Both the position numbers and the translations under genes were made by a program. From the NCBI GenBank assembly GCA_963663405.2, contig CAXXSM010000118.1, positions 96,001-160,000 of the forward strand: DNA of 64,000 bases. Reading direction: 5' to 3'. The DNA is from a bacterium (GTDB lineage Bacteria; Hinthialibacterota; Hinthialibacteria; Hinthialibacterales; Hinthialibacteraceae). This document shows positions 1 to 64,000 of this stretch, in pieces. The notes under the pieces were generated by a model. It ran no database searches, was not told the DNA's origin, and worked only from the letters and a program-made list of their open reading frames with translations. Positions within the stretch are counted from its first letter, which is position 1, and every line of letters begins with the position of its first letter.

Positions 1-99
1 TCCTGCCGGTATGGCTGTAGTGACGACGATCGTGGCGCAGAGAACGCCCACCGCCAATACGCTTACCCAATCTCTCATTCTGGAATCAATTCGTTTCAT
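1..99 (-). CDS. 5' end of a secreted protein (partial, runs off the window)
   Basis: Manual translation from ATG at 99: MKRIDSRMRDWVSVLAVGVLCATIVVTTAIPAG, signal-peptide-like; GGAG RBS at 107-110 on the minus strand. Confidence 0.7.
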   Translation of the reverse strand, partial: MKRIDSRMRDWVSVLAVGVLCATIVVTTAIPAG

Positions 100-217
100 G
101 GTTTAACTCCATTTCCGATTCGCATAAGGTTAGATTTACGAATTTTCTATTTTCGCACAAATTTAATCAAAATTCGATAGTCAGCGATGGATTTTGAGAG
201 AATTTTTTTTAATCATT

Positions 218-302
218 GTCTGAACCATGATTTACCTGATTTACTTGATTTCTTGATTGTGGATCATGGCAATCATAGAATCCTTCGAATCATGGTTCAG
301 AC
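218..302. repeat. Palindromic REP/MITE-like element, copy 1
   Basis: 15-bp perfect terminal inverted repeat GTCTGAACCATGATT...AATCATGGTTCAGAC with internal ~9-bp periodic TGATT/AATC units. Confidence 0.85.
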
Positions 303-468
303 GAGTAAGCCATTTTGAAAAAAACATAAATACTCCCATTTTCTTTTACTCAATTGCGGGATGATTCGGAAAATGAGGTTCTTCCGGCAAGTGAGTACGT
401 TTCTCAACAAACCATTCACTTATTGAGTGAAATTGTGAAGCCCAGCGCTGTTATGCAGGATTCTTATT

Positions 469-581
469 GTCTGAACCTTGATTAAAAAGCCAGCCAGCTG
501 GCGCTATCTTACTTGATTCGCTTGATTTTCCTGATTTTTAAATCATGGTAATCCTATAATCCTCTGAATCATGGTTCAGAC
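469..581. repeat. Palindromic REP/MITE-like element, copy 2, carrying a ~26-bp nested hairpin
   Basis: Same termini as 218-302 (one mismatch). Extra AAAAAGCCAGCCAGCTGGCGCTATC at 484-508. Downstream tail ~590-656 duplicates ~311-376. Confidence 0.85.
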
Positions 582-751
582 ACTTAAATCATTTTGAAAA
601 AAAAACATAAATACCCCAATTTTCATTACTCAATTGCGGGATGATTCGGAAAATGATATACCCATAGATTCAGATATTGAAAACCATAAGATATACAGAC
701 ACGTCTGAGTTTCGTCTACGAACTCGGCGCCATTCTATCTAGATCGCATAT

Positions 752-2437
752 ATGGAAATCATGATGAAAGTCATTCACAGTTTAATTCTTCTATTTTTGA
801 TCCCATTAATCGGGTTTGCCAAAAGTTATGCGCCACCTGCGCTTTACGGTACGGACGCTCTTGGAAGGACGATGCCGTACGAATCAGAGTTAAGCGAATG
901 TAAGGAAGACCGCTACATCGGGATCTTTTATTTTCTCTGGCTTGAATTAAATCATGTATACGATAACTCACAAATTCTCAAAGAGAATCCACAAGCGGTC
1001 ATGACGAATTCTTCTCCACCGTGGGGACCGGTTAACGCATTCCACTTTTGGGGGGAACCGATGTTTGGATATTATCGCAGTGACGATCCCTGGATTTTGC
1101 GGAGACACGCGATCCTGCTATCCGACGCGGGAGTGGATTTCCTGGTCTTCGATACAACCAATAGTGTGATCTATGAGAACGTGGTCACTCAACTTTGCAA
1201 GGTTTTTGAAGAGCAGCGCCAATTCGGTGAACACACGCCACAGATTGCATTCATGGTCAATACACAAGCGGGTGAAACGGCGCAAAAGATTTACGAATTA
1301 CTCTATAAACCCGGTCTCTATTCCGAACTCTGGTTCCAGTGGAAAGGAAAACCGCTTTTAATCTGCGATCCAGAAAAAGCGACAAACGAGATTGCGGAAT
1401 TCTTCACGCTTCGCAAAGCCCACTGGCCATTTACTCTTGTCAATACTAAAAATGAATGGCATTGGGAAGCCACATATCCTCAAGTGTATTCATACAACGA
1501 AGATCCATCCATACCAGAGCAGGTCAATGTTTCAGTAGGACAAAATCTCCATCAAGACAGCGGTAAGGTAGAAATGATGAGCACAGGAAAAGCGCGTGGC
1601 CGCAGCTTTCATAACGGGAGAGTCGATGTCCGGCCTGGAGCGTATCAATATGGATTTAATGTTGAAGAACAATGGCGCCGCGCCTATGAACTCGATCCTG
1701 AAGTGGTGTTTATCACCGGTTGGAATGAATGGATCGCCATGCAGTTGAATACAAAAGAGGGTGCAGCGATTTTTTGTGATCAGTACAATCTTGAATTCAG
1801 CCGTGATGTCGAAATGATGAAAAACGGCTATGGAGATAACTACTATATGCAGATGGCGGCCAACATACGGCGATTTAAAGGAATGAAAAAACAATCCATC
1901 CATCCCAAAAAGGCGGAATACAAGGATCATGCGCTCGATACGCTGCCCCGCGAGTATCCTGGCTGTGGTGATTATCACTATAACGTTCATTCCGGCCGCA
2001 ATGATTTCCGCGTTTTGCAAGTCACTCAAGACGATGAGAAACTCTATTTTCTAGCCCGGACCGCAGATAACATCACACCATATACCGATCCCAATTGGAT
2101 GTGGCTGTTCATTGATATCAGAAATCACAGTATGCCGGATTGGGAAGGATTTAATTTCCTGGTAAACCGTCATGTTGTAAATCAATCCGAAACCACGTTG
2201 GAAATCTGTGTAGGCGGCTGGAATTGGAAGGCGATAGGTAACGTATCTTATCGAGTGAAAGAGAATGAGATGCGGATTGAAATCCCCAAGAAATTGCTGG
2301 GTATCGAAGACGATTCCTTTGCGCTCGAATTTAAGTGGATTGACAACACACAGAAACCTGGTGATATTTTGGACGTTTACACCAACGGTGACACCGCGCC
2401 AGAAGGCCGTTTTCGATATCGATACGTCTCTGAATAA
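752..2437 (+). CDS. Secreted glycoside hydrolase-like protein (GH99/GH71-like TIM barrel plus C-terminal beta domain)
   Basis: Signal peptide; GIFYFLW, WGEPMFGYYRSDDPW, DAGVDFLVFD and ITGWNEW motifs; true start probably 761 or 764. Confidence 0.65.
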   Translation: MEIMMKVIHSLILLFLIPLIGFAKSYAPPALYGTDALGRTMPYESELSECKEDRYIGIFYFLWLELNHVYDNSQILKENPQAVMTNSSPPWGPVNAFHFWGEPMFGYYRSDDPWILRRHAILLSDAGVDFLVFDTTNSVIYENVVTQLCKVFEEQRQFGEHTPQIAFMVNTQAGETAQKIYELLYKPGLYSELWFQWKGKPLLICDPEKATNEIAEFFTLRKAHWPFTLVNTKNEWHWEATYPQVYSYNEDPSIPEQVNVSVGQNLHQDSGKVEMMSTGKARGRSFHNGRVDVRPGAYQYGFNVEEQWRRAYELDPEVVFITGWNEWIAMQLNTKEGAAIFCDQYNLEFSRDVEMMKNGYGDNYYMQMAANIRRFKGMKKQSIHPKKAEYKDHALDTLPREYPGCGDYHYNVHSGRNDFRVLQVTQDDEKLYFLARTADNITPYTDPNWMWLFIDIRNHSMPDWEGFNFLVNRHVVNQSETTLEICVGGWNWKAIGNVSYRVKENEMRIEIPKKLLGIEDDSFALEFKWIDNTQKPGDILDVYTNGDTAPEGRFRYRYVSE

Positions 2438-2504
2438 AATCCCGTTGGCAGTGAATCATATGCTTTCGCCGAAAGATAATAATAAAAATATAGAGGAGAA
2501 ACAG

Positions 2505-3200
2505 ATGACCGACGAACGAATAAATCGCCGTCAAATGAGCGGTCTGCTTGGAACCGGAATTACAGCGGTTGGTTTGGCCGCTTCCAGCGCCTACGCCGAT
2601 GAGAAAAATGGAGCTAAGAAAGCCGGCAAAGTGCTGATGCCGATTGGGGACGCTACCGAGGCGATGGATACGCTATACCCTTTCTTCCGGCTTGCTGAGG
2701 AGGAATTCGAAGTGGTTGTCGCCGGTCCAGAAGCGAGATTGTATCACATGGTCTTACACGAAGTCCCGCCCAACAGCGATGTGCCTTGGGATCTGACACA
2801 GGAAACGCCTGGCTACCACATCGAGGCGAAGATCGCCTTCAAGGATGTAAGGCCTGAGGAATACGCCGGTCTGTTCCTTTCCGGTGGACGCGCGCCGGAA
2901 TATATCCGTTATGACAAAGACCTGATGAGGATTACAAAATACTTTGTGGAAAAGAACAAGCCCATCGCGGTTGTCTGCCATGGGATTGAGATTATCGCCG
3001 CGGCTGGCGGACTTAAAAACGGCCGCCGCGCCACAACTGTAGGGAAATGCGCGTTGGATATCACCCAGACCGGCGGTGTGTATGTGAACAAGCCTTGCGT
3101 TGTTGACGGAAATCTTGTAAGCGCTTCCACATGGCACGACTATGGAACGCCGTTCTTTAAGATCTTCATTGAGATGATGCGGAAGTCTACTAAGAATTGA
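2505..3200 (+). CDS. DJ-1/PfpI family protein with twin-arginine signal
   Basis: GAGGAG RBS before ATG 2505; NRRQM Tat-like leader; GGRAPEY, AVVCHG nucleophile Cys and VVDGNLVSA motifs. Confidence 0.85.
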   Translation: MTDERINRRQMSGLLGTGITAVGLAASSAYADEKNGAKKAGKVLMPIGDATEAMDTLYPFFRLAEEEFEVVVAGPEARLYHMVLHEVPPNSDVPWDLTQETPGYHIEAKIAFKDVRPEEYAGLFLSGGRAPEYIRYDKDLMRITKYFVEKNKPIAVVCHGIEIIAAAGGLKNGRRATTVGKCALDITQTGGVYVNKPCVVDGNLVSASTWHDYGTPFFKIFIEMMRKSTKN

Positions 3201-3243
3201 AATCCTTCGCAGTAAATAGTCCGGAAAATTTGATAATCAAAAC

Positions 3244-5874
3244 ATGAAAACCTATTTTTACATTCTCACAATCCTCTTAACCATAGCGTATTCCACAGCC
3301 AGTCAGCCTGAATCATACACACGGCATATGGGATTAAACATCATCCTTGGGGAACAAGCTGGACGAGTGGAACAGAACGCGGGGGAGCTGTTGCGTGAAC
3401 GTGTTTTGGAAATGTGTGACGTTACCGTCAATTTGACGCATGATGAAGCCGCATGGAAGAAGCAAGAAGATTTTCTGACAATTCTACTCGGACGGCCGGA
3501 TCACCACCAGCGAATCCGTGAACTATTCGACCGAAATAGGATCAAATATCCCGGCGCTGGCGATCCTGGTACAGAAGGATTTCTTTTAATTCGGTCTCCG
3601 GATATAGAGGATGGTATTGTAATTGCCGCGGGTGTGGATGACCGGGGCGTCGTCTATGGTGTGGGGGAGATCCTGCGGCGGATGGATTGTGATGATTCCC
3701 GTTTCGATTTTCCTTCCAGCCTTCGTATTCGCACCGCTCCCGCGTTTGAGATACGCGGTACACAGTTCGATCAAGGCGGTAAAATGCTCACACTGACCGG
3801 CGCGCGATGGTGGACATTCGAAGAACAAAAACGGGTGATCCTTGATTACATGTTAGCGGGAGCCAATACATTCAACGTTAGCGTTGGTCTCAAACCGGAC
3901 GATCCACTGTTTCAATTGTTTAAAGACTTCGATCTAAAAACCATCGTTCACTACAGCGCCAACGCCGGATCGGGAAAACCGGAATGGGAAGCCCGCGAGT
4001 CCATTGGCCGCCGCGGTTATTTATGCCCCTCAATTCCCGAAGCGCGTAAAAGCCTGCTTCAGCAATGCGAAAACGCATTTAAGAACAGCGTCTCATTTGA
4101 TTATGTCCGTTTCCCCGCTGGAGACGGCGGCGGGTGCGAGTGCGATCGCTGCGATCCGTATGGCCGGACGTTAATGCTTTTATGCGAAGACTACGCTAAA
4201 ATTATTCAACGCTACCATCCCGATACAGAAATCTTTGTCACAAACCAAAAACTTGATAACGATGATGATTTGGCGATATTTGAATATCTAAATGAAGAAC
4301 CACGATCGTGGCTGCGCGCTCTTTGTTACGGACCCGGTTCAGACGCGATGACCTGGCAACAGGGACGGCGGCAAACTCACCGGATGGATCTGTTCCGCTA
4401 TCCGGGATTCGGCCCCTTCGACCGTTATTTGCGCGAGATCCTGCATCAACTGCCGCCACAGCAGTCCATTGTTTTTTATAATGAATTGACCCATTGGTAT
4501 TACTCACAATATGGTTACGTTCATAAACAACCGCCACCCGATAGGGATGGAAATAGGCCACCGCATTGGGGGCATTTCATCTACGAACGGCATCCCGATC
4601 CATTCTTGGTAATGGTCTACGAAAGACAAACCTTTTTCGCTTGGCCGCGTTTTTACCATTATGTATTCAATGAAACAATGCGCTATGGCATCGGTGATGT
4701 CACGCACTCCAGCGGCCATCACGATCATTTCAATCAATGGATGTGGATGCGGCTGCTCTGGGCGCCACATACCAGCGTAGAAGATGTTGTTTATGAATAC
4801 GCCAAAACTTGGTTTGGCCGTGATGCGGCGCCGCTGATGACAAAGGCCATTTTCCAGTTAGAACAAAATCTTGAAGATCCTCTGCTGACCAACACGGGAA
4901 TTGATGATTATTATCTTTGGGTGAAAAAAGCAGGTTGGAGAATACCACATGGCATGTTTCAAAAGAGCTGGCTCTGGCGGCAATACATGCAGAAGGCTGC
5001 GCTGGATAAATACATTCAACTCGAAGGCCGCTCACAAGTTAAATTGAAAGAGAAAATCGAAAAACATATCGCCGCCGCAATGGAACGCGGCGAAACAGAC
5101 CATGCGATACAAGAGGCGCTGGCTTGGTTTGATGAACGCAAAGAGACGGAGGAGATGCGCAGATTGCGTGATGAGGCTGGCCGTTTGGGGGAAGAAAGCG
5201 ATCGGCTTTTCGGTGTCCGTAACACAGGCTATTTTAATTTAACACATGATTTCATCGGCTTGGGCTGGTTGAAAAAACAATTATCAAAGGCCAGAGAGGC
5301 AACGGGTAAACAACGCGCTGAATTGCTTGAACGGATTGTCCGTTATGAAGATCCTGGTGAAGGCGGTTTTTATGATAACGCAGGCGCGCCGGGTGAAGCG
5401 CCTCATATGATTGTTGGTACACAGTTTGATCATGGACAGCCGTATTGGCCTGACGCGCTCTCTGAGAGCAACCGGCCCAGCCAGCGAATCATGGCGTTTA
5501 CCGCTCATGAAAGTCCAGGCGTTACGTTTGCGTACACGGATTTGGATACAGACGCCCACTACTGCGTCCGCCTATCTTTGGTTCGGCCCCGGTATCAGGA
5601 ACGCTACGCGATGCGCATGAATCAAAAACGCCAATCCATTTACGCTGACGATTTTCCACTCGCGATTAATCTAGAAATCCCGGAATATGAAAGTGAATTC
5701 TTCGAATTTGATATTCCACCATCCGCAACCAACGATGGGCGTCTAACAATCCGCTTCGAAAAAGATCCAGACGTTCCTGGAGGGGATTGGATCGACACAC
5801 AAATCTGGCGCAACTGCGGGGGTTGGGGAACACTGGTTTCCGAAATATGGTTAATAAAAAATCCCGCTAAATAA
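3244..5874 (+). CDS. Large secreted hypothetical protein with GH20/GH67-like N-terminal domain
   Basis: Signal peptide; EGFLL...IAAGVDDRGVVYGVGEILR..P.FEIRG pattern; GDGGGCECDRC Cys cluster; 876-aa ORF. Confidence 0.6.
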   Translation: MKTYFYILTILLTIAYSTASQPESYTRHMGLNIILGEQAGRVEQNAGELLRERVLEMCDVTVNLTHDEAAWKKQEDFLTILLGRPDHHQRIRELFDRNRIKYPGAGDPGTEGFLLIRSPDIEDGIVIAAGVDDRGVVYGVGEILRRMDCDDSRFDFPSSLRIRTAPAFEIRGTQFDQGGKMLTLTGARWWTFEEQKRVILDYMLAGANTFNVSVGLKPDDPLFQLFKDFDLKTIVHYSANAGSGKPEWEARESIGRRGYLCPSIPEARKSLLQQCENAFKNSVSFDYVRFPAGDGGGCECDRCDPYGRTLMLLCEDYAKIIQRYHPDTEIFVTNQKLDNDDDLAIFEYLNEEPRSWLRALCYGPGSDAMTWQQGRRQTHRMDLFRYPGFGPFDRYLREILHQLPPQQSIVFYNELTHWYYSQYGYVHKQPPPDRDGNRPPHWGHFIYERHPDPFLVMVYERQTFFAWPRFYHYVFNETMRYGIGDVTHSSGHHDHFNQWMWMRLLWAPHTSVEDVVYEYAKTWFGRDAAPLMTKAIFQLEQNLEDPLLTNTGIDDYYLWVKKAGWRIPHGMFQKSWLWRQYMQKAALDKYIQLEGRSQVKLKEKIEKHIAAAMERGETDHAIQEALAWFDERKETEEMRRLRDEAGRLGEESDRLFGVRNTGYFNLTHDFIGLGWLKKQLSKAREATGKQRAELLERIVRYEDPGEGGFYDNAGAPGEAPHMIVGTQFDHGQPYWPDALSESNRPSQRIMAFTAHESPGVTFAYTDLDTDAHYCVRLSLVRPRYQERYAMRMNQKRQSIYADDFPLAINLEIPEYESEFFEFDIPPSATNDGRLTIRFEKDPDVPGGDWIDTQIWRNCGGWGTLVSEIWLIKNPAK

Positions 5875-6031
5875 AGAGAATCAGGATATTTTCAATAGTC
5901 AAAATTTATCCCTGGTGGATGTGATAATCAAAACAGCGGAACACTCTCTTAGGCTGTCCTTGATAAGACGTCAATAACGTAAGACAATACATCAAACACG
6001 TCATTCATTTTATAACTTGGAGGTCATTGCA

Positions 6032-7465
6032 ATGTGTGAACAATGTACGCGGCGAGGATTCTTGGCAACGGGATTAACGAGTGGAGTGATGCTTACCGGC
6101 GCCTCTTGGAAGGACGCGTGGGCATCGCAGTCGCCGCCCCCTCAGCAACAAGGCAAGATACGAATTTGCGTCATTATTACCGGCGAGCCTGCGCCCGAAG
6201 ACCGGGATTGGGGAGTGGGCGCATCGAAGGTCGAGGCCATGAAAGCCCACTTGGCCAAAGTGGAAAAAGAGTTGGGTAATATTGAATTAATCGTAGGACA
6301 ATCGAGAAGTCCAGAGCAAACGGCGGAATTGTTGGAAAAGGCGGGGCCGGAAGCGCCTGTCCTAACGATCAACGTGCGAAATTTCGCTTTAACAAGAGTC
6401 GTGAAACCGATACTAGATGCGGAGCGCCCCATGGCGGTATTCTCACTGCCGGCCAGCGGTCACGATTGGATGTACGCTCCCCGGTGGCATCGGCAGGGAC
6501 ATCGCGTGACTCTTCTTGCGAGCCGTGACTTTTACGAACTGGAACGCGCCCTTCGTCTGCTGCGTGTCATTCCCATGATGCGGCGGACTCGAATCCTCCT
6601 CTTTCCACCGGCTCGAGGCACAGCGCCCGCCCAATCCCCGAAGGAAGTTAAAAAGCGTTTAGGGGCTGATGTCGTGGCTGTTGAAGAGAAGGCTTTTGAC
6701 GAAATGATCGCCGCCGCGGATGACAAAGCAGTTAAAGATGAGGCCAACTGGTGGACAAAGAACGCGAAGAAGATCATCGAGCCGAATGAAGAGGATATCA
6801 TGAAAGCCGCCCGTGTCAGCATAGCGATCCAAGATCTCGTTGAAAAGGAACGGGCGCAAGGATTGGCTGTGGGCACGTGCATGGGCTGGTTGTCCAAAGG
6901 ATTTCCATGCTTGGGATTTACCCGCCTTCGCGACAATGGCCTACCTGCGGCATGCGAAGGGGATATGGACTCATTATTGACCATGATTCTATTCCAGTAC
7001 ATGATCGACCAGCCTGGTTTCCAAGGCAACGCCACCTTTGACACCTCCCGCAATGCTCTCTGGACAGCGCATTGCACGGCGCCTCTAAAGATGGACGGCA
7101 AAGATGGCAAAGAAGCGCCTTATCTTCTGCGTGGACATTCCGAGGTCGGTGGGAGTGGCTGTGTGCCTGAAGTTCAATACCGGCTTGGTGAGACCATCAC
7201 ACGAACCAAACTTGTCAACTTGGATACGATCCTCGCATCGACAGGCAAGATCATCGAAGTGCCGGAGAAATCAGTACATGCTTGCCGTACCCAGATCGTC
7301 ACTGAAGTTCGCGATGCGACGAAAATGGTTGCTAACTGGAGCAGCGTTCTTGAGACGGAAGACGCTATGACCTTGCTGCACCGTGTTGTATTCTACGGTG
7401 ATCACATGGATAGCGTCTATCACATCTCCCGGTTAATGGGCATGAAAGTCGTCGAGGAATGTTGA
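6032..7465 (+). CDS. L-fucose/L-arabinose isomerase-like protein with Tat signal
   Basis: GGAGG RBS; TRRGFL; FPCLG, ACEGD, AHCTAP, CRTQ and HRVVFYGD motifs of the FucI-like fold. Confidence 0.7.
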   Translation: MCEQCTRRGFLATGLTSGVMLTGASWKDAWASQSPPPQQQGKIRICVIITGEPAPEDRDWGVGASKVEAMKAHLAKVEKELGNIELIVGQSRSPEQTAELLEKAGPEAPVLTINVRNFALTRVVKPILDAERPMAVFSLPASGHDWMYAPRWHRQGHRVTLLASRDFYELERALRLLRVIPMMRRTRILLFPPARGTAPAQSPKEVKKRLGADVVAVEEKAFDEMIAAADDKAVKDEANWWTKNAKKIIEPNEEDIMKAARVSIAIQDLVEKERAQGLAVGTCMGWLSKGFPCLGFTRLRDNGLPAACEGDMDSLLTMILFQYMIDQPGFQGNATFDTSRNALWTAHCTAPLKMDGKDGKEAPYLLRGHSEVGGSGCVPEVQYRLGETITRTKLVNLDTILASTGKIIEVPEKSVHACRTQIVTEVRDATKMVANWSSVLETEDAMTLLHRVVFYGDHMDSVYHISRLMGMKVVEEC

Positions 7466-7527
7466 ACGATTAGCAACACTATGCTGTCAGTGTGTAATCC
7501 ATCGCCTCAAGAACGGTAACGTGTTTC

Positions 7528-9033
7528 CTATAATTCCCACCCTTTCCGGTAATTCCGGTAGAGATATTGATTCGCTTCAGAAGAATTCGTAATTTTCATC
7601 TTTTCGCTATCGAATTTCACTTTTGTCCCTGCGCGCAGCGCGACGGTTCCCAAATTCACGGTATCCGTAATCGACGCCGCATTTAAGAAGTTTCCGGGGG
7701 AAGGTTCTCCACCTTGGCAGGCGCGAATCCAATGTTCGTATCGCTTACCGCTTCGGGCTTTTTTTCTTGCGTCTTCGTCTATTGGAAGCGGTTCCATTTT
7801 CCCGTTTGCGAACAATTGCGGTTTCTCTCCGTGGAAACTCGCCATGATTGCGCCCTCCTCTCCAATGAACAAAATTCCCTCTTTATCCATTGTGATATCG
7901 TGCGCTTCGATTTCATGGGGCAGTCGTGGTTTCATCCCCCCATCGTACCAGAACAGATCCAATTCTGGACGATCGTCACTTGCGGCAAAGTGGAAGCGGA
8001 GAGAGCAAGCGATTGGATAGGAGAAGTTATTTTCAACGGTCTTACTTACATGATCTTGAATAAAACAGGTATGCGTCGCCCAGGCCTGCGCGCTTACGGC
8101 TGAATCCAGATTTAATGCGGCAAAGACCGGCCAGAGGCTATAGATCCCCATATCGGCCATGGAACCACCACCGAAGTCGTACCATCCCCGAAAAACCGTA
8201 TGTGTGTAATGAGGATGATAGGGCCGATCTTGTTCGGGTCCGAGCCAGAGATCCCAATCGAATCCATCGGGAACTGGAGGCCGGTCTTTTGGGATCTCCG
8301 TATACTGCGGCCAGACCGGCCGATTCGACCAGTTATGGATTTCACGCAGTTTTCCAATCACGCCTTGCTTAATGCTCTCCACAATCATCTCATTTCCGGT
8401 TCCACTGCCATAAGCCAGCAGATGTGTGGCTCGTTTCGTTTGGCGCGCCGCTTCCATTACCAATCGTCCCTCATACAACCGGTTGGCGATGGGTTTATGC
8501 ACCAAAACATGCTTCCCCTTCCTCATCGCCGCGATTGCTATCGTCGCATGCAGGTGATCAGGCGTCATGATCTTAACCGCATCCACTTCCTTTTCATTTT
8601 CCAACAGATCACGAAAATCGGCGTAGGCGGCGCATCCGGAATAATTCTCTTTGCTCCGGTTGTTCGCGTAGTATGTATTCACCACTTCCCGGCCAATCTC
8701 CCGGCCTCCAGGACAGCCGCTCTTCCCTTCCCCCCAGGAAGGTTGGCTTAGATATTTCCGAATTCTGTTACGCATGCTATTTTTGCCCCATTCGACATAG
8801 TCGCTGCTTTCCTTGTTCGGATCGCAGACTGCAACGATTTGAAATTGTGGATCCTCAAGTAAACCACCCAGCTCGTTAAATCCTTGGGTTCCCATACCAA
8901 TGTGAGCTAAGGTAATCTTATCGTTTGGAGAGACGTACCCACTTCCCCCCAAGACAGGCCGGGCCACAATTGTCAGAGCTCCTGTTGAAACAGCCGAACC
9001 TAAAAACCTGCGTCGATTAACCTGTTTTGTCAT
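7528..9033 (-). CDS. Gfo/Idh/MocA oxidoreductase, Tat-exported
   Basis: NRRRFL; IGMGTQG; TPDHLH; HKP; DWDLWLGP; DFGGGSMADMG. Confidence 0.9.
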   Translation of the reverse strand: MTKQVNRRRFLGSAVSTGALTIVARPVLGGSGYVSPNDKITLAHIGMGTQGFNELGGLLEDPQFQIVAVCDPNKESSDYVEWGKNSMRNRIRKYLSQPSWGEGKSGCPGGREIGREVVNTYYANNRSKENYSGCAAYADFRDLLENEKEVDAVKIMTPDHLHATIAIAAMRKGKHVLVHKPIANRLYEGRLVMEAARQTKRATHLLAYGSGTGNEMIVESIKQGVIGKLREIHNWSNRPVWPQYTEIPKDRPPVPDGFDWDLWLGPEQDRPYHPHYTHTVFRGWYDFGGGSMADMGIYSLWPVFAALNLDSAVSAQAWATHTCFIQDHVSKTVENNFSYPIACSLRFHFAASDDRPELDLFWYDGGMKPRLPHEIEAHDITMDKEGILFIGEEGAIMASFHGEKPQLFANGKMEPLPIDEDARKKARSGKRYEHWIRACQGGEPSPGNFLNAASITDTVNLGTVALRAGTKVKFDSEKMKITNSSEANQYLYRNYRKGWEL

Positions 9034-9189
9034 CGGAATACTCCTCTATTAGATCTATTTTTCCATTATTATTTGTAACCGTTTTTTATTCCAACAAGTA
9101 AACGAAGTTTTTCAAACCCGCTCACTCATAGGATCTGTTCATCAATTCCTGCATAGATACAAAAAAAGTGTATGACGCTTCACGTTGAT

Positions 9190-10887
9190 TTACCTCAACA
9201 TCCAGTCGTCAATCGCAACAACACCCATAGGGCCAGCTTTGAGATTATCAAAACGGGCATGATGCGACTCCACTAAATCACCAGCGAAGTCCGGGTACGC
9301 CGGGCGGTAGTGGAGAGCCGCCGGTCCAAACGAATACTCCGAATCGCTGATTAGCGCGACCTCATCTCCATCAACAACAAACTTGATAGAATCATCTAAA
9401 CATTCGATCCGGAAACGGCGCCAACCGTCATCGTCAATATTCATTGTGCCAAAATCAGTGGCGAATCCTTCCAATCGTTCCCGCGTATGAGCTGTGTCGT
9501 TGCCACTCGCGTACTTGCGGGCAAAAATCTGTCCAAGGTCAGACTCATAGGAAAGAGCGTAACCACCGCACGCCCAGTTGGACGCTTGATCTCCAGGAGC
9601 GTCGAGTTTGGGAGCATTGGGATTTGTCGCATTTAATCGCGCGCCGAGAGATACGCGATCGTATCCACCTTGATAATCGTCGCGCAGTTCGCAATAGACG
9701 TCCACTTCAACAAAATAATCTTGATTGAAACTCTGCCCGAAAACCAGCGTATCATATCCATATGACGAACCGATTTCGACAGCGTATCCAGGGCTGGACG
9801 CGCCCTCCAGTGGATTGGGTTCAATCCCCGGTAGTAAGGCCTCGGCGGTTTCCGCGTCAGGGAATCCCACTTCATACGTTTTATCCACAGTAACATCGAT
9901 AACTGGCCTTTCATCCCCTGACATTCCCCATTGCGCCACACCGCGATAAATAATATCTGGATTCAATCCGGTTTCGTCGAACGGGTCGGCGACGGCTGTC
10001 GTATCCAAATTGTTATAGGAACTGAGCGCTCCAGTGAAATCAACTGTTGTAACCTCCTCAAGCAGAGTCAGCGAAGTGACTCCAGGTTCAAACTCATATC
10101 CATATTTCATAGGAAAAAGGCGGTAGGGCTTCCCTTGATACAACGTTTCAAACACATACTCTCCGGAAGTGTCTGTTTTCGTTTGGAGAATTTCTGTTTC
10201 TCCGATCGCATAGACGGTCACATCCGATAGTGGAGTGTCTCCTTCTACAATGGAACCTTGTACACTCGCGCCCGGAAGTTCGCTGATAAAATGAATATCG
10301 TCTACGTATAGTGTTCCCGCGACGTTATCCACATCACCTACCACCATGAATCCAGCGTCTACAATATCGGTCCAATCAGCGTCCGGTTGATCCGTCCCAT
10401 ATCCGTCATCCCACGTCTCTTCGACAAACGAGTCGAGGGCTAACGTGACCTGCTGCCATTCCGGGGTTACGACGTAATTGTGGGGAATTCGAAATCGAAT
10501 GACGCGCCCTCGGCTGTCCCACAGAAAAACCATAGCCTGCATTGCGCCATCAACGAGATTGGGATCCCCGTAAATCCAGAATGTAATCGCGAAATATTGT
10601 TCCAAGTCGAGTGGAAATTCTGGGATCCATCGCTGTAACTTGTTGTACCACCATTTCTCGGGCATATCGACTAGCAATTCCATACAGTAATTTCCATCGG
10701 GTGGATTCATGGTGTCATTTAAGAAATAAAAAAGCCCATCGGGGCCACCCGCTTTTGAATATTGCCACTCGATGGATAGATCGAAATCATCCAGGTAATC
10801 TTCAAAATCATCCACCAGTTGATCCAGCGCGCCTGCTGACGGCGCCCAAAGAGCCACACAAATGAAAAGGAATAGTGATCTTTGCAT
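9190..10887 (-). CDS. Secreted multidomain protein (CBM11/CIA30-like, carboxypeptidase-regulatory-like, concanavalin-like)
   Basis: Signal peptide; VDDFE...WQQVTLAL..F...GTLYVDDIHF; TDTSGEYVF..L; ARFDNL; ends AIDDWMLR. Confidence 0.6.
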   Translation of the reverse strand: MQRSLFLFICVALWAPSAGALDQLVDDFEDYLDDFDLSIEWQYSKAGGPDGLFYFLNDTMNPPDGNYCMELLVDMPEKWWYNKLQRWIPEFPLDLEQYFAITFWIYGDPNLVDGAMQAMVFLWDSRGRVIRFRIPHNYVVTPEWQQVTLALDSFVEETWDDGYGTDQPDADWTDIVDAGFMVVGDVDNVAGTLYVDDIHFISELPGASVQGSIVEGDTPLSDVTVYAIGETEILQTKTDTSGEYVFETLYQGKPYRLFPMKYGYEFEPGVTSLTLLEEVTTVDFTGALSSYNNLDTTAVADPFDETGLNPDIIYRGVAQWGMSGDERPVIDVTVDKTYEVGFPDAETAEALLPGIEPNPLEGASSPGYAVEIGSSYGYDTLVFGQSFNQDYFVEVDVYCELRDDYQGGYDRVSLGARLNATNPNAPKLDAPGDQASNWACGGYALSYESDLGQIFARKYASGNDTAHTRERLEGFATDFGTMNIDDDGWRRFRIECLDDSIKFVVDGDEVALISDSEYSFGPAALHYRPAYPDFAGDLVESHHARFDNLKAGPMGVVAIDDWMLR

Positions 10888-11089
10888 TTTCTTTCTCCTT
10901 ATTTAAGAAATAACAGATAAAATATATCCGTCATGAACCCTAATTTAAATGTTAACAGAGAATTAATGAAACCTTTTTATCGCCCAATTCGTTTTTCAAG
11001 GTAAAAAAAACAGAAAACGTTACGATAATATGAATGGTGATTCGGCTTGAATTGGATATTTTCACATTTCACAAATAAACTGAAGGTTT

Positions 11090-11170
11090 ATGATGCGTAA
11101 AAGTATATTGAGTCCCCTTTTCAGACGTGAGCGATTGTTATTATCAATCAGTATTCTTTTATTGATAATA
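11090..11170 (+). pseudogene. 5' fragment of a TAXI-family solute receptor gene interrupted by a mobile element
   Basis: MMRKSILSPLFRRERLLLSISILLLII joins in frame to TFIYWISF... at 13599 when 11171-13598 is removed. Confidence 0.75.
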
Positions 11171-11421
11171 GATAGGAGTTTTTATCGAGCGAAGCCGAGA
11201 TACAAACTCTATTGGACGAAGTGCGGGGGGAATGTGAGAACCTATAACACACCATTAATTCGCGAAACGGTTCAATTGAGAAAGAGAAGTTGATGGTTTA
11301 GAAAGAGAAAATCATCTTGAAACTATAGAAATCCCATCACGGCAAGAAAAGTAAAAAAATCTTCCCACGTAAAGTTATAATTTCTTTGTATAGCCATCGC
11401 GATGCTTACAATCGGAATCGA

Positions 11422-12588
11422 TCAGGGGCTTCGATTCCGATTGAGGGTTTCAATGACAATCACGTTACAGCTTTTGCAACGCGGACATTTAGGCCATTCC
11501 GGCGCCGATTCTTGGCCGGTCCGATCGAATACTGCTTTGTCGTTGGTCTCTTTTGAAACGATGGAATTCTCAACCGATTCGGGAATAGAAACGCTCTCCG
11601 CCTTGGGGGCGAGGAGCAAACGGATTCGATTGCGTGTGTCCCGATGACAGTGATGCCACAGCCCATAGTAGCGGACTTTATGGAAGCCGCGGGGGAGCAC
11701 ATGCATCACGAAGCGCCGCAGAAATTCTTCGCCCGGCAAGCGGAGAGTTCGCCAATGCTTCTCTTTGAAGGTCTTGTAGCGGAACGTCACGTGGGTAGCG
11801 TCCATTGCCAGAAGCCGGTGGTTGGAGATCGCGATGCGATAGACATAGCGCCCCAGGTAATTCAAGATGGCTTTCACGCCTTTGCCATACGGTTTGCAGA
11901 ACGAGTTCCAGCCTCTATTCCAGACCTTGGTCTCGATGCCTTGGAAGATCTCCGGCGCCGCTTTTTCGAGCCGTTCTTTAAAGCGCCGGCGAACGAGTAA
12001 GCTGAGCGTTCCCACATGGAGAAGCCATTTCGGGTGGCGGAGTTCCATCCAAGAGTGGCCGTCCTCACTCACGGCGCCGGCGCTGACCAACAGATGGACA
12101 TGTGGATGCAATTCCAGATCTCCCCGCCAAGTGTGCAGCACGGCCAGGATCGCCGGGGTCCCGCCAACGACTTGGGGATTGCGCATCAGATCCATGATAC
12201 AGGAAGCAGCCGTCGTCATCAGCAACCCATAGAGAATCTTTTGATGAGCCAAGAAAGCCGCCCGGATAGACTGCGGAACTGTTACGATTACATGAAAGTA
12301 ACGGCAGCCAAGCATCTGGTCTTCCCGCTTCTCGATCCATTGCCGCATCGCCTGGGAATGACAGGACGGACAGGATCGATTGCCACACCCGTGATACACC
12401 CAGAAGTCTTCGCCGCAGTCCTGACAGTGATAACGATGCCCTCCCAGTTCCGCCGTATGACAGGCCATGATATCGTGCAGCGCTTTACGCTGGGAGGGCA
12501 AAAGGCGCTTCCCTTGCTGCCGGATATAGGCCGGGCCAAACCGGCGAACCACATCGCCGAGTTCGAGGTTCGATGAAGTGCAATTCAT
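11422..12588 (-). CDS. IS91-family rolling-circle (HUH/Y2) transposase with N-terminal Zn-binding domain
   Basis: C..C, CGNRSCPSC, YFHVIVTVP, LHTW...HPHVHLLV (HUH), YLGRY (Y2), RRFVMHVLPRGFHKVRYYG, C-terminal CPRC. Confidence 0.92.
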   Translation of the reverse strand: MNCTSSNLELGDVVRRFGPAYIRQQGKRLLPSQRKALHDIMACHTAELGGHRYHCQDCGEDFWVYHGCGNRSCPSCHSQAMRQWIEKREDQMLGCRYFHVIVTVPQSIRAAFLAHQKILYGLLMTTAASCIMDLMRNPQVVGGTPAILAVLHTWRGDLELHPHVHLLVSAGAVSEDGHSWMELRHPKWLLHVGTLSLLVRRRFKERLEKAAPEIFQGIETKVWNRGWNSFCKPYGKGVKAILNYLGRYVYRIAISNHRLLAMDATHVTFRYKTFKEKHWRTLRLPGEEFLRRFVMHVLPRGFHKVRYYGLWHHCHRDTRNRIRLLLAPKAESVSIPESVENSIVSKETNDKAVFDRTGQESAPEWPKCPRCKSCNVIVIETLNRNRSP

Positions 12589-12597
12589 GATTCCTCC

Positions 12598-13445
12598 TCA
12601 CATCAGATCGGCGAACACGGCGTTGATCCGATCCTGAGCCTCGTGGCGAAGCGGCTCAGTCAAATGAGTGTAGATCTGTGTCGAACGAATACTGGAATGG
12701 CCGAGAAGAATCTGGACAACGCGCAGGCTTTCGCCGTTCTCCAGCAATCTGCTGGCAAACGAATGACGCATCGAATGCGGCTTCACATCGTCTGTCAGCC
12801 CGGTAGCGTTACAGGCCAAGCGAAACGCTTTGCCGAGTGTCGATGAGGGAATGTGGTTGGAGCCTTGTTGGTTGGGGAATAGCCAGGTGGGATGGCGATG
12901 CATCAACCAGAGTTCACGCATCGGCTCCAACAAGGTGTCCGGGAGAGGAACGATTCGCTCTTTATCGCCCTTCCCAATAATCCGTAAACTCATTTGGTTG
13001 GAATCGATCTGCCGCACCGGAAGAGAGATGACTTCACTGGTCCGAAGGCCGCACGCATACATCAACGTTAGAGCCAACCGGTAGGGCGTTTTCCTGACGG
13101 CGGCCAGGAGGGCGCGAACTTGGGAATGGGTTAATGAATGCGGCAGGCGCTTTTGGCGAGGCTTACGAATCTTTTTTTTGCAAACAACGGCCACCCCAGA
13201 TCCAGCGTGGTTTGATAAAGAAATTTCAGCGCGCTGTAGTGGACCTGAAACGTTCCGAGAGCGACTTTCTTCACGTCTCGCAAATTCAGTAAATAGACCC
13301 GGACGAGTTCCTCGCTAATGCATTCTGGCGAGCAATCAAATTCTAGAGCGAATGAGGCGACGGCTCGGACGTATGCTTTTTGCGTGCCTTCGCTCAGTCC
13401 TGCTAACGTCATGTCTTCGATCATGCGTTTCCGTAATGATTTCAT
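12598..13445 (-). CDS. Tyrosine recombinase with N-terminal SAM-like domain, split into two frames at an A8 run (13172-13179)
   Basis: N part 13131-13445 (LRKRMIEDM..GLSEGTQKAY); C part with YACGLRTSE, GKGDKER, HSMRHSFAS, LLGH and TQIYTH; joined by a -1 shift. Confidence 0.88.
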
Positions 13446-13598
13446 GATCTTTCTCCTGTAAATAAGTAGTGGTTGGCAGTCTTACAGCCACTGCCTTCTC
13501 AGAAGAAATACATGACAACTCAGGAGATTTCGCAAGGGGATTGTTCAACTAGAAAATTCGGCGTACGACACTCTGCGGCGGAGCCGCTTCGTCCAATA

Positions 13599-14030
13599 AC
13601 ATTTATCTATTGGATTTCATTTCAGGATTTTGGGCCTTCCAGCGAACCGTTGAAAATAACCGCGGGTGATACCAGCGGAATCCGCCATCAATTCGCCCGT
13701 TTATTGAATGAGGAAGCGCAACCGTTCGGTGTATCTCTCGAGCTGGCCGGAACGCAAGGATCAGAGGAAGCGCTCGATCTTGTCAATCAAGGTAAATTGA
13801 ATCTTGCGTTTGTACAAGGTGGCTTACGCCAAAACCGGCCAGTCTCTGAATTGTGGAAAGAAGTGTTGGAAGATAGTGTCAACATTGGAAGAAAAACACT
13901 CTCATTTCGTTTACATCAATTTTCAAAGATTCCGTCCAAAGAAACCTGTGTTCGTCCGAAAAATCCAGCCACCCGACCGGGATTCATTGCAATGCATAGA
14001 TTACTCAAACGATATTACTCACTGATATAG
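13599..14030 (+). pseudogene. Truncated 3' continuation of the TAXI TRAP-type solute receptor gene
   Basis: LKITAG...TQGSEEALDLVNQGKLNLAFVQGG is typical of TAXI receptors; similarity is lost after ~13845. Confidence 0.7.
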
Positions 14031-14082
14031 GCAGGATTAAGATATTATTATCGAATATATATAATGGAGGGAATTATAACGA

Positions 14083-15456
14083 TCAAAGATATCCTTCCTC
14101 CCGGTATTTTCGCAATTTGTAGGTCAATGCGCGGCGGCTGATTCCTAATTGCCGCGCCGTCTCGGATCGATTGTCATTATTGTTCCGCAGGGCTTTCAAA
14201 ATCGTTTCCCGTTCCACATCTTCCAACCGATTCGCCGGGTTTGCTTCCACTGCTTTTTTAGATCCTGCGTCATACTGCGCCCGTATCCGCTTCGGAAGAT
14301 GTTCGGGAATGATCAATTCCCCACGAGCCATGAGGGTGGCCCGTTCCATGGCGTTACACAGTTCACGAACATTGCCTGGCCAAGTGTATTCTACTAAAAG
14401 CCGGATCACGGATTGAGACAACCGGGAACGGCCCGATGTAAGTTGATCCGCAAAATACGTAGCCAGGGGGATAATATCTTCCCGCCGTTCCCGTAAAGAA
14501 GGGATATTCAATTCGATGACATTCAGTCTGAAAAACAAGTCTTCCCGAAATTTTCCCTCTTTCACTTCACGCTCAAGATCCCGATTGGTAGCGGTAAGAA
14601 TGCGCGCATCTGAATAGCGCTCCATATTGGAGCCTAAGCGCTGGAACGCGCCATCCTGTGTGACCCGTAAGAGTTTGGCCTGCAAAGCGGGCGACATTTC
14701 CGCGATTTCATCCAAGAGGATCGTTCCTCCATGCGCCTCTTCAAATCGCCCGGTTCGCATTTGAGAAGCGCCGGAGAACGCCCCTTTTTCATGACCGAAC
14801 AATTCACTTTCCAATAAGGTTTCCGGTATCGCGGCGCAATTGACTTTGATAAAGGAATGATTGGAGCGGGAACTCCAGTTGTGGATTAAATCAGCGAGAA
14901 TCTCCTTCCCCACCCCACTTTCTCCAGTGATCAGAATCCGGCATTCTGATGAAGCGACCAGCGCCGCTTCCCGATAGACCTCCTGAATTAATGGACTTTC
15001 CGCAATTACATGCTCAGGCAGCTGAAAATCTTCTGGCAGCGCAGGTTTTCCCTGTTTTTGTATCCCTAAAGCCTGACATACGGAGGCTAGCAGTTCATCC
15101 AGATCGATCGGTTTTTCCAAGTAGTTCACCGCGCCGACGCGCATGGCCTTGACCGCGTCCCGGATATCGGGGTAGGCGGTCACCAAAAGAATGGGCAGCG
15201 ATAAACCTGTCTTTCGGATTTCTTGCAACGTTTCCAAACCGGAAAGACCCGGCATTCGAACGTCGGAGATCATCATCTGAATCGTCAGATCCTCTTGATA
15301 TAAGCGCTTTAACGCCTGTTCCCCCGAAGACGCCGTTTGGATTCGGAATCCTTGTGATTTTAAAAATAATTCTAGCAGGTTCCGTTGTCCGGCGTCATCA
15401 TCCACAACGAGAATTTGATATTGATTGAATGGCAAAGCCGTTCCTATCTGAGCCAT
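14083..15456 (-). CDS. Sigma-54-dependent response regulator (NtrC/ZraR family)
   Basis: Receiver ILVVDDD/SDVRMP; GESGVGKE; ELFGHEKGAFSGA; WPGNVREL; Fis-type HTH. Confidence 0.95.
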   Translation of the reverse strand: MAQIGTALPFNQYQILVVDDDAGQRNLLELFLKSQGFRIQTASSGEQALKRLYQEDLTIQMMISDVRMPGLSGLETLQEIRKTGLSLPILLVTAYPDIRDAVKAMRVGAVNYLEKPIDLDELLASVCQALGIQKQGKPALPEDFQLPEHVIAESPLIQEVYREAALVASSECRILITGESGVGKEILADLIHNWSSRSNHSFIKVNCAAIPETLLESELFGHEKGAFSGASQMRTGRFEEAHGGTILLDEIAEMSPALQAKLLRVTQDGAFQRLGSNMERYSDARILTATNRDLEREVKEGKFREDLFFRLNVIELNIPSLRERREDIIPLATYFADQLTSGRSRLSQSVIRLLVEYTWPGNVRELCNAMERATLMARGELIIPEHLPKRIRAQYDAGSKKAVEANPANRLEDVERETILKALRNNNDNRSETARQLGISRRALTYKLRKYREEGYL

Positions 15457-15538
15457 TCTTGATCTCCTTGTCAGAGTAGGCGCAAAGCATTATCCATAGC
15501 AAGAAAATGGAAAGAGCAGGGGTATATGACAATATGGA

Positions 15539-17065
15539 TCATTCTTGAAATAGAGCAAGACCTGATAAACGAAACCAGGCGCCGGATGGCTGATTGGATT
15601 GATAGTCGATTTCCCATCGATGGGCAAGGATAATCTGCTTGACGACGGCCAAACCTAATCCAGTTCCATTTTCTCGAGTGGTAAAGTACGGCCGGAAGAT
15701 TTTATCCTGATTTTCCAACGTAATTCCTGGCCCATTATCGCGGATATTCAACGTGGCGCTCAGCTTCCCATTTTGGACCGCGTCGATTTGAATCTCTCCT
15801 TGGGGTTCAACGGATTGGATGGAATTAATCAGCAGATTGAAAATCACCTGACGTAACAAGGTTTCATCCGCCAAGATCGTGATTTCTGGCGCGTCAACAG
15901 AGATTTTAATGTTTTTATCTTCCAAATCGGTCTGCAATGTACGAATCACATCCTGAATCGTGGGCTCCAATAGGATCGGTGAAAGATGAGGTTCACGGGG
16001 TTTGGAATAATCAATGAACTCATTCAGTTGCGCCGTCACACGATCTACTTCTTCGGTAATACTCCAAGCCTGATCATGTATCTTCGAATCGACGGATGGT
16101 TCTTTTGCGATCAATTGCGCCAGCCCACGGACCAGGTTGAGAGGATTACGCGTTTCATGAGCCAATCCCGCCGCCGCTAAGTTCATTTCCCGCAGATGAA
16201 TGTTCATCTCTCCAGCGCGGACCAGACGCAACTGCAACGCGGACGATTTTACCTGATTGCGCCAAGCAAACGCAAGAGCAACCAACGCGAGAAACGCAAA
16301 ACCGATAATGAAAAACCGCACCCACAGATCATTCTGTAGAGAACGATGATAATCGGTCAATGACATTTCTATAGCGAAACCATGAATGCCCGCGCGTTCA
16401 AGTAGAGAATTAAATTCATCTGGTTCCATTCCATGTGGAGGCCCAGGCCGGAATCGATCGCGCCTGCGATTTGAATTTAGTGAACCACTTGCCGAATTCA
16501 CTATACCGGACGCGCTTTCGATATCCGGTCCAAAAGAGGGATCAGGCGGGCCTTCCCGATCTTCTTGAAAGGGTGGACGAGGGGGCGGGGGGCCTCTCCA
16601 TCTCCGAAAGATCCGTTCTCGATCCTGCTCCGACAGGATTAACAGCGGATGAGACGCTTGGGAAGAGGGATTGGTTCTGGCGTTTAGATCGACCAGATTG
16701 ATAAAGGTTACTGTTTTCTTTCCCCAGACTTCATCGGTATCCGGAAATGGCTGCGAAACAAATTCCACCGGGGTTCCAACGGAACAGACCACCTCCCCCG
16801 CGGCATTATACAGTGTGACTGAATATAGTTCCCGCATTTGAGTCAAATCATACAGCGCGTTTTCCAGCCGGGCTTGATGGATGACGCCTCCGAATAAGGA
16901 TTGAGAACGGAGAACCACGCCCAGCGTATTCGAGATGTCACGCGCTCGATTGATCAAAGCCTCCCGGCTCCGGTCTCTGAAACGATTGGATTCAACCACT
17001 GACCAGACAACAAGGGTGATGGCAATCAGGATGAAAATCGCTGGCACTTTAAATTTTTGTATCAT
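15539..17065 (-). CDS. Membrane sensor histidine kinase (ZraS-like architecture)
   Basis: Two TM helices; LAHETRNPL H-box; NLLINS, DNGPGI and GTGLGL boxes. Confidence 0.92.
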   Translation of the reverse strand: MIQKFKVPAIFILIAITLVVWSVVESNRFRDRSREALINRARDISNTLGVVLRSQSLFGGVIHQARLENALYDLTQMRELYSVTLYNAAGEVVCSVGTPVEFVSQPFPDTDEVWGKKTVTFINLVDLNARTNPSSQASHPLLILSEQDRERIFRRWRGPPPPRPPFQEDREGPPDPSFGPDIESASGIVNSASGSLNSNRRRDRFRPGPPHGMEPDEFNSLLERAGIHGFAIEMSLTDYHRSLQNDLWVRFFIIGFAFLALVALAFAWRNQVKSSALQLRLVRAGEMNIHLREMNLAAAGLAHETRNPLNLVRGLAQLIAKEPSVDSKIHDQAWSITEEVDRVTAQLNEFIDYSKPREPHLSPILLEPTIQDVIRTLQTDLEDKNIKISVDAPEITILADETLLRQVIFNLLINSIQSVEPQGEIQIDAVQNGKLSATLNIRDNGPGITLENQDKIFRPYFTTRENGTGLGLAVVKQIILAHRWEIDYQSNQPSGAWFRLSGLALFQE

Positions 17066-18336
17066 TGAACACGGCCTGGATAAAAGATTGAAGATCGTCT
17101 TCGCGATCGTTTTGCTTTATTTGATTTAGATGATTCTTGATTGGAATCTCCCTGTTTTATAATTGATTCTTCCTGGTTCGATTCGGATTCAATTTCTTTT
17201 GAAGAATCTTTTCCCTTGGATTCTTCAGTTTTGGTTACCGGTAAATTGTCAATAAATTTATTCAATTGTTCTTCCGAAAACGTATTCGGAATTAACTCTG
17301 AATACGCTCGTTCGTTTTGCGACATTTCAACTAGACCCGCTGGCCCATCCACAACATAAGGCGTTAAGAAGATCAGCAATTCGGTCTTCGTTTTATTTTT
17401 AATATTCCTTCGGAAGAGCATTCCCAATAGAGGGATATCACCCAGTACAGGCACTTTGTTGGTGATTTCCACATTGTTGTCTTCCATCATGCCACCAATG
17501 ACAACTGTCTGCCCATTGGGTGTGACCACCACCGTATCAGCCGAACGCTTGGCGATGATAGGCGTATTGACATTGGTAGTCAAAGCGACGGTTTCATCGG
17601 TTAAATTGGAAATTTCCGGCGCTAGAATCATTTCGACCAAGCCATCCTTGGTGATGAAAGGCGTCACACGTAGTATAATCCCGATGTCTTCATATTCTAC
17701 TGTATTCAGAGTTTCTCCATCTTCTAAATATCGTGTATTCGTGATCTTCGGAAACTCTTTCCCCACAGTGATGACCGCTTCCTGGTTGTTCCGGGTGAGA
17801 ATCGATGGACGGGAGAGCACTTCGGTTCGTCCCACTTCAGCAATCGCCCGGACCGTGATACTGACATCATTTTCAATCAACCGGTAAAATCCTCCCAGAT
17901 TTTCCGCGGCCACACCAAATGAGGTTTGAAATTCCTGACCATTCCCGCTGGGACGTAAATTTAGACTCGCGAGTCCATCGACTCCTAAATCACGATCATC
18001 ATTATATGTGACTTCCAAAAATAACACCTTGATCAGTACTTGCTGAACGGGCTGGTCCAGTTGTTCGATGATTTGCCGAATATGATCATTCGTTTCTTCA
18101 TCCGCTATGACAATGATGGAACGTGAGTCATGGTCCGCTTCAATAATGGCTTCACCGATCATCCCATTGGACTGATAATAACGCTGTACGCTTTGCGATC
18201 CGCTTGAGTAAGATCCCTGTCCCATACCCCCACGCCCACCTCCACCAAAGAACTGGGCGAACGAGGAGTCTGTATACGGACCGGTCATCAAGAAGAGCAA
18301 GACTGGAAGAAAACCTTTCCGGATCAATTTATACAT
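17062..18336 (-). CDS. gspD: Secretin C-terminal part (one N domain plus secretin barrel) with its own signal peptide
   Basis: Start 18336 after AAAGGGA; MYKLIRKGFLPVLLFL...SFAQ; LDQPVQQVLI, VLSRPSI, GIILRVTP, KVPVLGDIPLLG, TELLIFLTP. Confidence 0.88.
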   Translation of the reverse strand: MYKLIRKGFLPVLLFLMTGPYTDSSFAQFFGGGGRGGMGQGSYSSGSQSVQRYYQSNGMIGEAIIEADHDSRSIIVIADEETNDHIRQIIEQLDQPVQQVLIKVLFLEVTYNDDRDLGVDGLASLNLRPSGNGQEFQTSFGVAAENLGGFYRLIENDVSITVRAIAEVGRTEVLSRPSILTRNNQEAVITVGKEFPKITNTRYLEDGETLNTVEYEDIGIILRVTPFITKDGLVEMILAPEISNLTDETVALTTNVNTPIIAKRSADTVVVTPNGQTVVIGGMMEDNNVEITNKVPVLGDIPLLGMLFRRNIKNKTKTELLIFLTPYVVDGPAGLVEMSQNERAYSELIPNTFSEEQLNKFIDNLPVTKTEESKGKDSSKEIESESNQEESIIKQGDSNQESSKSNKAKRSRRRSSIFYPGRVQ

Positions 18337-18386
18337 GGCACATCCCTTTCTGTCTGGGAACGAATTCCCGTTGTATTCTGCTTCCG

Positions 18387-19925
18387 TCAATCTACCGCCC
18401 GGCCCCAGTCTGTCCGAAGGTTTGGGTTTGCATGGTCCGGTTTGCTTAACGTATTTTGATTCGTACTACTTGTTGAACTGCGGTTGATGGAATTATAGGA
18501 ATTGGATTCAAAAATATTCCGCAGAATTTCCGCCACGTTATCTACATCGGCGTACTGCAGGTGATAGACGTACACTTGTTGTTTTTTAGCCTTGTTCTGA
18601 TCCAATTGTTCTAACATGGGAATGAGTTGAAGCATGGTGTCATGAGCGGCGCTTATAATGACGGAATTCGTGCGGGGATCCGCGGACGCATTGAACCTGA
18701 GTCTGTTTCAAAGCGCGGTCGCTCGTGTTCGATTGATTATTCCCTTCTCGTCCACCCATCATTCCACCCATCATTCCACCCCGCCCGAAGCGGGGCGCGA
18801 ATTGGCTGCTACTTTGACTGGAGTCATCGGGGAACAATTCTGTGATCAGATTGGCCGTTTCATATGCGTCGGCGTATTTTCAATTGAAAAAATCCGAATC
18901 TCGGTAATATCTTCTGTGGGCTGATCGATTTGATTGATGATTTGCTCGATGGCCGGCATCAATTCTTCCGCCGCGCTGACGACCAAAGCGTTAGATCGCT
19001 CATCAGCCACCGCGACTACACGCGATGCGGCTCGTTGCACATCATTATTTGAACTATCATTTCCACCACTGCCACCCGGGCCGCCAAAACCACCTGGCCC
19101 CCCAAAACCACCTGGGCCGCCAAAGCCACCTGGCCCTCCAGTGCTGCCACGGCCGCCACGGCCTCTCATCCCACCAAATCTCCCACTACGATTGTTATTG
19201 TTGGAATTGGATGAATCCTGTTGAAACAATTCCGTGATGACTTCCGCCAATTCCGTGGCGTCCGCATATTGGAGAGGGAAAACAGCCAGCATCGACAAAC
19301 TGGTCAACGGACTATCCAACGCTTGGATGATCTCTATCATTCGGCGGACATTGGTCTGCGTATCGGTGATAATGATCGAATTACTGCTTTCATTCGCCGA
19401 AAGGGTCGCATAGGCGGGGATCAGGGGTTGCAGGTTTGTAATCAATTGTGTGGCGTCGATGTGACGCGCCGGGATAATCTGTGTGATCATTTCATCATTC
19501 TTAGGGAGTTCTTGTGGATCATTCCCGTGTTTAACGGGCAGATCCCGGAGTTTGGCCTCATCCCGGTCAACAATAGTCAATGTCCGGCCATTGCGGATGG
19601 CAGTAAATCCTTTTTCATGCAAGATGGTATTCAGCAGATCCACCGCTTCTTCACGGTTTAAGGGTTGATGGCTCCATACATCCACATCCCCATTCAACTG
19701 GCTTTCTTTCACGATAATGAAACCCGCGGTTTCACTTAAATAATCCAAAACGTCATCCAGAGGCACTCCGCGAAAATTCAGTTTAATTTGAACTGGATCA
19801 CTTTCTTCTGAATTCGCTGGAGCCGCTTGCTCCGCTTGGATCACGGGGGATATACATAGACTTAGAATACAGAATCCAACAAATCGAATGGGGAATCGGA
19901 AATAACGCACTATCGTTTTCATCAT
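18387..19925 (-). CDS. Secretin N-terminal domain protein (N0-N3), frameshifted into 3 or more pieces
   Basis: Signal peptide; LNFRGVPLDDVL; repeated LQYADA and DERSNALVV units; fragments 18846-19925, 18640-18837 and 18387-18635. Confidence 0.75.
19071..19140 (-). repeat. 18-bp coding tandem repeat (GGPGGF)n in secretin-N protein
   Basis: GGPGGFGGPGGFGGPGGFGGPGG with synonymous variation between units. Confidence 0.85.
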
Positions 19926-20516
19926 TGTGTCTCCTCTCGTCTTCGCGCCCTCATTTTTTGCAGTAAATCTTGTGTGTCATCATCCGTACTGGATTCTGTT
20001 GCGCTTACTTTTTCTGTCCTTGCAGCGGGCTGGGATGGAGTTTCTCTGGCGTATTCCAATTTGTTCTGCGATACGATCCAGGGAGAATCACCTTGCCGGG
20101 ATAATCCCAATCCAACAGAAAGTGCAATGGGTTGATTCTCTTTTTTCAACACTACGCCATCCGTCTTTATCGAATCAAGCTGATATCCCGCAAGTTGACC
20201 GCCTAAGAGAACGACTCTGTTATATTCCGGAACTGTGCTTTTAAAAAACGCATACGAACTGGCGTCGGAAATCAACGTACCGATAAGGGATATCGAATCC
20301 GTTCTCGGCGCACGGGGAGCGGGCTCTCTCCTGGGGACAAACACCCGGCGGTTACGATCGAATATGTTCCGTTTCAGGATCAGATTGAATGATTCCAAAA
20401 GTTGGATATGGATTATCCTCACGAGTGGAATCATCATCCTGCGCACAAACAGCGCCTGGCAAGAGAAACATGACCAGGATCCCTATCGCTACATATCGTA
20501 TTGTGATGCGGCTCAT
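19922..20516 (-). CDS. GspC-like T2SS protein (frameshifted near its 5' end)
   Basis: MSRITIRYVAIGILVMFLL from 20516 shifts into RNIFDRNRR..LIGTL..AFF..I..DGVVL; operon position. Confidence 0.55.
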
Positions 20517-21050
20517 TGTTCTTCTTCCTCCAAAAATTGAATGGCGCTGAATCGGAGACTCAACGTTAGCCGGTTGTCATTATCGTTGCGTGTAATGAGT
20601 TGACATTGATCTATTTTCACCGGAGAATCATCGGTTTCGAGTTCATATAAAAAACCGTTGAATCTGTGAAAGTTCCCCTTGAACAACGGCTGAAGATTCC
20701 AGGGTTCTATAACTCTCCTCATATTGTTTCCAATTCGGTTTAAACGAGGATTGCTTTACTCCGCTGTCAGTCACCCAGCGATCCATGCCTTTGACAATCT
20801 GATTCTGCGCCTGAGCGATGTCATCGGGCAATGCGTCCCGTTGCATAATCCGCCATGTTTTCCGCAAGGATCGTTCGCGGTTCAACAAGCGCTGGCCATT
20901 CTCGATTATGTCTTGCAGGTTTGTGATCTTTTCCGCTCTCGTATTCCAAAGATCGATCAGTGGAGTGAGAACAAGCCTGTCCCCTGCGAAGGCCGCGACG
21001 CAAATCACTGCGGTTAAGATCAAGATTCGTTCCCGTTGTTTTGGTGTCAT
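20513..21050 (-). CDS. GspM/PilO-like inner-membrane platform protein (frameshifted)
   Basis: MTPKQRERILIL TM, coiled coil, FLYELE...IDQ..L; two overlapping fragments. Confidence 0.6.
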
Positions 21051-22523
21051 GATGTTCTACTTTCGCCTCTCGACTTCGCTTCGATCAACTATCCCTTCGT
21101 CACGACAAAATAAAAAGTGAACTGCAACGGAGATTCTCCCTCCGTTTGCCGGATTTGAAGATCTTGGACTTGTTCATTTTCATTCAAGCGATCCATAACC
21201 TCCAACAAGGCTTGGTTATCCTGCGCGAATCCGGAACACGAGACGTTGACATTATTCTCCACTTCAATGGATTGCGCCCAGGATAGATCCTTCCTCAGGA
21301 AACGCCTCGGTCAGAATCTGAAGAATCGTCAAACTCGGTACCGAGGTATCAAACCAGGGACGAAATTGTTTCACTTGTTCTTGGATGGCTTCCACTTCTG
21401 TCACTCGATCGGCCATCGCGTCCCATTCCGATTCTAAGCAGGAAAGCCGATACGATTGATAAAGAAATATGGAAGCAGCGACGAGAATGACGGCGGCGGC
21501 GGCGCTGCCCCCACGAGACGGAGGCCTTGATTCAACCCAAATTGGCGATAAACGCTTGAACCGTACTCACACGGGGAGGAAGAAATTCAAAAACCGTTGA
21601 AGTTATCATATAAAATACGAGACAGGGCGCCTAAAATCGGACTATAACCGTTCCAGGACCGCGCTGACACGGGAAATCCCCCGCATCCGAAAGAGAAGAC
21701 ATCCCGGCGCGCACATCCAACCCCAGTCGTGTCCAAGGGAGCCGACATGATATCCGTCATGGATTCAATCCACTGCGCCGGTCCCGTCAGCCGCACTTCC
21801 CGGATAGAAGACCGGAATTCTTCCGTTAACTGCCCCAGAGCGTAATCCGGATTTCCCGCAGTAAATGACGGGCTTCCTGCTCCATGGATCCAGTCTGTTC
21901 ATCCGAATCAATTGCGATGCTGCCGCATGCTGGCGATTCCGCCACCCGTCTGAACATAACAATCGATCCCCGCCGCGCTTTTTTGACAGACGATCATTCC
22001 ATGATGGGGATCGGAATCACGCCCGGGGGGATACGCCGTCGTGATACTGACACAGTTTTCGTCCAATCGATTGCATGGCGGTTTCGATGATCTTCAAATA
22101 GCTCAACGGAACCGCGGCCACAGTCGCATATTCTTTTCCTTCCACCGACCGGTAGCGGGAAAGCGAAATTGACAGTTCACTCGGTGGATAGGGAAATTCC
22201 CGTTCCGAATGCAATTTAATATAATCGTCCAAATCATCGCCGGATAAATCGGGAAGTTCGATTTGATACGATAAAACCCATTGAGTTGGAATACAGATCA
22301 CACATTGCTTCTCCCGGATTCCGGCTTCATCCAGAGCGTTCCGGATCGATTGCCCCAAAAGAATTGGATCCGCGGCCAGGGGATCAAAGGACAATTCTTG
22401 ATGAAAGTCTTTTTGAACTTGAAATCCTTTTCCATTCCGGCTGGCCACGATGCCGTGCATTTGGTCCCGGGTCAAAGAAATCCCCAGGATAGATTTCAAT
22501 TTCGTGGATGTTCCGGATTTCAT
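21047..22523 (-). CDS. GspL/PilM-PilN-like protein (multiple frameshifts)
   Basis: N fragment ILGISL...LRNAL..AGI....V.CIP...ELP..EREFPY; later TM and PilN-like pieces in other frames; operon position. Confidence 0.55.
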
Positions 22524-23884
22524 TTATAGGGCTCCTTTAAAAGGGCAAGGTTCTGGCGTATCGTTGGATCCAGAGCCCATCCCAATGCGCTATGATCCCG
22601 CCGGTAGCGGATCGCAGGTTCGTCTTCACTGACATCAATAACGAAAAGAGTGCGGCGGTATCCTTTGCCATTACGGCCAACTGCGGCCACATCCAGTGAG
22701 TATTGATACGTGCGGGAAGTCAGATACGGTCCGGCTTCCTGCCAATTTTCTTCCTCCAACACTTCGGTCACCCAAGCGATGGTGTTTTCAATCCCGCTAT
22801 GGCTTTGCCTGTACGCGACCAGCGATTGAGCCTGATCTTCATCAATACCCGGTATACAGGCTAACACTTGAGCGCAGGCTGTATTGACATTAATCAAACC
22901 TTCTAGATAGTCTTCATCGGATACGGTGATAGCGTCTTCGATTTTAGCGAATTCTTCCACTGTCATCCCGCTTTGGGAGAAATAATCCAGCAAACTATCG
23001 TATTCTTCCTGATTGCCGGATGAGCCTCCGATTTCACTGGCGCGATCTTCCCCCAGTTCCTCTTCAAGAAGTTCGGTAAGAGATTCTAAAGACTCTTCAT
23101 CATTCAAGTTAATCCGGTCCGACCCATCACTTTGCTTATTCGGCTCCCGGCTGTAGATCGTTACATATTCCAAAATGCCCGGATCGAGAATTCCATTCTG
23201 ATTATCGTTAGGATACGTTGCTGAACCGTCATTTTCCGCGACATCCAACAGCCCATTCAAATTGGTGTCTTCTCCATACAGATCTTCAATAACCGCCCCG
23301 TAAACCCAATGCAGTTCAAAAATAGATTCAAAGGGAGCGTTTTTGCACCTATAGGGGTAGGAACCAGTGAGGTAGGAGTCCACTTCAGCGCCATCAGTGG
23401 AAACTTCGTCATCTTCATCACGCCAGTCAATAATGGCGGCGGCAAACTCGGTCGTCATACCGGGGAGCGCTTCAAGCATCTCTTGTGTGGCTGTATTCAG
23501 ATTTAAGCGGGAGGATTCATCAATTAGATTGTAGACTTGCGTTAAACTGGGATTGCTATTGGGATCTCTCCCCAGCAACCAGACATAAGACTCACCAATT
23601 GAGATTTCCTGAGCCTGATACGAATCGCTTTCGGGATACACACCCGGCTCATCCGCATCGGCTAGAATTTTCATGATATAACGGGGAATCGATTCGATCG
23701 CCTGCGCCGCCTGATGTTCCGCCCAAATATTATCCGCCGCGCGGTACTCCATAATCATGGCGTGTCCAAATAATAAGGCGGTGGAGGTCAAGCCTATCGC
23801 AAGCCATAATACGACGATCAGAATCCCACCCCGGTTAAGTGGATTCGCTTGGTTGGAATAAAAAGTGTGGAGGTTTTTCTTCAT
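22520..23884 (-). CDS. gspK: T2SS minor pseudopilin GspK
   Basis: RGGILIVVLW; DESSRLNLN; AIIDWRDED; KNAPFESIFEL; INVNTA...IPGI. Confidence 0.9.
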   Translation of the reverse strand: MKKNLHTFYSNQANPLNRGGILIVVLWLAIGLTSTALLFGHAMIMEYRAADNIWAEHQAAQAIESIPRYIMKILADADEPGVYPESDSYQAQEISIGESYVWLLGRDPNSNPSLTQVYNLIDESSRLNLNTATQEMLEALPGMTTEFAAAIIDWRDEDDEVSTDGAEVDSYLTGSYPYRCKNAPFESIFELHWVYGAVIEDLYGEDTNLNGLLDVAENDGSATYPNDNQNGILDPGILEYVTIYSREPNKQSDGSDRINLNDEESLESLTELLEEELGEDRASEIGGSSGNQEEYDSLLDYFSQSGMTVEEFAKIEDAITVSDEDYLEGLINVNTACAQVLACIPGIDEDQAQSLVAYRQSHSGIENTIAWVTEVLEEENWQEAGPYLTSRTYQYSLDVAAVGRNGKGYRRTLFVIDVSEDEPAIRYRRDHSALGWALDPTIRQNLALLKEPYK

Positions 23885-24745
23885 TGCCGCTGCCCTCCGC
23901 TCTGCTGTCCGCCATTCTGCTGCCCACCCGTTTGATCCCCTTGCCCTCCATCACCGGTTTGGGAGTCTCCTTCTTCACTCGTCGCTTGATCCGTATCCGT
24001 CTCTCCAGTAGATTCTTCACTCTCTACAGCGACGCAGACAATGGGGACCGTGCATTCCAAAACTAATTCATCTCGCAACGCGTTTTTTCTGATAACGTGT
24101 ATCCTCGGATTCGCCGAACCGGGTTTTAGGAACCGATTGAATAAGATACATGCGAACAGCGATGGGTAACGGAGGATCCTGAGTTTCGGAATCCCAACTG
24201 TCATACCAGGTTTCACCATCATAATAGGTGAATTGAACGGATTCGACATTCGACAGCAGTGGAACCATTTCCGGAAGTTCTTCGGTGGAAGAGAGAAGAT
24301 TGCGGTAAACGCTCCGGACCAAAGCATATCCTTGCTGACGTAAAGGTTCATCTGGATAGAAATCTTTTGGTTCTATTAAAGAATATTCAATTTTCTGAAT
24401 TTCCCCCCAGGGAGTTCCATATTGAGGAAGGCCCGTGGTAGTATGAAACACGACGGAGTCTCTCCGGAGTTTAAGGTTCCCCCCTTTTTCACCCAAAAAG
24501 GATCCAGTAATCACATCACTGGGAGCGGTGATATTGATCAAATCGCACTTGATCAGACTCATCGCGTATGTCTGGTCCTGTCGGATTCGCACGGAATATT
24601 CCGCTTTTTCACGTAGATTGATCGCATGGCCAATCAATGAATGCACAGCCAGAAGAAGCACGGAAAACATAGCCGTAGCCATCAGCACCTCAATGAGGGT
24701 AAAGGCGCGCAGGGAAGAGTGTATGGAAATGTAGTTTTTCTTCAT
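23881..24745 (-). CDS. gspJ: T2SS minor pseudopilin GspJ (frameshift near 3' end)
   Basis: AFTLIEVL prepilin motif; LLSNVESVQFTYYDG..W.D.W...LPIAVR. Confidence 0.8.
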
Positions 24746-25042
24746 GTTATTTGGCTATTTCCAATTATCGCTTCTTCAAAAACATGATTCTTTCTTATTA
24801 TAGAACTCCTAAACTTACTCCAATATTGCATGCTATGTAAGTTTTTTTTATCATTTCATAATGTAAGAATTCTCATGGATGAATATGTAACTATAATAGG
24901 AGCCAAGGGCAATAAATAACGCATAATCCGCGATAAAACTCTTATTTACCTTTGCGATTGTTTACGAATCGATAAGTAAGTGTAATCGTTCTCATTCAGT
25001 CAAGACACAATTTGTGTTCTTACCAAACTAACCCAGTCATAA

Positions 25043-25444
25043 CTATTCAGAATCATCAACAACAGTACTCAGATGTACGTTATACTCATGGTCCTGGGTT
25101 TGAAAATAGACAACCATTGTCAAGTGAAGCATCGATTCTTCCATCCAAGGCTCTTCGTAAAGGCGCCAACGGTAGCCCTCCCACGGTTCACTAAACTCAC
25201 CTGACCGCGCGCCATCCTCCCAGGATTCGGTGACGATCAGTTCGTTCAACATCCGATCGGCCAGATACACCGCGTCGATTTTCCGCTGCGCCAGGATCGA
25301 AGCCCGGTTGGCCAACGAGATTCCTTGCAACGCTGTGGGAATCACCAGAGCGATAAACAACATGGCGGTCAGTAATTCAGCGAAGGTAAAACCAGCCTCG
25401 CTCTTCACACTAGTAGGTACGAACGTATAAACGTCCGGATTCAT
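25043..25444 (-). CDS. gspI: T2SS minor pseudopilin GspI-like
   Basis: GFTFAELL prepilin motif; SGEF....YRW. Confidence 0.75.
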   Translation of the reverse strand: MNPDVYTFVPTSVKSEAGFTFAELLTAMLFIALVIPTALQGISLANRASILAQRKIDAVYLADRMLNELIVTESWEDGARSGEFSEPWEGYRWRLYEEPWMEESMLHLTMVVYFQTQDHEYNVHLSTVVDDSE

Positions 25445-25955
25445 TGTCGTAAACCTCAAAGGTAACTCCATATCTAGCCCGCATAATGATAATCGGTTCC
25501 TCATTCTCGCGGGTAATATAGAGCGCCTCCAATTCGTTCTGCTCGATCGTGCCATCCGGTTTGAACTCAATCTTCACATACCCTTGATCCGCGGCGCTGA
25601 TCGGCGTGAATTCAAAACGAACATCATCATCCAGAGTAAAGAGCATTGGAATGAACGTATCCGTTTCATAGCCTTCCGCTGGATTTAGACCGTAATACGG
25701 TTGATCCGCGTCGATCCATAAGGTCATCGGAATCGACATCGATATGGCTTCACTGCGGGCATACCGCGTCAACGCTAAAAACCGGCGCGCCTCCTCTTGC
25801 GCCGACCGTCCCCGGAAAAACCGGGATAAAGACGGCATGGCGAGCGCGATCACAGCGGACAGCATCGCCATGACGACAATAATCTCGATCAGCGTAAATC
25901 CTCGAGTCGATGGAGGATGATTATCGCTTTTCCGTATTCCAATTTGTAATATCAT
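25410..25955 (-). CDS. gspH: T2SS minor pseudopilin GspH-like
   Basis: RGFTLIEIIVV; YARSEAI; IEFKPDG. Confidence 0.8.
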   Translation of the reverse strand: MILQIGIRKSDNHPPSTRGFTLIEIIVVMAMLSAVIALAMPSLSRFFRGRSAQEEARRFLALTRYARSEAISMSIPMTLWIDADQPYYGLNPAEGYETDTFIPMLFTLDDDVRFEFTPISAADQGYVKIEFKPDGTIEQNELEALYITRENEEPIIIMRARYGVTFEVYDNESGRLYVRTY

Positions 25956-26370
25956 CGCCGCCACCTGTCCGGCCGTCCGGCCCCATGGACATCAGATCGA
26001 ATCCACGAACGTTGTTCTTGCCGGGGTATTCATAGATGTAGGGATTTTCCCAGGGATCCACAGGGATTTCATTCATATACGGACCGTGCCAATCCTTCGC
26101 GTTGGATGGCTGTTCGACCAAATCCTGAAGTCCATTGGAACCTTTAGGATAAAATCCATTGTCCACTTCAAACGCGTCCAGGACGATTTCGAAGTTGGAG
26201 ATTTGACTTTTCGCGGCGGTTATCTTGGCTTGTTCGGATCGGCCGGCGAACTTGGGAACCACAATCGCGGCCAGCGTAGCCAAGATAACGAGAACGAGCA
26301 GCATTTCCACCATCGTAAAACCGCCCTGCGGATTGCGGGGATGGATACTTTTTCTGGGGATGGATTTCAT
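25921..26370 (-). CDS. gspG: T2SS major pseudopilin GspG
   Basis: GGAGG RBS; GFTMVEMLLV; LDAFEVDNGFYP; WHGPY; DPWENPYIY; SMGPDG...DDITNW. Confidence 0.95.
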   Translation of the reverse strand: MKSIPRKSIHPRNPQGGFTMVEMLLVLVILATLAAIVVPKFAGRSEQAKITAAKSQISNFEIVLDAFEVDNGFYPKGSNGLQDLVEQPSNAKDWHGPYMNEIPVDPWENPYIYEYPGKNNVRGFDLMSMGPDGRTGGGDDITNWNTEKR

Positions 26371-26390
26371 GATATTTCCTCCGATGCGCA

Positions 26391-27641
26391 TTATTTGATA
26401 TAATCCTGAATCGTGAAAATCGGGATGACCATTCCAATAAATATAATCCCGATAAATCCTGCGATAAAAAACAGCATCAATGGTTCGGTTAGCGCCACAG
26501 CTGTGCGCAGGTTTCGATCCAGGTCCGTTTCTGTTTCATTGGCCAACCGGACCAGTTCCTGGTCTAGACGGCCGGTCTCTTCGGCCACTGAGACCATCTC
26601 CAGTACGGAACCGGGGAACAATTCGGGACAGCCCTTCAGACTCGTTGCCAGGGGATCCCCTTTCTTGACATTTTCTATCGAGTCTGAAACCGCTTCAAAC
26701 AGGATTTGATTGGGAATCGACTTCCGGGCCACATTCAATCCACGAATAAGCGGAACTCCTGAATTGAGCAGCGTTCCCAGCATCCGGCAGGAAACGGGCC
26801 ATCGCGAATTTCGCGGTTAACGGTCCCAGGACAGGAAGCCGCAATAAGAGAGTCTCATACACCCGCCGCCCCTTTTCGGACGTCAGCGCACGGTGCAGGA
26901 AAAAGACAAGCAATCCGATCCCAATCGCCACAAATAAGCCATATCCACGAATCCACTTGCTGATCCCTACAATGATCTTGTGTGATGAGTGGTAGTTCGG
27001 CGCCGAATCCCGCGAAGATCGTTTGAAATCGCGGGATAAAAAACACTAGCAGAAAAATCAACACCGATATGGCCAGCACTAGTAAAACCACCGGATAGAT
27101 TAACGCTGATATAACTTTCGAACGCAGTTCTTTTTCCCCTCCCTGAAAGTCAGCGATCTGACTCAGGACAACGATCCAAAAATCCACCGGTTTCCCCCGC
27201 CTGGACCATCGCCACGTAAACGCGAGGGAATGTACTGGGAAACCGGGCCATTGAATCCGCCAGTGAGGCGCCATCCACCACGGAATCATGAATTTCTTTC
27301 CAGCGCGCGGAGGCCGCAGGATTGGCGGTTTCTTTAACAAGGATCACAAGAGCGCGGCTCAAAGGAATTCCAGAAGCCAAAAGACTGGCTAGAAGCCGGG
27401 TAAAATTCTCCAGATCCTTAAATGAAATTCGATGTAAGGAAAACATACCGGATAAAGAGATCCCGGACTCCTGTTTTCTACTTGAGACTTCAGTAATGCG
27501 AATCGGTTTCAATCCTCGCGATTCCAGCTGGCTCAAGGCTTCCTGCCGGCCACGGGCATCGAGAAAACCTTCAGCCAGTTGTCCTCCGGCTTGCAGCGCG
27601 CGATACTGGAATCGTAAGGAGATTGTTTCGTTTTTACTCAT
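26391..27641 (-). CDS. gspF: T2SS platform protein GspF (four frameshifted fragments)
   Basis: FQYRAL; LLASGIPL; GETGG; ALIYP; LLNSGVPL; EETGRL; EPLML spread across four overlapping ORFs. Confidence 0.85.
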
Positions 27642-27686
27642 GTCCAGCCATTCCTGTTAGTACGATTCATCCTGCAAAATCATCTG

Positions 27687-29357
27687 TTAACCTGTCACCA
27701 TTTCGTCCTTCGTCACTCGAAGAACTTCACCGACAGTCGTCACTCCCTCGACAACCAAACGCCATCCATCTTCGCTGAGGGATGACATCCCAGCCCGGCG
27801 CGCGGCGTTCCGGATCTCACCCGCGGAATGTTCCCGGAGAATCATTTCACGAATCTCCTGATTGATTCCCATCATCTCAAAGACCGCCCGGCGTCCATGA
27901 AAACCAGTAGAACGGCATAACTTACATCCAGCGCCTCGATAAACCGGCTGGTTGTGTGGAAGCCCCAGTTTTTCTTTAATGGATTGGGTTTTGTCACTCT
28001 GATCTTCCACTTTGCAATGAGGGCAAAGAACCCGCACCAATCGTTGGGCCATAACGGATTCGAGTGATGAAGCGACCAAGTAAGGTTCAATTCCCATATC
28101 GACGAGACGGGTGACCGCGCTAGGCGCATCGTTTGTATGGAGAGTGGAGAAAACCAAGTGTCCGGTCAGAGACGCCTGTACAGCGATCCGCGCGGTTTCC
28201 TCATCCCGGATTTCTCCAATCAGCACAATATCCGGGTCATGCCGAAGAATCGAACGCAATCCACGGGCAAACGTCAGTCCCGCTTTTTCGGAGACTTGGA
28301 TTTGATTGATTCCTCTGATCTGGTATTCAATGGGATCTTCAATCGTGATAATTTTACGTTCAGTGTCATTGATTTCGTTCAACGCCGCGTAAAGAGATGT
28401 GGTTTTCCCGCTTCCCGTTGGGCCCGTGACGAGTACGATGCCGTGTGGGAGAGTCAAAACTTGTTGAAAAATCTGTTCATCCCGTTCGGCCATGGCCAGT
28501 TGCTGAACATTCAATAAAGTGGAATCCTGCCGTAACAGACGCATGACCACCGCTTCACCATGCAGCATAGGGATAATCGATACACGGATATCCACTTCAC
28601 CGTTTCGAATCCGGATCTTGATTCGACCGTCTTGGGGAAGACGTTTTTCCGCAATATTCAAGTGGCTGAGGATTTTCACGCGTGAAACAATGGCGGGTTG
28701 ATAGCGCTTGATTTGAGCGGGAACAGGCACTTCCTGCAGAACGCCATCAATCCGGTACCGGATACGAAGTTCATCTTCGAACGGTTCAAGGTGAATATCC
28801 GTCGCCCGTAAGTCAATCGCGTCACTCAGCACCTGGTTCACAAAACGGATAATCGAAGCGTCTTCCGCCGCTTGATCGATATCCGTTTCCTCCAACATCC
28901 CTTCATCAACCACCTGGAAGGAAGCGTCTTCTTCCAAGGAATCGATCGTATCCGCTCCAACTCCCAGCCGTCTCTTCAGTTCCCGTTTGATAGACTCACT
29001 TGGCGCAAGAACCGGTTTGAGCCGCATACCGGTCATCGAGCGCAGCAAATCCAATCCACGAGGAGCGAAGAGACGGCTGGTCGCCACTTCGACATTCCCA
29101 TTCACCTGTCGAAGCGGAATTATTTCTTCTTTCAGCAAAATCCGGGCAGGAAAACGGGTCAAAAGCCGCCGGTCGAGTTCAATATCATCCAGCAAACTGA
29201 ACGATAGAGAATACTCCTCCGCCAGCCATTGCAATACATCTTCTTCGGTTTCAACACGGATTCTTTGATCGTTCATTAACAACTGCAATGATTCCGCGTC
29301 AACTGGAGAAAGTTGCTTTAATTCAGTCATGCGCTCAAGAAGTTCATTCATTTCCAA
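27687..29357 (-). CDS. gspE: T2SS ATPase GspE
   Basis: ATDIHLEP; LPQDGR; GPTGSGKTT; TIEDPIEY; LRHDPD; STLHTNDA; CxxC..CxxC. Confidence 0.95.
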   Translation of the reverse strand: MEMNELLERMTELKQLSPVDAESLQLLMNDQRIRVETEEDVLQWLAEEYSLSFSLLDDIELDRRLLTRFPARILLKEEIIPLRQVNGNVEVATSRLFAPRGLDLLRSMTGMRLKPVLAPSESIKRELKRRLGVGADTIDSLEEDASFQVVDEGMLEETDIDQAAEDASIIRFVNQVLSDAIDLRATDIHLEPFEDELRIRYRIDGVLQEVPVPAQIKRYQPAIVSRVKILSHLNIAEKRLPQDGRIKIRIRNGEVDIRVSIIPMLHGEAVVMRLLRQDSTLLNVQQLAMAERDEQIFQQVLTLPHGIVLVTGPTGSGKTTSLYAALNEINDTERKIITIEDPIEYQIRGINQIQVSEKAGLTFARGLRSILRHDPDIVLIGEIRDEETARIAVQASLTGHLVFSTLHTNDAPSAVTRLVDMGIEPYLVASSLESVMAQRLVRVLCPHCKVEDQSDKTQSIKEKLGLPHNQPVYRGAGCKLCRSTGFHGRRAVFEMMGINQEIREMILREHSAGEIRNAARRAGMSSLSEDGWRLVVEGVTTVGEVLRVTKDEMVTG

Positions 29358-29393
29358 ACCTGCCTTCGGGTTCCGGATTCATCCTTCATCTGT

Positions 29394-30026
29394 TTATTCC
29401 AAGGTTCCCATCATGACCAGCGTGGCTTCCTGCCGCACTGTAAGAATTTGACGAAGTTCATCCTGCGCTTTTTTCAGATCTTCCACTTTTTTCTTTTTGG
29501 CGTTCCGGTAAGCGGTCAGTTTTTCTTTGATATCCGAGGCGGATGTATCAGGCGAATCAAGCGCAGCCTGCAGCGCTTCGAGCTCGGGCATGGGTTCGGG
29601 ATTAAAACCGAACCGGCCACCACGATTTTGCCGATCACTGCGGTCACCCCGGTCTGCTCGATTCTGACGGTTTGCACGGCCTTGCCGGTCTTCCCCGCCT
29701 TGCCGGTCTGGTGGCGTCATTCCATTAGGCCGCATTCCACGCATTCCTCCAAAAAATCCACCTCCCCCCGCGGAGCGAGTCTCCCGCTGGAGTTCCCATA
29801 CTTTTTGGATCATCGGTTGAATGATTTTCCATTCATCATCGCTGGCGTCCATTTGTTCCTGCATGGCTGCCATCACCCGCTGGCGCATCTGTTCCGGATC
29901 AAAATTCCCTCGCGGACCACCATCCCCTCCCGGTCCACCACCTGGCGCCTGGGCCATAACTGTCATGCTCCCCGCACAAATGGAGAGTAATGCCGCTGTC
30001 AATACGAGTGTTCGAGCGTGTCGCAT
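29394..30026 (-). CDS. Periplasmic Gly/Arg/Met-rich protein with LTxxQ motif (Spy/CpxP/ZraP-like)
   Basis: GGAGG RBS; signal peptide; helical C-terminus ELRQILTVRQEA. Confidence 0.6.
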   Translation of the reverse strand: MRHARTLVLTAALLSICAGSMTVMAQAPGGGPGGDGGPRGNFDPEQMRQRVMAAMQEQMDASDDEWKIIQPMIQKVWELQRETRSAGGGGFFGGMRGMRPNGMTPPDRQGGEDRQGRANRQNRADRGDRSDRQNRGGRFGFNPEPMPELEALQAALDSPDTSASDIKEKLTAYRNAKKKKVEDLKKAQDELRQILTVRQEATLVMMGTLE

Positions 30027-30093
30027 CTTTTTTCCTCCAAATATAAAATTGGGGAATAATATCCCCATACGTTAAATCCAATGAAAGAAATAC

Positions 30094-30110
30094 TGCATGA
30101 ATCATGCCAA
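30094..30110 (-). promoter_or_regulatory. Sigma-54 (-24/-12) promoter of the T2SS operon
   Basis: TTGGCATGATTCATGCA gives GG-N10-GC, about 68 bp upstream of ATG 30026. Confidence 0.8.
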
Positions 30111-30208
30111 GTGTGGAACAGCTGGTTTGACGGCAAGGAGGAAGGTAAGCGAAATCAATTCAAGACATTGATGTTTTTCGTTTAATGCTTTAATTATTCG
30201 ATCATCAA

Positions 30209-30232
30209 TGGAGCGCGGGTGTCCCGCCCGTG
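30209..30232. repeat. Short REP-like GC hairpin
   Basis: GGAGCGCGGGTGTCCCGCCCGT contains GCGGG/CCCGC arms; single copy in this window. Confidence 0.4.
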
Positions 30233-30273
30233 TAATTTTGAATATCCATTATACACAACACTCTGAGGGGACC

Positions 30274-30325
30274 TTGCGCATTTTTTTCTCAAAACTCTTG
30301 AATATGTTGCGCAAAAATTGCTCAA
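30274..30325. promoter_or_regulatory. Tandem enhancer-like sites for a sigma-54 activator
   Basis: TTGCGCA-N5-TTCTCAA (30274-30292) and TTGCGCA-N5-TGCTCAA (30307-30325), 33 bp apart. Confidence 0.65.
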
Positions 30326-30378
30326 GGTTAAAAGTCGTAAATCAAGTTACAACGGGAAAATCCAGCTAATCTCATCGC

Positions 30379-31371
30379 TTATAATTTGGGATAACCATTT
30401 GGATTGGCCCGGGCCCATTGCCAGGCGGATTGAATGATGGATCGCAGTTCGGGCTGTTTGGGAATCCACCCCAATCGGCTTCGGGCGCGTTCAGCCGAGG
30501 CGGTTAAACGAGCTGGATCACCAGAACGGCGGGGACATTCTTCGGTGGGGATTGGATGGCCCGTGACCTGCCGGGCGGTTTCTATCACTTCACGGACAGA
30601 ATACCCCTGACCGTTGCCCAAGTTACACGTCAGGCTTTCGTTACGGATGTAATCGAGCGCAAGCAGATGCGCTTCGGCCAAATCACTGACATGAATGTAA
30701 TCCCGCACACAGGATCCATCGGGCGTATCATAATCGGTTCCGAAAATAGCGATGCTGTCCCGCTTCCCCAAGGCGGCTTGCAGGATAATGGGGATCAAGT
30801 GGGTTTCAGGATGATGGTCTTCCCCGTTCATTTCCGTAGCGCCGGCGGCATTAAAATAGCGTAACGCGGCGTAGTGGATGCCATACGCCTCCTCAAAACT
30901 CTTCAGTAAATATTCAAACGCCAGTTTGGAACGTCCATACGGATTGACCGGCTCGGTTCGTGTGTCTTCTTGAATGGGAACTTCTTCTGGGTTGCCATAA
31001 ACGGCGGCGGTGGATGAAAAGACGATTCGATTCACATCCCATTTTCGCATAGCGTTGAGTAGATTCCGTCCACCTTCTAGATTGTTCTCGAAATATTTAT
31101 CCGGATCCTGCATCGATTCCCCCACAAGGCTGTAGGCGCCAAAGTGCATGACGGCGTCAATCGTATGACGCTGAAACACGTTTTCAATCGCTTCCGCGTT
31201 ACGGATATCGCATTCCTCGATCACTGCGCTGGGATGAACCGCCGCCCGATGCCCTTTCTCAAAATTATCGGCGACGATGACATGGGCTCCACGCTCGATC
31301 AGCGCGGCGGTATTGACGCTGCCAATATATCCTGCCCCTCCAACAAGCAGAACCGTTTCTTTTTGATTCAA
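30379..31371 (-). CDS. galE: UDP-glucose 4-epimerase
   Basis: GGAGYIGS; FSSTAAVYG; PYGRSK; LRYFNAAGA; ETHLIP; RDYIHV. Confidence 0.95.
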   Translation of the reverse strand: MNQKETVLLVGGAGYIGSVNTAALIERGAHVIVADNFEKGHRAAVHPSAVIEECDIRNAEAIENVFQRHTIDAVMHFGAYSLVGESMQDPDKYFENNLEGGRNLLNAMRKWDVNRIVFSSTAAVYGNPEEVPIQEDTRTEPVNPYGRSKLAFEYLLKSFEEAYGIHYAALRYFNAAGATEMNGEDHHPETHLIPIILQAALGKRDSIAIFGTDYDTPDGSCVRDYIHVSDLAEAHLLALDYIRNESLTCNLGNGQGYSVREVIETARQVTGHPIPTEECPRRSGDPARLTASAERARSRLGWIPKQPELRSIIQSAWQWARANPNGYPKL

Positions 31372-31673
31372 AATAACGCTCCTTGATTTATGTTGTTTGT
31401 ATCCTTGATTTCCTGTGAGTATAATGGCCGCAGAAGGCGATTGGATACGATTGGATTGTATATTCGATTATACACAAATCAGCGAGAATCGTAATCTGAA
31501 GCCGATTTCAAAAAGTCGATTCAATCAAAATATAAGATGAATAAACCGTCATGTTCAATTTACAAAATACTAACGTTTCCCATATAAAAAGGAGAAGATT
31601 TGATTGACCGATATGTGGTATAATGGGCTCGCGAATTAATCTATCCAATCGAGAATTCACGGAGATTCATATT

Positions 31674-32309
31674 ATGAAATTCGGATTGTTTCACCATAGT
31701 CGATCCATAACCGATTCTGCGTTCACATTAATTGAATTATTAATCGTCGTCGCGATCATTGGCATTCTCGCGGCGATCGCCGTACCCAATTTTCTCAACG
31801 CGCAGATCCGAGCAAAAGTCGCTCGTTGTTTAGGGGATCTACGCTCCATTCAAACAGCGCTGGAGATGTACCGCACGGACAACAACGTCTACATGATGGG
31901 TCCCGCGGGATTAAACGAAACAATCGGAAGCAATTTTGAAGGTGACCGCGTATGGCGGCAGCTGACTACCCCCATCGCATACCTTCCCTCTTTTCTGCGC
32001 GATCCATTCAGCCCAACGGATATAGAGAACAATCCCGGCGCGGCGGACCGGTTTTTTCCTCTCCGGCTCTATCAATACCGCAACATCCGGGAAGATCTAA
32101 AATATGGCTACCAGGATGATCCAGATCCAAGAGGAGAATGGGTCTCCCGCACATGCGGCCCCGATGGATGGTTCATTTCCTCACCGTCCCGTCTGTACAG
32201 GGATATGGCGTATTCCTCATCCAATGGTGTGCTGAGCGTAGGAGATATCATTGTATCCAATTTAGGGATTCTGGGAGAATCGTACCAAGGGAGAGATGGA
32301 ACTCTATAA
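31674..32309 (+). CDS. Orphan prepilin/pseudopilin-type protein
   Basis: AFTLIELLIVVAIIGILAAIAVPNF; ALEMYRTDNN; LTTPIAY; DPF; GPDG; SNG..S.GDI. Confidence 0.85.
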   Translation: MKFGLFHHSRSITDSAFTLIELLIVVAIIGILAAIAVPNFLNAQIRAKVARCLGDLRSIQTALEMYRTDNNVYMMGPAGLNETIGSNFEGDRVWRQLTTPIAYLPSFLRDPFSPTDIENNPGAADRFFPLRLYQYRNIREDLKYGYQDDPDPRGEWVSRTCGPDGWFISSPSRLYRDMAYSSSNGVLSVGDIIVSNLGILGESYQGRDGTL

Positions 32310-32450
32310 GTGTTTACACTGATAAATGATAACTAACGGTATAAAAGATCAACAGAATCGAATAGACTCTATTATTCATGGGGATCAACGTATAGAAAAC
32401 ACCATGCGTCATACAATTAATCAGCAAAGAGTAGAAAGAAGGAAAAGCGA

Positions 32451-33668
32451 ATGGACAAAACAGTTTCACGCCGGCAAGCGTTAAAAACCATGAGCCTTTG
32501 CGCAATGAGCGCAGCGGTTCCACAATGGAGTTGGGGACAAGACATGGGAAAGAAGGAATTCTTCGTATTTTTTGGAACGTACACTTCGGGGGAGAGTGAA
32601 GGAATTTATGTCTACCGTATGGACACAACCTCTGGCGCGCTGCAATATGTGACAAAAGCGGCGGGTGTTGTCAATCCATCGTATTTGGCGATCAGCGGCT
32701 GTCACCGTTACCTTTATGCAGTAAATGAAATCTCACGGTTTGAAGGCCAATCAAGCGGAGCGGTCAGCGCCTTTTCCATTGATCAAAAAACTGGAGAACT
32801 TACCTTTTTAAATCAGCAACCTTCACACGGCGCGTCTCCTTGTTATGTGACCGTTGATCGTACAAACAAATGGGTGTTAATCGCAAATTACACAGGAGGG
32901 AATGTCTGTGCGCTGCCGATCGAGGAGGGGGGACGGCTAGGCGCCGCATCAGATATCGTTCAACACCAGGGAAAAAGCGTCAACCGGAGAAGGCAGAATG
33001 AACCGCATGCCCACTGCATCATCCTTGATTCCACAAACCGGTATGCGTTCGCCGCCGATCTGGGAATTGATAAGATCATGATTTATCAATTTGACGTGGA
33101 AACCGGTAAACTGAAGCCGAACGATCCTCCCTTCGCACAGATTCAAGCAGGGGCGGGACCACGCCATTTCACGTTTCATCCCACTGGCCCATACGCGTTC
33201 TCCATCCAAGAGATCAATTCAACCATCACGTCGTTCCAGTACGATCAAACCAAAGGTTCCCTGAATGAAATCCAGACGCTTTCCACGCTGCCGGAGGATT
33301 ACACAGGGGAAACGTATTGCGCGGACATTCATGTCTCCCCCTGCGGGCAATACCTCTATGGCTCCAACCGGGGACACGACAGTATTGCGATCTTCAAGAT
33401 CGATACCGACACTGGAAAATTAACGCCATTGGGTCATGAATCCACCCAAGGTGAAACACCCAGGAATTTCGCGATCGATCCAACAGGAACGTACCTACTC
33501 GCCGCGAATCAAAAAAGCAATACGATTGTCTCATTTAAAATCGATAAAGAGACCGGACAACTGACCGCCACCGGAGATGTGACCAACGTTCCAACGCCTG
33601 TTTGTATCAAGTTTATGCCGCTTTCAGAAAAATCAATCAGTTCATTCTATCTTGGAGCCAAGATTTAG
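32451..33668 (+). CDS. pgl: 6-phosphogluconolactonase-family beta-propeller, Tat signal
   Basis: SRRQAL; GTYT; NPSYL; ANYTGG; PHAH; GAGPRH; SNRGHDSI; PRNF. Confidence 0.88.
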   Translation: MDKTVSRRQALKTMSLCAMSAAVPQWSWGQDMGKKEFFVFFGTYTSGESEGIYVYRMDTTSGALQYVTKAAGVVNPSYLAISGCHRYLYAVNEISRFEGQSSGAVSAFSIDQKTGELTFLNQQPSHGASPCYVTVDRTNKWVLIANYTGGNVCALPIEEGGRLGAASDIVQHQGKSVNRRRQNEPHAHCIILDSTNRYAFAADLGIDKIMIYQFDVETGKLKPNDPPFAQIQAGAGPRHFTFHPTGPYAFSIQEINSTITSFQYDQTKGSLNEIQTLSTLPEDYTGETYCADIHVSPCGQYLYGSNRGHDSIAIFKIDTDTGKLTPLGHESTQGETPRNFAIDPTGTYLLAANQKSNTIVSFKIDKETGQLTATGDVTNVPTPVCIKFMPLSEKSISSFYLGAKI

Positions 33669-33813
33669 GCTGAAAAAGCGCATATTTGTTATTTTAATCC
33701 ATTGAAGCCGTCTTGATGAACCACTTTAAGAGGATTAACAACCCTTGTAGTTATGTATTGATTGTGATGAGAATTATTTTGAATGCAACGCAAACAAGGG
33801 TTAAAATGAAAAT

Positions 33814-34089
33814 ATGATTCAATCATTTCGGTGTAAAGAAACAGAAAAAATATGGAACGGTTTATACTCATCAAAGTTACCAAGCGACATTCAGAATCGA
33901 GCCTTACGTAAATTGCGTCAGATTGACGCTGCACAAAACCTTAATGATCTACGTATACCACCGGGAAATCATTTAGAATTATTAAAAAGTGAAGAATCAA
34001 TGAGTATACGAATCAACAACCAATGGCGCATATGTTTTGTCTGGAAAGAAACAGACGCTTACAATGTCGAGATTGTAGATTATCACTAA
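33814..34089 (+). CDS. higB: HigB (RelE-like) toxin
   Basis: MIQSFRCKETEK; DLRIPPGNHLE; SIRINNQWRICF; EIVDYH. Confidence 0.92.
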   Translation: MIQSFRCKETEKIWNGLYSSKLPSDIQNRALRKLRQIDAAQNLNDLRIPPGNHLELLKSEESMSIRINNQWRICFVWKETDAYNVEIVDYH

Positions 34090-34100
34090 AAGAGGTTCTT

Positions 34101-34400
34101 ATGAATAATTTTTTAAAGAATCCACATCCAGGTGAAATATTGCTAAGAGATTTCCTAGAGCCTTTGGGTATGTCTCAAAGCGCCCTGGCAAAAGAAATCG
34201 GGATCCCTGCAAACAGGGTGGATGAGATTGTTCAGGCCCGGCGTAATATTACAGCGGATACTGATTTACGCCTATCACGTTTTTTTGGATTGACTGATGG
34301 TTACTGGCTGCGGCTTCAAAACGCCTATGATATTATGGAAGCGCGCCGCATATCTGGTGATGAGATCCAGAATATTAAAACTCGAAAAGTGTGTGTTTAG
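34101..34400 (+). CDS. higA: HigA antitoxin (XRE HTH)
   Basis: HPGEIL..DFLEPLGMSQ..LA; ITADTDLRLSRFFG; WLRLQNAYD. Confidence 0.92.
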   Translation: MNNFLKNPHPGEILLRDFLEPLGMSQSALAKEIGIPANRVDEIVQARRNITADTDLRLSRFFGLTDGYWLRLQNAYDIMEARRISGDEIQNIKTRKVCV

Positions 34401-34563
34401 AGTATAAAACACCTTCCCGAGTTCTTTGATATAAAGGTCTTAATCGTCAAAATAGCGCCGCATTGGAATCAATCTGTATACAAGACTCTTCTCCAATTAT
34501 AAGTGTGGGGGCAACTGATCAGGATGTATAATAAGGCGGCGCTAAATCGACACGATTTTTTAA

Positions 34564-34947
34564 TCATATTTGCTGCCGGTTTATATCAGTTTTTTGAACC
34601 TCAAGGCGCTTGCGTACTTGTTCGATAGAATCCGAAACACGGGCCTTGGTTTTGGCGATTTCATGCTCGATGTTCATTTCCTGCCCGAAAACTGCACCGA
34701 TGATAATATATTCATCAAAGCGGTTATAAACGGCAAAATGATTTTTCCCGGCTGGCTGCATGCTGAAAGGATTAGATCGCTCGGTGCGGGCATCGTCTCG
34801 GTTTGGGGTATCAGCAGCCTTTTGAAAGCCCTTATAAATATCCGCCATATATTTTTTGGTGTTGGCTTCACCAAAATTTTCAAGTGATCTTTTTTCGATT
34901 TTCTCAAGCTGACTATACGCTTCGTTGGTGAGCAGATATTTTGCCAT
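34564..34947 (-). CDS. ParE/RelE-family toxin
   Basis: MAKYLLTNEA..QL..I...S...FGE..T.KY; H..VY; follows an RHH antitoxin. Confidence 0.7.
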   Translation of the reverse strand: MAKYLLTNEAYSQLEKIEKRSLENFGEANTKKYMADIYKGFQKAADTPNRDDARTERSNPFSMQPAGKNHFAVYNRFDEYIIIGAVFGQEMNIEHEIAKTKARVSDSIEQVRKRLEVQKTDINRQQI

Positions 34948-34948
34948 T

Positions 34949-35224
34949 TTATTTCCAGCCGTTCTTGCGTTTTTCCTCGAACAGTTTTCTATCTTCGTAA
35001 AAATCGCCGGTGGATTCAATAACACGCCCATTTACAATATCATCATGGCTGCGCAAGATGCTTTCTGTCATTTGATCGGCTATCGAAGGATTGGTGAGCA
35101 TATCATGCCGGATCAGGTCGCGCACATATTCACTTTGATTGCTGTATAGGCCCTGATTTATAACACTTTCTACATGGTCAAGCATAGCGCCCTCAATGCG
35201 GACATTTAAGCGGGTTTCAGACAT
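34949..35224 (-). CDS. ParD-like ribbon-helix-helix antitoxin
   Basis: LNVRI...V..GLYSNQSEYVRDLIRHD. Confidence 0.8.
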   Translation of the reverse strand: MSETRLNVRIEGAMLDHVESVINQGLYSNQSEYVRDLIRHDMLTNPSIADQMTESILRSHDDIVNGRVIESTGDFYEDRKLFEEKRKNGWK

Positions 35225-35349
35225 GATAAAACTCCTTTTTAGGTTAAACTTCATATTTATAATTGTAAGTCATGTCTCCAAAAATATCAATAAGAATGTT
35301 GTTTTGTCTGACAACAGGCCGCACAGCGCCTCATGCTTTTATATACTCT

Positions 35350-35623
35350 CATATCCTGGCGAAATATTGTTTAAAGAATTTTGAGCTTGGGTATGTCTCA
35401 AAGCGCCTTGGCAAAAGAAATCGGGATCCCTGCAAACAGGGTGGATGAGATTGTTCAGGCCCGGCGTAATATTACAGCGGATACTGATTTACGCCTATCA
35501 CGTTTTTTTGGATTAACTGATGGTTACTGGCTGCGGCTTCAAAACGCCTATGATATTATGGAAGCGCGCCGCAAATCTGGTGATGAGATCCAGAATATTA
35601 AAACTCGGAAGATGTGTGTTTAG
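35350..35623 (+). pseudogene. higA: Second higA copy with damaged 5' end
   Basis: 35387-35627 is near-identical to 34164-34404; upstream YPGEILFKEF is out of frame; no higB partner. Confidence 0.8.
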
Positions 35624-35720
35624 AGTAAAAAAACACCGTTCCGAGTTCTTTCTATGAAGGTTTTTATCGACAAAATAGCGATGGGTTGGAATTACAAGAC
35701 TCTTTTCTTCACTTAATCAC

Positions 35721-37004
35721 TCAAAGATACCACTCTCCTCTACCCGGTCGAAAGAGCATACGGTTCGCCTCATCATCATTCTTGACGATTTCTTTTACAG
35801 GATCCCATTCGAGTTTCCGGCCGAGGATATATGAAATATTCCCCAAAATGCAGAGATTCGCGACGCGAACGCCCGCTTCGATATGCATAAGCGGTTTCTC
35901 ACGGGTTCGAATACAATCCAGCCAATTCTGGAAGTGACCTGGACTTTTAAAGACTTCTACGCCACCACCGGGAACTTGGTATTTCATCGCCTTCTCTTCA
36001 GTTCCACATCCTCCATCCCCGCCGGTGACGATGAGGGTGTCTTTGTCACCCCAGTATTTCGCGCCGAAAGGCGCGTCGAGGAGTTTCTCTCCCGGCTGGG
36101 TCCAAGTCATTGTCCAATCAGGATCTTTAAACTCATATATCACGTTCATCGTACAAGGACAATCCCAGACTCCTTTGTATGGCGGCTCACCAGTAGCTTC
36201 TACGCTGACAGGGCCTGTGTGATCCGCGTTCATCAACCACAACGCGACGCTCATCACGTGGGCGCCCCGGTCACGGATCTGACCGCCTCCAAAATCCAGA
36301 AGCCAGCGAAAATTAAAATGAACTTTTTGCGAATTATACGGCATAGAACGAGCCGGTCCGAGCCACTTATCCCAATCCAGGCTAGGCGGGGAAGTGGAGT
36401 TTGGAGTAGTTCCATCGTCTTTCGGATTCTCATAATGCCAGCACGTCACTTTACGAATGGTTCCAAGATTCCCGTTCCGGATATATTGACAGGCGTGATA
36501 AGCGGCGTCGGTCGACCGGCCTTGAGATCCCACTTGAACCACGCGTGCATACAGATTCGCGGCTTCGACCATCGCCTGCCCTTCTTCGATGGTTTTACAC
36601 GCTGGTTTTTCGACATACACATCCTTTCCGGCTTCACAGGCGTGGACCGTCATGATTCCATGCCAATGATCGGGCGTGCCGATAGTCACCGCGTCGATAT
36701 CCTTTCGATCGAGTAGATCGCGGTAATCTTTATAGAGTCCGGGATTTCCCCGCACACGCTCCGCCGCTCGTTTGAGATGATCATCATCCACATCACAGAT
36801 CGCGGCGGTCATGCCAGGACGGAGAAAAGCGCTTCCCCTCCCTCCTACACCGATATTGCCAAGGACAATTTGATCACTCGGCGCCGCCTCATCCTGCCGG
36901 CCGAGAACACGGCTGGGAACAAACTGAAACGCGGCCACACCTCCCGCCGCCGCCGTGGTCCGCGCGAGAAAAACGCGTCTGGTTGTTTTTCGCTGAATCG
37001 TCAT
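35721..37004 (-). CDS. Gfo/Idh/MocA oxidoreductase, Tat-exported
   Basis: TRRVFL; IGVGGRG; TPDHWH; YVEKP; QVGSQGRS; WDKWLGPA. Confidence 0.9.
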   Translation of the reverse strand: MTIQRKTTRRVFLARTTAAAGGVAAFQFVPSRVLGRQDEAAPSDQIVLGNIGVGGRGSAFLRPGMTAAICDVDDDHLKRAAERVRGNPGLYKDYRDLLDRKDIDAVTIGTPDHWHGIMTVHACEAGKDVYVEKPACKTIEEGQAMVEAANLYARVVQVGSQGRSTDAAYHACQYIRNGNLGTIRKVTCWHYENPKDDGTTPNSTSPPSLDWDKWLGPARSMPYNSQKVHFNFRWLLDFGGGQIRDRGAHVMSVALWLMNADHTGPVSVEATGEPPYKGVWDCPCTMNVIYEFKDPDWTMTWTQPGEKLLDAPFGAKYWGDKDTLIVTGGDGGCGTEEKAMKYQVPGGGVEVFKSPGHFQNWLDCIRTREKPLMHIEAGVRVANLCILGNISYILGRKLEWDPVKEIVKNDDEANRMLFRPGRGEWYL

Positions 37005-37276
37005 GCGGATAGTCTCCAATCTATTGAATTCCGTAAAAAACGGAGGTCATAAGCACTGATTCATAGTACACGATTTTGAGTAGGTGATCGAGACTTGTTT
37101 CCAGGAAAAAAGAAATCAGTTCTTTTTTATATGAAAATGAGTCTTGATGATTTCCTCATTCGAGTTTTTTATCCCGACTCATTTTCATTTGCACGTTGTG
37201 ATCTCAAATCACAATGGTTTTTCTGAATCCGTTATACGATTGCATTTGATAAAAAAAGCGCCTGCGTCACTTTCGC

Positions 37277-37305
37277 TTGCAACCAGAAAAAAAAGGCGGT
37301 ATAAT
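37277..37305 (+). promoter_or_regulatory. Sigma-70-type promoter
   Basis: TTGCAA-N17-TATAAT, 35 bp upstream of ATG 37340. Confidence 0.65.
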
Positions 37306-37339
37306 AAACAATAATAAATCGAAATGGTGAGGTTAGATT

Positions 37340-37774
37340 ATGGTATCCGGTCCCGTTCCTCCAACCTACACACAACCGGTCGCGGCGCCACAAGCCCCTG
37401 CGATTCAACCAGCGCCACAGCAACAACCAGCGCCTCCTCAGCAGACCCCCCCCCCGCCGCAAACAGAAACGATGGCGATTGAGCAGACAAACGGGATGGA
37501 CCGCGCGCAGTTCAGTCAACAAGCGGTCAGCGCGGCGAACAATCGTCCTCAACAGGCTGCTTTAGGCCAATTACGCCCGACAACAACCGCAGGGAACATT
37601 GGCGGACCGTCCTCCCCCACGGCGCCTGGCGTACGTCCTAATGTACAAGGCGGTCCTGAAGCGGTATCAATGAACATAGATACCCCAGCGGCGCCAGCCC
37701 GGAACCAGGGGATCACTCCTCTTTCGCCAACAGAAGATTTGGCTCCGGGTCAACGAATCGATCTTACTGCGTAA
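37340..37774 (+). CDS. Pro/Gln/Ala-rich hypothetical protein ending GQRIDLTA
   Basis: GAGG RBS, promoter, 144-aa low-complexity ORF. Confidence 0.7.
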   Translation: MVSGPVPPTYTQPVAAPQAPAIQPAPQQQPAPPQQTPPPPQTETMAIEQTNGMDRAQFSQQAVSAANNRPQQAALGQLRPTTTAGNIGGPSSPTAPGVRPNVQGGPEAVSMNIDTPAAPARNQGITPLSPTEDLAPGQRIDLTA

Positions 37775-38429
37775 AAGTCCTCCCATGGATTCCCTGCCAA
37801 TCAAATACAGATCGTTTTTTATTTCTTTTGGTATTGTTGTTACGATTTAAAGTAGTATAATGATATCACATTTCGCGTCGTAAAAAAAGAATATCCGTCA
37901 CGCGAAACTTTATCACCATATCTATATGCATCTTTTAGTGATAAACATTCAATCTACTTTACATTTTACTTATTTATATGTCCATTGAAGAATCGATTAA
38001 TAAAAGATAAACGAATAAAAAGATATAGTTGGTTTTTAAAATTCCTCTTTATTAAAATCATATATTGACGTATAATTAATAATGTATAGAGGATCATTTA
38101 TGTAATATAAATTGTTTATTCGTAATATCAACAGGATGATTACTGATCCAAATCAGGATTGATAATCAATCCATTGATTTGGATTATACAAACGTATTCT
38201 TTCTTTACAAAAGATTATATAACCTGAGTGAATAGGATTTTAATTAGAGTGTAATTTGCAGAAATGATCAATCGTCAGCTGAATCATGGAAACCGGTTAC
38301 AATGAAAGCGGCCATCCTTGTTCAAGGGCGCGACACTCCCCTTTCCTCGATTGATTCGGCTATTATTTTAATAGCGAAACCGCTGATTATTAGGTTTGGT
38401 TTTATGATCATCGCATCATAATATTCTTA

Positions 38430-39104
38430 TTGAATGACAATACTAAAATTATGATTGCTACTTACGATATCAAAGGAATCATTCTCGCAAGTGAATCCCC
38501 CCGCCGGAAACGTTTGCTGGAAAAGATGAATGTCTCGTTCGAAATCATTCCAAGCGGGATTGATGAAATCCAGGTAATGGATGATCTCCCAAACACCTAC
38601 GCAGCGCGGATGGCCTTGCAGAAAGCGTCCAAGGTCGCGGAACAGCGTCCAGACCACTTGGTCATCGGTTCAGATACAGTTGTGGCGATCGAGGACCGGA
38701 TACTTGAGAAACCGAATAACGAAAGAGAAGCGTTTCTTATGCTCAATTTACTATCCGGTCAATGGCACGATGTCTGGACGGGACTCTGCGTCATCTGCCG
38801 AAAATACAATATTGAGATTCTTGAAACCGTGCGATCATCCGTTCTTTTCCGCGATCTGCGAAAAAAGGAGATCGAAACGTATATAAAAACCGGCGAACCG
38901 ATGGATAAAGCCGGTTCTTATGGCATTCAAGGGAAAGCTAGATTTTTCGTGAGAGCGGTTAAAGGATCCTATGACAACATCGTCGGCCTGCCGACGTTTG
39001 AATTGGGCAAGATTTTTTATGAACTGGGAATTGGAGATGGAATTGTCGATCAAAACAAGGTCCAGTCGATCGTCCCATTTAATTCTGCTCCGCAAAACCG
39101 TTGA
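38430..39104 (+). CDS. maf: Maf-family nucleoside triphosphate pyrophosphatase
   Basis: IILASESPRRK; VIGSDTVV; LEKP; DKAGSYGIQG; NIVGLP. Confidence 0.93.
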   Translation: MNDNTKIMIATYDIKGIILASESPRRKRLLEKMNVSFEIIPSGIDEIQVMDDLPNTYAARMALQKASKVAEQRPDHLVIGSDTVVAIEDRILEKPNNEREAFLMLNLLSGQWHDVWTGLCVICRKYNIEILETVRSSVLFRDLRKKEIETYIKTGEPMDKAGSYGIQGKARFFVRAVKGSYDNIVGLPTFELGKIFYELGIGDGIVDQNKVQSIVPFNSAPQNR

Positions 39105-39523
39105 TTCCCCTTCAAAAGAATATAGTTTGATACACCTGTCGAAATCACAAGTAACTATCCCAAAACCATGAGTGATTAAATACCGATCTTCATGATCCAT
39201 TCAAACAAGCCTGGATTACGATAGATCTATATTACGACATCGCAAACAGAACCGTCGAAGGGATCATCCAAGGGGAAGGAATCACGATCGGATGATAGAA
39301 TTTCTTTTGTTTTCATTATTTCGCTATCCCGTGAAGAACAAACAGCTGGATTTTTCCAAGTTCGCAGTCACAATAATAATAGACGCGGCGGTAGAAATGT
39401 TCTTGGAAGACATCATTTCAAGGAACCTTGATCGGCGCCCTTTCTTGGGGAGGAGAATTCACGTTTCGACTATCAGTCGTTTCGTGATACAAGGCTCATA
39501 CGCCATAGGGTAAACCGTTTATC

Positions 39524-39919
39524 ATGATTGAAATGGAATTTTGTGAATTACGATTGGACGAAACCGGGGCGGATCAGATTGTGATCCTCAAAGAGAAAGA
39601 CGGCGCGCGCATGATGCCCATTATGATTGGGTATTACGAAGCCCATTCGATCCATTTGGCATTGAATGAAATCAAAATTCAACGGCCCCTCACCCACGAT
39701 CTAACGACTCAGATTATTCAATCTCTCGGCGCTAAAATGGAACGGGTGGTGATTAACGATCTGCGAGATTCCACCTTTTTCGCCCGGATTTATTTTGAGA
39801 CCGATTCTGGAATCGTAGACGTCGATTCGCGTCCCAGCGACGCGATCGCTCTCGCAGTAAGGAATGGCGCGTCCATCTACGTCGAACCGGAAGTGCTCGA
39901 ACAAGTCGCGCGGGAATAA
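39524..39919 (+). CDS. Bifunctional nuclease family protein (DUF151)
   Basis: PIMIG..EA; RPLTHDL; DSRPSDAIALA. Confidence 0.92.
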   Translation: MIEMEFCELRLDETGADQIVILKEKDGARMMPIMIGYYEAHSIHLALNEIKIQRPLTHDLTTQIIQSLGAKMERVVINDLRDSTFFARIYFETDSGIVDVDSRPSDAIALAVRNGASIYVEPEVLEQVARE

Positions 39920-40141
39920 CGCCTTTTACACAATTTACGATTTTCCACGCTCAAAATCAACAATTCTCAGCCGCATTTCCCAACTCTATCGCCATTCCCT
40001 CAATTCATGTGATTTCAAGTTTTTTCTTTTTTTTCTTGCAATCACGCCGGGATGAAATAAACTTCTAATTAGTGAATGAAAAAAATAGGAGGCCGTGGAC
40101 TTATTACTACATCGCTTTGGTAGAAAGGATGTGTTGCTTTC

Positions 40142-40459
40142 ATGATAACCAATCATTTTGAAGACCGAATACGCGTACAAGTGACAAAACGCCTCTCCAA
40201 GCGGGACATCCTGAGTATTGTCGAGGATTTTGCCCGGCAAGGCCTTACTTTCGCCGTCTCCCGGCTGAAATCCGACTATGAAGTATGGCGGGAAATTTTG
40301 CCCGGTGACCAACCCCGGATCAAAAATCGGAAAGACGGGATGTCCTTTGCCGGTGTCATCGCGGAAGATAAAAACGATTTGGAACAACGAAATTTTATCT
40401 GCATCTGGGATCACGGTAATTTGGTGCATGGAGATCCAACCGAATTTAAATTAAAATAG
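40142..40459 (+). CDS. Hypothetical protein
   Basis: 105-aa ORF with AAGGA upstream and a terminator downstream. Confidence 0.55.
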   Translation: MITNHFEDRIRVQVTKRLSKRDILSIVEDFARQGLTFAVSRLKSDYEVWREILPGDQPRIKNRKDGMSFAGVIAEDKNDLEQRNFICIWDHGNLVHGDPTEFKLK

Positions 40460-40491
40460 AAGAAGATCGGCGTCACACAACATATTCATAT

Positions 40492-40522
40492 AACGGCCTT
40501 CCCGCCAAGGGGGGCCGTTTTT
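40492..40522 (+). terminator. Rho-independent terminator
   Basis: AACGGCCTTCCC..GGGGGGCCGTT hairpin followed by a T run. Confidence 0.75.
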
Positions 40523-40668
40523 AATTGTTTAACAAGAACAATTGCATAGAAACATTATTCTGGTTAGTGAAATGACATTGAATATCAAACAAATCCGTAA
40601 ATAATACGTAGATCCTTATTCTCATTCACCGTTAGTAATTTAGATTTTTTCCAATCGATGTATGAACA

Positions 40669-41841
40669 ATGAAAATACTATTTGTGACCCCATGTGTTCC
40701 GACAAAAACCGATGGACGGCGGCCGTACAATTTTATCAAGTATCTCTCGAAGCAACACAAAATACATCTCGCGGCCCTAATTTTACCAAACCAACAACCC
40801 TCCGATATCCGGCGGATTCAAAATTTGGGAGTCCAAGTCACTTCGATTGAGGTCGCGCCTTCACGCTCCATGCTGAATTGTCTTTTCGGTTTACCCCTAG
40901 CGCGTCCGCTGCGGGTTTCCTGGTGCCAATATCAAGATATGCGCAACGCAATCGAAATGATCCTCGAAAAAGACCATTATGACATCATTCATGTCGACCG
41001 GATGCGTATGGGACAATATGCGCGGGGCTTGCAACCCAAAAAAGTGATCGATTTCACCGATTCCCTGCTCCTTTATTTGGAACGCTCCCGGCCTGTCCGC
41101 CGCCGCTGTGGGGAACGCTGTGTGGACTGGTGGGAATCTCGTGTCATTCCCGCTTACGAACGGAAATTATTGCGGTACGCGGACGCTTCAATCGTCTGTT
41201 CAGACGTGGACGCTCAGATTTTTCACCAAACCCACCCCGGCTCATCTTTTGAGGTTGTGGAAAACGGTGTCGACCTCACACAATTCACTCCCAAAACCCA
41301 CGATCCCAATCACTTTCCCCGCTGTATTATCACCGGCACACTCTTTTATTTCCCGAATATCGACAGTGTGCTGTATTATACGGAAAAATGTCTGCCTTGT
41401 ATCCGCAAAACCTATCCGGAAATGGAAACTCTCGTGCTGGGCACGCGCCCTTCCCGTGAAATTCAAAAACTCGATGGGAAGATGGGCGTACAGGTCTATC
41501 CTGATATCCCACGCATGGAAGATTGGCTCTATTCCGACGATATTTATCTCTGTCCACTGCGCGTAGGGGCGGGAGTGCGTAATAAACTCATGGAGGCGAT
41601 GGCGGTGGGGATGCCTATCGTAACTACTCCCCTTGGTCCAGAAGGAATGAACGTAAAACATGAAAAAGAAATGCTCTTCGCCGAAACACCTGAAGAATTC
41701 GAACAGCAGATTACACGGTTGATAGAATCCCCCGATTTACGCCGCTCACTCAGTGAAAACGCCCTAAATTACGTACGCGACCACCATGATTTAGAAATCG
41801 TTGGCGCAAAATTGGAACGCCTTTATGAAAGTCTGCTATAG
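40669..41841 (+). CDS. GT4-family glycosyltransferase
   Basis: MKILFVT; VENGVD; PLRVGAGVRNKLMEAMAVGMPIVTT. Confidence 0.9.
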   Translation: MKILFVTPCVPTKTDGRRPYNFIKYLSKQHKIHLAALILPNQQPSDIRRIQNLGVQVTSIEVAPSRSMLNCLFGLPLARPLRVSWCQYQDMRNAIEMILEKDHYDIIHVDRMRMGQYARGLQPKKVIDFTDSLLLYLERSRPVRRRCGERCVDWWESRVIPAYERKLLRYADASIVCSDVDAQIFHQTHPGSSFEVVENGVDLTQFTPKTHDPNHFPRCIITGTLFYFPNIDSVLYYTEKCLPCIRKTYPEMETLVLGTRPSREIQKLDGKMGVQVYPDIPRMEDWLYSDDIYLCPLRVGAGVRNKLMEAMAVGMPIVTTPLGPEGMNVKHEKEMLFAETPEEFEQQITRLIESPDLRRSLSENALNYVRDHHDLEIVGAKLERLYESLL

Positions 41842-41851
41842 TATCTTCCAG

Positions 41852-42238
41852 TTACTCTTGAATCAACGCGATCGCGTCCATCTCCACAGCGACATCTTTC
41901 GGCAACCGGGAAACTTCGACCGTCGCCCGCGCAGGTTTGCTTTCAGAGAAATATTCAGAATAAATCGCGTTAAGTTCTTCGAATTTTGTTAAATCCGCCA
42001 GATAGATTGTCACTTTGACAGTATCTTCCAGGCTGGAGCCTCCCGCTTCGATCACGCTTTTCAAATTCTCCAATGACTGACGCGCCTGCGCTTCAAACGA
42101 TCCCGCAACCAGGTTTCCCGTAGTGGGATTTAGAGGAATTTGTCCCGATACAAATAAAAAACCATTTGCGGCGACAGCGGGTGAATAGGGGCCTACAGGA
42201 GGAGGCCCGTCACTAGGGGTGATTAATTTTTTAGGCAT
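41852..42238 (-). CDS. ridA: RidA/YjgF enamine deaminase
   Basis: GPYSPAV; FVSGQIP; VKVTIYL; PARATVEV..LP..VEMDAIA. Confidence 0.9.
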   Translation of the reverse strand: MPKKLITPSDGPPPVGPYSPAVAANGFLFVSGQIPLNPTTGNLVAGSFEAQARQSLENLKSVIEAGGSSLEDTVKVTIYLADLTKFEELNAIYSEYFSESKPARATVEVSRLPKDVAVEMDAIALIQE

Positions 42239-42254
42239 CGAATCTCTCCTTTCT

Positions 42255-43211
42255 TTATTGACCAAATCGGACTTTATGCATGGCTTCTTCTTTCCCTGTC
42301 GATTGACAGAGAGGATCGTACAGATCGGGCCGCCGCGCTTTCAACCATCGTCTTCCAGTACAGTTATCCAATAGGGAGGGATCCAGATCGGCGGTGATTA
42401 CATCATCTCCCGCCTTCCATGTTTCCTTGAGAACGCGTCCGTAGGGATCAAGAATCATGGCGTTTCCTGTGCGTATTTCATCGTCGTCCACACCGACGCC
42501 GTTGCTGAAAACGAGAAACATCCCATTATCATGCGCTCTCGATGGCAGCCAGCGCATTAACCATCCCCGCCCCTTTGTACCACGGAATTCCTCTTCAATC
42601 GCAGCTGGATTCTGATGGCGGTTTTCCCAAAGCGCTGGATCAACAGCGCCCATCGCATGAGGGCTTCTCGAACGGCACCCACCGGTTTGATGAGGGGCGA
42701 GCAACAGATCCGTTCCCCGCAGCGCCAGCATCCGGGCGTTTTCAATAATATTATTATCGTAACAAATCAGCACGCCACAACGCCATCCAAGCGGAGTATC
42801 GAATACGGTTAATTCATTTCCACAGGCGAGTTCTGGATTGATAAACATATGGATTTTACGGTGGCAGTGAACGGTTCCATCGGGAAGAGCCACGAGGTAT
42901 GAATTATATAAGGTGTCATTTTCATCGATCTCGATGAATCCCGCGCCAACGATCATATTGTGACTCGCCGCCATTTCTTGGATCGCTTGACACATGGATC
43001 CATTGGACGCAGGTTCCGCCAACTGCATGAGTTCCGCGCGGGATAACTTGCGCAGGAACCAATACCCCGTGACACAGCATTCTGGAAACACAATCAGATC
43101 AGCCTGTTCCTCCGCTGCTTGTTTCACGAAAGATCGCATAATCTCCAAATTGGCTTCCTTATCCCCCGCAATAGATTCAAATTGAACGGATGCTACTCGG
43201 ATTGTACGCAT
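42255..43211 (-). CDS. Carbon-nitrogen hydrolase (nitrilase family)
   Basis: FPE, HRKIH and LICYD catalytic triad; RRPDLY. Confidence 0.9.
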   Translation of the reverse strand: MRTIRVASVQFESIAGDKEANLEIMRSFVKQAAEEQADLIVFPECCVTGYWFLRKLSRAELMQLAEPASNGSMCQAIQEMAASHNMIVGAGFIEIDENDTLYNSYLVALPDGTVHCHRKIHMFINPELACGNELTVFDTPLGWRCGVLICYDNNIIENARMLALRGTDLLLAPHQTGGCRSRSPHAMGAVDPALWENRHQNPAAIEEEFRGTKGRGWLMRWLPSRAHDNGMFLVFSNGVGVDDDEIRTGNAMILDPYGRVLKETWKAGDDVITADLDPSLLDNCTGRRWLKARRPDLYDPLCQSTGKEEAMHKVRFGQ

Positions 43212-43306
43212 TGGTTTTTCCTTTAGGATAAAAATTTGACTCATCCGGTAATTGAGTACAATAATAATTTTGGCAAATTGCGATCTTTGTTCAGGATGGC
43301 TTAATC

Positions 43307-43483
43307 GTCTGAACCATGATTCTAAGGATTATAGGATTACCATGATTTAAAAATCAAGAAAATCAAGCGAATCAAGTAAATCAAGGTTCAGACAATAAGG
43401 ATCCTGACATAGCAGCGCTGGTCTTCAAAATTTCCCGTAAAAAGTGAATGGATTGTTGAGAAACGTACTCACTTGCCGGAAGA
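43307..43483. repeat. Third REP/MITE-like copy plus ~90-bp flank; inverted homolog of 380-581
   Basis: GTCTGAACCATGATT...AATCAAGGTTCAGAC (43307-43393) continuing to ...GAGAAACGTACTCACTTGCCGGAAGA, the reverse complement of 380-468. Confidence 0.85.
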
Positions 43484-43502
43484 GCCAAAAATTTAGTAAT
43501 TG

Positions 43503-43673
43503 GTCAGCCATCTAAAATATGAAATTCCTTCCCCAAGCCTGGGGGAGGTAAGAGAGTTGATCCAACGATGCTCAATCCCCCCTCCGGCGCAAGCGCCGGT
43601 ACTTGGGGGGAGAATTCGCTCAATGATATCTTGTCTATTGATTATTGTTTCCATAGCGCTTCATGTGGCTGAC
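43503..43673. repeat. Second REP-like element with two GC hairpins
   Basis: CTTCCCCAAGCCTGGGGGAG and CCCCCC-CCGGCGCAAGCGCCGG-GGGGGG, bracketed by GTCAGCCA/TGGCTGAC. Confidence 0.55.
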
Positions 43674-43825
43674 ATGATACAAAATATAAAATACTATGAT
43701 CTTCCCAACTCAAATTTCAAGCAAGACTCATAAAAAAACTGTATCAATTATGAATCCTTCCTTTTTTTAATTTTCTCCTCCTCAATTTACTACCGGGAAG
43801 GCGTTACAATGAATAGATTATTGAT

Positions 43826-45082
43826 TTGGCGAATGGTAAAAGCTACATGATCGAGACATCGAATGTTGGAAAATGCTACCGGCGATATCGCAATCCCTTC
43901 CACCGGATTTATGAACTTTGTGGATGGGGAAGCGAATGGCATGAAAAATTCTGGGCGTTAAAAAATGTATATCTGGATATAAACCGTGGATCCAGTTTTG
44001 GAATCATCGGTCCCAATGGCGCGGGAAAATCAACTTTATTAAAATTGCTTTCCGGCATCACTCAACCAACAGAAGGAAGTCTGAAGGTGGATGGATCGGT
44101 CGCATCGATTCTAGAACTGGGCACGGGATTCCATCCAGAATTTTCCGGACGCAGCAACGTCTATTTGAACTGCGCTTTACAAGGATATACCCGTGAAGAA
44201 ACGGACAATCTTCTTCCCCGGATCATTGAATTCTCTGAATTAGAAGATTTCATCGATCAACCAGTACGCACCTATTCCACCGGGATGTACCTTCGCTTGG
44301 CTTTCGCCGTCGCGACAACGGTTGATCCTGATGTATTGATTGTAGACGAAGCGCTGGCAGTCGGCGACGAGCGGTTCCGAAATAAATGCCTCGATAAGAT
44401 GAACGAATTCAAAGCCGCTGGAAAGACAATCCTATTCGTTTCTCACGACCTGGCGACGGTTCGTCATTTTTGCTCCCATGTCGCATTGCTTGACAAGGGA
44501 CAGATTCTCGCGCGCGGCGCGCCGGATGAAGTGCTGGATCAATATCTGGAAATGACGCATCGGGATAAAATACAGAAATCCGGCGCTGAGAGTTCTGGAT
44601 CAAACGCGCCTCGATGGGGATCGGCGGAAATCCAAATCGAACGGGTATTCATGAAAGACGCTCAAGGCCGCCAGACGGCCTTATTCGACACTCATTCCCC
44701 CGTCACGATTGAAGCGGAATTTCAAGTCAAAGCGCCGGTTCGCGGAGTGGTCTTTGGGTACCAGTTCTTCCGTTCCGACGGCGCTTACGTTCATGGTTCC
44801 AACCATTTTTGGCACAAAGAACCGGTCGCGTATGACTTTTTGAAATCCGGCGAGCGAGGGATCACGCGTTGTATCATCCCCGATCTGCCATTACTTCCTG
44901 GACAATATTATTTAACCCACTGCTGTTATAACAATTTTGACGGATTCCCAAAAGCCGTCGATCATTGGGAACGGGTCATCAATTTCACCATCAGTCAACG
45001 ATCGACCGATCAACACGGAATCTTCGCGATGGACACCGATTGGACGCTCGAACGAATCGAAATGGATGATAGAAATGAATGA
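43826..45082 (+). CDS. wzt: Polysaccharide ABC exporter ATPase with Wzt_C domain
   Basis: GPNGAGKST; LELGTGFHPE; YSTGMYLRLAFA; DEALAVGD; LLPGQY C-terminal domain. Confidence 0.9.
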   Translation: MANGKSYMIETSNVGKCYRRYRNPFHRIYELCGWGSEWHEKFWALKNVYLDINRGSSFGIIGPNGAGKSTLLKLLSGITQPTEGSLKVDGSVASILELGTGFHPEFSGRSNVYLNCALQGYTREETDNLLPRIIEFSELEDFIDQPVRTYSTGMYLRLAFAVATTVDPDVLIVDEALAVGDERFRNKCLDKMNEFKAAGKTILFVSHDLATVRHFCSHVALLDKGQILARGAPDEVLDQYLEMTHRDKIQKSGAESSGSNAPRWGSAEIQIERVFMKDAQGRQTALFDTHSPVTIEAEFQVKAPVRGVVFGYQFFRSDGAYVHGSNHFWHKEPVAYDFLKSGERGITRCIIPDLPLLPGQYYLTHCCYNNFDGFPKAVDHWERVINFTISQRSTDQHGIFAMDTDWTLERIEMDDRNE

Positions 45083-48000
45083 AAACACAAACACATTATC
45101 CAGTCATCCGCTGGACCGGCTGTATGACCGGGGATACTTTCATGGAGAAGGAAGCGGTTATAATTCAGAAGGCTATCAAAATGAACATGCGGACTGGTCC
45201 GCGTTATTGAATTTGATGCGCGAAGAAAGCGCCGGTTCAATCCGCTGGCTGGATATTGGCTGCGCGTTCGGATACCTTATCGAACAGGCCGAACAGCGTG
45301 ATATTGAAGCATATGGCGTCGATATCAGTTCATACGCCCTGCGCCAATCCTCCAAGGCGCAAGGGAAATTGAGTATGACAAACGCGGAGGCGCTGCCATT
45401 TCCAGACGATTCATTCGACGTTGTCTCTTGTTTCGATCTTGTTGAACATCTCTCCAATCCAGCGCTGGTGATCGAGGAAGCCCAGCGTGTTTTAAAACCC
45501 TACGGAATTCTTTTGATTTCCACTCCTGATCCGATTCATTTCAACCGGGAGGAACCGACACATGTTCATGAACGCCCCCCATCCTACTGGGTGCATCTAT
45601 TGGAACGGATGGGATTCGACGCCGCTCTCCGGTTTGGCGGCCGCCCCTACGAGATAGAACTACTCGCGGCTAATGAAGGGAACGAACGCTGGGAATCCCT
45701 ATCCCGGAAATTCCGGCGTCTACCAACGCCTGACGCTGAATGGATCGTTTCTGATAATGAACGCCTTTTCTTTGCGCCTCGAAATCCGCATTTCGATCGG
45801 AAAATTGAAAAACGATTCGCTTCTCTATTTCCTGAATCCTTCCAATACGCCACTGCGCCTTACGATCTCCATGCGAATATCAGATGAAAGTCACCCCAAC
45901 CTTTATCTAGAAGATCGAAAGATCCAATATCAAGGAAAAACACAAGAAGACGGCGTTTTCGTACATCAATGGTGTGAATTCACACTTCTACCAGGAGGCC
46001 GGGATCTATCTATCCGCCTTGAAAGCGATCCACTCATCATTGACCGTATTGAATTATCAGCGCGTCCATCTGACCGGGAAACCTGTTTGATGGATTTCGC
46101 ATTCGATCATTACCAACGTTACCAACTTGTTTCAGAAATCATTGACGCAATCTCCTGTAAACGGTTGTCCGTGCTGGATGTAGGGGGGGCGCGCGGGATG
46201 CTTTCTCTCTTTGCGCCGCAACATGAAGTCACTCAACTGGACTTGGTTTGGGAAGACACTCCCGGCGCGGTGAAATACGATGGCGGCGCGTTTCCATATA
46301 AGGACCGTTCGTTTGATATTGTTGTCGCGGCCGATACATTGGAACACGTTCCAAAAGAGCGGCGGGAAGCGCTGTTGGATGAACTGATCCGTGTATCGGA
46401 TCAGGCGGTGGTTTTATGTGGACCATACGATGAGCCCAATGTTTGTGACGCGGAAAACGTGATCCGTACATTTATCGGCGCGCAGTTGGGTAGAACCGAT
46501 CGGTTTTTAGAAGAACATGCGCTGTATGGACTTCCCGACCGTCAAACCGTTCGAAGATATCTAGCGAGAACCGGTATGACCGTAACGGAAATCCCAAACG
46601 GTTATTTATCCCGCTGGCTATCAATGCAGCTGGCCTCATACGCGCTGGGTGTCGCGCCGGAACTCGAAGAAGGCAAAGCCCGGTTCAACGCCATCTATAA
46701 TTCGAACTATTACCGCAGCGACAACCGATTTCCTTCTTACCGCATCGCCGCAGTCGCAACCCGCACGAAGCCTTCCTCCGAATTGGAACGCGCGCTGCAC
46801 AATTTAATCGGCGCCGATGGGAAACATGAAGATTTCGTCATGTGGAACGTCGCCTCACTAATCGTTGGGATTTCCAATTATGGATTAATTCGTGAGAAAG
46901 AGACCACGGCGGGAAAACAGATCGAGCGAATCGGCGCGCTTTTAGATCATTCGAGACATCTAGAGCATGATTTAAGAGAATTGCTGAGCCATATTACAAA
47001 CCTCGAAAGCGAGATTAAAGAAGAAGGCGCGCTGCGTAAAAAACTGGTCGAACACACCGATAATATTGACGAAATCCTGGGAAAACAAAAGAATCATTTT
47101 GAATCGGTCGAAGGTCATATTAAGAATTTAGACACTCTCTTATTTGAACAGCAAAAGCACACCTCCAATTCGCACACCCTTAATGAAGAGTTGCAAAAAC
47201 AATTCAGAGGTCTTCAAGATCATATTAAAAACCTGGACAAGCAGATCGCCGAACGTGACGAAACCTATGCGCAATCGCACAAACACATCCAGAATCTAGA
47301 TCAACACAATCAAAACCGAGACCAATTTCTTGCCAGTCTTCAAGATCACCTCCAGAATCTTGACACCCGTGATAATGAACTGCAGGAACGATTGGCGCAA
47401 ATCCAACAGCATGCGGACAACCTTTCCACGATTATCCAAGAAAAAGACTCTGCGCTCGAAAATACGCTGCAACACGCGTCCAACCTGGAAGCGATTATCA
47501 GCGAACTTAAAACCCATATCCAACAACTTGACACTCACAATAAAAACCTAGAAACCAATAGACAAGAACAAGCCAAAATGCAGGCGGATCTTCTCTCCTC
47601 GTCACAAACACATGGCAAAAATCTGGAAACGCTGCTTTCCCACTCGCAGGCCCACGCAAATAATCTTGAAGATCAGCTGCGGAATCAGAATGAAAATTGG
47701 AGAGTTCAACTCGCCGCTTCACAAGATCACGCAAATAACTTAGAACACTTGTTGAGCGATCTAAACGAAAGACTCGCTGGTCAGCAGGCGCACGCGAAAA
47801 ACTTGGAAACAATGCTCCAGGAAAAAGAACAGCAATACCAGAAAGTACATGAATCCCTAACAGAAACACAAAGTAAACTGGATACAGTCAATACTGAGAA
47901 TCAATTCTTAAGAGAGACACTAAAACAAATGACGCCCAAAATGAATCAATTGGCGGGAGAGATGGAACAGATTACAGCGGGCGCTAATAAGTTCGATCTT

Positions 48001-48186
48001 CGGTCCGCGGAAACGTTCTCTCCCGAAATCGCCGATCTATTGGAGGCATTAAATCAAGGGATTCATCGTTTGAATACAAAACGGAAACAGTGGGATCAAG
48101 CCTGCGCCTCGATGGAATCTTCGTTTGGCTATAAACTCTTCGCTCATCTCGGATGGATCCCGCGTTTGGAGGAACCGGCGGACTGA
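45075..48186 (+). CDS. Double SAM-methyltransferase plus long coiled-coil protein (one frameshift near 45810)
   Basis: LDIGCAFG..LPFPDDSFD..VEH and VLDVGG..FPYKDRSFD..LEH domains in overlapping frames; heptad HxxNL(D/E) region. Confidence 0.75.
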
Positions 48187-49985
48187 TGAAAATCTTACAA
48201 GTGATTCACGACTTTTTGCCCAATCATCAGGCTGGTTCTGAACTCTATTGCTATCATTTGAGCAAATCGCTTCAGTCTCTTGGTCATGACGCGCGGCTTC
48301 TATTCACGGAAATCGATCATAACCGGCGGCAATACGAGACGCGCGAAGGAACCTATGACGGATTACCGTTTTATGAAATCGTCAACAATCATTCCTATTC
48401 CAGTGTCGCTGAAACCTACAACAATCCAGCCATCGAAGAAATATTCACACAATCTATTCAAGAATTTCAACCCGATGTAGCGCATTTCCATCACCTTCTC
48501 GGACTCTCCTATGGCTGTGTTCGAATTTGCAAGGAAAACGGGATCCCCGTTTTTTTTACCCTGCATGATTATTGGTTGACGTGTCTCCGGGGGGGTGGAC
48601 AGCGTTTCCGCGCTGATTGTGATGTCTGTCACGATGTGGATACAAGCCTCTGCGCCGAGTGTGTCTCCCAATTCTCGTTTTCCGGACGCTTAGGCAATCG
48701 TTTTGTAAAGAAAGTACTGAATTCGTTTGAACGAAACGTGGATTTTTCTCTCATCCCCGCTATGCGGCAAGGCCGGATTAAAACAGATCATCGCGATTTC
48801 GTCTCCTTTGGACGCTGTGAGATCGATGGCGATTCCCGCGATGTAGTTTTCGCGCATCCGTTTTCACGTATTACATTCCACCGGAACGTCCCGGAAGACG
48901 CCTCCCTGACATTTGCTATCGCAATGGCGCCTTCCACCTACGATAAAAGCGGAGATGGCGTGTCGTTCCAAATCACCTGTAATGGAGAATCTATTTACGA
49001 ATGTTTTTTGAACGCCAAAGAAAATCCAGAGGATCGCGGTTGGCGTCAGGTCACACTCCCGCTTAAAGCTTTCGCAGGCAAAAAACGAGAATTTGTCTTT
49101 GAAACGAATGCTCAACCTACTGGCCGGCCTGATTACTGCGCAGCCTGCTGGGCGGAACCAAAAATCCTGCCTACCAGCGGACAGCGTTATCAGCCCAGTT
49201 TACTCGACCGATTCCGGCGTGGGACCGAACTTATTCTGTCAAGATTACAGAAACGATCATTAAAGCGGGAAGCTGATCTTCGCAAGGAGGCTACACGGCG
49301 CTTATTCGAACAGGTCGATCTCTTTATCGCGCCCTCGCCCTTTCTACGATCCAAGTTCATCGAATTCGGCGTCAATCCCAAGACAATCGCCTTTTCTGAT
49401 TATGGGATCGCTCCAATCCAGATCCCCAGTGATCCACGCCCACCCCGGCGCCCTATACGATTTACTTTCGTCGGCACATTGGTGAAGCACAAAGGGCTTC
49501 ATGTTCTCATTGAAGCGTTCAACGGCCTGCCACATGACGCGGCGATTTTAAATGTATACGGATCTTTAGATGAATTCGAAGGTTACGTCGCGCGTGTCAA
49601 AGCCGCGATCGCCCATCCAGGAATCGCGCTTCGAGGACGCGTTGAAAATCAGGATATCCCCACCATCCTCGCGGAGACTGACGCTCTGATCGTGCCTTCA
49701 ATCTGGTTCGAAAATTCACCGATTACGATTCATGAAGCGTTTTTGGCCCGTGTCCCCGTCATTACCGCGCGATTCGGAGGGATGGCCGATTTAGTAAAAG
49801 ATGAGGTGAATGGATTATTATTCGAAGTTGGGAATCCAGATGATTTATGGCGTGTTTTAACACGATGCGTCAATAAGCCTGAATTGCTCGAAACGCTTCG
49901 CCCCGATCCTAAATCCGTCAAATCGCTGGAGGCGGACGCCGAATGGATGCAAGATCAATACAGCCAATTCATTAAAAAAATATAA
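48186..49985 (+). CDS. GT4 glycosyltransferase with inserted beta-sandwich domain
   Basis: MKILQVIH..P...GSE; TLHDYW; KGLHVL; PSIWFENSP..I.EA; TGATG translational coupling to the upstream gene. Confidence 0.88.
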   Translation: MKILQVIHDFLPNHQAGSELYCYHLSKSLQSLGHDARLLFTEIDHNRRQYETREGTYDGLPFYEIVNNHSYSSVAETYNNPAIEEIFTQSIQEFQPDVAHFHHLLGLSYGCVRICKENGIPVFFTLHDYWLTCLRGGGQRFRADCDVCHDVDTSLCAECVSQFSFSGRLGNRFVKKVLNSFERNVDFSLIPAMRQGRIKTDHRDFVSFGRCEIDGDSRDVVFAHPFSRITFHRNVPEDASLTFAIAMAPSTYDKSGDGVSFQITCNGESIYECFLNAKENPEDRGWRQVTLPLKAFAGKKREFVFETNAQPTGRPDYCAACWAEPKILPTSGQRYQPSLLDRFRRGTELILSRLQKRSLKREADLRKEATRRLFEQVDLFIAPSPFLRSKFIEFGVNPKTIAFSDYGIAPIQIPSDPRPPRRPIRFTFVGTLVKHKGLHVLIEAFNGLPHDAAILNVYGSLDEFEGYVARVKAAIAHPGIALRGRVENQDIPTILAETDALIVPSIWFENSPITIHEAFLARVPVITARFGGMADLVKDEVNGLLFEVGNPDDLWRVLTRCVNKPELLETLRPDPKSVKSLEADAEWMQDQYSQFIKKI

Positions 49986-50236
49986 AACCGAATCGGATTG
50001 TACGATCTGGGAGTTTGATTCTATTACACAGGGGATACAATACTTAATAGAGATTTCCACGAGCAAACTTACGATAATTCAACTCTTTTCGAATAGAATA
50101 CGCTGTTGATTTCATCCGGAAGGCCCCTGGCGGCCTTTCTTGTTGTGATGAGTGGATCTGCGTGGGCTGTGATTATAAAGTACATCCTTATCAATATACT
50201 ATATACTATGCGCCATTCTATGAAAGGAAATCACCG

Positions 50237-51640
50237 ATGAAAGTCCTTGTTCTGAATTGTGGGAGTTCGTCCGTTAAGTTTCAATTGATCGAGACCGATA
50301 CGGAAACGGCTCTGTTACGTGGATTGGTCGAGAAGATCGGTTCTTCGTCCGGCGTGCTGTCGTTCCGGGCGGAAGGGGATCGTGATTTTCGTGAAGTTCG
50401 TGAGGTTGTCGATCATGAGGAGGCCGTCAGTCTTGTTCTCTCCATCCTCTCCCACCCGGATCAAGGAGTGGTCTCCTCCCTGGAAGAGATCAGCGCCGTC
50501 GGTCACCGTGTCGTCCATGGGGGGCAGTCTTTTTCAGAATCCGTCATCATTACCGATGAAGTGATTAAAGAGATCGAATACTGCTGCCAATTCGCGCCGC
50601 TTCACAATCCGCACAACCTTAGAGGAATCGAAGCGGTTAAAAAACCGTTGCCTTCGATTTTCCAAGTCGCGGTATTTGATACAGCGTTCCATCAACATAT
50701 GCCTGCAAAAGCCTTCTTATACGGCCTGCCCTATGGTTTATACGAAAAACGAGGCATCCGGAAATACGGTTTCCATGGAACCTCGCACCGGTTCGTCGCG
50801 CAACGAGCGGCGGAAATCCTCGGCAAACCACTTAACGAGATTCGGATCGTCACATGCCATCTGGGCAATGGTTCCAGCATCGCGGCGGTGAAGGATGGAT
50901 CATCGGTCGACACGTCAATGGGATTCACGCCACTGGAAGGCTTGATCATGGGAACGCGATGCGGTGATATCGATCCCGCCATTGTGCCGTATCTGATGGA
51001 AGTGGAAAAACTGTCCAGCAAGAAAATCGATTCCCTGATGAATAAATCCAGCGGTCTAATAGGCTTGACGGAAACCTCGAACGACATGCGTGAGATCGAA
51101 CAGGAAGCGTCCGCCGGCAGTGAACGCCATCAACTGGCCCTCGAAATGGTCGCTTATCGCATCCGCAAGTATCTTGGCGCCTACGCCTTTGTTCTCGGCG
51201 GTCTCGACGCGGTGGTCTTTACGGGTGGCATTGGAGAGAACTCCCGCGCCGTGAGAAAACTGGTTCTCAAAGGGCTGGATTTCGCGGGATTAAAATTGGA
51301 TGAGGAAAAGAATGAGCAAAACGCTGAGAACATCAGCTCCGGCCCCGTCAAAGCCCTAATCATTCCAACAAATGAAGAACTTGCGATCGCGCGGGACACA
51401 GCGGCGTTATACGAATCCATGAGCAAGCAATCCGAATCCGCCGCCAGCGAAACCCCGGCTTTAACAGCGGATGAAAAACGCGAATTGGTGCTCCTCTGGG
51501 CCAACAATCCTAACATGAATCAATTTGAGCTCGTGACATTGTTCAATCAAAAATCCGGGAAGAGCTATTCCGTAGATACATTAAGCGCGGAATTGAAATC
51601 GTTAGGTTTGGACTCCTCTTCTGCGAAAATCAGAGCGTAA
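50237..51640 (+). CDS. ackA: Acetate kinase with ~70-aa C-terminal extension
   Basis: VLNCGSSSVKFQ; GHRVVHGG; APLHNP; YGFHGTSH; HLGNGSS; TSMGFTPLEG; IPTNEEL. Confidence 0.95.
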   Translation: MKVLVLNCGSSSVKFQLIETDTETALLRGLVEKIGSSSGVLSFRAEGDRDFREVREVVDHEEAVSLVLSILSHPDQGVVSSLEEISAVGHRVVHGGQSFSESVIITDEVIKEIEYCCQFAPLHNPHNLRGIEAVKKPLPSIFQVAVFDTAFHQHMPAKAFLYGLPYGLYEKRGIRKYGFHGTSHRFVAQRAAEILGKPLNEIRIVTCHLGNGSSIAAVKDGSSVDTSMGFTPLEGLIMGTRCGDIDPAIVPYLMEVEKLSSKKIDSLMNKSSGLIGLTETSNDMREIEQEASAGSERHQLALEMVAYRIRKYLGAYAFVLGGLDAVVFTGGIGENSRAVRKLVLKGLDFAGLKLDEEKNEQNAENISSGPVKALIIPTNEELAIARDTAALYESMSKQSESAASETPALTADEKRELVLLWANNPNMNQFELVTLFNQKSGKSYSVDTLSAELKSLGLDSSSAKIRA

Positions 51641-51664
51641 GCGTAACACAAAGGAGCGAACAAA

Positions 51665-52168
51665 GTGAAAACTCTCAATACAGAACGCAGTGGTTGGTTG
51701 TTGGCTCGGGTATGGCTGAATTCGCTGGAAGAGACCGCCCGGGATTTTCATGGCACATATCCTAAACCTTTTCTCTCACGAGCGTATGAACACGCGACGG
51801 GAGCCTGGCTCAGTATCCTGCAGGATGAATATGGATTGGAAATCAAAAAATGCCATGGAATTAAGGAAGCGATTGAGCGGTATATCGAAATCGGTGTAAA
51901 GGGTGGATTATTCCAAGACGCCAGTTACTTCCAGATCAAAGAAATCAATCCGAACAAAGTGGAAGTGAATATTCTTGTCTGCCCTTACGCGAAAAATTGG
52001 CGGGATTCGGTTGGGCAGGGATTTTCCAAACGGGATATTTCGAACGCGCGCATCGGTTGTTTCGCCGCAGCCGTGAAGATTTTAGCGGATATCCCCTGCA
52101 CCTATGAAGTCACCAGTGTCGATAACGAGGCGGAAGGCGCCTATCGCGGCTATATCGAACGCATGTAG
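51665..52168 (+). CDS. Hypothetical protein with V4R-like ligand-binding fold
   Basis: AAGGAG RBS plus GTG start; helical N-terminus then V....CPY, GC..AA and CTYEV pattern. Confidence 0.5.
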   Translation: MKTLNTERSGWLLARVWLNSLEETARDFHGTYPKPFLSRAYEHATGAWLSILQDEYGLEIKKCHGIKEAIERYIEIGVKGGLFQDASYFQIKEINPNKVEVNILVCPYAKNWRDSVGQGFSKRDISNARIGCFAAAVKILADIPCTYEVTSVDNEAEGAYRGYIERM

Positions 52169-52191
52169 CGAAACGGAGAGATTCGGTAACC

Positions 52192-54051
52192 ATGACTACT
52201 CTCGATCAATCTATCAGTCTATTAAAATCCTCTTCCTATTGGAAAGAACGGCGGGAAGCCGCTTTAGTATTAGGAAGAAGCAAAGAGTCGCGAGCCAATG
52301 AGGCGCTCGTTGAAGCGTTGAACGATCCAGACGATGATGTTCTTCAGGCCGTGATCCTCTCGCTGGGCGCTACGGGAGACAATAATGTAGTGGAGAAAAT
52401 GCTCCTGCCCCGATATTTGAATCATCCCGATTCACGCATCCGCTGGGCGACCTTAAAAACGATTGGCAAAATCGGCCGCTCCTTCGTTGTCACCAACGTC
52501 GCCGAGCTCATGAATGATGAAGAATGGGTTGTCCGGAACGAAGTGGAGAAACTCCTTCACAAGCAAGTGAAATCCGTCTTGGCCGAATGTTCGGACGAAT
52601 CCGCCCAGCGAATGATGGGACTATTGATTACAGATAATGAGGATCTGCGTGATATTCTGATTGAAGCTTTCCTTCAAATCGGTCCCCGAATCATGCCGTT
52701 GCTTCGTGATTCGGTCCGGGTCGGTGGGCAAAAGATCCAAACGGCGATGGCGTATGTGCTGGGGAAACTGAAAGACGCGGATTCTGTGCCCATTCTAATC
52801 GAATTGCTTGATTCGTCGGATAAAACGATTCGCAAAAGCGCGGTGGACGCATTGGGTCAAATCGCGGACGAATCCTCCATCCCAGCCATGATCGAGAAAT
52901 TTGCGGATTCTTCCAAAGAAGTCCAGCAAAGCGCCGTCGAAGCGCTCGCATTAATTGGTAAACCAGCGGTTGAGCCACTTCACGAAAAGCTTCGCTATTC
53001 ATCCCGCAAAATTATCCAGAAAAACGTGTTGCTGACCTTGGGCATGATCAAGGATCCTTCCTCAATTCCCTATTTCATCGAATATATGGCCAGCACATAT
53101 TTCATCGTCCGTCGCGTCGCGGTGAATGGTCTCGTTCACTATGGAGAGAAAGGCGCGCAAGCGGTTCTCGATGTCATCCGCAATGTCAAATTGCCGATGG
53201 TAGATGATCTTCTCAAGAAATCAGAACACGGCGCGACAATTGGAATCCGGGTACGCGCGATCCGGGCGCTCGGAGCCCTCGCAGATCACCGAGCCGTCCA
53301 TTTGTTGAAACGATTGGCCGCAAGCGAAGAACCATTGATTCAAAAAGCGTCTCTTGAATCCTTAGCGCAAATCGGTTGTTCCTGCTGGCAACGGTCCGGC
53401 GCTTTGGCTGTCTTGCGAGAACTCCGGCTGGCGCCGGATGTGGATCTAATCGTTGAACAATTGGATGATGATTCCGAAAACGTTCGATTCCGGACGGTTC
53501 AAGTCCTGGCGCGTTGCGAAAATCCACGAGCGGTTCCTGCGTTGCTTCAGACCGTTGCGATCGATGGGAATCCAATTATGCGCTATGAAGCGCTTCGAGC
53601 GGCGGATATCTTGGAACCAGGCAATCCCCGAATCGTCGAAACGGCCAACCGCGCGTTGGAAGATCCTGCGCCCCAAGTCCAAGCGGAAGCGGCCCGTGTT
53701 ATTGGCCGTTCTCCCAGCGCCGATCATCTTCCCCTCTTGCTCGAGTGCCTGAAAAACCCGAGTTGGGAAGTCCGCCGGAACACAGCGTTGGCTTTGGGTA
53801 ATATCGGTGTGGCGGCGCTTCCATATTTATTGGAACGGTTAGAAAAGGGTAATGAGACAGAGGTGGAATCAGTGATCCGCGCCATAGGAAATATCGGGGA
53901 TCCGGAAGCGATGTCTAAAGTAGATGCAATACTCGATAATTATCCCAAGAATTCACCGGTCCAATACGCCGCGGTTAAAGCTTTCGCAGAAATTCGAAAA
54001 AGAGAAGAAGAAAAAGAGAAACACGAAGGATTTTCGACCCTTCCATCCTGA
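52192..54051 (+). CDS. HEAT/PBS-lyase repeat protein
   Basis: Repeated VR..A..ALG.IG...A(I/V)P.L...L.D units. Confidence 0.9.
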   Translation: MTTLDQSISLLKSSSYWKERREAALVLGRSKESRANEALVEALNDPDDDVLQAVILSLGATGDNNVVEKMLLPRYLNHPDSRIRWATLKTIGKIGRSFVVTNVAELMNDEEWVVRNEVEKLLHKQVKSVLAECSDESAQRMMGLLITDNEDLRDILIEAFLQIGPRIMPLLRDSVRVGGQKIQTAMAYVLGKLKDADSVPILIELLDSSDKTIRKSAVDALGQIADESSIPAMIEKFADSSKEVQQSAVEALALIGKPAVEPLHEKLRYSSRKIIQKNVLLTLGMIKDPSSIPYFIEYMASTYFIVRRVAVNGLVHYGEKGAQAVLDVIRNVKLPMVDDLLKKSEHGATIGIRVRAIRALGALADHRAVHLLKRLAASEEPLIQKASLESLAQIGCSCWQRSGALAVLRELRLAPDVDLIVEQLDDDSENVRFRTVQVLARCENPRAVPALLQTVAIDGNPIMRYEALRAADILEPGNPRIVETANRALEDPAPQVQAEAARVIGRSPSADHLPLLLECLKNPSWEVRRNTALALGNIGVAALPYLLERLEKGNETEVESVIRAIGNIGDPEAMSKVDAILDNYPKNSPVQYAAVKAFAEIRKREEEKEKHEGFSTLPS

Positions 54052-54084
54052 CCCCGCCTGGATGAAGAGAATTCAATAATTCAA

Positions 54085-54972
54085 TCAAAGAAGCGCCGTA
54101 CTGAAATAACGCTCTGCCCGGTCGGGCAGGACTGTCGCGACATTCCCTGCCCCTTTCGAGGCGAGTTGACGCGCGGCCCAAATATTCGCGCCGGATGATA
54201 TCCCCACTAGTAAGCCATGATCTCTCCCCAGTTGCCGGGTCGTTTCCACCGCTTGTTCATCCGTCACCTCTATCACTTCATCGATCAACGAAACATCAAG
54301 AACGGCCGGGATAAATCCATCCCCGATTCCCTGAATCTGGTGAAGGCCGGGTTCATGACCAAGCAGGGCGGACACGTTCTTCGGTTCAACGGCGGCAAGT
54401 TTTACATCGGGTTTACGTTCTTTCAGAAATTTCCCGATTCCCTGCAAGGTTCCTCCGCTTCCTACGCCAGCTACGAAGCAGTCGATTTCTCCATTCATCT
54501 GCCGCCATAATTCATGAGCCGTCTCTTCATAATGAACGCGGGGATTGTCGGGATTCTCGAATTGCTGTGGAACAAAGACATTAGGATCTTCTTTCTGCAT
54601 TTGACGAACCCGTTCAACCGCGCCGCCGATACTTTCTTTCGCCGGTGTGAGAACCAGTTCGGCGCCAAGGACTCGTATCAGTTTTTTTCGTTCTTCACTC
54701 ATGTTCTCCGGCATGACGATCCGCACTTTATACCCTTTGAGGCGTCCCACCAGCGCGACGCCGATCCCCGTATTGCCGGAAGTCGGCTCAACGATGATTG
54801 AGCCGGGATGAAGCCGTTTATCCCGTTCCGCGCCTTCGATCATCGAGAGCGCCACCCGGTCTTTTACGCTTCCTCCAGGATTCAAAAATTCCGCTTTCGC
54901 GTAAATGGGTTGATCTTTCAAGCGGATTAAAGGGGTGTTTCCAATTAGATTTAAAATATTATCCGTCAGCAT
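54085..54972 (-). CDS. cysK: Cysteine synthase
   Basis: IGNTPL; NPGGSVKDR; EPTSGNTG; GVGSGGT; HQIQGIG; GISSGA. Confidence 0.93.
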   Translation of the reverse strand: MLTDNILNLIGNTPLIRLKDQPIYAKAEFLNPGGSVKDRVALSMIEGAERDKRLHPGSIIVEPTSGNTGIGVALVGRLKGYKVRIVMPENMSEERKKLIRVLGAELVLTPAKESIGGAVERVRQMQKEDPNVFVPQQFENPDNPRVHYEETAHELWRQMNGEIDCFVAGVGSGGTLQGIGKFLKERKPDVKLAAVEPKNVSALLGHEPGLHQIQGIGDGFIPAVLDVSLIDEVIEVTDEQAVETTRQLGRDHGLLVGISSGANIWAARQLASKGAGNVATVLPDRAERYFSTALL

Positions 54973-55034
54973 TCATTCATCTCAATAACATAAGAATTAA
55001 GGAGCAGGTGTCAATAGTATATTAATTTGACAGC

Positions 55035-55310
55035 CTAGCAAACAATTGTAAGCCAAAAGAAAAGGAAGCCAGCCGCAGAGCTAAGAAGCGCGCCGGCAAT
55101 CGCGTATTTCTTAGGAGTATCCGTAATGAGCCCCATTAGACTCAAGAAAAATCCCATAGGAGTTCCGATTACAAATGCGATACCGCCAAGGTACCGAATC
55201 GGCGATCCTCACCCAGGGCGCAGAATAAACATTGCCAGCATAGCGAACCAAGGCATGCATGAGTACAACAAGCCTTTCCCCCCATACCGGACATTTTCAT
55301 CTTCATACAT
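55035..55310 (-). CDS. Small three-TM membrane protein with in-frame UGA at codon 34 (candidate selenoprotein or pseudogene)
   Basis: Manual translation MYEDENVRYGGKGLLYSCMPWFAMLAMFILRPG*GSPIRYLGGIAFVIGTPMGFFLSLMGLITDTPKKYAIAGALLSSAAGFLFFWLTIVC; GGAG RBS upstream. Confidence 0.6.
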
Positions 55311-55501
55311 TTTTGCTTTCTCCAACGTCAACAAGCCAAACATACAAAGGAATGATTATTGTATCCCACTTTAAACCTATATCAATCCCAGATTACGCGT
55401 AGCCGCCTAATGACAATATACATCCTGGGCGATATCTATATTTCAATCGCTGTTCAAAGTAGTATACTTGTATAAACGTTCATCCAAGGAGGTCCTCATT
55501 C

Positions 55502-57166
55502 GTGTATAGGCGTTGTATCAAAGTAGGAATCTATATACTTACCTTTATCCTTCTTAAATCATCAATCGGTCAAGCGCAGTTCTGTTTTGTTGAAAACGCG
55601 AAGGATCGGGGAATCGACTTCGTTCAAGTGAATGGATCGAAGGAGAAAGAATATATTGTTGAGGCGAAAGGGGCGGGTGTCGCCGCCGTTGATGTAAATG
55701 GCGATGGTTGGGAGGATGTGTACTTAGTAAATGGAACCTCCATACACGGAGACGCGCCCTCGCCAGCTCCTGTCAATCGATTGTATTTAAATCAAGGCGA
55801 CGGCACATTTAAAGATGGTACCCAAGAAAGCGGTTTAGGAGATCCAGGCTTTGGCACGGGCGCGTATTTCGCTGATATTGACAACGATGGCGACCTCGAT
55901 TGCTATCTGACCAATTTTGGCCCGAATTCGCTCTACCTGAATGATGGAAAAGGCCATTTTACCCTCGTTCCCGGCGCCGGTGGGGCTCAGAATGATGGAT
56001 GGAGCACGGGTGTAGCCTTCGCGGATATCAATGGCGATGATTTTCTTGATCTATATGTTGGTCAATACGCTGAATTCAGTACGGAAATTGCAAACAAAAA
56101 AGGAAAACTTGGCCCTTATTATGGATTTAAAGCGTTTATCGGCCCCTCATCATTCCAACCGGCGCAAGATAATCTCTTTCTCAACAACGGAGATGGAACC
56201 TTCATAGACGAAACAAAAAAGCGGGGAATCAATTCATTCGACCGTGGGCGCGCCTTCTCTGTTTTCTTCACAGATCTTGACTTGGACGGTGATCTCGATC
56301 TTTACGTCGCGAACGACTCAACCTACAACCAACTCTACGAAAATAACGGAAAGGGATTTTATGAAGATATTTCCCTTCTAGCGGGAATCGGTCTCAGCCA
56401 AGACGGTCGAGAGCAGGGCAGCATGGGATTGGCCATCGGTGACTCAGACGGCGATCTCGATCTAGATATTTTCGTAAACAACTACGACAGTGAATACAAT
56501 ATACTCTACCGGAACGACGGAGATCTCCAATTCACCGATTCCACCTATCCCAGCCATATCGGTCAAGGAACAATGAAAAAAGTTAGTTTTGGCTTATTGT
56601 TGGAAGATTTCGATAACGATGGCTGGCCTGATCTCCACGTCTGCAATGGCCATGTCTATCCTGTCGCTGATAAAGTTCCGACTTTAGATGGTTACGAACA
56701 AGCGGATTTATTCTTCCATAATTTGGGAAAGGGAAATTATAAAAATGTATCGGACCTTGTGGGGCCGGCGTCGAAACTGAAGGGTGTGTCGAGAGGAAGC
56801 GCCACTGCTGATTTCGACCACGATGGCGATCTGGATATCGTAATCAACAACCTCGACCGCGCTCCGTTTTTTTTGGAGAATAAGAGTTCTGTTGGAAATT
56901 GGATACAAATCGCCGCGCAAAACGAACGTGGAATGCCCGCCTATGGCGCGCGTTTAATCGTTGAAAGCAATCTGCGATCCCAAATCGCGGAACTTCACTC
57001 CGGCGCCAGTTTCCTATCCCAAAGCAGCCCCGTCATGCATTTTGGACTGGGCAAAGACATGACTGTCAAAAAAATCACCGTCCGTTGGCCGGATGGAACT
57101 ACGAGTGAATTATCCACCGTCAAAGCCAATCAACGAATGATTATACGGAAAAAGAGCGAGAGGTAA
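55502..57166 (+). CDS. CRTAC1/ASPIC-UnbV FG-GAP repeat protein
   Basis: Repeated D.D.DGDLD.Y..N units; SRG.ATADFD.DGDLD; S.LSQ....HFGLG; VRWPDG. Confidence 0.92.
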   Translation: MYRRCIKVGIYILTFILLKSSIGQAQFCFVENAKDRGIDFVQVNGSKEKEYIVEAKGAGVAAVDVNGDGWEDVYLVNGTSIHGDAPSPAPVNRLYLNQGDGTFKDGTQESGLGDPGFGTGAYFADIDNDGDLDCYLTNFGPNSLYLNDGKGHFTLVPGAGGAQNDGWSTGVAFADINGDDFLDLYVGQYAEFSTEIANKKGKLGPYYGFKAFIGPSSFQPAQDNLFLNNGDGTFIDETKKRGINSFDRGRAFSVFFTDLDLDGDLDLYVANDSTYNQLYENNGKGFYEDISLLAGIGLSQDGREQGSMGLAIGDSDGDLDLDIFVNNYDSEYNILYRNDGDLQFTDSTYPSHIGQGTMKKVSFGLLLEDFDNDGWPDLHVCNGHVYPVADKVPTLDGYEQADLFFHNLGKGNYKNVSDLVGPASKLKGVSRGSATADFDHDGDLDIVINNLDRAPFFLENKSSVGNWIQIAAQNERGMPAYGARLIVESNLRSQIAELHSGASFLSQSSPVMHFGLGKDMTVKKITVRWPDGTTSELSTVKANQRMIIRKKSER

Positions 57167-57172
57167 AATCAA

Positions 57173-57204
57173 CGAACCCGCCGTATCTTCCTACGGCGGG
57201 TTCG
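57173..57204. terminator. Hairpin terminator between convergent genes
   Basis: CGAACCCGCCGTA-N6-TACGGCGGGTTCG, 13-bp perfect stem. Confidence 0.75.
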
Positions 57205-57261
57205 AATTCATTTGTTTTATATGTTTCCCTATCCAATCACAATACGGATAGAGTGCGATTC

Positions 57262-58194
57262 CTACTGCAATAGTTCCCAACTCGGCGCCGAGGATGATTG
57301 CAATTTGGTTAACGTAAATGGACCCGTGTAGGAGAGGGGTTCACGATCAACAAGAGCTTGGGGCCGCATTCCTGCCGGTTCTTCCTCCTCGTTTTCATCT
57401 TGCCGCTCGATGGAAATGGTGAAAGTTCCGGTGATCTCGGTCCGATCTTCATTGATCTGTCCGCTTCCACTAACTGTAAACGTAAAGACTCCAACGTTCT
57501 TGATCTCCGCCGTTGTGGAATAGGAGAATTCAAACTCACTGGGATCAACTATCGTAAAGAGACCCGCAACAGGGATATCGGCCAGACGGCCTTCCTCTCT
57601 CAGCATCCCAAGAATCGTTCCTTCGGCGCCCAATTCAATAACGCCTTCCCAATTAATAATAAGAGAATCGTCATTAATATCCAATTGCCATTCGCCTTCA
57701 AGCAGTTTTCCGCCTAACGCCGGTGTGGATCCCTCACGGGTCATGATGAAAGCGACTGGAGTGGCGCTGTACGTATCGACTGGACTGATGAGTTGAGTGT
57801 AGGCTTGCGATTCTTTCCAAATACCGATTAACAGATTGTTATCTTCAGTTCCCATTCCCGTCGCGACGATTTCGGACGCGACCGCCATCTGTTTGGATTC
57901 GGCGGCGACACCAGCGCCAGCGCCAATGTATAATAACTGACGGGTTTCGGTAAATTCCGCTTTTCCACGGTGAACGGTATTGAAATTATATTCCGTATCG
58001 CCAATGGAATGAACAATCGATTCTGTAAAACTCACATTCCCTTCCGCGTCAAACGTCAGAACGCTGAATTCCGATCCAGGCACTTTGGTTTGCAGCGTCC
58101 ACGTTCCTTTCAAAGCGTCTTCCTGCGCATGAGCAAGACTCACGGCGAACAGCGAACAGACGAGACCAGCGTACAACCACTTTTTCATTCCCAT
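57262..58194 (-). CDS. Secreted beta-rich protein with two lipocalin-like G.W.L repeats
   Basis: AGGAGG RBS; signal peptide ending AHA; LKGTWTL and LEGEWQL; ends SSAPSWELLQ. Confidence 0.7.
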   Translation of the reverse strand: MGMKKWLYAGLVCSLFAVSLAHAQEDALKGTWTLQTKVPGSEFSVLTFDAEGNVSFTESIVHSIGDTEYNFNTVHRGKAEFTETRQLLYIGAGAGVAAESKQMAVASEIVATGMGTEDNNLLIGIWKESQAYTQLISPVDTYSATPVAFIMTREGSTPALGGKLLEGEWQLDINDDSLIINWEGVIELGAEGTILGMLREEGRLADIPVAGLFTIVDPSEFEFSYSTTAEIKNVGVFTFTVSGSGQINEDRTEITGTFTISIERQDENEEEEPAGMRPQALVDREPLSYTGPFTLTKLQSSSAPSWELLQ

Positions 58195-59135
58195 GTTGTA
58201 ATTCCTCCTGTGAAGCAAAAAAAGAATATAGCCCAACCACTTGACCACCTATACATGATGGACAAGATGAGCTCAAAAGACATAATAAATTATTGCATTA
58301 ATACAATTATTGTCAATCATAATTAGGAAAATAAATTACATATAGTAAAATATAAATCTCATCCGCATCTCGCTTTATAAAAAATTAGATATTTAATGTT
58401 TCGGATTTAATCTGTAGTTTGGACAGGGAACCTTGAAGAGAAGAAAAAATGAGGGAGAATCAAAGAAAGGGACGCAGGCTTGTTCGTCTCTTGGAAGAGT
58501 ACTCTTCCAACATGATTCTCCCCCCAGCGTGTTGAGTGTTTCATATCTAAAAATCAGATAACTTTTTTTTGTCCTTATCCTTTATTTCTAAATTCATACA
58601 CAATATATTTACTGAGATATATTTCAAAAATTTCTGTACAAAAAACATGATTCTGTAACATTCCATTTCAATCCAATGAATAGAAAATCGGGAAGAAATT
58701 CAATATAATAATGAAATGTATCCTGATTAACTTTACTATTTCAGGTAAATACTTTAAAAATGATTCTATTTCACATTAATTTAGGGTATAATTGAGAATA
58801 AAAGAAAAACAAAGAAAAATCTTGTCCACAATAATAGATAAAACAATTCAAATTACAATCTTTTAATTCTTTTTGGAAAATTATTTTCCATTACTTATAT
58901 GAGTAAATATTCAAATCAAGATTTTGTCAAGAAAATTTTTCTATTTTTTTAAATTACCTAAATTAAAGGTTTTTATTTCTTTGTGATGGGGATAAGATAG
59001 ATTGAATTTTGATAGATTCTTTTATGGAGAATTCGCATAATTGATTCGAGTGTTTAATCATGGAAGACAGGATTTGTTTTTAGATTTCGTTTTATGTGTC
59101 TTCTCGGATAGACAACAACAAGGAGTCGAACGATC

Positions 59136-60329
59136 TTGAAATTGTTTGGCGAATTATTACGGAACTTCCGGCGGTCTCGAAATATGACCCAGCAGGAGAT
59201 GGCCGATCGTCTTCATCTCTCTTCACCGTATATCGCTCAGATGGAGAGTGGATTTAAACCTCCTCCCCCCCAAGCGATCGTGGATAATATGGCCACGATC
59301 ATGCGTCTTGGAATCGACGAGAAAAAACAATTCACCCAGGCGGCGGAAACAGAACGCGAATTACAGAGTTTGGTGAAAGCCACTCGAAAAGTCGGGTACG
59401 TTTTGGCGGGGAACAAAGTCTGTGTGCCACAGAATTCCATCATTGAACGCGCGCAGAATGAAGTGGAGGAATTGGTCGAGTCTATCCCAAAAGATGCGGA
59501 TTTTTGTATCGATTTGGCGCCGTCGGACCGGAGAAAATGGCATCCAGGAAAGACATCCGTATCGATTTCGCGTCATGGTGAAATGCGATCGTGGATGATT
59601 GCGGAGCTAGGAAACCAACCCGGGGTTCTATTAGTTTTTTTAGGGAATCTTTATGAAGTTCTTTTACTAACACCGGATGAAAGGCTTCTCTGCCGGCATC
59701 CATCCGAACGCCGGATGGCGATTACTGAAAATGGGGATGACATCAATGAGTTCTTCCAACGGGTAAACGGCGCGATAAAAAAAGCCATCTCTTTGGCCGA
59801 AGAGCAGAGACTGCCGGAAGTGATCGCGCCGCACGTGGCTTGGAGAGACATTGATGAAATGCTCGGCGCCAGCCAGGCAAGCGAGACCGGCCAACAAACA
59901 CACGAACTGCGGGCTGGCTCGGATTCGATCCGTAACATCCCTGTTCTCTACATTGTTGAAGCCGGATCGGAAGAATTGGAAGAACGGCCGGGATTGGGCA
60001 GCATCGGACTTCCGCACAATTGGTTCGATTCAACGAGAAAATATGAAGCCTGCAAGATCCAAACCGACGCGTATATATCAATCGGCGTTTGGCCAGGATG
60101 TAAAACGATCTATGAATTGAGCAATGACGCTGAAAATGAAGACCTCGTGATCGTGAAACTTGGCAACCGGATTTGCTTCCGTCGCTATTTTGATTTCGGC
60201 GATCAGATTCTCTTGCAAGGGGGGCCTTTGGCGAAACCGATCCGTGTATTGAAGGGAGAGTCGTCGATCCGTTTTGTGGGGGTTGTGCGAGAATTGGTAT
60301 CCCGGTTTAGGGATATTCAGTATTCATAA
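59136..60329 (+). CDS. XRE-family HTH regulator with degenerate LexA/S24-like C-terminal domain
   Basis: AAGGAG RBS plus TTG start; FGELLR..R....MTQQEMA...S..YIAQMESG; IPVL..VEAG; C-terminal VGVV. Confidence 0.75.
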   Translation: MKLFGELLRNFRRSRNMTQQEMADRLHLSSPYIAQMESGFKPPPPQAIVDNMATIMRLGIDEKKQFTQAAETERELQSLVKATRKVGYVLAGNKVCVPQNSIIERAQNEVEELVESIPKDADFCIDLAPSDRRKWHPGKTSVSISRHGEMRSWMIAELGNQPGVLLVFLGNLYEVLLLTPDERLLCRHPSERRMAITENGDDINEFFQRVNGAIKKAISLAEEQRLPEVIAPHVAWRDIDEMLGASQASETGQQTHELRAGSDSIRNIPVLYIVEAGSEELEERPGLGSIGLPHNWFDSTRKYEACKIQTDAYISIGVWPGCKTIYELSNDAENEDLVIVKLGNRICFRRYFDFGDQILLQGGPLAKPIRVLKGESSIRFVGVVRELVSRFRDIQYS

Positions 60330-60391
60330 TTGTATTGTGGATCAAACCAAAAAGCCGCCGCGATCCATTCGGGCGTGAGAAGGGATTCGTC

Positions 60392-61093
60392 ATGGGAGAA
60401 CCATCTGCCACTCAATGGGCGTCATGGGATGTATGGATTATTGTCATACAATTGACCTTGCTTGCGATCATGCTGATTGTAGGATTTTTCATCTGGCGGT
60501 ACCGCCGGATCACACCGGCCCGTGGTAAGCGCGCAAGCGCCTCCAAGACAATTTTCCGTAAGCAGAATCAAAAATTACAGACACTCGTCGATAATACATA
60601 TTCGAGTGATGACACAGCGCCAAAAATGATTCAATTGGAAGAAGGCGTTTATTCAACTGAAGAGGGATTACATGTCAGTTGGCCGGTTCAAATCCAAGGA
60701 AAGGGAGCGGCCGAAACGGAAATCATCTCCAAGAAAGATAAACCAGCCATCCGCTTGAACGGGGCTAAAAATTGTTCAATCCAGGATGTCAAAATTGTTG
60801 GAGCGATTCAGTGTTCCAGCAGCGAATTACTGGTTGAAAACTGCCATATTGTCGCTAATGAAGAAGGGATCTGCATTGAGGCCTACGATCATTCCGAAGT
60901 TACCTTCAGCGGAGTGATCAGTGGGAATGGAGGAATCGCAATTCGCGCAAATGGAGAATCGAAAGTCTATCTAAGGCCTCCCTATCAGGTCTCCGAAGAT
61001 GAATACGTTATCGCCGATCCTAAAAGTCACATCACAATAGAAATTGATCCAGATGAAGAGGATGAACCATCGGGATCAACGGAAACCGACTAA
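60392..61093 (+). CDS. Membrane-anchored protein with right-handed beta-helix-like domain
   Basis: N-terminal TM followed by RYRR; L.EG.Y...P..I.G.G...T.I; I.C...L..NC.I repeats. Confidence 0.55.
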   Translation: MGEPSATQWASWDVWIIVIQLTLLAIMLIVGFFIWRYRRITPARGKRASASKTIFRKQNQKLQTLVDNTYSSDDTAPKMIQLEEGVYSTEEGLHVSWPVQIQGKGAAETEIISKKDKPAIRLNGAKNCSIQDVKIVGAIQCSSSELLVENCHIVANEEGICIEAYDHSEVTFSGVISGNGGIAIRANGESKVYLRPPYQVSEDEYVIADPKSHITIEIDPDEEDEPSGSTETD

Positions 61094-61477
61094 CTTTTTC
61101 CTCCGCAATATTCTTTGTCCTACAAAATTAATCCAGCCAAATCATCATCCACCAAAAAATCTCTTGCTCAATTCGAATTGTACAAATAAACGTTTTTCAG
61201 TTCTTTTCGTTAATCATTAATGCAGTCATTCGCTCATTGGAATTTTTATTCCTTTACACTTAATACAACCGGAAAAATGACAGAAAAAAAGGGATATAGA
61301 ATAACCTGATTTATAACAATTTACTTTCACAACGGTAGTATATGATGTAATAAATTCCGTAACCGCCGTCACAATGAATTTATCGGAATGATGAAACTTT
61401 TAGAAGAAGAACCAACTGCCTTGGAACATTATAATGAAATCCACATTGCGTGATGGATTGATGATTGGAATTCAATA

Positions 61478-64000
61478 ATGAGAAGAACCGCTCTAGTATT
61501 CATCTTTTTACTTATTATTGTCTTCTTGCTTGTACTTGTTATTAATCAATCAGAAAATCGCGATCCAAAGCAATCTGATGTGAAAATTACTTATGGTCCT
61601 CCGCCTTCTCAAGATAAGATTATTCAATTCACAATTGAAGCCGATGAAACCGGGCAATCTGCGCCTACAGTTAAATCAGAGAATCGAGTTACCGATTCGA
61701 CTCCGGTTGAAACAACGTATCATCAAGCAGAAAGATGTTTGCTGATTCAAGATGCCATAGGTCAAGGGATTCAACATGGGAAGATTTCTTTGGCCACGGA
61801 GGCGTATGATTTTTGGGAAGGGCGTTTTGGCCTTCCGGTTTTGTTAGGGGGAGAAATACTCGTCACGGTTAAAGCGGAAGGTTATTTTTCCACTAGTTAT
61901 CCAATCAATTTCGATCAACAATCATTCGAACCTATCATTCTTGAATACAAATCTGCTTTTACGATTCTTGTTTTGAATCATAACGGATTACCATGCGGCA
62001 ATGCGGCCGTTCGTTTGATGAAGGTTTCATCTCCCATTCGACCAACCATAGTAGAATCATCTATCGCCACTAGCCGCGGATATTTGCCTTCAATTAATGT
62101 TGTGAATCGAAAAGAAGGTGATTGTGTTGTTGCCAGCGCCAACCGTTTAATCCATAAAAATAATACGGTCATTCTTCCTTATGGACAAACCAAGCCGAAA
62201 TTAGGGGATCAACTCATCTCCGTTGGTAATTGTTCATGGAATTCTTCCATATCCCCCTTCTACTTCACTCAGAAAATTGCTTGGTTTAACTATGTTTATT
62301 TTCCAATTATTACAGAAAAATCTTCCATGCTCCGGATGTGGGATACATTAACTTACTCAAAGGCAAGCGCAGAAGGATATTGTTGTACGGCAAAAGAATA
62401 TTGCGAAATTAGAAGGAATGGAGAACGCGGTTTTTATTTTCTTTCCTTTCCTGACTGTATGCCAAATCCATCCATCGTGAAAGAGGCAAAAACGAATGTG
62501 AAAGGTGAATGCCAATTTATCGATCTATATCCTGCCTTATATTATGTCCAAGCATTTAACGGAAATAGTCACAGTGATTTGGTACCGCTGCATCCTTCCT
62601 GTTCGGGTACGCAATTGACACTTGTCGATTCGAGCGAGGTTTTTGTGCGAGTAAAAAGGAGTGGAATCAAATCAAATAATCAAGCGTATCATGTTGTAGA
62701 AGATATTCCTGTAATTCTAAAATCGTTAGAAGGGAAAGGCATTTTCTCAACCAATACAGATTTTGATGGATTCTCCTGTTTTCAAAACGTACCTTTTGGA
62801 GATTATGAACTCGTTGTAAGTACACCGAATGAGATTGTTAATGAAAAAGTCATAATTGATACGCTGGAAGAAAAATTTACCATCCAATTAAAAAGCTGGG
62901 AACGATACACCGTTTCGGGTACAGTAATTGATAAAGAAACGAATCTCCCTGTCACTGGATTTGAATTATCTCTTTGTTATGAAGCGCGTTTTGAGATGAA
63001 AGGTGAGCATTCTACCACAATCTCCGATTCTGTGGGGAGATTTATGTTCGAGGATGTAATACCCGGTACTTATTCAATAGGTGGTAAAATACCTGCGAAT
63101 ACTGACAAAATGTCCTCTCTTGAAACAATACAATACTTATCTAAATTTGAAAGTTCTATGTTAGAAAGTTTTTTAATGGCTTCTGATACCTATGGATCAA
63201 GAAAACAAATCGCTGTTAGTAACGATAATATTGAGAATTTAGTTATTCCTGTAGAGAAAGTGATACAAACTCATTTGGCTGGGAAAGTAATCTATAAAAA
63301 TGGAATTCCCGCAGAGGAAATACCCATAACAATAACCGCAAAGTATCCAACACGGATGCAAGCATCTTCTTTTCTAGCAACTGTACCTAATGAACCTAAG
63401 ACTGACACTAAAGGCCATTTCGAATTCACAATCATTAGTGATACATTTCAGACTGACAAACCGATAGAATTACGACTTACCGCAACAAAAGGACAAATAA
63501 TTCCAAGTTATTGGGAACAAAAGGAGGATGATTCCTATGAATTTATTGAGTCAAAGACCATCCCCTATTTTTTGGGTAGCACGAATGTTAGTGGATTTCC
63601 CGGCGATACATTTGACGATATTGTCATTGTTTTATCTGCAGTAGAGAATAAAATAATAGGCGGTAAATTACTTTCTGAAGAAAATGACTACTCACAACTA
63701 ACAATATACGCTTATCAAAATAATCAAAATCTGCCTATACAAATCAATTCGATGGGAGAATTCAATATCCATAATGTTGAATCAGGAATAGTCAATATTT
63801 TGCTTCACCCACGCTATTATACATTTATTGATACTTCATTTGGAAAACAGAGGTCTATAAAATACATATTACAAAATATTCTTATTAATGTGCCGGAAAA
63901 CGAACAATATGTGAATGCTGATATTTCACTGTCACCCGCAGGCTATTTTTGGGGAGTCGTCTTAAATGCACAAGCGCAGCCAGTTCCTGGAGTATTAGTA
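61478..64000 (+). CDS. Large membrane-anchored protein with carboxypeptidase-regulatory-like repeats (partial, runs off the window)
   Basis: MRRTALVFIFLLIIV...; the 5' and 3' ends are in the same frame (841 codons; not every codon checked); TD..G.F.F.NVP.G.Y and SG.V.D..T..P repeats; low GC. Confidence 0.7.
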   Translation, partial: MRRTALVFIFLLIIVFLLVLVINQSENRDPKQSDVKITYGPPPSQDKIIQFTIEADETGQSAPTVKSENRVTDSTPVETTYHQAERCLLIQDAIGQGIQHGKISLATEAYDFWEGRFGLPVLLGGEILVTVKAEGYFSTSYPINFDQQSFEPIILEYKSAFTILVLNHNGLPCGNAAVRLMKVSSPIRPTIVESSIATSRGYLPSINVVNRKEGDCVVASANRLIHKNNTVILPYGQTKPKLGDQLISVGNCSWNSSISPFYFTQKIAWFNYVYFPIITEKSSMLRMWDTLTYSKASAEGYCCTAKEYCEIRRNGERGFYFLSFPDCMPNPSIVKEAKTNVKGECQFIDLYPALYYVQAFNGNSHSDLVPLHPSCSGTQLTLVDSSEVFVRVKRSGIKSNNQAYHVVEDIPVILKSLEGKGIFSTNTDFDGFSCFQNVPFGDYELVVSTPNEIVNEKVIIDTLEEKFTIQLKSWERYTVSGTVIDKETNLPVTGFELSLCYEARFEMKGEHSTTISDSVGRFMFEDVIPGTYSIGGKIPANTDKMSSLETIQYLSKFESSMLESFLMASDTYGSRKQIAVSNDNIENLVIPVEKVIQTHLAGKVIYKNGIPAEEIPITITAKYPTRMQASSFLATVPNEPKTDTKGHFEFTIISDTFQTDKPIELRLTATKGQIIPSYWEQKEDDSYEFIESKTIPYFLGSTNVSGFPGDTFDDIVIVLSAVENKIIGGKLLSEENDYSQLTIYAYQNNQNLPIQINSMGEFNIHNVESGIVNILLHPRYYTFIDTSFGKQRSIKYILQNILINVPENEQYVNADISLSPAGYFWGVVLNAQAQPVPGVLV

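Follow-up and report, generated by a model that had tools for sequence, protein, structure and literature searches.

Genes and features at the locus

In the window (the whole 64,000-nucleotide stretch of DNA that was analyzed), an open reading frame on the plus strand is interrupted by an IS91-family insertion sequence of 2,428 bp, whose genes lie on the minus strand: a tyrosine recombinase gene spread over two reading frames and, downstream of it, the gene for an HUH-Y2 transposase. The positions of these genes, of the structured ends and of the two parts of the host reading frame are collected in Table 1.

Table 1. Features of the insertion sequence and its host reading frame, in window coordinates (Y, pyrimidine; R, purine; N, any base)
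Feature	Position	Strand	Remarks
Host ORF, 5' part	11090..11168	+	interrupted reading frame
Target-derived AA (TT on the gene strand)	11167..11168		adjoins the origin end; sole flank constant in all copies
Insertion sequence	11169..13596	-	ter end at 13596, ori end at 11169; bounds from 15 copies with the same ends and exact excision restoring frames
Origin-end tail TAGATAG (gene strand CTATCTA)	11169..11175	+	unpaired in the folded junction; YTRTCTR or TTAATTCG tails conserved
Origin hairpin	11176..11209	+	GAGTTT/AAACTC and TATC/GATA stems, GCGAAGC apex
Inner arm TTGGACGAAGTG	11212..11223	+	complements the element's last 12 bases
IS91-family HUH-Y2 transposase	11422..12588	-	388 aa; PF14319 and PF04986
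Tyrosine recombinase, catalytic part	12598..13194	-	-1 frame; PF00589 at 8.5e-41
Tyrosine recombinase, N-terminal SAM-like domain	13131..13445	-	0 frame; PF13495 at 1.6e-17
A8 run (T8 on the plus strand)	13172..13179	-	-1 frame shift required
Terminus hairpin GCGGC-GGA-GCCGC	13575..13587	+	G-N-A triloop
Terminal arm CGCTTCGTCCAA (gene strand TTGGACGAAGCG)	13585..13596	+	element's last 12 bases
Host ORF, 3' part	13597..14030	+	no Pfam family

The transposase scores 343.8 bits against NF033538 (cut-off 125), and in 37 sequences its residues H161, H163, Y244 and Y248 are invariant, with H165 nearly so. The element thus has the HUH and YxxxY motifs and the zinc-binding N-domain of the IS91 family, and it also lacks a target-site duplication and has two differing, foldable ends, the terminus upstream and the origin downstream of the gene. 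The same placement of terIS and oriIS is given for IS91/ISCR elements in a preprint (bioRxiv 10.1101/2025.11.21.689736). The specific tetranucleotide of IS91 at the origin end (GTTC/CTTG or their complements) is not found here; the flank is instead TT followed by T, G or C.

The second protein is a tyrosine recombinase, as a preliminary description of this DNA had proposed, and it is of the Xer/IntI kind: in an alignment with IntI1, the residues R, K, H, R, H and Y are invariant. The only NCBIfam match of its N-terminal domain is the integron integrase TIGR02249, a model that scores 127 bits against a cut-off of 265, and IntI1 is the best named match of the recombinase in plasmids, over 93% of the length. 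The recombinase nevertheless scores as high against XerD and XerA as against IntI, and the IntI-specific insertion in the catalytic domain is missing from all five IS91-linked recombinases aligned with IntI1. No integron integrase above the cut-off was detected in the element's own genome or in the control genomes. In a preprint (10.1101/542381), the integron-like subgroup is stated to include recombinases of IS91 elements; the published version of that classification no longer mentions IS91.

The N-terminal recombinase frame ends 13 codons past the A run. This run of eight A residues is identical in 14 of 14 copies in the same genome, including the diverged ones (94-95%), and a shift at a run of A6 to A9 is needed in 61 of 72 relatives, so that the run is probably a programmed slippage site. 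Neither IS91 nor integrases are mentioned, as whole words, in two reviews of recoding (PMC3711429, and PMC5009743 within its first 300,000 characters).

Extent and copy number of the element

BLAST searches of the genome with the two ends gave 16 ter-end and 16 ori-end matches, which resolve into 15 elements dispersed over 11 contigs. The copies are near-identical (11 of the 15 transposases are the same), and every one terminates at identical bases. The element is therefore a discrete mobile unit with the ends that the preliminary description had chosen, and a multi-copy, recently active IS91-family insertion sequence. Two copies form a head-to-tail tandem pair (C118:28165-33019), which carries as DNA the junction of right and left ends that had earlier been predicted for a circle; copies joined exactly at this junction also occur in two of nine metagenome contigs that match the junction pattern.

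Excision restores the reading frames in which the element lies. When 2,428 bp are deleted from the window (11171-13598, 11169-13596 and 11167-13594 give the same product), the host frame reads MMRK...LLLII directly into TFIYW... and stays open for 170 aa, as first proposed; deletion of 2,426 bp instead leads to a stop at residue 27. A second copy, on contig C99, interrupts a Tn3-type transposase gene, and only a cut at exactly these ends yields an open frame of 383 aa. For an empty site, 19 genomes from this family were searched (11 of them with a completeness of 90% or more and a contamination of 5% or less), and none of the 19 has a relative of the window's host ORF. Neither circle joints nor empty-site joints were present in the assembled contigs of four public runs. 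Loose contig ends at 11167 and 13596-13598 merely coincide with the element's boundaries.

Two other boundaries were considered and rejected. An element bounded by the 12-bp inverted repeat would have its left end at 11210, and all copies extend to 11167/11169. The CTATAC near 11388, which the preliminary description had named as a possible other end, was considered as an end of IS91 type; a match to CTATA[CGT] is found in only one of 59 other loci.

Flanks and target site

On the gene strand, the dinucleotide 3' of the element is TT in 14 of 14 copies in the same genome and at 41 of 41 sites elsewhere. Loci L053 and L081 have AT and GT there, which is why the dinucleotide is counted as flank and not as part of the element. 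AATA does stand at both junctions of the window copy (11167-11170 and 13595-13598), as originally reported, and this does not hold as a general trait, since only five of the 14 copies with both flanks known have it on both sides. The bases after ...CGTCCAA in these 14 copies are TA (five), TG (five), GC, CG, TT and AT. Because only AA (TT, or A↓TT, on the gene strand, the arrow marking the joint) is common to the copies, AATA is neither a 4-bp target duplication nor the 4-bp recombination core that had been suggested. Insertion takes place immediately 5' of TT on the gene strand and the target is not duplicated, as the flanks of the 14 copies and exact excision at two sites show.

Both cut sites read AA↓Y, and in most cases counted the -1 base of the target matches the base with which the element ends (15 of 16 elements ending in ...TTCG, in a tally by eye, and 11 of 14 copies in the same genome). 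A dyad-symmetric target, with an A-tract, 5-7 bp and a T-tract, was significantly enriched at 13 sites in the same genome (2.5-2.9 of 5, against 1.4 in matched controls). It was absent at 41 sites in other genomes (1.51 against 1.37 at spacer 7, P 0.11), and we take it as a local preference rather than a rule.

Architecture of the ends and the folded junction

The statements made earlier about the sequence itself proved correct, among them the 12-bp arm formed by TATTGGACGAAG at 11210-21 and CTTCGTCCAATA at 13587-98. The origin hairpin consists of GAGTTT (11176-81) paired with AAACTC (11204-09) and TATC (11183-86) paired with GATA (11198-201), around GCGAAGC at 11189-95. The crossover or nick position is the 5' edge of the origin tail, and the TA that precedes the inner arm lengthens the pairing in this element's family. 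Folded as single-stranded DNA, the tandem junction reaches -22.4 kcal/mol (z -4.3), with none of 200 shuffles as good.

The covariation that the preliminary description had named as a check on the junction hairpin is present. In 45 distinct relatives from many phyla, the ends share one layout: a 12-bp arm ending in GTCCAA, a covarying hairpin of 13-14 bp, a tail of 7-9 nt, TTGGAC and a second hairpin. In the hairpin, 95.1% of cells are paired; the corresponding figure is 79.1% for shuffles and does not exceed 51% for slid positions. Of the 14 pairs of the origin hairpin, 11 have compensatory changes. Positions 1-6 of the arms pair in 32 of 32 distinct elements, and positions 7-12 in 21-31 of the 32. 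Ends of the same kind were found in three other multi-copy genomes, and three distant families (36-45% identity by local tblastn, 33.6% for L120) keep the layout with TTGAAC/GTTCAA arms, which still fit TTRRRY/RYYYAA. The joined ends would form a conserved single-stranded hairpin that resembles an integron recombination site.

By nearest-neighbour energies, one strand folds as well as the other. G·T pairs are found 28 times in the hairpin on the strand antisense to the genes, against six times on the sense strand, and 14 times against three in the arms, counts that are not phylogenetically independent. On the antisense strand, GNA triloops are present at 34 of 45 ori ends, as a GC-GNA-GC apex, and at 29 of 31 distinct ter ends. 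The wobble pairs and GNA loops point to the antisense strand, the one that IS91 displaces, as the strand that would fold. The wobble pairs also bear on the idea that the origin hairpin is chiefly an RNA feature, such as a terminator of the integrase-transposase transcript or a regulatory antisense RNA, and fits the ends only incidentally. A T-rich tail does follow the stem on the gene strand, but a sense RNA would have 28 C·A mismatches where the antisense DNA strand has G·T; the hairpin is not called in a terminator scan and matches no Rfam family; and the sequence to which the arm pairs lies 2.3 kb off, at the element's opposite end. We therefore find an RNA role hard to credit.

Relatives and retention of the recombinase

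A scan of species genomes with a single protein gave no close relatives; an alignment query did find relatives, which are encoded in 260 of 386 candidate stretches in species genomes, and 5,441 of 8,000 scored candidates are related transposases. The element is a new member of an already known IS91 subgroup that carries a tyrosine recombinase, whose members include ISWz1, ISSod25, ISAzo26 and others (ISfinder names). According to PMC9208149, 245 couples of "IS91 - tyrosine recombinase XerD" occur in 15 phyla. Our literature search returned no paper describing the ends of integrase-carrying IS91 elements or the role of their recombinase. The recombinase is retained across relatives: of 81 loci (the best 80 and L023), 72 have both of its halves upstream of the transposase gene. 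In the record of a circular Sphingomonas plasmid of 4,862 bp, the only annotated genes are those for an integrase and an IS91-family transposase. The plasmid was considered as a dimer circle of such an element and rejected, since it contains no internal repeat and does not have these ends. No Pfam family matches its third long ORF.

A proposed route of transposition, and its alternatives

The reading that we consider most likely, while giving it somewhat less than an even chance, is that the HUH enzyme makes a single-stranded circle and the recombinase inserts the folded junction of that circle. From what is known of the family and from the anatomy of the ends, the transposase would nick the antisense strand (plus in the window) at AA↓TAGATAG, 7 nt before the origin hairpin, and host replication would peel the nicked strand off towards the terminus. 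The 3'-terminal arm, ...CGCTTCGTCCAA, could then pair with TTGGACGAAG, the inner arm that adjoins the origin hairpin. This would place the second cut (CCAA↓) alongside the first, so that the strand could close as a single-stranded circle. The circle junction folds as a long imperfect hairpin, with the 12-bp arm duplex, the unpaired tail of 7-9 nt that holds the junction, the stem of 13-14 bp and the GNA loop, and we suggest that it serves as the attachment site. Full-length recombinase, probably made only after slippage at the A8 run, would bind this site and carry out a single strand exchange with duplex DNA at N↓TT, the position in the motif at which integron integrases cut; replication would complete the copy. 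One cut position and no duplication are the insertion geometry of folded-single-strand recombination, and to that extent this part of the reading is supported. Taken whole, as a two-enzyme single-strand transposition within 2.4 kb, in which HUH-Y2 frees the circle and an integron-like recombinase rationed by transcriptional slippage inserts an attC-like junction at N↓TT, the scheme is offered more tentatively.

Several observations tell against the two-enzyme scheme. The AA↓ at both cuts, the arm pairing and the +1 base identity would fit HUH cleavage equally well; we found no extrahelical base that is conserved; and the unpaired centre is uneven, with 1-2 nt on one side and 7-9 nt on the other. 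Also on this side of the balance are the recombinase's lack of the IntI insertion and its equal scores against XerD and XerA, the disappearance of IS91 from the published classification, the equally good folding of the two strands, the phylogenetic dependence of the wobble counts, and the finding of no circle, empty site or strand-specific molecule in the contigs.

The main rival, for which there is a serious though lesser-than-even case, is that the HUH-Y2 transposase alone excises and inserts the element by IS91-type rolling circle and that the recombinase is accessory. The enzyme would recognise AA↓ beside each GNA hairpin, the arm pairing would only bring the terminus to the origin-bound enzyme, and the recombinase might act at the junction as a resolvase of tandem multimers or cointegrates, or its N-terminal fragment might act as a regulator. 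Canonical IS91 transposes by its HUH enzyme (TnpA) alone, according to PMC5714925, so the recombinase is dispensable in principle. The origin tail is IS91-like as well (...TCCTATCGAT↓CAAG in L119, ...TCCTATCTA↓TT here), both cut sites read alike, tandem copies in need of resolution exist, and a transposase with a tyrosine-recombinase resolvase is an established design (TnpI of Tn4430; PMC2847244). On the other hand, when aligning the ends we saw, in the non-coding sequence, no internal pair of inverted arms around a 6-8-bp crossover region; the sole conserved inverted arms sit exactly at the crossover; and the recombinase, kept in most loci as described above, is throttled by a slippage site in the way that transposases are. 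Targeting of single-stranded DNA at replication forks would predict a bias in copy orientation, and the 15 copies show none relative to GC skew or gene direction, the skew, and with it this signal, being weak.

A version built on the preliminary description has the recombinase both excise and integrate the element, with the IS91-like protein acting as a rolling-circle Rep that replicates the circle from the hairpin origin. The junction does resemble a recombinase site, and the Sphingomonas plasmid has the expected pair of genes, but that plasmid does not consist of tandem copies of the element and lacks its ends. An integrated copy carries only half-sites at each end, and ends that lie at a single position, without an overlap region or coupling sequences, disfavour classical two-strand excision. 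Contig depth is about 35-50 inside the element and about 3.7 in the flanks, a ratio of about 9-13 that, although not a firm measure, is no higher than 15 genomic copies would give. The role of a mere plasmid-type Rep is further argued against by the origin end lying downstream of the transposase gene with a CCTATC-type tail, as in IS91, and by element boundaries at the nick positions expected of IS91. We hold this version to be improbable.

Significance

Pairing of an IS91-type transposase with an Xer-like recombinase is widespread, and the recombinase's role is unexplained in the literature that we found. The present element offers a natural experiment: its 15 copies of nearly the same sequence, the junction in the tandem pair and the alignment of ends across the family together define the cut positions, the strand that probably folds and a candidate recombinase site that resembles the core site of integrons. 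Should the recombinase indeed insert the folded strand, rolling-circle transposons would be linked to the origin of integron cassettes, and the element would be a compact system for placing single-stranded DNA into duplex targets. Integron cassettes would have their closest free-living relatives in elements with such a two-enzyme pathway, and these elements could show how the IntI/attC system arose; the pathway would also explain why such recombinases accompany IS91 transposases across 15 or more phyla.

Comparison with known systems

The element has the same gene pair as the integrase-carrying IS91 subgroup. With IS91 of Escherichia coli (L119, plasmid NZ_CP122708.1) it shares the HUH-Y2 transposase with a zinc-binding N-domain, insertion without target duplication, a structured terminus upstream and a structured origin downstream of the gene, and the CCTATC-type origin tail. 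Unlike the element, IS91 has a 121-aa ORF in place of the recombinase, lacks the TTGGAC/GTCCAA arms and abuts CAAG rather than TT, and its transposase is only about 29% identical. The accepted intermediate of IS91 is a single-stranded circle (for the model, see PMC5714925).

The IS200/IS605 elements differ in that their enzyme is of the Y1 type and belongs to another lineage, in that they have no recombinase, and in their target, a tetranucleotide recognised by base pairing. They (IS608 is an example) share with the element an HUH enzyme, subterminal hairpins and insertion without target duplication, and, with the route proposed here, cuts a few nucleotides from the hairpin foot and a single-strand circle junction. 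In CTX-phi, XerCD integrate a hairpin folded from circular single-stranded DNA by one strand exchange, and replication completes the process. A simple tyrosine recombinase would act in much this way here. CTX-phi relies on host Xer proteins and a single dif site, whereas the element encodes a recombinase itself and is found at many TT sites of loose definition. Folded-single-strand integration of the CTX-phi type is mentioned in the introduction of PMC9345347.

From integrons, the element differs in its recombinase, which is without the IntI insertion, and in its surroundings: there is no attI platform, promoter or cassette array, the copies being dispersed. Its single strand would be made by its own HUH enzyme, and conserved extrahelical bases are not seen at its junction, which has an asymmetric centre; a second stem and an unpaired tail are present there, and a strand bias is seen. 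As in integrons, the recombinase is of the simple Xer/IntI type with a SAM_4 N-domain, and the arms can be fitted to RYYYAAC/GTTRRRY, with the presumed crossover between base 1 and TT. In integrons, too, the exchange by the integrase falls between the first two bases of GTTRRRY (PMC8876359). The arm pairs GTCCAA/TTGGAC and GTTCAA/TTGAAC always fit core sites; among 45 cases, the first base, which is the last of the element ahead of TTGGAC, is A in 22, G in only 17 and C or T in six, and a junction of (G/A)↓TTGGAC matches GTTRRRY. The layout of the junction can be read as that of an integron attC, GTCCAA(N) corresponding to RYYYAAC and (N)TTGGAC to GTTRRRY, and the likeness would extend to the folded single strand, insertion without duplication and head-to-tail arrays.

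Gene content of the element

The two genes of the element lie within 13445-11422 on the minus strand. The transposase scores 343.8 bits against NCBIfam NF033538 (cut-off 125), and in an alignment of 37 homologues its residues H161, H163, Y244 and Y248 are invariant and H165 nearly so, these being the HUH and YxxxY motifs. The recombinase is coded in two overlapping frames. When aligned with IntI1 it retains all of the R, K, H, R, H and Y residues, and the IntI-specific insertion is missing. In NCBIfam searches its catalytic part gave similar scores for XerA, XerD and XerC, with the integron integrase matching too, in two stretches, and the integron-integrase model was the sole match to its N-terminal domain. 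Among solved structures the recombinase is as close to XerD as to IntI4, a XerC-like protein and XerA, and the best named match among plasmid records is IntI1, with 93% of the length covered. A passage of one preprint (10.1101/542381) puts the recombinases of IS91 elements in the integron-like subgroup and remarks that they lack the insertion; the remark on IS91 is gone from the published version.

Features of the element and its surroundings (window coordinates)
Feature	Position	Strand	Pfam
IS91-family element, 2,428 bp	11169-13596		
Tyrosine recombinase, N-terminal SAM-like domain	13445-13131	minus	PF13495
A8 run	13172-13179	minus	
Tyrosine recombinase, catalytic domain	13194-12598	minus	PF00589
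IS91-family transposase, 388 aa	12588-11422	minus	PF14319 + PF04986
Interrupted host ORF, 3' part	13599-14030		

Ends of the element and its target site

The preliminary description had listed a set of end motifs and proposed that excision restores a host ORF. Every motif was found where it had been placed, and removal of 2,428 bp does join two pieces into a single 170-aa frame, while removal of 2,426 bp instead gives a stop at residue 27. No Pfam family matched the interrupted ORF, and 19 genomes of the same family contained no relative. Its first ~75 residues give the impression, and only that, of the start of a periplasmic binding protein; low-complexity sequence and then a stop follow, and the ORF may be a gene remnant.

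In the element's own genome (8.44 Mb in 170 contigs, 82% complete), each end has 16 matches, which resolve into 15 elements on 11 contigs and leave unpaired a lone origin fragment of 26 nt and an additional terminus fragment. The start and stop bases are identical in all copies. Since 11 copies encode identical transposases, the spread is recent. No orientation bias of the copies was detected, and no empty site was found in relatives. One copy (C99:43662-47237) splits a Tn3-family transposase gene (DUF4158; NF033527), whose left piece aligns with the model (positions 3-274) as far as the junction and whose reading frame stays open for 88 aa more only if the element is cut at exactly these ends. 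That Tn3-family gene is itself truncated 88 aa past the insertion point. Another copy (C103:19126-22061) has 509 bp added at the equivalent of window position 11304, in the non-coding sequence that separates the transposase stop from the inner arm, and its terminus end is 8% diverged.

The left end is constant in these copies as AATA|GATAGG, and the right end as ...CGTCCAA only, the next two bases being TA (five copies), TG (five), GC, CG, TT or AT across 14 copies. The AATA reported at both junctions is found on both sides in only 5/14, and AA alone is shared by all. The constant bases span 2,430 bp, 2 more than the 2,428 bp that were added; one AA therefore belongs to the target and the other to the element. 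The bases after the origin tail are AT in one relative (L053) and GT in another (L081), so the origin-side dinucleotide is flank. Therefore, read on the gene strand, the element runs TTGGAC...CTATCTA and is inserted 5' of TT. No duplication, coupling sequence or overlap region was found at the ends, and each side has a single exact joining position.

The own-genome target is YA|TTT(T), with A at -1 in 11/14 and T at both +1 and +2 in 14/14. For elements ending in ...TTCG, an unscripted hand tally of the foreign sites gave G at -1 in 15/16. The target -1 base tends to equal the last base of the element, a match that suggests a short homology test. At 13 own-genome sites the target has an A-tract and then a T-tract, 5-7 bp apart, and the element enters at the 5' edge of the latter; this dyad scores 2.5-2.9 of 5 vs 1.4 in matched controls, and it was not seen at 41 sites from other genomes.

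Relatives share the end architecture

A scan of species genomes with a single protein found no relative, and an alignment query returned 260 relatives among 386 candidate stretches. The best 80 of these 260, which were the loci analysed, come from Planctomycetota, Alphaproteobacteria, Acidobacteriota, Gemmatimonadota and other groups. Both recombinase halves lie directly upstream of the transposase gene in 72/81 loci (the best 80 plus locus L023), the remainder being mostly cut by contig ends. Three genomes hold four copies each, of 2,439-2,468 bp and with the same kind of ends.

Comparison of the distinct ends, 45 at the origin and 31 at the terminus, gave a common layout, written here for the gene strand. 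The terminus end is |TTGGAC(G/T)(A/G)A(G/A)CGGCT-N-CGCCG. The origin end reads CG(C/T)T(T/C)(C/A)GTCCAA, followed by 1-3 nt, a 13-14-bp stem with the loop GGCT-N-CGC, the returning stem and a tail of YTRTCTR or TTAATTCG, and then |TT. Three more distant loci, with transposases 33.6-45% identical to the one in the window (36% and 45% by local tblastn, 33.6% in a separate comparison), follow the same plan with arms TTGAAC/GTTCAA.

Related metagenome transposases are mostly on contigs of ~2.3-2.9 kb, the size of the element, and several species-genome contigs (L048, L071, L084 and L114) start within 0-2 nt of TTGGAC, as expected if assemblies break at a multi-copy repeat. In one locus (L045:4912-5022) the origin end is followed immediately by a second copy of the element's final 111 nt, and in another (L105, ~2620-2665) the last 20 nt, comprising the 3' stem arm and tail, are duplicated in tandem; both duplications may be relics of re-initiation at the origin or of aberrant termination there. 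A variant origin end (L132:1340-1440) has a fully paired tail, with CAGACAAGG...CCTTGTCTG flanking the hairpin, and forms a continuous palindrome in place of the lopsided bulge of the other families.

Hairpin covariation and the folding strand

The junction hairpin of the preliminary description is borne out by covariation in homologues: across the 45 origin ends, 11/14 pairs change on both sides. RNAalifold returned 13 pairs for the origin hairpin, 10 with compensatory changes. When the apex pair is counted too, pairing holds in 95.1% of 629 cells, vs 79.1% in column shuffles (0/500 as high) and 39-51% with slid partners. Three stem pairs (columns 24-26, in GRSTTTT) almost never change on both sides, unlike most others in the stem. 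Within the 12-bp arms, positions 1-6 are paired in 32/32 distinct elements, and at position 7 either G faces C or T faces A in 31/32, a covarying pair.

Three observations pick out the window plus strand, antisense to the genes, as the one that would fold. Hairpin G·T pairs number 28 antisense vs 6 sense (11 vs 5 once per pair and kind), those in arm positions 1-12 number 14 vs 3, and antisense G-N-A triloops with N free occur at 34/45 origin and 29/31 terminus ends, counts that are not phylogenetically independent. The d(GCGAAGC) hairpin is known for its special stability. Nearest-neighbour folding did not separate the two strands. In IS91/ISCR elements the gene has terIS on its upstream side and oriIS on its downstream side (bioRxiv 10.1101/2025.11.21.689736), and in the accepted IS91 model, as outlined in PMC5714925, one strand is peeled off starting at the origin and, once the terminus is reached, becomes a single-strand circle. 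Given this geometry and model, the displaced strand is the antisense one, in agreement with all three observations.

A candidate slippage site in the recombinase gene

The recombinase frames overlap at GCA AAA AAA AGA, where a -1 shift would yield ...LFAKK-KIRKPRQKRLP.... The A8 run is unchanged in 14/14 own-genome copies, including two that are 5-6% diverged. A shift is required in 61/72 relatives (loci L039-L118 included), -1 in 49 and +1 in 12 and always at an A6-A9 run, and the gene is in frame in 11/72, two with A6 and nine without a run; these frames were read from alignment coordinates, and a few may be misassigned. Full-length genes in a single frame, 290-371 aa long, do occur. As the shifts go in both directions, transcriptional slippage is favoured over -1 ribosomal frameshifting, and the A run looks like a programmed slippage site. 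IS1 and IS3 ration their transposases by a similar arrangement. By analogy, the full-length recombinase would be a rate-limiting actor. The passages of two recoding surveys that we consulted (PMC3711429 and PMC5009743) make no mention of the A-run site.

Tandem copies and possible joining mechanisms

The circle junction that had been predicted exists as DNA in a tandem pair (C118:28165-33019) with nothing between its copies. It reads ...CGTCCAA|TAGATAGG... and folds at -22.4 kcal/mol (z -4.3). A junction motif was matched in 9 metagenome contigs, two of which (L129, 1-2618, and L131, 1-2632) hold true head-to-tail junctions with host flank past the second copy. The copies of L131 differ by a few hairpin bases, so this tandem is not an assembly loop. 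Three tandems despite a loose target suggest a preference for insertion at the terminus of a resident copy, which either enzyme could explain.

The junction is (G/A/C)|TTGGAC; of the 45 preceding bases, 17 are G, 22 are A and 6 are C/T. Integron integrases place the crossover between bases 1 and 2 of GTTRRRY (PMC8876359, in part), and the opposite arm GTCCAA(N) here resembles the integron RYYYAA(C). In the fold, the cut falls where the arm duplex ends on its 3' side, before a 7-9-nt unpaired tail, which is where a tyrosine recombinase would cut. We lean tentatively towards a pathway in which the HUH enzyme and the tyrosine recombinase would both act in transposition. The junction, arm, cut-position and -1 base features fit equally well if the HUH enzyme alone cuts AA|Y beside a hairpin at both ends, and, because the core-site features suit either pathway equally, we regard this HUH-only pathway as a plausible, lesser candidate. 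Classical double-strand integration is unlikely: the arms are 44 bp apart in duplex DNA, neither 6-8-bp overlap identity nor heterology nor coupling sequence was found at 14 own and 41 foreign sites, and the dyad of the 13 own-genome targets was not seen elsewhere.

Comparison with known systems

Canonical IS91 lacks arms of the TTGGAC/GTCCAA type and has a 121-aa ORF in place of the recombinase gene. Its end, ...ATTCCTATCGAT|CAAG, resembles the ...ACTCCTATCTA|TT of the element, a single comparison that is only suggestive because most relatives read GAYAAG, not GATAGG. On a 4,862-bp circular, non-mobilizable Sphingomonas plasmid (NZ_CP155766.1) just two genes are annotated, one for a site-specific integrase and one for an IS91-family transposase (36.9% identical). 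No Rep is recognisable on this plasmid, its third long ORF matches no Pfam family, and it might replicate with its HUH protein.

The element of the preliminary description is real and its anatomy was right. It is a new member of the known integrase-carrying IS91 subgroup. To this are added here the exact ends, the family-wide covariation, the probable folding strand, the integron-like core and the candidate slippage site, which together make the recombinase's unexplained role directly testable in a group whose co-occurrence of IS91 and recombinase is documented in PMC9208149.

Follow-up and report, generated by a model that had tools for sequence, protein, structure and literature searches.

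Organization of the locus

The locus lies on the reverse strand of a 64,000-nucleotide stretch of bacterial DNA (the window) and consists of a small gene at 55035–55310(−) followed on the same strand by cysK (54085–54972), the gene for cysteine synthase A (TIGR01139, 377.7 bits compared with a cut-off of 350.95). The small gene has 91 codons and, judging from its frame, its homologs and a structure model, it is predicted to encode a selenoprotein belonging to an unnamed family of three-helix membrane proteins. Its frame runs from 55310 to 55035 as an ATG, 90 further codons and a TAG, which is separated from the ATG of cysK (54972) by 62 bp. It is interrupted by a single in-frame TGA at codon 34 (55209–55211), in the context RPG*GS, after which 57 codons continue. 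A GGAG ribosome-binding motif is located at 55320–55323(−), 9 nt 5′ of the ATG. A further in-frame ATG is present 11 codons upstream; eight of the nine homologs that span codon 34 begin within three columns of the ATG at 55310. The gene is absent from the list of open reading frames because neither of its two pieces makes 50 amino acids from a start codon. The description given by the sequence-only reading, a model's first look at these letters (the missed 91-codon minus-strand frame, its GGAG motif, the lone TGA and the distance to cysK), thus stands in full.

Two σ70-like promoter consensus sites flank the gene. The upstream one (55358–55385, minus strand) is a consensus match only, with 10/12 positions, and the other (54987–55014, minus strand; 10/12, TTGACA-16-TATGTT) lies in the 62-bp gap, where it could serve cysK. 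It should be noted that the consensus scan of the region returned seven sites compared with 4.6 expected by chance. The link to sulfur metabolism that the sequence-only reading had drawn from the proximity of cysK found no support, cysK having a promoter-like site of its own in the gap.

The other neighbours encode an acetate kinase, a HEAT-repeat protein and an FG-GAP/ASPIC protein, and the directly adjoining genes look whole. The acetate kinase (50162–51640, plus strand) carries a C-terminal extension of about 70 residues that is weakly HTH-like (E = 0.02). A strong 13-bp hairpin at 57173–57204, with a terminator score on both strands, separates the convergent FG-GAP/ASPIC gene and a 328-aa gene. 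Two secreted-looking proteins (57262–58248 and 9190–10887, both on the minus strand) end in similar short Trp-containing tails without an NCBIfam match, which we take to be, from their resemblance, a possible lineage-specific sorting signal. Further along the window are a LexA/CI-like regulator with HTH and peptidase S24 domains, whose long central part has no match (59136–60329, plus strand), and a frame with carboxypeptidase-regulatory-like repeats (61454–64000, plus strand) that stays open for 848 codons or more and runs off the window end. Two small convergent genes at 34023–35031 encode an HTH_3 protein, the only one of the two with a match, and a 155-aa open frame; the former resembles a HigA antitoxin and the latter ParE.

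Both halves of the small gene are recognized by a profile built from the homologs without the window protein: the 5′ half (33 aa) scores 19.7 bits and the 3′ half (57 aa) 74.1 bits, and for each half none of 500 shuffles scores as high. The stretch 55035–55310(−) is a real gene, beyond chance. The window protein has a leave-one-out score of 92.9 bits, the top of the ten full-span members of a family that was gathered around it, and with both halves conserved the protein looks undecayed. The codon-usage score of the frame is 0.13 bits per codon, compared with −0.15 to 0.05 in the other five frames, which is supportive of the frame, yet low for the window.

A family of small three-helix membrane proteins

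An exhaustive search of 1.84 billion representative sequences returned 11 proteins at E ≤ 0.001. A first profile search added one homolog (six matches among 7404 candidates) and a second added five (eight matches among 183 candidates, three of which were the query's own). The total is thus 17 homologs, and this small, unnamed family of three-helix membrane proteins is matched by both halves of the window protein. A word-based protein search with the read-through protein scored none of its six candidates, plasmids searched by tblastn with P0002 and P0015 and phages searched with the window protein gave nothing, and the one locus from a scan of GTDB genomes (L001) was rejected, being a chance match to the antisense strand of a glgB-like gene. 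NCBIfam release 20 has no match for the window protein or for any of the 17 homologs (no family in one scan of 12 members and none in a second scan of seven proteins including the six further members). In Pfam, two fusion proteins match DUF922 and the remaining matches are scattered and weak, in transmembrane segments. Sequence searches of PHROGs, PADLOC and the PDB revealed no family, and with two homologs as queries the Atlas returned hypothetical clusters only (0.90–0.92).

Column 34 of the alignment is occupied in the nine spanning homologs by R, W, W, S, C, C, A, Q and Y, the loop of the Y homolog carrying an insertion. The Cys homologs that the sequence-only reading had called for therefore exist, namely P0006 and P0009, in which Cys34 aligns ungapped with the TGA and the residue numbering is identical to that of the window protein; the seven others have no Cys here, so that the position is not restricted to Sec/Cys across the family. 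The same reading had named Trp, Arg or Gly in homologs as grounds for refutation, and this applies in part: Trp occurs twice and Arg once, the latter in the best-scoring homolog and in the same RPG-x-G context. P0006 and P0009 rank fifth and eighth of the 11 proteins from the exhaustive search, which agrees on rank with the deep-Sep filter, where two or more of the top ten hits have to be Cys homologs (PMC12013277); both belong to one clade (100/99 support), with about 26–30% identity. Column 34 holds two of the five cysteines found among 794 aligned residues. Moreover, Trp or Cys occurs here in 4/9 spanning homologs, compared with a background of 2.2%. Codon 34 would thus hover around TGN, which fits selenocysteine and also eases a TGG-to-TGA change. 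Indeed, a single transition suffices to create the TGA, either from CGA or from TGG. A tree over the 45 shared columns has only two of 15 branches well supported, so that the order of events is not readable from it.

Predicted structure and topology

The three hydrophobic segments of the sequence-only reading are borne out by 19-residue Kyte–Doolittle peaks of 1.48, 2.04 and 1.91 and by an AlphaFold model (18-row alignment, mean pLDDT 80.6), which consists of three helices. Following a presumed cytoplasmic N-terminus, helix 1 (TM1) covers residues 9–30 (55221–55286, minus strand). The TGA of codon 34 falls in the loop between TM1 and TM2. Helix 2 (TM2) covers residues 37–63 (55122–55202, minus strand) and is followed by an invariant Asp64 and a lysine-rich, predicted inside loop. 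Helix 3 (TM3) covers residues 68–90 (55041–55109, minus strand), and the protein ends with Cys91 (55038–55040, minus strand). The best Foldseek match has an E value of 1.4 and the best VIA match (Z = 8.5, r.m.s.d. 4.4, 82 aligned residues) is a designed helical repeat; the predicted fold is a generic three-helix bundle.

Over nine proteins, the N-terminus has 26 Lys and Arg residues, loop 1 has ten and loop 2 has 27. By the positive-inside rule, these counts point to an N-in/C-out orientation, with loop 1 outside and loop 2 inside. Residue 34 and Cys91 would then sit on the same, outer face by virtue of the three-helix topology, and the model suggests that they could form a Sec–Cys redox or metal-binding pair, Cys91 being the proposed partner of residue 34. 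A DUF922 domain with an HExxH-like motif is fused to the three-helix domain in P0006 and P0009 only, which are also the homologs with Cys34. DUF922 is a secreted metalloprotease-like fold, and its position after TM3 agrees with a C-out topology. These two homologs are without a Cys at the end of TM3, so that the proposed 34–91 pair is absent from both.

The UGA of codon 34 and the genetic code of the window

Among 29 window genes, TGA is the stop codon of nine, as the sequence-only reading had said of other genes here, and internal stops occur in none; TGG is used 183 times. A genome-wide reassignment of UGA (code 4 or 25) is rejected on the basis of these nine TGA stops and the lack of internal ones. 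No tRNA or Rfam match was found in the 64 kb of the window and no sel gene was seen among the window ORFs listed or scanned.

Of 340 stops with open frames on either side, the 25 with the best scores were inspected, and no other in-frame stop was seen to interrupt a recognizable gene; the other lesions noticed in the window are changes of frame (indels). One heavily affected stretch is a type II secretion-like cluster at 17062–29357(−), in which gspF is split into four pieces over three frames (T2SSF is recognized on three of the four), the secretin is also in four pieces (secretin domains on three of the four gspD pieces) and the PilM/PilN-like genes are fragmented, with gspE and the pseudopilin genes looking whole. 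Either this is a low-quality stretch of the consensus or the operon is decaying. Since the assembly shows repeated frame changes at 17–28 kb, a base error at codon 34 is possible. Two methyltransferase-bearing ORFs at 44937–48186(+), which overlap by about 215 bp in different frames, are probably one frameshifted gene with a break near 45.8 kb. At 11422–13194(−), an IS91-type transposase (Y2_Tnp, Zn_Tnp_IS91) lies directly behind a tyrosine recombinase and is followed by a gene fragment without a Pfam match (13473–14030).

The hairpin downstream of the UGA

The stem–loop noticed by the sequence-only reading 12 nt past the UGA is confirmed: the upper stem has 7 bp (55178–55196, minus strand), a loop UUGGC at 55189–55185 that begins 19 nt past the UGA and an energy of −7.8 kcal mol−1; it was also called terminator-like. 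It is the tip of an extended hairpin starting at the UGA itself (55158–55209, minus strand), a candidate atypical SECIS element composed of a base stem of 4 bp that includes the A of the UGA, a lower stem of 6 bp, a 7-nt bulge and the upper stem, reaching to +51. The 55 nt from the UGA fold with −19.3 kcal mol−1.

How far the stability of this structure exceeds chance depends on the length that is folded. At 55 nt, a length picked after looking, five of 200 dinucleotide shuffles are as stable, compared with 20/200 at 52 nt and 22/200 at 82 nt. At 54 nt the structure is more stable than 1950 of 2000 synonymous recodings (50/2000 fold as well), and of 25 segments compared along the gene this one ranks first (z = −2.19), whereas at 60 nt 216/2000 recodings fold as well. 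The excess of stability is thus non-significant at 52, 60 and 82 nt. Compared with the 2582 TGAs of the window, 40 fold as well as that of codon 34 and 55 are followed 10–14 nt downstream by the start of a similar 7-bp stem with a G-containing loop. The hairpin goes modestly beyond chance, in a manner that varies with the length folded.

The consensus bacterial SECIS element, as summarized in PMC13188914, has a loop of 3–9 nt, an upper stem of 4–16 bp, a spacing of 16–37 nt, a minimum free energy of ≤ −7.5 kcal mol−1 and a G at loop position 1 or 2. The hairpin lies within these limits for loop (5 nt), stem (7 bp), spacing (19 nt) and energy. On the other hand, the UUGGC loop has its G residues at positions 3–4, outside the strict loop rule, as the sequence-only reading had conceded in calling the fit imperfect, and the alternative register that would place a G at position 1–2 has an energy of +2.6 compared with −7.8 kcal mol−1. 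In our own implementation the strict rule has low power, since 289 of the 2582 arbitrary window TGAs pass it. A recent hydrogenase study reports the loop G in 100% of Sec-type sequences (PMC13582414), which counts against selenocysteine at codon 34. Yet atypical SECIS elements exist, at least 40 known genes (13%) being missed by bSECISearch according to the deep-Sep paper (PMC12013277), and the departure from the strict rule therefore weighs less.

Shortened homologs and the terminal cysteine

Eight of the 17 homologs are database gene calls of 42–59 aa, known as protein sequences alone. They begin at columns 37, 37, 38, 44, 47, 47, 48 and 49, that is 3–15 residues past codon 34, and a single shortened call begins upstream of it, at column 12. 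Under a rough, post hoc null of uniform starts, this clustering past column 34 has a probability of 0.001 by sequence and 0.02 by lineage. The second profile search accepted lengths of up to 104 aa, and all five of its new homologs are short. Six of the eight calls start with Met. P0007 is an identical 59-aa call on four contigs, the longest of 7796 bp; P0014, which is 85% identical to it, starts at the same column, and P0015 and P0016 begin at a Met that is internal in P0007. Some short calls come from contigs of 399–1191 bp. Starts past column 34 are the pattern that gene callers would yield downstream of a shared internal stop, and we infer that the short homologs carry the UGA. Truncated calls past an internal stop are a signal that PMC13188914 credits to Haft's approach.

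A Cys is present in the last two residues of seven of the eight short homologs and of the window protein, whereas of the seven homologs that are full-length and stand alone one has it (Fisher 0.010; 0.080 once near relatives are collapsed), and it lies 26–31 residues past the invariant Asp64. The lone full-length stand-alone homolog with this Cys, P0004, has Trp in column 34, and the codon behind this Trp could be a TGA that was translated with table 4. Gly-Gly coding for the hairpin loop is present in P0007 and P0014 and in none of the nine spanning homologs, a weak observation from one lineage. The short homologs and the window protein form no supported clade, and the short-call label is not clustered on the tree (98 of 500 shuffles are as low). 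All of these statistics are post hoc, on small and related samples.

Discussion

The small gene works most plausibly like a selenoprotein gene, even though two of the usual features failed when they were tested. The sequence-only reading had proposed a membrane selenoprotein, and this is partly supported, by evidence that is real and indirect: the two Cys homologs, the eight calls starting past column 34, the terminal Cys and the UGA-anchored hairpin argue for it, and the seven non-Cys spanning homologs and the loop outside the strict SECIS rule argue against it. Taking these together, we lean towards the UGA of codon 34 being read as selenocysteine. SelB would act at the downstream hairpin to recode the UGA, giving a 91-residue three-helix inner-membrane protein in which the short outer loop that joins TM1 to TM2 carries Sec34. 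Cys91 would close TM3 on the same face and would most likely form with Sec34 a selenol/thiol pair at the outer membrane surface. Such a pair might serve redox relay or sensing by way of a reversible selenenyl-sulfide, or else make up a two-ligand site for a soft metal; the 34–91 contact and either role are deduced from the predicted topology. Family members that lost the UGA would mostly be without the terminal Cys too.

We may wonder whether this is instead an ordinary small membrane-protein gene in which a recent nonsense mutation, or a base-call error, has turned an Arg, Trp or Cys codon of a variable loop into TGA, with contig-edge or mis-started short homologs and an incidental hairpin. 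The variability of column 34 and the Arg of the best homolog are what would be expected in this case, as are the position of the loop G, the presence of a comparable hairpin after about 2% of the window TGAs and the many frameshifts elsewhere in the window. Partial gene calls are moreover common in metagenomic catalogues, and of the two halves the C-terminal one is detected more readily (74 compared with 20 bits). This would leave unexplained why eight of nine shortened calls start past column 34, why six of the eight start with Met, why P0007 recurs on four contigs and why the terminal Cys tracks the truncation; nor does the gene show other decay, the other lesions noticed being indels. We therefore regard a mutation or base error as rather unlikely, while taking it seriously.

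The UGA could also be a true stop in a split locus, made of a 33-aa peptide and a piece of two helices with a start of its own, or the short homologs could be genuine two-helix proteins. The starts of P0015–P0018 within three columns (47–49), the whole helix 2 retained by P0007 and P0014 and an in-frame ATG at codon 52 are in keeping with this, yet the starts vary by lineage (37–38, 44, 47–49), several of them halve helix 2 and a start at codon 52 leaves just 12 residues of TM2. In a variant, the hairpin, terminator-like as it was called, would be an attenuator or terminator tuning read-through into cysK; the promoter-like site of cysK itself and the weak T-tail after the hairpin speak against this. 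We find a split locus in either form improbable. Finally, the UGA might be read as Trp or Cys, be it by a suppressor tRNA, by recoding confined to this locus or under an altered genetic code. The excess of Trp and Cys at column 34 would suit this reading, and SECIS-dependent UGA recoding mediated by tRNAs with more than one anticodon type has been described (PMC13582414). However, genome-wide reassignment is excluded by the TGA stops and the regular use of TGG in the window, and the same excess fits selenocysteine equally, which makes reading as Trp or Cys very improbable indeed.

Most of the bacterial selenoproteins catalogued so far are redox enzymes that are soluble and carry CxxU or UxxC motifs. 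The small gene shares with the bacterial selenoproteins treated in PMC13188914 an in-frame UGA flanked on either side by conserved coding sequence, a stem–loop 16–37 nt downstream, Cys homologs and truncated database calls; it differs by having no CxxU, UxxC or CU motif, by the loop G at position 3 and by the lack of Cys or Sec in most spanning homologs. None of the 119 families and subfamilies in Table 1 of that review matches the window protein. A precedent among membrane proteins, the SaoP ABC permease of Haft and Gwadz (bioRxiv 10.1101/2022.07.06.499078), is likewise integral to the membrane and has a single Sec, for which pairing with a second selenol or metal binding is proposed; it was recognized via truncated database calls, and the server SECIS prediction failed for it too. 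SaoP is, however, a MetI-like permease of 268 aa encoded in a nine-gene operon, with the pairing placed across a homodimer, whereas the window protein has 91 aa and no ABC context, and its proposed partner is its own terminal Cys.

The deep-Sep hypothetical proteins DG (NF049953, GUxG) and DF (NF049942) resemble the window protein in their short Gly-Sec motif and lack of a known domain, although neither the window protein nor its 17 homologs match NCBIfam release 20. A language model relates P0002 (0.89, 34% of the cluster) and P0007 (0.85, 24% of the cluster) to DUF6142 (PF19639) and similar small three-helix proteins, with scores below the lead threshold of 0.9 and no Pfam match, so that only the architecture is shared. 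Relays of the DsbB/VKOR type are membrane thiol–disulfide redox systems whose redox pair on the outer face of a helical bundle is comparable to the one proposed here, but the window protein has three helices, no CxxC and no quinone site that we could see, and no sequence or fold match to them. MerT has about three transmembrane segments and Cys pairs. The MerT-like (PF02411, C/SxxU) and YeeE/YedE (PF04143, GUxSG) proteins are membrane Sec proteins that the review table of PMC13188914 lists; none of the 18 family members matches either Pfam entry (E up to 1), and the motifs differ.

The protein may, tentatively, be the founding member of an uncatalogued family of three-helix selenoproteins of about 90 residues, hidden in databases as fragments of 42–59 aa, in which an outer-loop Sec and a C-terminal Cys would make up a minimal membrane redox or metal switch, the SECIS element would carry its G at loop position 3 and Sec would have been lost to Arg, Trp or Ser, and not to Cys, once the pair was discarded. 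No description of such a family was found in the articles consulted, among them BSepDB (PMC13326102) and PMC9324843, although article supplements, the BSepDB database itself or the groundwater candidates cited in the review could already include it.

Should a nonsense mutation or base error be the explanation after all, the locus would merely be a broken gene of a small unnamed family. If codon 34 is indeed read as selenocysteine, the protein would represent a new architecture, in which 91 residues integral to the membrane combine one isolated Sec with a terminal Cys far from it, and would offer a very small model for studying how selenium reacts at a membrane surface. A blind spot would be revealed as well: current searches depend on numerous Cys homologs and on a loop G at position 1 or 2, whereas the family has few Cys homologs and no such G. 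It would thus add an undescribed family to the bacterial selenoproteins.
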